A DNA stretch of 15,310 nucleotides, from assembly GCA_037441385.1 (NCBI GenBank), contig JBBISH010000138.1:1-15310 (forward strand). The letters run 5' to 3'. The DNA comes from Myxococcales bacterium (lineage in GTDB: Bacteria; Myxococcota_A; UBA9042). Positions 1-15,310 of this stretch are shown in pieces (the first letter of the stretch is position 1; each line of letters opens with the position of its first letter). The notes beneath the pieces are model-generated. The model saw only the letters and a list, made by a program, of their open reading frames with translations. It did not search any database and was not told the DNA's origin. Position numbers and translations under genes: made by a program.

Positions 1-3000
1 CCGCAGATGGGGCCGCCGCCGCCCTCGATGGTGCAGAGCGCCGAGCAGCCGTCGCCGTCCTTGGTATTGCCGTCGTCGCACTGCTCGCCCGGCTCGAATT
101 GGCCGTTGCCGCACACCGGCTTGGCGCACACCGATGGCTCGCTGACGCAGAAGTAGCCGACTTCTTCCGTGCAGGTCAGGCTGCAGCCGTCGCCGCCCTT
201 CAAGTTGCCGTCGTCGCACTGTTCGCCGAACTCGATCTTGCCGTCGCCGCACACCGCGATTTCTTTGGTGCACTTCGAGGGCGCGCCGATGCAGATGTAG
301 CCGGGTTCGGGCACGCAGGTCGCCGTGCAGCCGTCGTTGTCCTTGGTGTTGCCGTCGTCGCAGATTTCCATGCCCAGGACGTCGACTTTGCCATCGCCGC
401 ACACGGGCTTGATGCAGACCGAGGGCTGCCCGTTGCAGAAGAACCCGAGCTCGACCTGGCAATTGGCGTCGCAGCCGTCGCCCGCCTTGAGCGCGCCGTC
501 GTCGCAGCCTTCGCCCGGATCCAGCTTGCCGTCGCCGCAGATGACGGTGGTCTTCTCGCTTTGGCAAGTTGCGGAGCAGCCATCGCCGTCCTTGAGGTTG
601 CCATCGTCGCATTCTTCGCCCGGCTCCAGTTTCCCGTTGCCGCACACGGACTTAGTGCAGATCGACGGGACGCCGTTGCAGATGTAGCCGGTCTCGACAT
701 CGCAGGTGGCGGAGCAACCGTCGCCGGCTTTCAAGTTGCCGTCGTCGCAGATTTCGCCCATTTCGATGGTGCCGTCGCCGCACACCGCCGCGGCGATCTG
801 GATCTGGCACTTGTCGTTGCAGCCATCGCCGTTCACGATGTTGCCGTCGTCGCACTCTTCGCCGAACTCGATCTTGCCGTTGCCACAGACCGGCTTGTAG
901 CAGCCCTGCGGGCCGGGGACAGCGCAGTAATAGCCCGTCTCGGTCTGGCAGGTCTTGCTGCAGCCGTCGCCGTCGGCGGCGTTGCCGTCGTCGCAGGTTT
1001 CGCCCACTTCTACGGCCGAGTCGCCGCACAGCTTGTTGCAGACCGAGCCCTGGCCAAAGGCGTTGGGCACGCTGACCAGCAAGCCGTCGGGGTTCAGGCC
1101 GCCGCCGGGGTGGTTGAACACGGCCACCGTGATGGTGTTGACGCCGGCCTTGTAGAGCTTGCTGGGCCAGTCGCCAAACGACTGACCGGGGCCGCTAAAG
1201 CCCGAACCGGTAAAGCCCGTGCTCTGGCCGTTGACCAGCACGTCTTTGATCTCGTTGTCGGCCCAAACCGTGCCCGCGAGCACGGTGCTGCCCGCCGCGT
1301 TCGCCGTGGGGATCGTGAAGGTTGCGGTGTAGTAGGTCACCGTCGCCGGCGGCGTTGACTGCAGGCAGCTGTAGCGGTTGACCCAGCGGGTGCCGACCGG
1401 CGGATTTTTCCAGGCACCAGGGGCGCAGTTGTCGGCCACCTTGGCGGGCACTTGCAGGCCGCCCAGGGTCGCCGACCACGACCAGACCAGATCGTCGGCG
1501 TCGATGGCTGCTACGCCGCCCTTGCCGTCCGAGCCCGTGTTGATGTTCGGCGCATTGTGGCAGCCGTAGCCCGCCTCGATCGTGCACTTGGCCGAGCAGC
1601 CGTCGCCGTCCTTGCTGTTCTTGTCGTCGCACTCTTCGTTGGCTTCCAAGAAGCCGTCGCCACACAGTTCCTTGGCGCAGTTCTGATCGCAACCGTCGCC
1701 GTTGGTCAGGTTGCCGTCGTCGCACTGCTCGGTGCCTTGGACCTTGCCGTCGCCGCAAACGACGGGCGGCTCCTTGAAGCACTCCATGTCGCAGCCGTCG
1801 CCCGACTTGGTGTTGCCGTCGTCGCACTGCTCGGTCACTTCCAACTTGCCATTGCCGCACACGGGCTTTTGGCACAGCGACGGGCCGCCCAGGCACACGT
1901 AGCCGGTCTCGGTCTGGCAGGTCTTGCTGCAGCCGTCGCCGTCGACCAGGTTGCCGTCGTCGCAGGTCTCGCCCACTTCGGTGGCGCTGTCGCCGCAGAG
2001 CTTGCTGCAGACCGAGCCGCCGCCAAAGGCATTGGGCAGGCTGACCAGCAGGCCGTCGGGGTTCAGGTTGCCGTTGTTCGGGTGGTTGTAGACGGCGACC
2101 GTGATGGTGTTGGCGCCGGCCTTGTACAGGCCGCTCGACCAAGAACCAAACGACAGGCCGGGGCCGCTGAAGCCCGAACCGGTGAACTTGGTGCTGACGC
2201 CGTTGACCAGCACGTCCAGGATCTCGTTGTCGGCCCAGACGGTGCCGGCCAGCACGGTGGTGGCGGCCGCTCCGGCGCTGGCGATATTGAAGGTGGCGGT
2301 GTAGTAGGTGACGGTCTTCTCGGGGGTCGACTTGCCGCAGCCGTAGCGGTTGATCCAGCTGCTGCCGGCGGGCGCGGTCTGCCAGGCGCCCACGGCGCAG
2401 TTGCCGGCCACGGTGGCTGGGGTCGAGGGGCCGCCCAAGGTCTCGGACCAGGTCCAAATCGGGTCGTCTTGGCCGATGTTCAGGGTGCCGCCGTTGCCGT
2501 CCGAGCCGGTGTTGATGTTGGGCGCGTTCTTGCAGCCGTAGCCGGCCTCGATCGTGCACTTGGCCGAGCAGCCGTCGCCGTCCAGGGTATTCTTGTCGTC
2601 GCATTCTTCGGCGTTTTCAAAGAAGCCGTTGCCGCACAGTTGCTTCTGGCACTTGCTGTCGCAGCCGTCGCCGTCCTTGGTGTTGCCGTCGTCGCACTGT
2701 TCGCCGGCCTCGAGCTTGCCATTGCCGCAGACGGCGGTGGGCAGCTTGGTGCAGACCGACGGCGACGCCGTGGTGCAGGTGAACAGCGGATCCACGGTGC
2801 AGGCGTTGGTGCAGCCGTCGATATCGACGTTGTTGCCGTCGTCGCACGCTTCGCCGGTCTCGACCTTGCCGTTGCCGCACCAGGTGGTCACGCCGCCCGA
2901 GACGGCGCAATCGCCGCTGCAGCCGACCAAACCTGCGGCGAAGATGCCCGTATCGTAGCTGCCATCACCGGCGTCGCAGACCACGATCGTCAGGGTGTGG

Positions 3001-3656
3001 ACGATGGTCGGGTCGTCCAGACCGACTTTGGCCACCAGGCGGGGCGTGGAGCCGTCGTACTGGGTGCCCGTCTCGGTGATGACCGACTTGCCGGAGAAGA
3101 ACGGGCCGTTGATGCTGATGGGGTTGCCCTGCGCGTCCAGTGCGACGTTCTTGCCGTCGACGAACACGCCGACCACGTCGTTGAACTGCTGCCCGACCCA
3201 CTCGGGGTACTCTTCGGTACCCACGATGTAGTCCAGGCGAATGCCGCTCATGCCGGTCTTGATCTTGAAATTGACCGTGAGTTTGGCGGCATCCTTGAAC
3301 AGGGCGCCGGGGGCGATGCTGTCGCACAGGGCGTCGCCGCCACCGCCCGTATTCATGCCGGCGGACGGCGAGTTGTTGGGCGGGAGGGCCATGGTGGCTT
3401 CGCCCGACGTGACGATGATGCCGTTGGCGATGCCGAGCGGGCCATTGGCGTAGGTGCCGCTGGCGACATCTGCACCGCTGTAGGTGGCCGAGACGAGATC
3501 GATGCCCGACGTGCCAAGCAGGGCCTGGGCCAGCTTCAACGCATCCGCGATCGGGGCGATCGTCATGTCGGCGGCGTGTGCCGGCGCCGCGGTCAAGGCC
3601 GCCGCCGACAAGGCCGCCATCGTCGCCAGGCGTGCCGTCCATCGAGCAAATTTCAT
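1..3656 (-). CDS. Large secreted/surface protein: signal peptide, choice-of-anchor-L-like domain, multiple myxobacterial Cys-rich (DUF4215-type) repeats and two lectin-like beta-sandwich inserts; 3' end runs off the window
   Basis: ATG at 3656 with AAAGGAAG upstream. It translates MKFARWTARLATMAALSAAALTAAPAHA|ADM (AxA signal peptidase site), then ..GIIVTSG..YIVGTEEYPEWVGQQFNDVVGVFVDGKNVALD..YDGST..VCDAGDGSYDTGIF (choice-of-anchor-L-like), then about 15 CG[DN]G..CDDGN..GDGC..C repeats. The same frame is still open at the window edge (..DGDGCSALCTIEGGGGPICG). It is presumably absent from the ORF track because there is no stop in the window. Confidence 0.92.
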   Translation of the reverse strand, partial: MKFARWTARLATMAALSAAALTAAPAHAADMTIAPIADALKLAQALLGTSGIDLVSATYSGADVASGTYANGPLGIANGIIVTSGEATMALPPNNSPSAGMNTGGGGDALCDSIAPGALFKDAAKLTVNFKIKTGMSGIRLDYIVGTEEYPEWVGQQFNDVVGVFVDGKNVALDAQGNPISINGPFFSGKSVITETGTQYDGSTPRLVAKVGLDDPTIVHTLTIVVCDAGDGSYDTGIFAAGLVGCSGDCAVSGGVTTWCGNGKVETGEACDDGNNVDIDGCTNACTVDPLFTCTTASPSVCTKLPTAVCGNGKLEAGEQCDDGNTKDGDGCDSKCQKQLCGNGFFENAEECDDKNTLDGDGCSAKCTIEAGYGCKNAPNINTGSDGNGGTLNIGQDDPIWTWSETLGGPSTPATVAGNCAVGAWQTAPAGSSWINRYGCGKSTPEKTVTYYTATFNIASAGAAATTVLAGTVWADNEILDVLVNGVSTKFTGSGFSGPGLSFGSWSSGLYKAGANTITVAVYNHPNNGNLNPDGLLVSLPNAFGGGSVCSKLCGDSATEVGETCDDGNLVDGDGCSKTCQTETGYVCLGGPSLCQKPVCGNGKLEVTEQCDDGNTKSGDGCDMECFKEPPVVCGDGKVQGTEQCDDGNLTNGDGCDQNCAKELCGDGFLEANEECDDKNSKDGDGCSAKCTIEAGYGCHNAPNINTGSDGKGGVAAIDADDLVWSWSATLGGLQVPAKVADNCAPGAWKNPPVGTRWVNRYSCLQSTPPATVTYYTATFTIPTANAAGSTVLAGTVWADNEIKDVLVNGQSTGFTGSGFSGPGQSFGDWPSKLYKAGVNTITVAVFNHPGGGLNPDGLLVSVPNAFGQGSVCNKLCGDSAVEVGETCDDGNAADGDGCSKTCQTETGYYCAVPGPQGCYKPVCGNGKIEFGEECDDGNIVNGDGCNDKCQIQIAAAVCGDGTIEMGEICDDGNLKAGDGCSATCDVETGYICNGVPSICTKSVCGNGKLEPGEECDDGNLKDGDGCSATCQSEKTTVICGDGKLDPGEGCDDGALKAGDGCDANCQVELGFFCNGQPSVCIKPVCGDGKVDVLGMEICDDGNTKDNDGCTATCVPEPGYICIGAPSKCTKEIAVCGDGKIEFGEQCDDGNLKGGDGCSLTCTEEVGYFCVSEPSVCAKPVCGNGQFEPGEQCDDGNTKDGDGCSALCTIEGGGGPIC

Positions 3657-3996
3657 GGCTTCCTTTGTGCCGGGAACGTGATCCCGTGCCCTGAGCGAAA
3701 TGGTGGTGGGGGCGCCCCCCAAAGCGTGTGCCTTCTTCACCAGGCGCGCTCCACCAATGTCGCTTGCGTACCCCAACCTAACCGCCGCGGCCTCCCCATG
3801 AGCGCGGCGATACGAGGGCGAAGAAGTGTAATCGAACCGTCACGGGTTGGTCAAGCTCAGCCCCGGTCATGGTCGCCGTTATCCATTGGCGTCATTGTGT
3901 ATTACTGCGAGATCACGCTGCCGACGTGGCGATCACGGTCGCCGCGGACCACCCACGTGCCGGCCGGTCCGGCGGCCTTCCGCCGCGATCCAACCT

Positions 3997-4044
3997 TGTG
4001 TCATGTCCTTGAATTGGCGCTGTGTCATGTCCTTGAATTGGCGC
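3997..4044. repeat. Perfect 24-bp tandem duplication TGTGTCATGTCCTTGAATTGGCGC x2
   Basis: Read directly at 3997-4020 and 4021-4044. Confidence 0.95.
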
Positions 4045-4050
4045 TAGAAT
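4022..4050 (+). promoter_or_regulatory. Candidate sigma70-type promoter for the downstream hypothetical gene
   Basis: GTGTCA (4022-4027), 17-bp spacer, TAGAAT (4045-4050). It would favour the ATG at 4118 over 4049 as the start. Confidence 0.35.
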
Positions 4051-5086
4051 GGTGCAAGGCTCGCCGCCAATCGGCCTTCGCCCTTGGACCGCGGCCGCCG
4101 GATTGCACTGGAGCCCAATGCCCCCACTGGTCGCACCCCGCCTGCTCGATTCCGCTTGGCAGGACTTGTGTTGGCACACCTTGGCCCAGCTGCCGCTACC
4201 AGCGCACGACGCCGCGAGCCTTTACGACCCGGCCTACATCGCTTGGTGCGACAAGTACTTGCTGGCCGACCGGCGCACGCTCGCCGTCGACGCCGGGCAG
4301 CTCGCCAGCTGGGTCGCGCACGCGCCGCACGGGCACTACCTGCAGCTGTGGCCGGCGCTGCACGACTCGGTCGAGGACTTTTCCAATCAGGCCAGCCGGC
4401 CGTTTCGCGAGGTGCGATGGCCGGATGCGGCGCGGCAACACCTGGCCCGCGCGTTGCTGCGGGCACTGCCCGAGGGCCTGATCGAGGTCTTCCGTGCCGG
4501 CCTTTGGGGCGAGCTGCGCGCTGGCTACTTGGACCTTCGCGAACGGCAGGTGCGGTCGCGCCTGGCTGGTCAATGGCACGCTATTGCGTCTGATCTGACA
4601 GGGCTGGGCGCGCACGTGCCGGCGGCGAGGCCGGTCACGTGGTCCATCCATCACCCTTTGCGCCGCCACGGTCGACTGCTTCGCGAACCCACGCTGCGGA
4701 TTGCGATTGGATTGCCCGACCCGGAGCTGGGGGTGCCCCGGTACGCCCCCATCTTGCAGGGCTGGCACGAGTTGGTGTTGCTGCAGGTGCAACGGGCCGC
4801 ACCGCCTGGAGAAGCCGCCGATCCGCGCGCCGGTCGGCCGGGTCATGCCGCCCACCAACGGGTCGAGCGCCTGGCCCTGACGCTGGGGGCGCGCCTGCTG
4901 GCGGTGCCGGAGTGGACAGAGCCGCAAGAAGCTTGGCTGCGCTGGGTGTTGCGGCGCGTACCGGCGGCTCAGGTGGCCGACGTGCGCGGCTGGGTGGCAG
5001 AGGGTCGTTTGCTCGACGACGCGTCCCGCAACGAACTGGAGGATTGGACGACCCGCGTTGGCGCAGCGTTGCGGTCTGACACATAG
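4049..5086 (+). CDS. Hypothetical protein, convergent with and overlapping the B12-rSAM/PIMT gene (true start may be the ATG at 4118, MPPLVAPR)
   Basis: 345-aa ORF with globular-protein composition (HTLAQLP..ASLYDPAY..RTL..QGWHELV..VERLAL). It fills a gap with no other plausible gene. No family recognised. Confidence 0.7.
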   Translation: MVQGSPPIGLRPWTAAAGLHWSPMPPLVAPRLLDSAWQDLCWHTLAQLPLPAHDAASLYDPAYIAWCDKYLLADRRTLAVDAGQLASWVAHAPHGHYLQLWPALHDSVEDFSNQASRPFREVRWPDAARQHLARALLRALPEGLIEVFRAGLWGELRAGYLDLRERQVRSRLAGQWHAIASDLTGLGAHVPAARPVTWSIHHPLRRHGRLLREPTLRIAIGLPDPELGVPRYAPILQGWHELVLLQVQRAAPPGEAADPRAGRPGHAAHQRVERLALTLGARLLAVPEWTEPQEAWLRWVLRRVPAAQVADVRGWVAEGRLLDDASRNELEDWTTRVGAALRSDT

Positions 5087-7182
5087 CGAACCGGGCCGTG
5101 TTGGCTGACCCGCCAGCCCGTGGGGTCGCGCTGCCAGCGGGTGAGGACCTGTTCCCCGTGGCCTAGCGGCGCCACCACCACCGCGCCCACCGGCAGGCGG
5201 TCGAGCAGGTCGCGCGGAGGCTCGGTCAGGGCAAAGGTGAACAGGACTTTGGTGAACCCGTCCGCCAGGTTGGCAAAGTCGCGCTGGGCTTGCTCCACCT
5301 GAACCTGCGGCAGGCTGGCCAGCCACCGCTTGGCGCGCCCCGCTAGGCTGGGTTCGGCTTCGACCGTGCGCACTTGGCCCGTCTCGCCCACGACGTAGGC
5401 CGCTAGGGCCGCGCCGTAGCCCGTGCCCGTGCCCAGCTCCAAGAAGTGGTCGCCGGGCTGCAGGTCCAGCAGGGTGTAGTTCAAGACGTAGGCGTGAGGC
5501 GCCGACACCGTTGCGGTCTGGTCGGCCAGCAAGGGCAGGGCGCGGTCCAGTCCGGCCCAGGGCAGGTGCTCGGCGGCCAGGAACTGCTCGCGCGGTACGG
5601 CGATCAGCGCCTCGCGGACGAGATCGCTTGCGCCAAAGCGCGCTTGCAGCGTGTGCGCGAGCGTGTGCCGCTGGTCGCGGAGCAGTTCGGCGGCTTCGGG
5701 ATCCCGGCGAGCATCGCTAGCTGGGTGCCCAAGTAGGTGCCGCCACAGGTGAAAGTCGCGGATGGTCTGCAGTTGCGTCGGCGGGCTGAACAACCGCACT
5801 TGGTGTTCTAGTGAGCGGGCAAACCAGGCGCGGGCCGAGCCCTGGTAGGCGAATTCGGCTTGGGCTTGGCGGACTAGCGGCCCAAACAGCTGGTAGGTCC
5901 GGCGGTGGCCCGCGCGAAAGTCCAGCGTGCGCGATGGATCGACCCAGGCGGCGGTAAAGGCGGGGTCGGCTCCGTCCCACCAGCGCGGGCAGTGGACCTG
6001 CGTGCCGTAACGCTCTGTAAAGTCGCGCAGGTTTAGATCGATGGGCGAGCCGGGATAGAAGCGGTAGGGGTCGATGGACACAAAGCCGGTGTGCGCCCAG
6101 TCGTGCTGCAACAGGTCGCGAACGTACGCCGCAGAAGTGTGCAAGCTCCCTTCGGTTTCCCCCGGATGACCGGCGATCAGGTTGGCGCCCCACGGCAGGC
6201 CCAGCCGGCCCGCCACCTGGATGGCCTGGCCAAAGCGCTGCAAGTAGTCGCCCGCGTCGTGGCTTTTGTGGACCACCGCCAACATGGCCGGGTCGCCCGA
6301 CTCCAGGCCAAAGCCCAGACCGAATCCGGCGTGGTGGAACTGCTGCAGATCGGCGTCGCTCAGCAGGTCCACGCGGCTGAGCGCCCAGAACTTGGCCACC
6401 GGCAGCTGCAGCGCCTGCAAACGGTCCAGCATCTCGCGCCGCCAAGCCGGTTGCAGGCCAAATAGCGGATCGCACAGGAAAAGTGGCCGGTTTGTCAGAT
6501 CCACGGTGGCGTGCAGGGCCAGCAGTTCCTGTTCGGCGCGCGCCGGCGAAAACGCCCGCCAGCCAGGACTTTGCTTGGCCGACTCCATGCAAAACGCGCA
6601 GTGGAACGGGCAACCCCGGCTCAGCGAGAAGGTCACCTGCGCCTTGGCCGCCCGCGCCGCCGGCAGATAGCGCGCAAGCAGCGACCAGTCCTGCGGCGGC
6701 AAATCGTCCATCTTGGCGACGATCTCGGGCCCCAGGACGCGCTCGCTCAGCCGCATCCCCGCCGCCACTGCCTGTACGATGCGCAGCAGGGGCCGCTCGC
6801 CCTCGCCCACCACCACATGGTCAAAGGGGCTGTCTGCGCTGGTGAAATCGCCCGGCCGGGCGCTGGGATGGTAGCCGCCCACCACCAAACACACGCCGGG
6901 GTTGCGCTCGCGGATGGCCACACCCAGGTGGTAAGTCTTCAAGTAGTCGAAGGAACTGTAGCAGGACAGGCCGACCACGTCCCACTGCCGCTGGAATACC
7001 TGCTGCGGCTCGGGCTTGGGCAGGCGGGCTTCCCAATCCAAGTCCAGGACTTGCACGTCGGCCGCGCTGTGGGCGCGGAGGTACGAGCCCAGCGACACCA
7101 GGTGCGGCACGCCAAAACTGCCGTCGGCCGCAAAGCTGCAGCCGGGCGAGACCAGCAGCACCCTTACGGGGGAATTCGCCAT
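4969..7182 (-). CDS. Cobalamin-binding radical SAM protein with a C-terminal protein-L-isoaspartate O-methyltransferase (PIMT/Pcm)-like domain
   Basis: B12-binding motifs (LVSLGSYL, DVVGLSCYSS, VVGGYHPS, DHVVVGEGE), the radical SAM motif SRGCPFHCAFC and GLESGDP. From about aa 515 it shows PIMT motifs: ALIAVPREQFL, TVSAPH, LQPGDHFLELGTGTGYGAA, LPVGAVVVAPLG, GPVRYV. Confidence 0.9.
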   Translation of the reverse strand: MANSPVRVLLVSPGCSFAADGSFGVPHLVSLGSYLRAHSAADVQVLDLDWEARLPKPEPQQVFQRQWDVVGLSCYSSFDYLKTYHLGVAIRERNPGVCLVVGGYHPSARPGDFTSADSPFDHVVVGEGERPLLRIVQAVAAGMRLSERVLGPEIVAKMDDLPPQDWSLLARYLPAARAAKAQVTFSLSRGCPFHCAFCMESAKQSPGWRAFSPARAEQELLALHATVDLTNRPLFLCDPLFGLQPAWRREMLDRLQALQLPVAKFWALSRVDLLSDADLQQFHHAGFGLGFGLESGDPAMLAVVHKSHDAGDYLQRFGQAIQVAGRLGLPWGANLIAGHPGETEGSLHTSAAYVRDLLQHDWAHTGFVSIDPYRFYPGSPIDLNLRDFTERYGTQVHCPRWWDGADPAFTAAWVDPSRTLDFRAGHRRTYQLFGPLVRQAQAEFAYQGSARAWFARSLEHQVRLFSPPTQLQTIRDFHLWRHLLGHPASDARRDPEAAELLRDQRHTLAHTLQARFGASDLVREALIAVPREQFLAAEHLPWAGLDRALPLLADQTATVSAPHAYVLNYTLLDLQPGDHFLELGTGTGYGAALAAYVVGETGQVRTVEAEPSLAGRAKRWLASLPQVQVEQAQRDFANLADGFTKVLFTFALTEPPRDLLDRLPVGAVVVAPLGHGEQVLTRWQRDPTGWRVSQHGPVRYVSDRNAAPTRVVQSSSSLRDASSSKRPSATQPRTSAT

Positions 7183-7185
7183 GTG

Positions 7186-7704
7186 CTAGCCAGGTTCGCT
7201 GGTGTCGGGCGCCGGCGGCGACAGGCAAATCTGCGGGGCGTCGGGCACGTCGTCCAATGCGTCCGGGGCAATCTTCAAGCAGACTTGCGGGGCGTCGTCG
7301 CCGGTGTCGCCCAGCGCGTCGTACGCATCTGGTTCGCGAGGCGACAGGCAGATTTGCGGAGCGTCGTCGCCGTCTTGGGCGTCCAGCGTGTCGGGCAGCG
7401 GCGGCTCCAGGCAGATCTGCGGGCCGTCGTCGCTGGCGTCGGTCGCGTCGGGAAAGACTCGCGACAGGCAGGCTTGCACCTCGCCCACCGCGGCGTCCGA
7501 GGTGTCGGCCGTGTCGGCCGTGTCAGCCGTGTCCGTCGTGTTGACGGTAGCCACACTCGATGAGAGGCACGCTTGCGCACCACAGTCCGCCAGCGCCACC
7601 GCCAAACCGGCGCCCATCAGGGACTTGCGGATAAAGGCGGCCCGCCGCCGCAGAATCTCGCGGGTGTCGGGGTCTAGCTTGGGATCTTCAGGGTCGAGGG
7701 TCAT
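7186..7704 (-). CDS. Putative multi-core precursor / modified lipoprotein with six Q-[AIV]-C-L repeats
   Basis: RBS GAGG upstream. The stop lies 3 bp before the start of the B12-rSAM gene. Leader ILRRRAAFIRKSLMGAGLAVALADC. Repeats AQACLS, VQACLS, PQICLE, PQICLS, PQVCLK and PQICLS sit in Asp-rich spacers. Confidence 0.85.
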   Translation of the reverse strand: MTLDPEDPKLDPDTREILRRRAAFIRKSLMGAGLAVALADCGAQACLSSSVATVNTTDTADTADTADTSDAAVGEVQACLSRVFPDATDASDDGPQICLEPPLPDTLDAQDGDDAPQICLSPREPDAYDALGDTGDDAPQVCLKIAPDALDDVPDAPQICLSPPAPDTSEPG

Positions 7705-7769
7705 CGTGCGACCTCGCTATTCATCAAGGTTTTTAGCAGGCTGACACAAGGGTGCCTTGATGCAAGGCT

Positions 7770-8783
7770 TCAGCCAAAGTAGTCCGGAACCACATGGCGC
7801 GCGACGAACGGGTCTAATTCGGCGGCGCAGCCGGTGCGCCACTCGGCCGCAGCACCACAACCACCCAGGCATGTTGCCTGATACGCACAGCCTTGGCAAA
7901 AGGCCGGAATGGCTTGCCGGAAGGCCGTCACCCCCGGCAGCTCGGACCAGCGTGCGCCATCGCCGGCGAACAGGTTGCCGACCGGGGACTTCTGCAGCGT
8001 ACACAAGCGCAGGTCGCCGTTGGCATTTAGCGCCGGCTCGCCCACCGCGGTGCCCGCCGAGCAGCTGCCAAAGCGGATGTGGGGGAACGCCTTCCGGTCG
8101 ATGACGCACGGCGGAATCGGCATGGTGCACGGCACCTTGAGGGCCAAACGCGGGGCAGCTTCGTCGGCGGCGCGCAAAGCCTGCAGCACCTGAGTGCGCG
8201 TCGGCAGCAGTTCGCTCGCGCTGCCCGTGGCGTACCCCGACGGGTTGAAGCGGTTGAAGGCCACCTGCTTGACGCCCGCCGCGGCAAATTGCTCAAGCAC
8301 TTCCTGCGCATCGGGCCAGCTTTTCGCGGTGCACAGGTACGAGCCCAGCACCCGCACCCCGGCAGCGCGCATCCGAGCAATCGCTGCGGTAGTGCGGACA
8401 TACGAGCCCTGGCCGCAGTGGGCGTCGTGGACCGCGGCCGAAGCGCCGGCCAGCGTCACCTGAATCCCCGCGACCGCCTTCTGCGCCAGAAACCGGATGT
8501 CCAGGTCTGGATCCGGCCCGCCGTTCGAGATGATCATCACCCGCCGACCGGCCGCGGCGACGGCGTCGATCAACTGGGGAAGATCCTTGCGGAGCAGCGG
8601 CTCGCCGCCCGTCAGCGTCACGTGCTCCAGCTCGGGGTCGGCGAGCACGAGGTCCAGGACCCGGCGCAGCTCGGCGGTGGTGGCATCGGCCAGACCCTTG
8701 CCGCCGTCGTCGCGCCAGGCGTTGTAGCAATACGCGCACTTTTGGTTGCAGTGCGCGGTGACTTCCAGGGCGACGGACTTCAT
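7770..8783 (-). CDS. Radical SAM/SPASM domain protein (PqqE/AlbA-like peptide maturase superfamily)
   Basis: Start reassigned to the ATG at 8783 (MKSVALEVTAHCNQKCAYCYN). It has LTGGEPLLR and IISNG, plus the SPASM cysteines CSAG..NGDLRLC..CQGC..TCLGGC..LDP. 337 aa. Confidence 0.93.
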   Translation of the reverse strand: MKSVALEVTAHCNQKCAYCYNAWRDDGGKGLADATTAELRRVLDLVLADPELEHVTLTGGEPLLRKDLPQLIDAVAAAGRRVMIISNGGPDPDLDIRFLAQKAVAGIQVTLAGASAAVHDAHCGQGSYVRTTAAIARMRAAGVRVLGSYLCTAKSWPDAQEVLEQFAAAGVKQVAFNRFNPSGYATGSASELLPTRTQVLQALRAADEAAPRLALKVPCTMPIPPCVIDRKAFPHIRFGSCSAGTAVGEPALNANGDLRLCTLQKSPVGNLFAGDGARWSELPGVTAFRQAIPAFCQGCAYQATCLGGCGAAAEWRTGCAAELDPFVARHVVPDYFG

Positions 8784-9050
8784 GCCGGTCAGGTTACACC
8801 CCTGGCGGGGGCGGGCCAAGCGGGTGTGGCGGAGTGGTGACGCCACGGGCGGGCGTGTGGAGACCGGGGGCGTGGCCCTTTGAATAGGCGCGAGGTGGCG
8901 GCGGGGTCCGCCGCCTTGGGAACTGCGTGTTCGTTGCGCAGGCCAAGTTCCGATGCCAACGCCCGCCGTCCCACTCAGAGCGCCAGGGGTAGCGGCTGGC
9001 CTCTGTGCCGGTCGCCCAGTCCGCGCCAGCCTGCGGCAACCGTCGTTCCC

Positions 9051-9150
9051 GGGCTGGGGCCGCGCCATCGCAAATCCGTCATTGCGGCGAAAGCCGCAAT
9101 CCAGGGGCGAACCTCCGGTCGTACCAGAACCCATGCACTGAGGGGGCCAC
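9051..9150. repeat. REP-like element, copy 1 (core hairpin ATTGCGGC-GAAA-GCCGCAAT at 9081-9100)
   Basis: Perfect 8-bp stem with a GAAA loop. Flanks are shared with the copies at about 12264-12355 and 14521-14580. Confidence 0.8.
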
Positions 9151-9225
9151 ATCGCTCCCGCGTCACCTTGACCACCCCCACCGCCCGCCGCAGCCTGGCC
9201 CGGTCACTCATCTATCGAGGCCCCC

Positions 9226-9500
9226 ATGCCCGCCTGGCGCCGCACCCACCTGCACCCCGGCCTGTACGACAAGCCTGTGAGCGAGCGCCTGGCCCACGAG
9301 TTGGAAAAGCTGGGCCCGCAGGCGCACATCGCGCAGCTGCCGAAGGGGCCGACGCCAACCCGAGCCTGGAGGCCCACTTGGGCGAGGCGGTGGCGCTCGC
9401 GCTGCAGGCTACGGCCAGCCACGACGACCACGGCGCGACCACCCGGGCGCTCGTGCAGGACCTGCTGGCGGTGATGCACAAGCACGCGCCGCGGAGCTTG
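9226..9500 (+). pseudogene. Frameshifted, truncated N-terminal gene fragment, possibly of a PLD/helicase/DUF3427-type protein
   Basis: LHPGLYDKPVSERLAHELEKL..QLPKG continues in another frame as ADANPSLEAHLGEAVALAL..RALVQDLLAVM if one G is added to the GGGG run at about 9345. The family resemblance is from memory only. Confidence 0.35.
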
Positions 9501-9590
9501 CTTGCGTCGACCAGTTCACGCGACCACGGTTGCCAGCGCAAGCAGGCCCAACGCAACGCAGCGAGCGGGCTGGTGACGTGGTTGCCAGGT

Positions 9591-10009
9591 CTAGCCCGCG
9601 GTGGCCCTGGCCAGCTGCAACTGCGCTGCCAGCCAGTCCGTGGCGGCCGTGGCAATGGGCAGGAATTCCATGGCCTCATCGCGGGTGATCTGCGTCACGC
9701 GCAGGCGCGGAACCTTGTCGTCGATGGCGAACGGCGTCAGCGCATCCAGTGCTTCAACGGGAAGTTCCGGCGCGAGGCCAACGTGCGCGAGCGCATCGAA
9801 AAGCCGCGTCAGTTGGTGGGTCCGCGGTGGCTCCACGCCGCGCAGAACCAGGGCGCCCTTTAGTGCTTTTCTACGGCCTGCTGGCAGTGGAAGGCAATCG
9901 CCCAACCATGCGCGGTGCTGCGTCCGACGCACGCTGCGGCCACCTCGCAGTCGATCCGCGCGAACTCGAACCAAGGCGCGGCAAGGTCGAGCAGCTCGTC
10001 ACGGGGCAT
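9591..10009 (-). pseudogene. HEPN-domain toxin with a 1-nt frameshift (pseudogene or sequencing error)
   Basis: The N-half MPRDELLDLAAPWFEFARID..AFHCQQAVEK and the C-half ALKGALVLRGVEPPRTHQL..LTPFAI are in different frames. Adding one base at the T-run 9867-9870 restores FHCQQAVEKALK. The start overlaps the stop of the upstream MNT gene. Confidence 0.85.
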
Positions 10010-10340
10010 CGTGCAGGAGCTCCCGGCCCTCGCAGGCGATGCGGTGCTCGAAGGCCGGTGCAACTTGGCTGAGGCGCCGCCAGTCGGCTAGCGACTCGGT
10101 CAGGATGTCGAAAGTGGCATCCAAACCGCGCAAGGCCGCGTAGATCGCCCCCGCCGTGCGCCAATTGACCGGGCCAGGCAACACGACCAGTAGGTCGTAG
10201 TCCGAATCGCCGCTACCGGTACCCCGAGCCCGCGACCCAAACAACACGAGGTGCGCGGGAGCGAATTGCCCACGGATCCGGCGTACGGCTTCGTCCAGAA
10301 TCGCGTCTGCTTGCGGGTTGTTGGCGGTCGGCGTAGCCAT
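9999..10340 (-). CDS. Minimal nucleotidyltransferase (MNT) antitoxin 1
   Basis: LVLFGSRARG..SDYDLLVV..FDIL motifs. It is translationally coupled to the HEPN gene. The start was set at MATPTANN. Confidence 0.9.
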   Translation of the reverse strand: MATPTANNPQADAILDEAVRRIRGQFAPAHLVLFGSRARGTGSGDSDYDLLVVLPGPVNWRTAGAIYAALRGLDATFDILTESLADWRRLSQVAPAFEHRIACEGRELLHDAP

Positions 10341-10427
10341 GTCGAGTGCCTTCACGGCCCATGCTGGGGGTGGCATGGCAAGCGGTCAAGCAGCGAATTC
10401 CTGGCGCCGCGTTTCAGCTGCCCGGCC

Positions 10428-10479
10428 AGGGGCGGAGCTTCCATGCCCGCCCGGTTCGGCTGCGGATTGCGGGGCGTGG
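10428..10479. repeat. ~52-bp dispersed repeat (second copy at 12195-12246)
   Basis: AGGGGCGG[A/T]GCTTCCATGCCCGCCCGGTTCGG.. is present at both sites. Confidence 0.85.
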
Positions 10480-10486
10480 GCGGGCC

Positions 10487-10947
10487 GGCGGAGCGACGGC
10501 AGAACACCGACAAAGCGGCGTCAAGATAGCCCAGGGAATGAATTCCCGGGCTATCTTGACGCCGCCCCTCTACAGGGGCGTCGCCGACCCGCGTTTTGGT
10601 GAGTGCCCGGTCAACTCCCCGCTCCCAGCTGCGCCTCCAACCGCGCCACCTGGGCCTTCAGCGCCGTCAGGGCGTCCTGCACCCGCTGCCGCTGGGCACC
10701 GCGGAGCTTGCTCGCGTCCACCGTCGCCCACGCCTGCTGCCAGTCTTGCAGGTCCTTGCCCGCCTTGACCAATTGCGTGACCAGCCGCCCCGGCTGGTAG
10801 GTCGGCGCGGGCGGCTCGGCGGGCGGCGGCGGCGCCTGGGTGCCGGGCGTGCTCGGGTCGGTGTCGTAGTAGTGGCCGTCGTCGGCGCGGTGGATGGCGT
10901 CTTCGAGCTGCAGCACGGTCCAGCCCTGGCTCGTGGTGTCGAAGGCC
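10487..10947. repeat. ~460-bp direct repeat, copy 1 (hairpins plus the 3' half of the hypothetical gene)
   Basis: Aligns by eye with 14725-15186 at high identity, offset about 4238 bp. Confidence 0.93.
10515..10565. repeat. Long palindromic REP-like element, possibly a terminator for the 10611-11321 gene
   Basis: Perfect 18-bp arms GCGGCGTCAAGATAGCCC / GGGCTATCTTGACGCCGC enclose an inner GGGAAT-GA-ATTCCC. The hairpin CGCCCCT-CTAC-AGGGGCG overlaps its right end. Confidence 0.85.
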
Positions 10948-11321
10948 AGGCGGGCGCGCAGGTTCGGCTCACCCACGCGGGCCAGGCTGACGATGTGGTT
11001 GAATTTCAGGGAGTCGCGCACGCCCGGTGGCAGGCCATCCCAGGCGATGCGGGCGAGGATGCACTGGCGGGCCAACACGGTCGAGATGCCCACGTCGCTC
11101 AGCTCGTCTTTGCAGAGCTTGGCGAACAAGGCGAAGCTGGCCTCTTTGTCCGGGTTTTTGTCGTGGTAGGCGTGGGCGCTGCCGCCAAAGAAGCGGTCGA
11201 GGAACAGCTTGCCGGCCTGCAGGCGGAAGGCCAGCAGCAGGTCGCGGGACAGGCGGTTGAGTTCGGCGAGCATGTCGGCGTAGTCGTCTTTGGTTTTGGC
11301 TAGTTGTAGCTCGCTGGTCAT
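10611..11321 (-). CDS. Hypothetical protein (helical, possible DNA-binding module, Pro-rich linker, C-terminal coiled coil)
   Basis: Strong RBS AAGGAG before the ATG; 236 aa. The segment LKFNHIVSLARV..RARLA..GWTVLQLEDAI loosely recalls ParB-like/DUF1016-N helical regions. A paralogous fragment lies at 14850-15186. Confidence 0.85.
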   Translation of the reverse strand: MTSELQLAKTKDDYADMLAELNRLSRDLLLAFRLQAGKLFLDRFFGGSAHAYHDKNPDKEASFALFAKLCKDELSDVGISTVLARQCILARIAWDGLPPGVRDSLKFNHIVSLARVGEPNLRARLAFDTTSQGWTVLQLEDAIHRADDGHYYDTDPSTPGTQAPPPPAEPPAPTYQPGRLVTQLVKAGKDLQDWQQAWATVDASKLRGAQRQRVQDALTALKAQVARLEAQLGAGS

Positions 11322-11542
11322 GGCGCTCCTTGGGGCCGTGGAGGGTTGGGTGCGAGCTTTTCATCATTGACCACCTGCCGTATGTTCGAAAGCTTGCAGG
11401 TTGGCCCGTCGTGGTGGGGCGGCGGGGTGGGTCGATGGTGCGCTTTCGTGCGGGTTTGGGGAAGGGGGCGGAGCGCTCCGATCGGGCTGGCACACTGTTC
11501 GCCGTGCGTGCTACTCTGGGTGAGGTGCTCAGGGAGGTTGCT

Positions 11543-11866
11543 GTGACGCTCGACTCCGCCGCTCGCCAGCAGATTGCGCTTCGCGTGCGCAGGGTTCTGC
11601 CCCAGGTGCGCCAGCTGCTGTTGTTCGGCTCGCAGGCGCGCGGCGACGCGCGTGCGGACAGCGACGTGGACCTCTTGCTGATCGTGCCGGACGGTGAGGA
11701 CCGCACAGCCGCGGCCATCGCTGCTCGCCGGAGCCTCATGGGCATGGGGCGTGGCTTCGACCTGCTGGTGCTGCACGAGGCAGAGTGGCGGCAGCTGCAG
11801 GACTCGCCTGCTTTCTACCACCGGCAAATTCGCCACGACGCGGTACGGGTAGACACTGCAGCTTGA
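11543..11866 (+). CDS. MNT antitoxin-like nucleotidyltransferase 2
   Basis: GGGAGG RBS then GTG at 11543. LLLFGSQARGDARADSDVDLLLIV..FDLL; 107 aa. Confidence 0.9.
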   Translation: MTLDSAARQQIALRVRRVLPQVRQLLLFGSQARGDARADSDVDLLLIVPDGEDRTAAAIAARRSLMGMGRGFDLLVLHEAEWRQLQDSPAFYHRQIRHDAVRVDTAA

Positions 11867-11915
11867 CCGGCCCGAGGTCCAGGCGTGGTGGGCGCTGTCG
11901 GGCTCGGACCTGCCG
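11853..11915 (+). pseudogene. Vestigial HEPN N-terminus after MNT 2
   Basis: An overlapping frame reads TLQLDRPEVQAWWALSGSDL, matching MLPLEHPAVHAWWQLAG after MNT 3. The position equivalent to the ATG is ACA. Confidence 0.55.
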
Positions 11916-11968
11916 GTTAGCGACAGTGACACGAATAGTCCGTGCTGTTAGGACGTTGGGCGCATGAG

Positions 11969-12077
11969 CCCTCACCCCGCCGCTTTGCGGCACCCCGCTC
12001 TCCCGGCGCCGCCGGCGCCACTCGCTCGCTTCGCTCACCGCGGGGACCCCTCCTCTCCCAAAGCTTTGGGCGAGGGG
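11969..12077. repeat. CCCTCACCCC..CTCTCCC..GGGxGAGGG-type palindromic REP-like element
   Basis: CCCTCACCCC..GCCGC-TTT-GCGGC..CTCTCCC, followed by CCCCTCCTCTCCCAAAGCTTTGGGCGAGGGG containing the palindrome CCCAAAGCTTTGGG. Confidence 0.6.
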
Positions 12078-12194
12078 TAACTATTGATTTCCCAATGTGT
12101 CTGCCATTGCGGCGCAGGGTGCTGGCGGGCAATAGCCACTTAGCGCCGGCGGGCCACGGAAACAGGCTCGGCCGGCACGGCCGAGGGTCCGAGT

Positions 12195-12246
12195 AGGGGC
12201 GGTGCTTCCATGCCCGCCCGGTTCGGGTGTGGGTTGCAGGTCGTGG
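12195..12246. repeat. ~52-bp dispersed repeat, copy 2
   Basis: Matches 10428-10479. Confidence 0.85.
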
Positions 12247-12263
12247 CGATTCTGGTCGGGCGT

Positions 12264-12355
12264 CCGCGCCATCCAATAACCGCCATTGCGGCGAAAGCCG
12301 CAACCCGGGCGAGGACCACCGGTCGTGCCAGGGCCCATGCGCTCAGGGGCCACCT
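12264..12355. repeat. REP-like GAAA-loop element, copy 2
   Basis: CCGCGCCATC..CATTGCGGCGAAAGCCGCAAC..CCGGTCGT.CCAG..CCCATGC..GGGGCCAC, matching 9060-9150. Confidence 0.8.
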
Positions 12356-12451
12356 CGAGTCCATGCACACGCGACCGAGGCGCTTGCCAGGAGGCGGCGC
12401 GACGACTATTCTGCAACAACCGTCCGAGGTTGCCGGAGCCTGAGGCGCCAA

Positions 12452-12775
12452 GTGGTCACCGAACGCGAGCTCTACGCGACGTTCCGTGAGCGCTTGGCCC
12501 TTGCGGCTCCCGAGCTGCTCGATGTGCTGTTGTTCGGTTCGCGCGCCCGCGGCGAGGCCCGGCCGGACAGCGACGTGGACTTGGTGCTCGTCCTTCCCGA
12601 GGGCGCTGACCGGACCGAGACTTTGCTGCGCGCCCGCCGGGCGTTGCGCCATTTGGGCGTTGGCTTTGACCTGCTCTTGTTGAGCGAGGCGGAGTGGGCG
12701 CAGGTGCGCCGCGACCCCAGTTGGTTCGGCCGCGAGATCAGCCGCGACGCCCGGCGCCTGGATGTTGCCGCTTGA
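12452..12775 (+). CDS. MNT antitoxin-like nucleotidyltransferase 3 (paralog of MNT 2)
   Basis: GAGG then GTG at 12452. VLLFGSRARGEARPDSDVDLVLV..GFDLL..EAEW; 107 aa and collinear with MNT 2. Confidence 0.9.
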   Translation: MVTERELYATFRERLALAAPELLDVLLFGSRARGEARPDSDVDLVLVLPEGADRTETLLRARRALRHLGVGFDLLLLSEAEWAQVRRDPSWFGREISRDARRLDVAA

Positions 12776-12959
12776 GCATCCGGCGGTGCACGCTTGGTGG
12801 CAGCTTGCGGGAACTTGGCGATGTCGCCCGGCTGAGTTGCTGGTTCTTGGGCGGCACTCCCTGGGCCCCGTTTCGAACCTAGCGGAACTGCTTGCGCGCG
12901 TCGGCCCGGCCGAACCGAACCGACTTGACCGCCAGGAAGGCAACTGCTACAAAGTGTAG
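12762..12959 (+). pseudogene. Degenerate HEPN remnant coupled to MNT 3
   Basis: The ATG overlaps the MNT 3 end. MLPLEHPAVHAWWQLAG resembles the first HEPN helix. No FHxQQAxEK or THxL motif follows. Confidence 0.5.
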
Positions 12960-12981
12960 GCTTGCACTTGTAGATGCCTAC
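12925..12981 (+). promoter_or_regulatory. Candidate abiE promoter with overlapping inverted repeats
   Basis: TTGACC (12925-30), 17-bp spacer, TACAAA (12948-53) preceded by TGn. Inverted repeats CTACAAAGTG..CACTTGTAG and GTAGGC..GCCTAC. Confidence 0.5.
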
Positions 12982-13606
12982 GATTCGAACCATGCTGCAC
13001 GACGCCCGCTCCAGACACGCAACCGCGCTGCTCAACCTGATCGCCGCCCGCGGCGTCGTGCGCTCCATGGACCTGCTGGAACTGGGCATTCCGCGGAGCA
13101 CGCTGCAGCGGCTGGAACGCCACGGGCAGGTCGCCAAGCTCGGCCGCGGCCTGTACGCGCTGGCCGGTGCCGAGTTGGGCCAAGGCGCCTCGCTGGCCGC
13201 CGTCGCGCGCCGAGTGCCCGGGTCGGTCGTCTGCCTGCTGTCGGCCCTGCGCTTTCACGCGATGGGGACAGAGAATCCGCCTGAGGTCTGGCTGGCTGTG
13301 GACCGCAAGGCCCGTCGCCCGGCCATCGCAGGTCTGGCCCTGCGCGTGGTCCGGTTCAGCGCCACTCTGCTGACCGAAGGCACCGCCGTACACATTCTGG
13401 AGAACGTTCCGGTCCGCATCACCACGCCCGCGCGCACCGTCGCCGACTGCTTCAAGTACCGCAACAAGCTTGGCATGGACGTGGCGCTGGCCGCACTGCA
13501 GAGCTACATCGGCGGTCGCATGGGCGATCTCGACGACCTGTGGCGGCAGGCGGTCCTTTGCCGCGTGGCTAACGTGATGCGCCCCTACTTGGAGGCCATG
13601 GCGTGA
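12974..13606 (+). CDS. abiEi: Type IV toxin-antitoxin AbiEi-family antitoxin / transcriptional regulator (start may be 12992)
   Basis: N-terminal wHTH GVVRSMDLLELGIPRSTLQRL..LGRGLY, then VVCLLSALRFH and TPARTVADCFKYRNKLGMDVA..MRPYLEA. GTGA overlap with the next gene. Confidence 0.92.
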   Translation: MPTIRTMLHDARSRHATALLNLIAARGVVRSMDLLELGIPRSTLQRLERHGQVAKLGRGLYALAGAELGQGASLAAVARRVPGSVVCLLSALRFHAMGTENPPEVWLAVDRKARRPAIAGLALRVVRFSATLLTEGTAVHILENVPVRITTPARTVADCFKYRNKLGMDVALAALQSYIGGRMGDLDDLWRQAVLCRVANVMRPYLEAMA

Positions 13607-14517
13607 CTTCGCGTCCAGCAGCGAATAGCCCGGCGTCGATTCATGGCCGGCTGCTTGTTCATGCCCGGCATTCGGGGCTCGACTTCCAGGCGGCGCTGGT
13701 ACGTTTTGGCAACGAGCGCTTGCTGGCGCGCATCGCTGCGTCGGAGCATGGCCACCGGTTTGTTCTCAAGGGTGCAACGCTATTTGCACTTTGGGCCGCC
13801 ACCCCGCATCGGCCCACGCGCGACCTCGATCTGCACGGCTATGGTGCCAACGCTCCCGAAGAAATGGCGGCGGTGTTCCGGGCAGTGTGCGAGGTGGTGC
13901 CCAGCGAGTTTGATGGCTTGGTCTTCCATCGCGACACCGTCGCCGCCGCCCTGATACGGGAGCACCAGCACTACCGAGGGGTGCGGGTGACGCTGTTGGC
14001 GACGCTGGGCAAAGCCCGGATTGCGCTGCAGGTTGATGTCGGCTTTGGGGATGCCATCTTTCCCAGCCCCACGATTCTGCCGGTGCCATCGATGCTGGGC
14101 CTCGCCGCCTCGCCTTGGCCGGCGTACTGCCGCGAGACCGTCGTGGCCGAAAAATTTCAGGCGCTGGTCCTACTGGGCATGGCGAACAGCCGCATGAAAG
14201 ACTTCTTTGACCTCTGGACCCTGCAACGGGAATTCTCATTTCAGGCGCAAGTCCTCGCTGAGGCCATCGCCCAGACCTTCGCGCGGCGCACTACTGCGCT
14301 GCCCGCGTCGCCTCCGCTGGCCCTCACGTCGACGTTTTGCGAAGACGCCACCAAAGTTGCCCAGTGGCGAGCCTTTCTCAACAAGACGAAGCTGCAGGCA
14401 CCCGACTTGCCCGGGGTGGTGGCCAGCTTGGAGCGGTTCTTGATGCCCGTTGCCACGCCTGGCTCCACCTCGCGCGAGGGCCATTGGCCGCCAGGCGGGC
14501 CGTGGCAGGCCGGGTAG
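13603..14517 (+). CDS. abiEii: AbiEii/AbiGii-family nucleotidyltransferase toxin
   Basis: ERLLARI..FVLKGATL..RPTRDLDL..YRGVRV..LQVDVGFGD..ETVVAEK..NSRMKDFFDL motifs. Confidence 0.93.
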   Translation: MTSRPAANSPASIHGRLLVHARHSGLDFQAALVRFGNERLLARIAASEHGHRFVLKGATLFALWAATPHRPTRDLDLHGYGANAPEEMAAVFRAVCEVVPSEFDGLVFHRDTVAAALIREHQHYRGVRVTLLATLGKARIALQVDVGFGDAIFPSPTILPVPSMLGLAASPWPAYCRETVVAEKFQALVLLGMANSRMKDFFDLWTLQREFSFQAQVLAEAIAQTFARRTTALPASPPLALTSTFCEDATKVAQWRAFLNKTKLQAPDLPGVVASLERFLMPVATPGSTSREGHWPPGGPWQAG

Positions 14518-14520
14518 TGC

Positions 14521-14580
14521 GGGGCTGGGGTCCGCGCCATCCACAAACCGTCATTACGGCGAAAGCCGCAACCTAGGCGA
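14521..14580. repeat. REP-like GAAA-loop element, copy 3, directly after the abiEii stop
   Basis: GGGCTGGGG.CCGCGCCATC..CCGTCATTACGGCGAAAGCCGCAAC. Confidence 0.75.
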
Positions 14581-14724
14581 GAGCCGTTGGCCGCACCGGG
14601 AGCTGTGCGCTGCAGGATCCGGTCGCGGTCGGGTTCGAGCATGCCTCTGTGCCTGCGACCGGCGCAGGTGCCGTCGCTGAGAGTCCGGGTGGCGATGCGC
14701 GTCCCGGCGCGTCGGGGTGGGGCT

Positions 14725-15186
14725 GGCGGAGCGACGGCGGAACACGGACAAAGCGGCGTTAGGGGGAGCCCAGTGAATGAATTCACGGGCTATCATGACG
14801 CCGCCCCTCTACAGGGGCGTCGCCGACCCGCGTTTTGGCGACATTCTGGTTAGCTGCCCGACCCCAGCTGTGCCTCCAACCGCGCCACCTGGGTCTTCAG
14901 TGCCGTCAGGGCGTCTTGCACCCGCTGCCGCTGGGCCCCGCGGAGCTTGCTCGCGTCGACCGTCGCCCACGCCTGCTCCCACGCCTGCAGGTCCTGGCTC
15001 GCCTTGACCAATTGCGTCACCAGCCGGCCGGGCTGGTAGCTCGCGGTTGTGACCTCGGCGGGCGGCGGCGGCGCCTGGGTGCCGGGCGTGCTCGGGTCGG
15101 TGTCGTAGTAGTGGCCGTCGCCGGCCCGGCTGATGGCGTCTTCCAGCTGCAGCACGGTCCAGCCCTGGCTCTTGGCGTCAAAGGCC
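14725..15186. repeat. ~460-bp direct repeat, copy 2
   Basis: Matches 10487-10947. Confidence 0.93.
14850..15186 (-). pseudogene. 5'-truncated paralog of the 10611-11321 gene
   Basis: AFDAKSQGWTVLQLEDAI..LEAQLGSGS is nearly identical to the C-half of the 10611-11321 product. Similarity stops abruptly at about 15186 and AT-richer sequence follows. Confidence 0.85.
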
Positions 15187-15310
15187 TGCCGTACCGTTTG
15201 CTTACTACGGAGTAGTAGGCTAGTTTTGGCGGTAGCGGCGTCACGCTGCATTGGCGATAAATATGTCTGGTGAAATCATTGCGCTCGGGCACGCGGTTTC
15301 TTGGTCTATC

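Follow-up and report, generated by a model that had tools for sequence, protein, structure and literature searches.

The window, a 15,310-nt stretch of DNA from a Myxococcales bacterium, contains a conserved and hitherto undescribed four-gene cassette, probably for protein maturation (Table 1). Three minus-strand genes, packed 3 and 65 nt apart, encode a radical SAM/SPASM maturase, a putative precursor protein and a large fusion enzyme, P0001, which combines B12-binding, radical SAM and PIMT-like methyltransferase domains. The fourth gene converges on these and encodes what we term the partner protein.

Table 1. Coordinates of the cassette genes and of the segments of P0001 in the window
Feature	Position (nt)	Strand	Size or residues	Basis
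Fusion gene P0001 (B12-binding, radical SAM, PIMT-like methyltransferase)	4969..7182	-	737 aa	uninterrupted ORF, three Pfam domains
B12-binding (Rossmann-like) domain	6784..7095	-	residues 30-133	PF02310, E 3.3e-12
Radical_SAM core	6136..6627	-	residues 186-349	PF04055, E 6e-9
CxxxCxxC cluster motif (CPFHCAFC)	6589-6612	-	C191/C195/C198	within the radical SAM core of P0001
Conserved helical segment following the radical SAM core, and linker	5656..6135	-	residues 350-509	alignment of 18 members, model
PIMT-like (PCMT) class I methyltransferase domain	5077..5655	-	residues 510-702	PF01135, E 9.3e-25
Low-complexity C-terminal tail	4972..5076	-	residues 703-737	pLDDT <50
Convergent partner gene (alternative ATG at 4049)	4118..5086	+	322 aa	found in 48/80 loci
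Precursor gene	7186..7704	-	172 aa	precursor family of 73 proteins
Radical SAM/SPASM maturase gene (from ATG at 8783)	7770..8783	-	337 aa	PF04055, Fer4_12

A conserved three-domain fusion enzyme

P0001 is a single ATG-to-stop frame with zero internal stops in the translation of the window. Translation and Pfam searches agree with the first-pass annotation that one uninterrupted ORF carries B12-binding, CxxxCxxC and PIMT domains: the PIMT region, which it had placed at about 5085-5630, is the PCMT domain of Table 1, and the motifs it had quoted (CxxxCxxC, which reads CPFHCAFC here, TVSAPH, ELGTGTGY and FTKVLFTFA) are all in the translation. The AF2 model of the chain has a mean pLDDT of 87.1 and a pTM of 0.82. 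The region between the radical SAM core and the methyltransferase folds confidently in this model, and W401, W402, W413, D415 and S417 within it are invariant in the alignment. The stretch encoding the C-terminal tail shares DNA with the 3' end of the partner gene on the opposite strand; more distant relatives stop near residue 705.

The three-domain fusion is a genuine conserved single-chain enzyme and not an assembly accident. The possibility, raised at the outset, that relatives encode its parts as two unlinked genes is contradicted by a domain-architecture search, in which 117 of the 120 best database relatives listed (41-84% identity, ~700-750 aa) carry all three Pfam domains. Relatives are encoded in 195 species genomes, mostly of Myxococcota, and in 195 of 229 pattern-matched genome stretches. 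Of 301 genomes sampled from the phylum, 38 contain a protein related to the B12 radical SAM part at E <= 1e-40. In 80 retrieved loci where this region is intact, only three (L047, L049 and L072) have a decayed or missing PCMT part, and yet the enzyme is retained in these. A literature search returned no characterised enzyme or paper with the B12 + radical SAM + PIMT architecture, as the first-pass annotation had held; a database search returned no curated family covering it, and in profile searches P0001 and 18 diverse members reached no NCBIfam cut-off.

P0001 has the layout of class B radical SAM enzymes, namely an N-terminal B12-binding domain followed by a CxxxCxxC radical SAM core, and the Cys triad is invariant in the 18 members along with the motifs GGYHxSARP (GGYHPSARP in the window) and GFGLESG. 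In this respect it resembles TokK, TsrM, CysS, MgmA/QCMT, OxsB, ApyD and AprD4, where a Rossmann-like B12-binding domain precedes a CxxxCxxC radical SAM barrel. The nearest solved chains are AprD4, TsrM, OxsB, TokK, MgmA and CysS, with sequence profile matches to TokK (7kdx, E 3.7e-17) and AprD4 (6fd2, E 5.4e-13) and Foldseek matches to class B folds at E 1e-15 to 1e-18. However, identity to the solved class B enzymes is 13-20%, none of those has a PIMT domain, and neither P0001 nor the 18 members reached any curated class B subfamily cut-off (best TIGR04013, 71.5 versus 251 bits). A weak NCBIfam match is ApyD, which methylates the beta-carbon of Tyr in RiPP biosynthesis (PMC10635010). By structure, the radical SAM part is closest to AprD4, which is a diol dehydratase and not a methylase; hence methylation by P0001 is not assured. 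AprD4 is not known to require cobalamin. A search for CobS in the genome, which is 91% complete, gave no match.

Sister B12 radical SAM proteins have a cyclophilin prolyl isomerase fused in place of the PIMT domain in five of the six tested. A distant radical SAM/SPASM-type gene (46-62 bits) occurs in 15 of 79 sister-search loci; two loci recovered in that search, L169 and L175, are loci of the P0001-type cassette itself. Small Cys-rich peptide ORFs lie in 4 of 7 sister loci inspected, one of these peptides matching the Clo7bot model below its cut-off (22.1 versus 31 bits).

The methyltransferase domain scores 88.1 bits against a Pfam cut-off of 20.3 and spans profile positions 9-204 of 210. 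Its fold superposes on the M. jannaschii PIMT 2yxe with a target TM of 0.86-0.87 and an rmsd of 1.8-1.9 A over 207 columns, and the values for 2yxe, 4o29 and 3lbf together are 0.86-0.88 and 1.8-1.9 A, at 30-32% identity. The T-x-S-A-x-H-A-Y and GxGxGYGA motifs and E608 are conserved throughout the 18 members: in P0001 the former two are represented by TVSAPH (residues 558-563) and ELGTGTGY (582-589), with T558 nearly invariant and S560, A561, H563, G584, G586, G588, Y589 and E608 invariant, and they align to the equivalent segments of 2yxe, 4o29 and 1jg1. In PIMT structures T-x-S-A-x-H, in pre-region I, is the carboxylate site and GxGxGY is SAM motif I. The later motifs diverge, as had been noticed from the sequence: in the alignment to solved PIMTs the GDG segment (motif II) is absent and a variable segment, EQAQRDFANLA in the window, stands in its place. 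The two modules, which are of different SAM-using types, both look intact from their motifs, in keeping with the first-pass description of two such sites in one chain.

With the housekeeping Pcm/PIMT enzymes (2yxe, 4o29, 3lbf, 1jg1) the domain shares T-x-S-A-x-H, GxGxGY, an acidic residue after strand 2 and a VxxV end; unlike them, it sits behind a 500-aa radical SAM enzyme, lacks GDG and is tied to a specific substrate gene. P0001 stays below the housekeeping Pcm equivalog cut-offs (NF010549, 101.9 versus 282; NF001453, 95.9 versus 188; TIGR00080, 88.8 versus 159 bits) and those of the RiPP aspartyl O-methyltransferases (TIGR04364 FxLD, 67.1 versus 320; TIGR04188 ATP-grasp, 55.5 versus 380 bits). 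In two genomes, G017 and G019, the fusion type coexists with a canonical Pcm (212-228 bits), and hence the PIMT domain of P0001 is not a housekeeping one. It is comparable to the RiPP PAMTs (OlvS(A) and those associated with lasso peptides and graspetides) in that a PIMT-family domain has been recruited to a dedicated peptide maturation cluster; it differs from these in its fusion to a radical SAM enzyme and in a substrate without conserved Asp. RiPP PAMTs act on substrates that another enzyme has modified beforehand (PMC11285071).

The SPASM maturase and the putative precursor

Of the 80 loci, 73 have the SPASM gene, and 72 of these have it directly upstream of the fusion, on the same strand and at gaps of 43-2220 nt; no SPASM gene was detected in L007 and L020 within the DNA covered. 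Its product matches PF04055 at E 2.1e-19, carries CNQKCAYC and ends in a CX2CX5CX3C auxiliary-cluster motif, CQGCAYQATCLGGC. It resembles SkfB (E 5.2e-9) and, over the full length, PqqE (E 1.9e-8); its full-length matches to the PqqE, PapB and GeoRSP models are all below cut-off, and its best NCBIfam matches are peptide maturases, the top score being 79 versus a cut-off of 400. A radical SAM core with a full SPASM motif is common to it and the SkfB, PqqE, PapB, GeoRSP and QhpD-type enzymes, of which PapB and QhpD make Cys-to-Asp/Glu thioethers. It differs from these in that its substrate would be a repeat protein of ~100-280 aa with a signal-like leader and in that an N-terminal RRE domain is lacking, the Cys motif beginning at about residue 12.

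In the window precursor an acidic N-terminus precedes the twin-arginine leader, EILRRRAAFIRK, and a hydrophobic stretch; Cys41 comes next, and after it six x-C-L repeats within a region rich in Asp and Pro. A GAGG lies 8 nt before its ATG, and its stop 3 nt before the ATG of the fusion. We collected 73 such proteins, one to three per locus, from 52 of 80 loci plus the window; simple searches over contigs of which many are short did not detect them in the other 28. All carry a lipoprotein-like leader with a twin arginine, followed by 2-11 P-x-[PV]-C-L repeats, in which Pro occupies -3 in 86% and -1 is P, V, A or I. Leu follows Cys at 359 of the 433 Cys, the remainder amounting to about one leader Cys per protein. 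In these sequences the invariant element is P-x-[PV]-C-L, with Cys-Leu as the invariant feature. A scan for the precursor motif gave a single match in the whole 6.6-Mb genome, the window precursor itself, and none in 434 kb of sister loci.

In Tat-exported lipoproteins a twin arginine is followed by hydrophobic residues, an h-region and a Cys at the cleavage site. R20, R21 and C41 are invariant across 30 aligned precursors, and a Cys lies 13-28 residues after the start of the twin-arginine motif. The precursor may be a Tat lipoprotein, mainly by its motif, the HMM support among the 30 being weak: LPAM_MltD matches 6 (best E 0.0014), the UCR_Fe-S_N TAT signal model 2 (E 0.012) and TAT_signal 1 (E 0.24). 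TatC is present in the genome.

The partner protein as a candidate leader-binding factor

The partner gene, which has a promoter-like site at 4022-4050, went undetected in 32 of 80 loci, again by simple searches over contigs of which many are short. D58, G185, R186, H217, E218 and E250 of its product are invariant in the alignment, and its AF2 model has a pLDDT of 94.1. There was no Pfam or NCBIfam match for 23 members and no Foldseek match at E <= 0.001. A wide fold search is headed by metalloproteases of the zincin type and oxygenases with an HExxH domain (Z 5-6.5); the best is the ArdC metalloprotease domain at Z 6.5, and many zincins score about Z 5, below a trustworthy level. Zincin metalloproteases combine HExxH, or a variant of it, with a third ligand. 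The partner protein is without HExxH: its H217-E218 pair and E250 never vary, but position +4 has no second His. It matches no known family and may have a weakly zincin-like fold.

A model of the complex between the partner protein and the precursor leader scores 0.88 in all three runs, versus 0.00 for the best of three controls. The score is the model's own confidence; of 157 solved complexes 116 attain the mark applied to it, as do 2 of 215 mismatched pairs, a calibration that is only approximate because author-made alignments were used. At least 23% of contacts are shared between the runs, with a partner pLDDT of at least 42. The modelled interface consists of precursor residues 12-28, where the invariant D58 and near-invariant E123 of the partner touch the invariant R21. 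As modelled, the partner protein would bind the twin-arginine leader of the precursor.

Such a role would be analogous to that of a PqqD-like RRE: a non-catalytic or accessory protein, dedicated to the leader of a single substrate and either free or fused to different maturases. Comparable fusions occur here: P0037 unites B12-binding, radical SAM and PCMT domains with the partner protein (hhalign probability 99.8), L047 and L072 have the B12 radical SAM part joined to it, and L009 joins it to the SPASM protein in one open frame of 672 aa. TorD/DmsD-type Tat proofreading chaperones also exist, and the partner protein is like these in being modelled on the twin-arginine segment itself; however, it has no sequence or fold match to either RRE or TorD/DmsD.

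Proposed maturation pathway and alternatives

Most likely, the cassette modifies an exported lipoprotein with repeated Pro-x-Pro-Cys-Leu motifs. We put at about two in three the probability that P0001 is the central tailoring enzyme of a four-gene cassette maturing this repeat protein by the following chemistry. The neighbouring 172-aa protein, with its Tat-like lipoprotein N-terminus and body of P-x-[PV]-C-L repeats, would be the substrate. The 322-aa partner would grip the twin-arginine leader and offer the unfolded repeats to the enzymes, in the manner of an RRE in RiPP pathways, and it could possibly delay export until modification is complete. The SPASM enzyme would act on the invariant Cys, forming a thioether or oxidizing the beta-carbon, and the B12 radical SAM domain would target an unactivated carbon in the motif, most likely by C-methylating Leu or Pro. 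The PIMT domain would O-methylate a carboxylate on the same substrate: flanking Asp/Glu, the C-terminal carboxylate and a carboxylate arising from earlier steps are candidates, and no universal target was found among the 73 precursors. The modified precursor would then undergo Tat export and lipidation. We infer the chemistry of all three SAM sites, the order of the steps, the use of cobalamin and export, every chemical step being read from the domain families.

The first-pass annotation had proposed coupled steps on one Asp-rich substrate, for example Asp beta-C-methylation followed by aspartimide formation. That P0001 acts on a single adjacent substrate protein is very likely, and in the window this protein is Asp-rich. 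For the chemistry, the proposal would have the B12 radical SAM domain methylate the Asp beta-carbon and the PIMT domain then methylate the Asp carboxylate to give aspartimide/isoAsp, as RiPP PAMTs do. In its favour, the window precursor has 24 Asp among 131 residues after the leader, and Asp makes up a median of 8.9% of the 73 precursors. C-L repeats outnumber Asp in only 7 of these and outnumber Asp plus Glu in only 2, and the first acidic residue after Cys is most often at +2, +6 or +7 (70, 50 and 56 of 358 repeats). Further, the carboxylate-binding motifs of the PIMT domain are intact, and the SPASM enzyme could provide the pre-cyclised substrate that RiPP PIMTs usually require (PMC11285071). 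However, no Asp position is conserved across the 73 precursors (324 repeat windows): the best reaches 26%, at -6, versus 100% for Cys and about 100% for Leu. No Asp or Glu precedes the next repeat in 74 of 358 repeats, and the precursors L007:1682-1921 and L005 have at most one Asp after the leader, yet the L007 enzyme, P0028, keeps its PIMT motifs intact. The housekeeping PIMT models also score higher (89-102 bits) than FxLD or ATP-grasp. Given the lack of a conserved Asp, the acid-free repeats and the near-Asp-free precursors, Asp beta-C-methylation with aspartimide formation is one possibility, which the data do not favour and which we regard as unlikely.

Two other explanations concern the domain itself. 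Rather than a catalyst of new tailoring, it could be a peptide clamp keeping the extended substrate in place for the radical SAM part, or a built-in repair device for spontaneous isoAsp in a disordered substrate rich in Asp-Gly and Asp-Ala. Its closest resemblance is to housekeeping PIMTs, the cyclophilin at the same position in sister proteins also handles extended peptides, and the enzyme persists at the three loci where the PCMT part has decayed. Against this, such loss is confined to 3 of 80 loci, nearly Asp-free precursors would need no isoAsp repair, and all of the 18 members (41-84% identity) keep the SAM- and carboxylate-binding motifs unchanged, which argues for retained PIMT catalysis; we consider the clamp or repair role quite improbable. 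A trivial origin, in which two genes were joined artificially by misassembly or a frameshift, or an ordinary housekeeping Pcm became fused by chance, is already contradicted by observation and has hardly any probability left. What could prompt it is that a canonical stand-alone Pcm is found in none of 13 genomes of the window's family (best non-fusion matches <=47 bits), and that seven other families of the class do have one (199-228 bits). However, the frame is continuous in the 117 of 120 best relatives listed and in dozens of independent assemblies, and hence the junction is not an artefact; only 5 of the 13 family genomes have the fusion, which is therefore not a general Pcm replacement; G017 and G019 hold both types; and the fusion travels with the SPASM gene.

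Since the conserved fused enzyme is found in a system with a P-x-P-C-L precursor, new protein chemistry rather than Asp repair is the reading we prefer. Taken further, and tentatively, the cassette might define a new class of lipoproteins that are ribosomally made and then modified after translation, a joint reading in three parts that we think possible but would not presume. In the cytoplasm, three SAM-dependent sites (SPASM radical SAM, B12 radical SAM and PIMT-type methyltransferase) would rebuild a Tat-targeted protein at each of its P-x-P-C-L repeats. A new, zincin-like leader-binding fold unrelated to RRE would read the twin-arginine signal, combining recruitment and Tat timing in one protein. 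The PIMT domain, for its part, would methylate a carboxylate other than that of Asp or isoAsp, for instance one made by the radical steps.

A conserved cassette around a B12 radical SAM-PIMT fusion

The central enzyme of the cassette unites a B12-binding, a radical SAM and a PIMT-like (PCMT) domain in one chain. The first-pass annotation had described it as a single uninterrupted 737-aa ORF with the PIMT part at about 5085-5630. Both points are borne out: the frame runs from ATG to stop with zero internal stops, and the PCMT domain lies near the quoted range, covering profile positions 9-204 of 210 in Pfam and scoring 88.1 bits (gathering score 20.3). The motifs read from the translation (CPFHCAFC, TVSAPH, ELGTGTGY and FTKVLFTFA) are all present, and the reported absence of GDG reflects replacement of that canonical stretch, as seen in alignment with solved PIMTs. 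Conservation was judged on an 18-member alignment: the Cys triad, GGYHxSARP, GFGLESG, GANxIxGHPGET and a WW pair are invariant and so are, in the PIMT part, S560, A561, H563, A564, Y565, E608 and the glycines of GxGxGYGA. Apart from residues 703-737, the enzyme is modelled by AF2 with high confidence (pLDDT 87.1, pTM 0.82). Its PIMT domain matches 2yxe, 4o29 and 3lbf with a target TM of 0.86-0.88 and an rmsd of 1.8-1.9 Å; the first 500 residues match AprD4, TsrM, OxsB, TokK, MgmA and CysS in both fold and sequence profile, with a dehydratase as the nearest structural neighbour of the radical SAM part. The 3' ends of the fusion gene and of the convergent gene for the partner protein overlap by 118 nt; the overlapped segment encodes a disordered Ser/Thr-rich tail of the fusion (pLDDT below 50), which is missing from more distant relatives.

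Features of the window and domains of the fusion enzyme
Feature	Position	Strand	Match or remark
Secreted-looking large protein, > 1258 aa, runs off the window	3-3776	-	14 DUF4215 Cys-rich repeats, PF13948, E 1.2e-84
Partner protein, 322 aa	4118-5086	+	
Overlap of partner and fusion genes	4969-5086		3' ends
Fusion enzyme, 737 aa	4969-7182	-	
B12-binding domain of fusion	residues 30-133		PF02310, E 3.3e-12
Radical_SAM domain of fusion	residues 186-349		PF04055, E 6e-9
PCMT domain of fusion	residues 510-702, nt 5077-5655		PF01135, E 9.3e-25
Precursor (putative substrate), 172 aa	7186-7704	-	
SPASM enzyme, 337 aa	7770-8783	-	
Three paralogous MNT/Pol-beta-type nucleotidyltransferase genes, then AbiEi-like antitoxin and AbiEii toxin pair	9999-10376 (-), 11330-11866 (+), 12227-12775 (+), 12974-14517 (+)		PF01909; PF13338; PF08843, E 4.3e-41
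Two ORFs without Pfam match	10611-11321 (-), 14850-15251 (-)		nearly identical C-terminal ~100 aa, QGWTVLQLEDAI...VARLEAQLG

The question had been raised whether the junction is real, and relatives answer it in favour of a genuine fusion. A word-indexed protein search scored 8000 candidates, among which 647 proteins were recovered at E <= 1e-3; in 117 of the best 120 relatives listed (41-84% identity, mostly 700-750 aa) PF02310, PF04055 and PF01135 occur together in a continuous chain, the exceptions being P0047, P0050 and P0058. Among 1.84 billion cluster representatives, searched exhaustively with HMMER, 160 proteins matched at E <= 1e-30. The system is common: a relative is encoded in 195 of 229 pattern-matched stretches from one-genome-per-species contigs, that is, by 195 species genomes. 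The 80 loci that were kept are mostly from Myxococcota (Polyangiaceae, Nannocystaceae, Sandaracinaceae), with a few from Planctomycetota and one Aminicenantes MAG. Where the PCMT part of these loci seems truncated, the cause is a contig end or an insertion, with L035 and L051 proving intact; this part truly differs only in L047 and L049, where it is degenerate, and in L072, where there is none. The fusion is single-copy in the window's genome. That genome, 91% complete, encodes several B12-binding radical SAM proteins despite no CobS (PF02654) being found in it; cobalamin may be imported.

A tblastn search with the window's proteins located the SPASM enzyme in 73 of the 80 loci, and in 72 of these its gene lies upstream of the fusion on the same strand, at a separation of 43-2220 nt. 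Five of the seven loci without it hold under 1.8 kb of upstream sequence; at L007 and L020 it was not found within the retrieved DNA. The three minus-strand genes of the window are tightly packed, with gaps of 65 and 3 nt. In one Planctomycetaceae MAG, the SPASM and partner proteins form one 672-aa open frame (L009:10714-12729, minus strand), which sits downstream of the fusion on the opposite strand.

The surroundings differ in character. The large Cys-rich protein at the window's start contains two internal duplications of roughly 300 aa, and its gene is not conserved beside the cassette at other loci. On the other side, the nucleotidyltransferase and AbiEi-AbiEii genes adjoining the cassette constitute, by their domain content, a predicted cluster of toxin-antitoxin or defence-type modules. 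Because the two ORFs without Pfam match share near-identical C-termini, they suggest a duplicated module flanking the nucleotidyltransferase genes.

The putative substrate and its repeats

The gene between those for the SPASM enzyme and the fusion, with GAGG 8 nt ahead of its ATG, encodes the putative substrate. BLAST catches homologues of this precursor in 11 loci only; a motif scan recovers 73 precursors, from 52 of the 80 loci and from the window. Their genes sit between those for the SPASM enzyme and the fusion or, on the other strand, next to the partner gene, and a single locus can have as many as three paralogues. The scan proved specific, with 0 matches in 434 kb of sister-family loci and exactly one in the whole 6.6-Mb genome, the window's own gene. 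These proteins are characterized by an acidic N-terminal end followed by a twin-arginine motif (e.g. ILARRxRF[IV] or ILxRRxFLI), a hydrophobic stretch and a Cys located 13-28 residues from the motif start; the 30 precursors aligned share R20, R21 and C41 without exception. HMM backing for a signal peptide is weak, and 30 precursors compared with Pfam and NCBIfam gave nothing beyond isolated weak signal-type matches. TatC is encoded in the window's genome.

Downstream of the leader Cys lie 2-11 repeats per precursor, centered on a Cys (position 0) followed by Leu at +1 in essentially all of them. Pro occupies position -3 in 86% and Gln position -2 in 47%; position -1 is P, V, A or I, position +2 S, K, E, T or D, and position +3 P, V or I. 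Leu directly follows 359 of the 433 Cys in the precursors, the rest amounting to about one leader Cys per protein. As read from the repeat sequences, the universal element of the putative substrate is Cys-Leu within P-x-P-C-L.

The partner protein and its predicted recognition of the leader

The convergent gene is found in 20 loci directly by tblastn and in 48 of the 80 by iterated blastp. None of 23 members of the partner family has a Pfam or NCBIfam match, and its confident model (pLDDT 94.1) has no Foldseek match in the PDB at E <= 0.001. In the ESM Atlas the matching clusters (0.95-0.96) all lack a name, and DUF4932 (0.89) is the closest that has one. In the VIA wide structural search the best hit is the ArdC metalloprotease domain at Z 6.5, a level rated uncertain by the tool, followed at about Z 5, also of uncertain level, by many zincins and two HExxH-domain oxygenases. 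Invariant residues include H217-E218 and E250; HExxH is absent. A zincin-like fold is a lead, taken from the model.

By sequence comparison, three kinds of natural fusion tie this protein to the enzymes: P0037 (1062 aa) joins B12, radical SAM and PCMT domains to it (hhalign probability 99.8), L047, L049 and L072 join the B12 radical SAM part to it, and L009 joins it to the SPASM enzyme. Prediction of a complex between partner protein and precursor scored 0.88 in 3/3 runs, against 0.00 for the best of three controls; among 157 solved complexes 116 attain the mark used, as do 2 of 215 mismatched pairs, counts that serve as a rough guide here since custom alignments were used. Between runs at least 23% of contacts agree, and the pLDDT of the partner is no lower than 42. 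The interface predicted with confidence spans precursor residues 12-28, i.e. the twin-arginine leader, in which the invariant R21 is modelled in contact with the partner's invariant D58 and near-invariant E123. The predicted complex supports binding of the precursor leader by the partner protein. We know of no solved complex of this kind that the prediction could have copied.

The PIMT domain, sister enzymes and a probable maturation pathway

The PIMT domain could be a housekeeping Pcm serving protein repair, or a RiPP aspartyl methyltransferase of a recognized type. Neither assignment is retained: with the Pcm models its scores of 89-102 bits stay below the equivalog cut-offs of 159-282, and with the models of the RiPP enzymes it reaches 67.1 bits for FxLD (cut-off 320) and 55.5 bits for ATP-grasp (cut-off 380). 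The housekeeping models outscore the RiPP models in all 18 members scanned. Two genomes (G017, G019) hold a canonical Pcm (212-228 bits) alongside this type of fusion. Within the window's own family the fusion occurs in only 5 of 13 genomes, and none of these 13 has a canonical stand-alone Pcm; their best non-fusion PF01135 matches reach at most 47 bits and span the SAM-binding segment only. Canonical Pcm is seen at 199-228 bits in seven other families of the class.

The first-pass annotation had further suggested that the fusion carries out coupled steps on one Asp-rich substrate, for example beta-C-methylation plus aspartimide/isoAsp formation. The richness in Asp stands for the window's precursor, with 24 Asp in the 131 residues past the leader Cys, but no Asp position is conserved. 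The family has a median Asp content of 8.9%, Asp plus Glu are fewer than the repeats in only 2 of the 73 precursors, and the highest Asp frequency at any repeat position is 26%, at -6. Seventy-four of 358 repeats lack an acidic residue ahead of the next repeat, and two precursors have at most one Asp. An Asp/Glu-directed step could apply to many repeats, e.g. formation of a Cys-to-acid thioether with subsequent carboxyl methylation, but cannot be the universal logic of the system. The repeat logo and the spacing of acidic residues likewise reject, as a general rule, a fixed Cys-to-acid spacing like the Cys-x3-Asp of PapB substrates. A PIMT homologue in a lasso-peptide pathway can methylate the C-terminal alpha-carboxylate; by analogy, that group offers a lead for the target here.

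Most proteins related to the B12 radical SAM moiety at 30-37% identity stand alone, with a length of 450-530 aa. In 5 of 6 tested relatives of 667-713 aa, a C-terminal cyclophilin prolyl isomerase replaces the PIMT domain. These PF00160 fusions (P0151, P0153, P0160, P0168 and P0179) show 33-37% identity over residues 7-419. As PIMT and cyclophilin are swapped at the same position, the C-terminal module of the clade looks like an exchangeable enzyme handling extended peptides, which fits a Pro-rich substrate (median 21% Pro across the precursors). Among 301 sampled Myxococcota genomes a relative of the moiety is found in 38 (E <= 1e-40), all matches covering the radical SAM part only at 30-36% identity, and no cyclophilin-fused enzyme occurs; a metagenome scan for sister enzymes returned mostly stand-alone relatives, with four close loci truncated.

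A distant radical SAM/SPASM-type gene (46-62 bits) is present in 15 of 79 loci fetched with the sister-clade query, counted apart from L169 and L175, which are loci of the fusion cassette itself; in L115, L138, L158, L162, L165 and L176 it is found upstream of the gene for the B12 radical SAM enzyme, no more than about 1 kb away. Small Cys-rich peptide ORFs are found in 4 of the 7 sister loci inspected (L158, L162, L165, L176), one of them matching the model for Clo7bot Cys-rich peptides at 22.1 bits, below its cut-off of 31. The peptides at L176:1872-1979, L176:2107-2253, L165:2348-2458 and L158:2133-2276 are 35-48 aa long and share a (Y)LIDP leader and three Cys, with the SPASM-type gene just upstream of that for the B12 enzyme, which at these loci is a stand-alone relative. 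The sister loci support a role of the enzyme pair in peptide maturation, with Cys as the shared theme.

Taken together, the system is most likely a RiPP-like protein maturation cassette. In this scheme, the partner protein would recruit the precursor via its twin-arginine leader; the SPASM enzyme and the B12 radical SAM domain would modify the Cys-Leu motif; the PIMT domain would methylate a carboxylate of the same substrate; and the product would be exported through Tat and lipidated.

Radical-SAM-based maturation of peptides or proteins is already known as a kind; what is new is the enzyme architecture, the substrate class and the predicted leader-binding protein. None of the four cassette proteins reaches the cut-off of a curated model, and public annotations are automatic, e.g. 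'cobalamin B12-binding domain-containing protein' or 'protein-L-isoaspartate O-methyltransferase'. Full-text literature searches, subscription-only papers and supplements aside, turned up no account of a fusion between B12 radical SAM and PIMT domains or of a substrate with P-x-P-C-L repeats, and neither did targeted look-ups in PMC11285071, PMC10288494 and PMC8939145.

Radical SAM maturases and PIMT-type methyltransferases have each been a productive source of new peptide chemistry, and their conserved covalent fusion has no characterized member. With a putative substrate identified, its chemistry becomes directly testable. If the partner protein is a leader binder, it would be a second solution to leader recognition, structurally unrelated to the known one, and might connect post-translational modification with Tat export. 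The putative substrate would be an entire exported lipoprotein bearing as many as 11 identical short motifs rather than a small antibiotic-like peptide, and RiPP-type chemistry would thereby extend to envelope proteins.

Follow-up and report, generated by a model that had tools for sequence, protein, structure and literature searches.

A pair of radical SAM enzymes and an accessory protein as the likely modifiers of Cys-Leu motifs in small export-signal-like proteins, mostly of myxobacteria

Analysis of a 15,310-nt stretch of DNA from a Myxococcales bacterium (contig JBBISH010000138.1; hereafter the window) and of related loci suggests that P-x-x-C-L motifs of small export-signal-like proteins are most likely modified by a pair of radical SAM enzymes together with a helper protein. 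The four gene families travel together in Myxococcota, some Planctomycetota and one Aminicenantes genome, and the cassette is mostly myxobacterial. We have good confidence that the cassette acts on the Cys-Leu proteins, and a smaller preference for the full proposal, a four-component post-translational maturation of small, mostly disordered proteins with 1–11 P-x-x-C-L motifs. Motifs for cluster and SAM binding are preserved in the cassette enzymes; we infer every reaction step from family membership.

Organization and conservation of the cassette

Three minus-strand genes of the window run in one direction, from a radical SAM/SPASM enzyme (337 aa, ATG start; 7770..8783) through a 172-aa Cys-motif protein, the likely substrate (7186..7704), to a B12-binding radical SAM/PIMT fusion enzyme of 737 aa (4969..7182). 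The coordinates and the gaps of 65 nt (SPASM/172-aa protein) and 3 nt (172-aa protein/fusion) given in an earlier sequence-only reading are exact. The SPASM homologues begin at MKSVALEV, matching the start at 8783; a longer ORF reaching 9152 was rejected, its extension being devoid of a coding GC3 signature (GC1/2/3 0.69/0.74/0.70). A plus-strand ORF overlapping the substrate gene (7202..7744) was also discarded, as GC3 supports the minus frame (GC1/2/3 0.72/0.53/0.83 versus 0.52/0.72/0.80 for the plus ORF). Gene X (4118..5086, plus strand) codes for a 322-aa accessory protein without assigned family and is convergent with the fusion gene, with a 3' end overlap of 118 nt. Its start was placed at M24 of the longest ORF, in agreement with homologue lengths of 322–323 aa, and a promoter-like site lies nearby at 4022–4050.

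A search of GTDB, with one genome per species, found relatives of the fusion encoded in 257 of 292 candidate stretches, corresponding to 257 species genomes, and 80 loci were kept for counts. A SPASM homologue is present in 72 of these, in 71 of them upstream of the fusion gene and on the same strand. A precursor-like Cys-Leu-repeat gene occurs in 63. The leader HMM matches members in 62 loci and in the window, and one further copy, in L012, is truncated. An HMM of X, built from 16 members, matches 55 of the 80 loci and the window. Of the 47 loci that extend at least 5 kb to each side of the fusion gene, 46 carry the SPASM gene, 37 the precursor, 34 X and 31 all three. The proposal that the three genes form a functional cassette, with the small Cys-motif protein as its likely substrate, is thus borne out, and the neighbourhood check suggested with it has been run: the Cys-Leu-repeat gene co-occurs with fusion relatives in those 63 loci. 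The claim that no named RiPP class matches also stands: no NCBIfam model reaches its cutoff for the cassette enzymes, and our search of family databases and the literature found no curated family or publication covering the cassette.

In 26 loci the precursor gene is flanked by the two enzyme genes; it lies upstream of the SPASM gene in 15 and downstream in 18 (categories that are not exclusive), and is usually convergent in the Nannocystaceae loci. Its linkage persists despite the changing gene position. This bears on a different explanation, in which the Cys-Leu protein is a co-located exported lipoprotein and the radical SAM pair and X act on a lipid or a small molecule. We consider this improbable, since the linkage survives at least three gene orders and, in the window, the stop-to-start gap is just 3 nt. 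In its favour are eight loci that lack a precursor despite complete flanks. No recognisable precursor was found in the fetched DNA of 17 of the 80 loci, 10 of them among the 47 with at least 5 kb flanks; eight of these ten (L010, L019, L024, L029, L032, L037, L039 and L054) have the full 10 kb on both sides. Conversely, L018 has precursor and fusion genes, but no SPASM gene within 10 kb.

Cys-Leu motifs and N-terminus of the putative substrate

Six of the seven Cys of the 172-aa protein precede Leu, namely C46 (codon 7567–7569), C79 (7468–7470), C98 (7411–7413), C119 (7348–7350), C142 (7279–7281) and C160 (7225–7227). All six have Gln at -2 and C41 is the sole Cys outside such a motif. These Q-x-C-L motifs sit in an Asp/Pro-rich region (7189..7581, minus strand). 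In called genes of related loci Leu follows Cys in 575 of 6476 cases (8.9%), so that at least six of seven Cys would have Leu next by chance with p = 3.2e-6. The repeat copies are only 60–89% identical in their DNA, so it is the peptide motif that is conserved, and recent duplication is not its origin.

The family logo, made from 328 motifs, has Pro at -3 in 88%, then P/V/A/I at -1, Cys, Leu and mostly S/K/T/E/D, with 6 to 85 residues between repeats. The initial description of six cores with a QxCL motif needs changing for the family, in which copy number varies from 1 to 11 and the conserved motif is P-x-x-C-L. A database profile search with the substrate family retrieved 797 proteins at E<=0.001, each of them either unnamed or labelled 'hypothetical'. 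In a set of 118 such database proteins, Pro occupies -3 in 673 of 722 motifs. Exactly one Cys lacks a following Leu in 98 of the 111 unique precursors from the loci and in 112 of the 118 database proteins. Across the family the motif Cys is essentially always before Leu, and this near-absolute rule points to enzymatic recognition of the motif, which argues against the lipid or small-molecule alternative.

Asp O-methylation on each repeat, as first envisaged, finds no such counterpart: no Asp or Asn position is conserved among the 328 motifs, and methylation of Asp in every repeat is consequently unsupported. The Asp content of the precursors varies from 0.9% to 23.7% (counted from residue 36 on, after the leader box, with part of the hydrophobic stretch still included), while the PIMT motifs stay intact.

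The N-terminal 41 residues of the window protein (7582..7704, minus strand) are both leader-like and signal-peptide-like, comprising an acidic DxD box, I-L-R-R-R-A-A-F-I-R-K, a hydrophobic stretch and C41. In the family alignment (A2) R20 is invariant, conservation reaches at least 90% for I17, L18, R21 and C41, and the RR pair is nearly invariant. The median Met-to-Cys distance is 37 aa, and that between RR and the Cys 19 aa. The first Cys after RR is preceded by A/G/S in 101 of the 111 locus precursors, and is the lone non-CL Cys in the 98; in the database set the single non-CL Cys is preceded by A/G/S in 103 of 112 proteins. The N-terminus thus looks like a twin-arginine signal peptide closing in a lipobox-like [AGS]-Cys. 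For most members, the Tat reading is weak. RRxFL-type motifs occur in 21 of 111 precursors and RRxxF[VI], in which RR and the hydrophobic pair stand one residue too far apart, in 88. The Tat signal model TIGR01409 gives 16.2–16.3 bits in planctomycete members against a cutoff of 16.7, which is never reached, and matches at E<=10 in only 5 of 33 members. A PROSITE-like lipobox rule is satisfied by 65 of 111 members only, and the window protein has Asp before C41 and no canonical lipobox. Signal peptides, moreover, seldom have a conserved acidic stretch such as the one that precedes RR here.

An alternative, along the lines of the first reading, is a classical secreted RiPP, in which the N-terminus would be only a cleaved leader, each repeat a separate core, and the small modified peptides would be set free as antibiotics or signals. 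In Sandaracinaceae loci, precursor genes form tandem arrays (in L055, 10 unique HMM matches and 12 rows in the Asp-content comparison) whose products join a conserved N-terminus to a single A-C-x-C-L and hypervariable acidic tails, a typical RiPP precursor pattern. The box ahead of RR is also conserved beyond the needs of an export signal, and X could be a leader peptidase. We nonetheless judge this reading unlikely. The loci conserve neither an ABC transporter nor a recognisable protease, and their other recurrent neighbours are limited to kinases, sigma-54 regulators and an MBL-fold protein; no cleavage motif is conserved between repeats across the family, and their spacing is highly variable; and the N-terminus resembles an export signal in its length, its RR and its hydrophobic stretch. 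Moreover, Pfam identifies the L009 member as a WD40 propeller; its Cys-Leu motifs stand both before and after the fold, in keeping with a folded protein being modified and exported. The remark that no protease, transporter or RRE gene is present was literally true, but overlooked gene X and the Tat-like, lipobox-like N-terminus, with which a dedicated transporter would be unnecessary.

The two enzymes and protein X

The SPASM enzyme matches PF04055 (2.1e-19) and Fer4_12 above gathering scores. Its CxxxCxxC motif begins at residue 12 (C12/C16/C19) and a complete 7-Cys SPASM pattern is readable (C241-x14-G-x4-C261, C296-x2-C299-x5-C305-x3-C309, C319). The best NCBIfam matches are peptide maturases, headed by GeoRSP (79 bits versus a cutoff of 400), which speaks against a lipid or small-molecule substrate. 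Sequence comparison with the PDB gave distant matches only (SkfB 5e-9, PqqE 2e-8). The lipid or small-molecule alternative can draw on a weak PDB match to archaeal tetraether synthase (5.5e-4) and on the absence of an RRE, a negative result that also weighs against our own proposal; the SPASM enzyme has no N-terminal RRE domain.

anSME is a SPASM enzyme modifying Cys in export-destined sulfatases with the recognition motif C/S-x-P/A-x-R. By analogy, the present SPASM enzyme could oxidize each motif Cys to formylglycine before export of a similarly signal-bearing protein. This is very improbable: Cys is followed here by L, S/K/T/E/D and P/V/I, with no Arg at +4, the sulfatase motif and a sulfatase domain are absent, the Cys-Leu target is no enzyme active site, and no anSME model is found in the best 25 of 78 NCBIfam matches.

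The fusion matches PF02310 (B12-binding), PF04055 and PF01135 (PCMT), all above gathering scores, and the three domains recur in 117 of its 120 best database relatives. The B12-binding domain (about 7095..6784, minus strand, as are those that follow) precedes the radical SAM core (about 6627..6136), a helical middle region and the PIMT-like methyltransferase domain (about 5655..5077). The CxxxCxxC Cys C191/C195/C198 and GxGxGYG are invariant in the fusion alignment (A1). The last ~31 residues, antisense to gene X, form a disordered tail (pLDDT <50 for residues 707–737) of an AF2 model with overall pLDDT 88 and pTM 0.83. With Foldseek, the N-terminal part resembles AprD4, TsrM, TokK, OxsB and MgmA (E-values 1e-15 to 3e-18), and the C-terminal part archaeal PIMT (target-normalised TM-score 0.86–0.89, rmsd 1.9 A). 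The motifs VPRExF, T-[VIL]-S-A-x-H and LE-x-G-x-G-x-GY align to solved PIMTs, and SA-x-H is kept in 72 of 74 rows examined. C-methylation by the B12 domain would be only one option, AprD4, the nearest solved fold, being non-methylating. The NCBIfam matches of this part to rSAM_ladder_B12 (4e-12), HpnR and HpnJ, lipid/hopanoid enzymes, are weak and again lean towards a lipid substrate; those of the PIMT part, also weak, are to the FxLD (1.4e-18; score 67 against a cutoff of 320) and graspetide (5.7e-15; 55 against 380) methyltransferase models. PIMT-family enzymes act on peptides and proteins, which disfavours a lipid or small molecule.

Protein X has no Pfam family and no PDB match by sequence. 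Its AF2 model (pLDDT 93, pTM 0.91) gave 0 Foldseek matches at E<=0.001 against PDB and BFVD; weak, non-significant matches are to zincin-like folds, and an H-E pair is invariant, features that would suit the leader peptidase of the classical RiPP reading. Rosetta-stone fusions tie X to both enzymes: L009 encodes X and the SPASM enzyme as one in-frame protein, and in L040, L042 and L060 X is appended in frame at the C-terminal end of the B12 radical SAM protein.

Relation to known systems and proposed maturation

In Methanococcus voltae, the radical SAM enzyme CrpC, which carries a SPASM domain, installs ranthionine thioethers on the Cys-repeat protein CrpA (PMC13692751). According to the part of the source available, the likeness lies in a SPASM enzyme adjoining a protein with a conserved N-terminal 'leader' (~47 residues) and many Cys motifs, and in RiPP-like modification of a protein, not a short peptide; CrpC differs in having a predicted RRE, CrpA in using C-x-x-Q/D, and the host is an archaeon (PMC13692751). 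Compared by description, that part mentions no B12 radical SAM/PIMT fusion, gene X or signal-like N-terminus (PMC13692751). PapB, CteB, StsB and SkfB likewise have a radical SAM and full SPASM and act on substrates with repeated Cys motifs. The PapB substrate has six C-x3-D motifs. Here, NCBIfam scores for these ranthipeptide and sactipeptide maturases are far below cutoffs (PapB 42.9/340, StsB 63/625, SkfB 48.6/300), RRE and a conserved acceptor Asp/Glu/Asn are absent, and the motif is P-x-x-C-L.

QhpC, the gamma subunit of quinohemoprotein amine dehydrogenase, is modified in the cytoplasm before reaching the periplasm, an order of events that we also propose here. Its Cys thioethers are formed by the SPASM enzyme QhpD, as stated in the available part of the source (PMC13692751). 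In contrast to the present family, QhpC is a single structured enzyme subunit without repeats, and the system has no B12 enzyme, PIMT or X.

The fusion shares its N-terminal Rossmann-like B12 domain and radical SAM barrel with TokK, TsrM, CysS, MgmA, PoyB/C and ApyD, and has the same layout as the non-methylating cobalamin-dependent AprD4, OxsB and ThnL; it differs by its C-terminal PIMT fusion and reaches no named family at cutoff. PIMT homologues make aspartimide in lanthipeptide, lasso peptide, graspetide and imiditide pathways, and we take NCBIfam TIGR04364 and TIGR04188 to be the models of such methyltransferases. The fusion has the PIMT fold and motifs, but linked to a B12 radical SAM enzyme and to a repeat motif without conserved Asp. 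A word search in the available part of a 2026 review of cobalamin radical SAM enzymes (PMC12931638) found none of 'isoaspart', 'fused' and 'fusion'.

We propose that the precursor is made with an N-terminal region of ~37 aa, consisting of a recognition box, D-x-D-[R/T]-x-A-I-L-x-R-R, and a twin-arginine-type signal (RR followed by ~19 residues of mild hydrophobicity and by [A/G/S]-Cys). The SPASM enzyme, for which three [4Fe-4S] clusters are predicted, would act in the cytoplasm and abstract a hydrogen at or beside each Cys-Leu motif. The likeliest outcome would be a thioether between the Cys sulfur and a neighbouring residue, of sactionine or ranthionine type; the chances that Cys is the modified atom are about even, and a thioether as such remains a rather doubtful assignment. 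The B12-binding radical SAM domain would perform a second radical modification, perhaps C-methylation, the commonest in its class, with other reactions possible. The fused PIMT-like domain would methylate a carboxylate; if its target is on the precursor, the Asp positions conserved in the family are confined to the N-terminal box, and none lies in the repeats. X may serve both enzymes, as a shared docking module replacing the RRE or as a peptidase-like processing factor.

The modified protein would then be exported. As modification must precede export, Tat is the probable route, a view in which our confidence lies just short of even. Lipidation of the product in most members is a more tentative suggestion; in many, the single non-CL Cys may carry a lipid anchor. 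With its signal-like N-terminus and its WD40 member, the substrate family resembles modified exported proteins more closely than antibiotics of the leader/core kind.

The cassette in the window and in related genomes

Three ORFs follow one another on the minus strand of the window and encode a SPASM radical SAM enzyme (8783..7770, 337 aa), a precursor with repeated Cys-Leu (172 aa, 7704..7186) and a fusion of a B12-binding radical SAM enzyme with a PIMT-like methyltransferase (7182..4969, 737 aa). They are separated by 65 nt and 3 nt, exactly as the sequence-only reading had described, and its domain calls agree with Pfam, which places Radical_SAM and Fer4_12 on the first protein and B12-binding, Radical_SAM and PCMT on the third. 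The first ORF is readable back to 9152; this extension lacks the coding GC3 pattern (the GC content of the window is 0.65-0.71), and orthologues of the SPASM enzyme start at the same MKSVALEV. A fourth gene, X, lies on the plus strand (4118..5086, 322 aa) and converges on the fusion gene. The two overlap by 118 nt (window 4969-5086), as they do in the related loci L001, L002 and L003, and the part of the fusion encoded there is a tail of predicted disorder (pLDDT <30) that the family does not conserve. Rfam gave no family anywhere in the window, and consequently no cobalamin riboswitch; no tRNA was found in the window, and no terminator-like site in its positions 3700-9600.

Downstream of the cassette, a secreted-looking DUF4215 protein of at least 1258 aa (window 3-3776, minus strand) runs off the window; its 14 repeats are rich in Cys (CGNG..E.GE.CDDGN..DGC), and at the DNA level it contains long internal repeats with a period of ~970 nt. 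Directly upstream lies a toxin-antitoxin island (9591-10376 on the minus strand; 11330-11866, 12227-12775 and 12974-14517 on the plus strand), which comprises a minus-strand pair of HEPN (9591-9974) and nucleotidyltransferase (9999-10376) genes, two further nucleotidyltransferase paralogues that are MntA-like, and an AbiEi/AbiEii pair overlapping by 4 nt. Relatives of the DUF4215 protein occur in only three related loci, the best in L001, the one locus where the gene stands beside the cassette, and those of the toxin-antitoxin genes in none of the related loci. Neither was counted as part of the system. An 86-nt element is present in three copies of 72-100% identity (window 9060-9145, 12264-12349 and 14532-14617), one of which, just upstream of the SPASM gene, creates the false N-terminal extension of its ORF. 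There are also a 300-nt direct repeat (87%; 10528-10827 and 14767-15066) and shorter repeats at 10428/12195 and 10469/14707. All of these may be intergenic elements present in several copies, or module borders of the toxin-antitoxin island that were duplicated. Neither Pfam nor NCBIfam matches a 236-aa ORF (10611-11321, minus strand) whose coding bias is very strong (GC3 0.91).

At least 647 relatives of the fusion were found at E≤0.001 among 8000 scored candidates, and 117 of the best 120 carry all three Pfam domains. With an alignment of 20 fusion members (A1) as query, a search restricted to a single genome of each species identified 257 genomes encoding such relatives, from which 80 loci were kept. 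The lineages given in their record titles are Myxococcota (60), 'Deltaproteobacteria' (10), 'Proteobacteria' (4), Planctomycetota (4) and Aminicenantes (1), and the carriers include the cultured Paraliomyxa miuraensis SMH-27-4. A SPASM homologue is present in 72 of the 80 loci, upstream of the fusion gene and on the same strand in 71. Six of the eight loci lacking it have at most 2.6 kb of contig upstream of the fusion gene; no homologue was found in the ~1.8 kb upstream of this gene in L004, and none is present in L018, which has full flanks. Where the flanks reach 5 kb or more on both sides (47 loci), the SPASM gene occurs in 46, the precursor gene in 37, X in 34 and all three in 31.

A possible further accessory enzyme is an MBL-fold protein of ~470 aa, whose gene lies upstream of, and divergent from, the SPASM gene in loci of Nannocystaceae, Labilithrix and some Polyangiaceae. 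Its cluster spans 26 loci (for example L011:7405-8817, minus strand), a count that includes a few members likely to be spurious ORF calls or to lie elsewhere in the locus; the window has no such gene. Ser/Thr kinases and sigma-54 regulators were also considered as cassette parts and rejected, being common in these genomes and without a fixed position.

Two radical SAM enzymes and protein X

The radical SAM cluster motif opens the sequence of the SPASM enzyme (CxxxCxxC at C12/C16/C19; PF04055 at 70.7 bits against a threshold of 29.5), and no RRE domain is found there. The SPASM pattern, Cx9-15Gx4C ... Cx2Cx5Cx3C ... C, goes with two auxiliary clusters, and its seven Cys can all be read from the translation: C241-x14-G-x4-C261, C296-x2-C299-x5-C305-x3-C309 and C319. 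No NCBIfam model matches at its cutoff. Among the best 25 of 78 matches, all far under their cutoffs, GeoRSP comes first (79 bits against 400), followed by ScmE and MftC, and the curated cutoffs for GeoRSP, ScmE/F, MftC (mycofactocin), StsB, PqqE, HxsC, SkfB, PapB, WgkB and ACGX were not reached. The solved SPASM relatives in a PDB sequence search are distant (SkfB, 5e-9; PqqE, 2e-8).

The fusion has the architecture of a cobalamin-dependent (class B) radical SAM enzyme, a B12-binding domain (residues 30-133, PF02310, 46.7 bits against 32.1) followed by a radical SAM core (PF04055, 36.7 against 29.5) whose C191, C195 and C198 are invariant in the 20 sequences of A1. Its AF2 model has a pLDDT of 88 and a pTM of 0.83, with the last 31 residues disordered. 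In Foldseek, the N-terminal two thirds of this model match AprD4, TsrM, TokK, OxsB, MgmA and CysS (E 3e-18 to 1e-12), and AprD4, the best match of the B12 part, is a dehydratase. No NCBIfam model reaches its cutoff on the fusion, the C-methyltransferase models rSAM_ocin_1 and ApyD scoring 46.9 bits against 281.85 and 51.5 against 750.

The last third of the model superposes on archaeal and bacterial PIMTs at an rmsd of 1.6-2.0 A, with TM-scores normalised to the target of 0.86-0.89 (Foldseek), and PF01135 (PCMT) scores 88.1 bits against 20.3. Since the motifs VPRExF, ATVSAPH and LELGTGTGY align with the solved 2yxe and 4o29, and SA-x-H is kept in 72 of the 74 rows examined, the methyltransferase domain looks, from its sequence, active and carboxyl-directed. 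Canonical repair PIMTs are recognized by an equivalog cutoff and as stand-alone proteins of ~210 aa; here the domain belongs to a 737-aa fusion, and the repair equivalogs of NCBIfam remain below their cutoffs (101.9 bits against 282, 95.9 against 188 and 88.8 against 159).

The ORF of protein X, which runs into the 3' end of the fusion gene, is conserved and shows the GC3 pattern of coding sequence. The start of X is placed at M24 of the longest ORF (4118), in agreement with homologues of 322-323 aa. These were found by tblastn in 21 loci and, with an HMM built on 16 members, in 55 of the 80; most are convergent with the fusion gene and directly follow it. In Nannocystaceae loci the precursor gene precedes X on the strand of X. 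Elsewhere X is joined to the enzymes themselves: in L009 (14711-16660, minus strand) it is fused in frame to the SPASM enzyme in an open frame of 672 codons, and in L040 (9893-12970), L042 (9893-12964) and L060 (3002-5350), all on the plus strand, it forms the C-terminus of the B12-radical SAM protein, a single ORF holding the radical SAM part, a PIMT-like region and X. Of these triple fusions, those of L040 and L042 have a degenerate or lost PIMT substrate motif, and the precursors of the two loci are rich in Thr and Pro and poor in Asp.

No Pfam family matches X, and Pfam gave nothing recurrent on the 16 members; a PDB sequence search returned no match at E≤1, and the Atlas contains X in unnamed clusters only. 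The AF2 model of X is confident (pLDDT 93, pTM 0.91), and Foldseek gave no match to it at E≤0.001 in PDB or BFVD. H20, L22, A23, D58, L81, L181, G185, R186, G198, H217, E218 and E250 are invariant. In the model, a three-stranded sheet, a helix with His-Glu and a later helix with Glu recall zincin peptidases, with the second His of HExxH missing; zincin-like rows of the fold search (collagenase, MATCAP, M32) are weak and not significant (probability ≤0.14, TM ≤0.22). RRE domains are known both as free proteins and fused to different enzymes. Because X likewise occurs free or fused, we propose by analogy that it may be a docking module for the substrate.

The probable substrate family, its Cys-Leu motif and its N-terminus

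The 172-aa protein contains seven Cys, six of them followed by Leu and with Gln at -2, in accordance with the original description. Such a number of Leu after Cys has a chance probability of 3.2e-6 at a background of 8.9%, and at the DNA level the repeat copies are only 60-89% identical. The family was defined by ORFs between the enzyme genes, then by a motif scan and by an HMM of the N-terminus, which yielded members in 62 loci and the window; with a truncated copy in L012, 63 of the 80 loci have a precursor gene with a conserved N-terminus and a variable repeat region adjoining the enzymes, as RiPP systems do. Searching with the single 172-aa sequence (phmmer) recovered only 19 relatives, and a profile search was needed: in a large protein collection it found at least 797 at E≤0.001, all unnamed or 'hypothetical' and free of Pfam domains. 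In the Atlas, too, the precursor falls in unnamed clusters only.

An alignment of 33 members (A2) shows a common layout. A short acidic segment comes first, followed by a box, D-x-D-[R/T]-x-A-I-L-x-R-R-x-x-F-[I/V], whose R20 never varies and whose I17, L18 and R21 are conserved to 90% or more; after the box come a stretch rich in Ala, Gly and Leu, one Cys and a low-complexity region with repeated Cys-Leu. The logo of 328 motifs has Pro at -3 in 88%, Q, R, E, M or T at -2, mostly residues with a gamma carbon, and P, V, A or I at -1; Cys and Leu are followed mostly by S, K, T, E or D and then by a Pro-rich stretch. Since Pro at -3 is general and the copies number 1 to 11 at spacings of 6 to 85 residues, the Q-x-C-L motif first noticed, although real in the window protein (where it has Asp at -5), is a local variant of a general P-x-x-C-L. 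Cys and Leu stand at 100% in this logo by construction, and the independent measure is the count of Cys without a following Leu: exactly one in 98 of 111 unique precursors, and in 112 of 118 profile-found database proteins. In the latter set, Pro is at -3 in 673 of 722 motifs, and A, G or S precedes the lone Cys in 103 of the 112.

The logo bears on two ideas about the chemistry. The sequence-only reading had taken an Asp in each repeat as the target of the PIMT domain. This is ruled out by the logo together with the planctomycete precursors, which contain 0.9-1.6% Asp from residue 36 onward beside intact PIMT domains; the Asp positions conserved family-wide in A2 are those of the N-terminal box. 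Conversion of the Cys to formylglycine, as by anSME on sulfatases, is very improbable: the C/S-x-P/A-x-R motif is absent, Leu stands at +1 with no Arg at +4, and the precursors have no sulfatase domain.

Two kinds of precursor depart from the common form. In L009 (Planctomycetaceae) the precursor (8713-9972, plus strand) has 419 aa, the same N-terminus and a WD40 propeller (Pfam), with two Cys-Leu motifs before the propeller and two after it, so that a folded protein, too, can carry these motifs. In Sandaracinaceae loci, short precursor genes form arrays, and each product combines a single A-C-x-C-L motif with a variable acidic tail; the array of L055 (4900-8887, plus strand) is a tandem of a dozen short genes, 10 of them unique and several exactly duplicated, whose products have hypervariable acidic tails ending in EDAP. 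Such arrays would fit a classical RiPP, with a leader cleaved from a peptide product, and the WD40 member does not fit it. Nor were cleavage sites, a protease or a transporter found; as the earlier reading had remarked, a PqqD-like RRE, a leader peptidase and an exporter are missing among the window proteins by Pfam and NCBIfam. A cleaved-leader RiPP is thus unlikely.

The N-terminus of the precursors resembles an export signal in several respects. Its RR pair is nearly invariant in A2. A Tat signal has the consensus S/T-R-R-x-F-L-K followed by a mildly hydrophobic h-region; the spacing of this consensus, R-R-x-[FLMYW]-[LIVM], is found in 21 of 111 precursors, and one extra residue separates RR from the hydrophobic pair (RRxxF[VI]) in 88, as in the R-R-A-A-F-I-R-K of the window protein. 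The lone Cys follows at a median of 37 residues from Met and 19 from RR, and the mean hydropathy of the RR-to-Cys stretch is 1.28. In planctomycete members, the Tat-signal model TIGR01409 scores 16.2-16.3 bits against a cutoff of 16.7, and it appears at E≤10 in only five of 33 members. A, G or S precedes the Cys in 101 of 111 precursors, and 65 conform to a PROSITE-like lipobox rule ([LVI][ASTVI][GAS]-C ending the signal peptide); the window protein, with Asp before Cys (L-A-D-C), does not, and orthologues of the L003 type have a canonical lipobox. LPAM_MltD, a Pfam lipid-attachment model, and a Rieske Tat-signal model gave weak matches to four and three of 33 members, respectively. The 'lipo-invert' C-terminal anchor NF058595 was rejected as a composition match, involving only the hydrophobic N-terminus of three of the 33 precursors (17.4 bits against 37).

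In a rival reading, the precursor would be a bystander lipoprotein, encoded beside the enzymes and not their substrate. We regard this as highly doubtful, because it would leave unexplained both a linkage kept through three gene orders and the Cys-Leu rule. Two features speak against a plain signal peptide: the conserved, acidic residues ahead of RR and, in the window protein, the Asp before Cys. We infer that the N-terminus may be dual-purpose, a recognition box for the enzymes and an export signal; since the radical SAM enzymes work in the cytoplasm, Tat is the favoured route. The WD40 member of L009 supports this dual-purpose reading.

Proposed modification of the substrates and its significance

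The preferred reading, which we consider probable, is that the SPASM enzyme, the fusion and X would act together in the cytoplasm to modify each P-x-x-C-L motif, and that the substrate would then be exported. The bond made at Cys may be a thioether, the product most often formed when SPASM enzymes act on Cys-rich substrates, and most residues at -2 have a gamma carbon. A more complete picture is possible and distinctly more tentative: the cassette may define a new class of exported proteins, made on the ribosome and tailored by radical SAM enzymes, in which each P-x-x-C-L would receive a Cys-centred modification not seen before from the SPASM enzyme and the B12-radical SAM/PIMT fusion, the N-terminus would combine a recognition leader with a Tat or lipoprotein signal, the product would be a surface-anchored, cross-linked 'RiPP-lipoprotein', and X would be a new fold replacing the RRE as a shared docking module.

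The novelty lies not in the superfamilies of the parts, which are known, but in how the parts are combined, in the substrate family, in a leader resembling an export signal and in protein X. No description of the cassette was found in searches of openly accessible full-text literature. The words isoaspartyl, PIMT, Myxococc-, twin-arginine and lipoprotein are absent from the main text of a 2023 compendium of RiPP radical SAM enzymes (PMC10288494), and 'isoaspart', 'fused' and 'fusion' from a 2026 review of B12 radical SAM enzymes (word search of PMC12931638). The nearest concept found is CrpA/CrpC (PMC13692751).

The cassette is widespread: its fusion has relatives in 257 species genomes, and public protein data contain at least 647 clusters of the enzyme and at least 797 of the substrate, every one with a hypothetical or generic annotation. 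Three enzyme chemistries come together here in an arrangement for which we found no description, and the cassette includes in X a confidently predicted fold without a match in PDB or BFVD. With a five-residue motif present in many copies per soluble substrate, it is a target for enzyme discovery. If the substrates are indeed modified before Tat export and then anchored to lipid, the cassette would connect RiPP-type radical chemistry to the protein pathways of the cell envelope, and would add to the few cases in which radical SAM enzymes are known to modify whole proteins (sulfatases, QhpC, CrpA).
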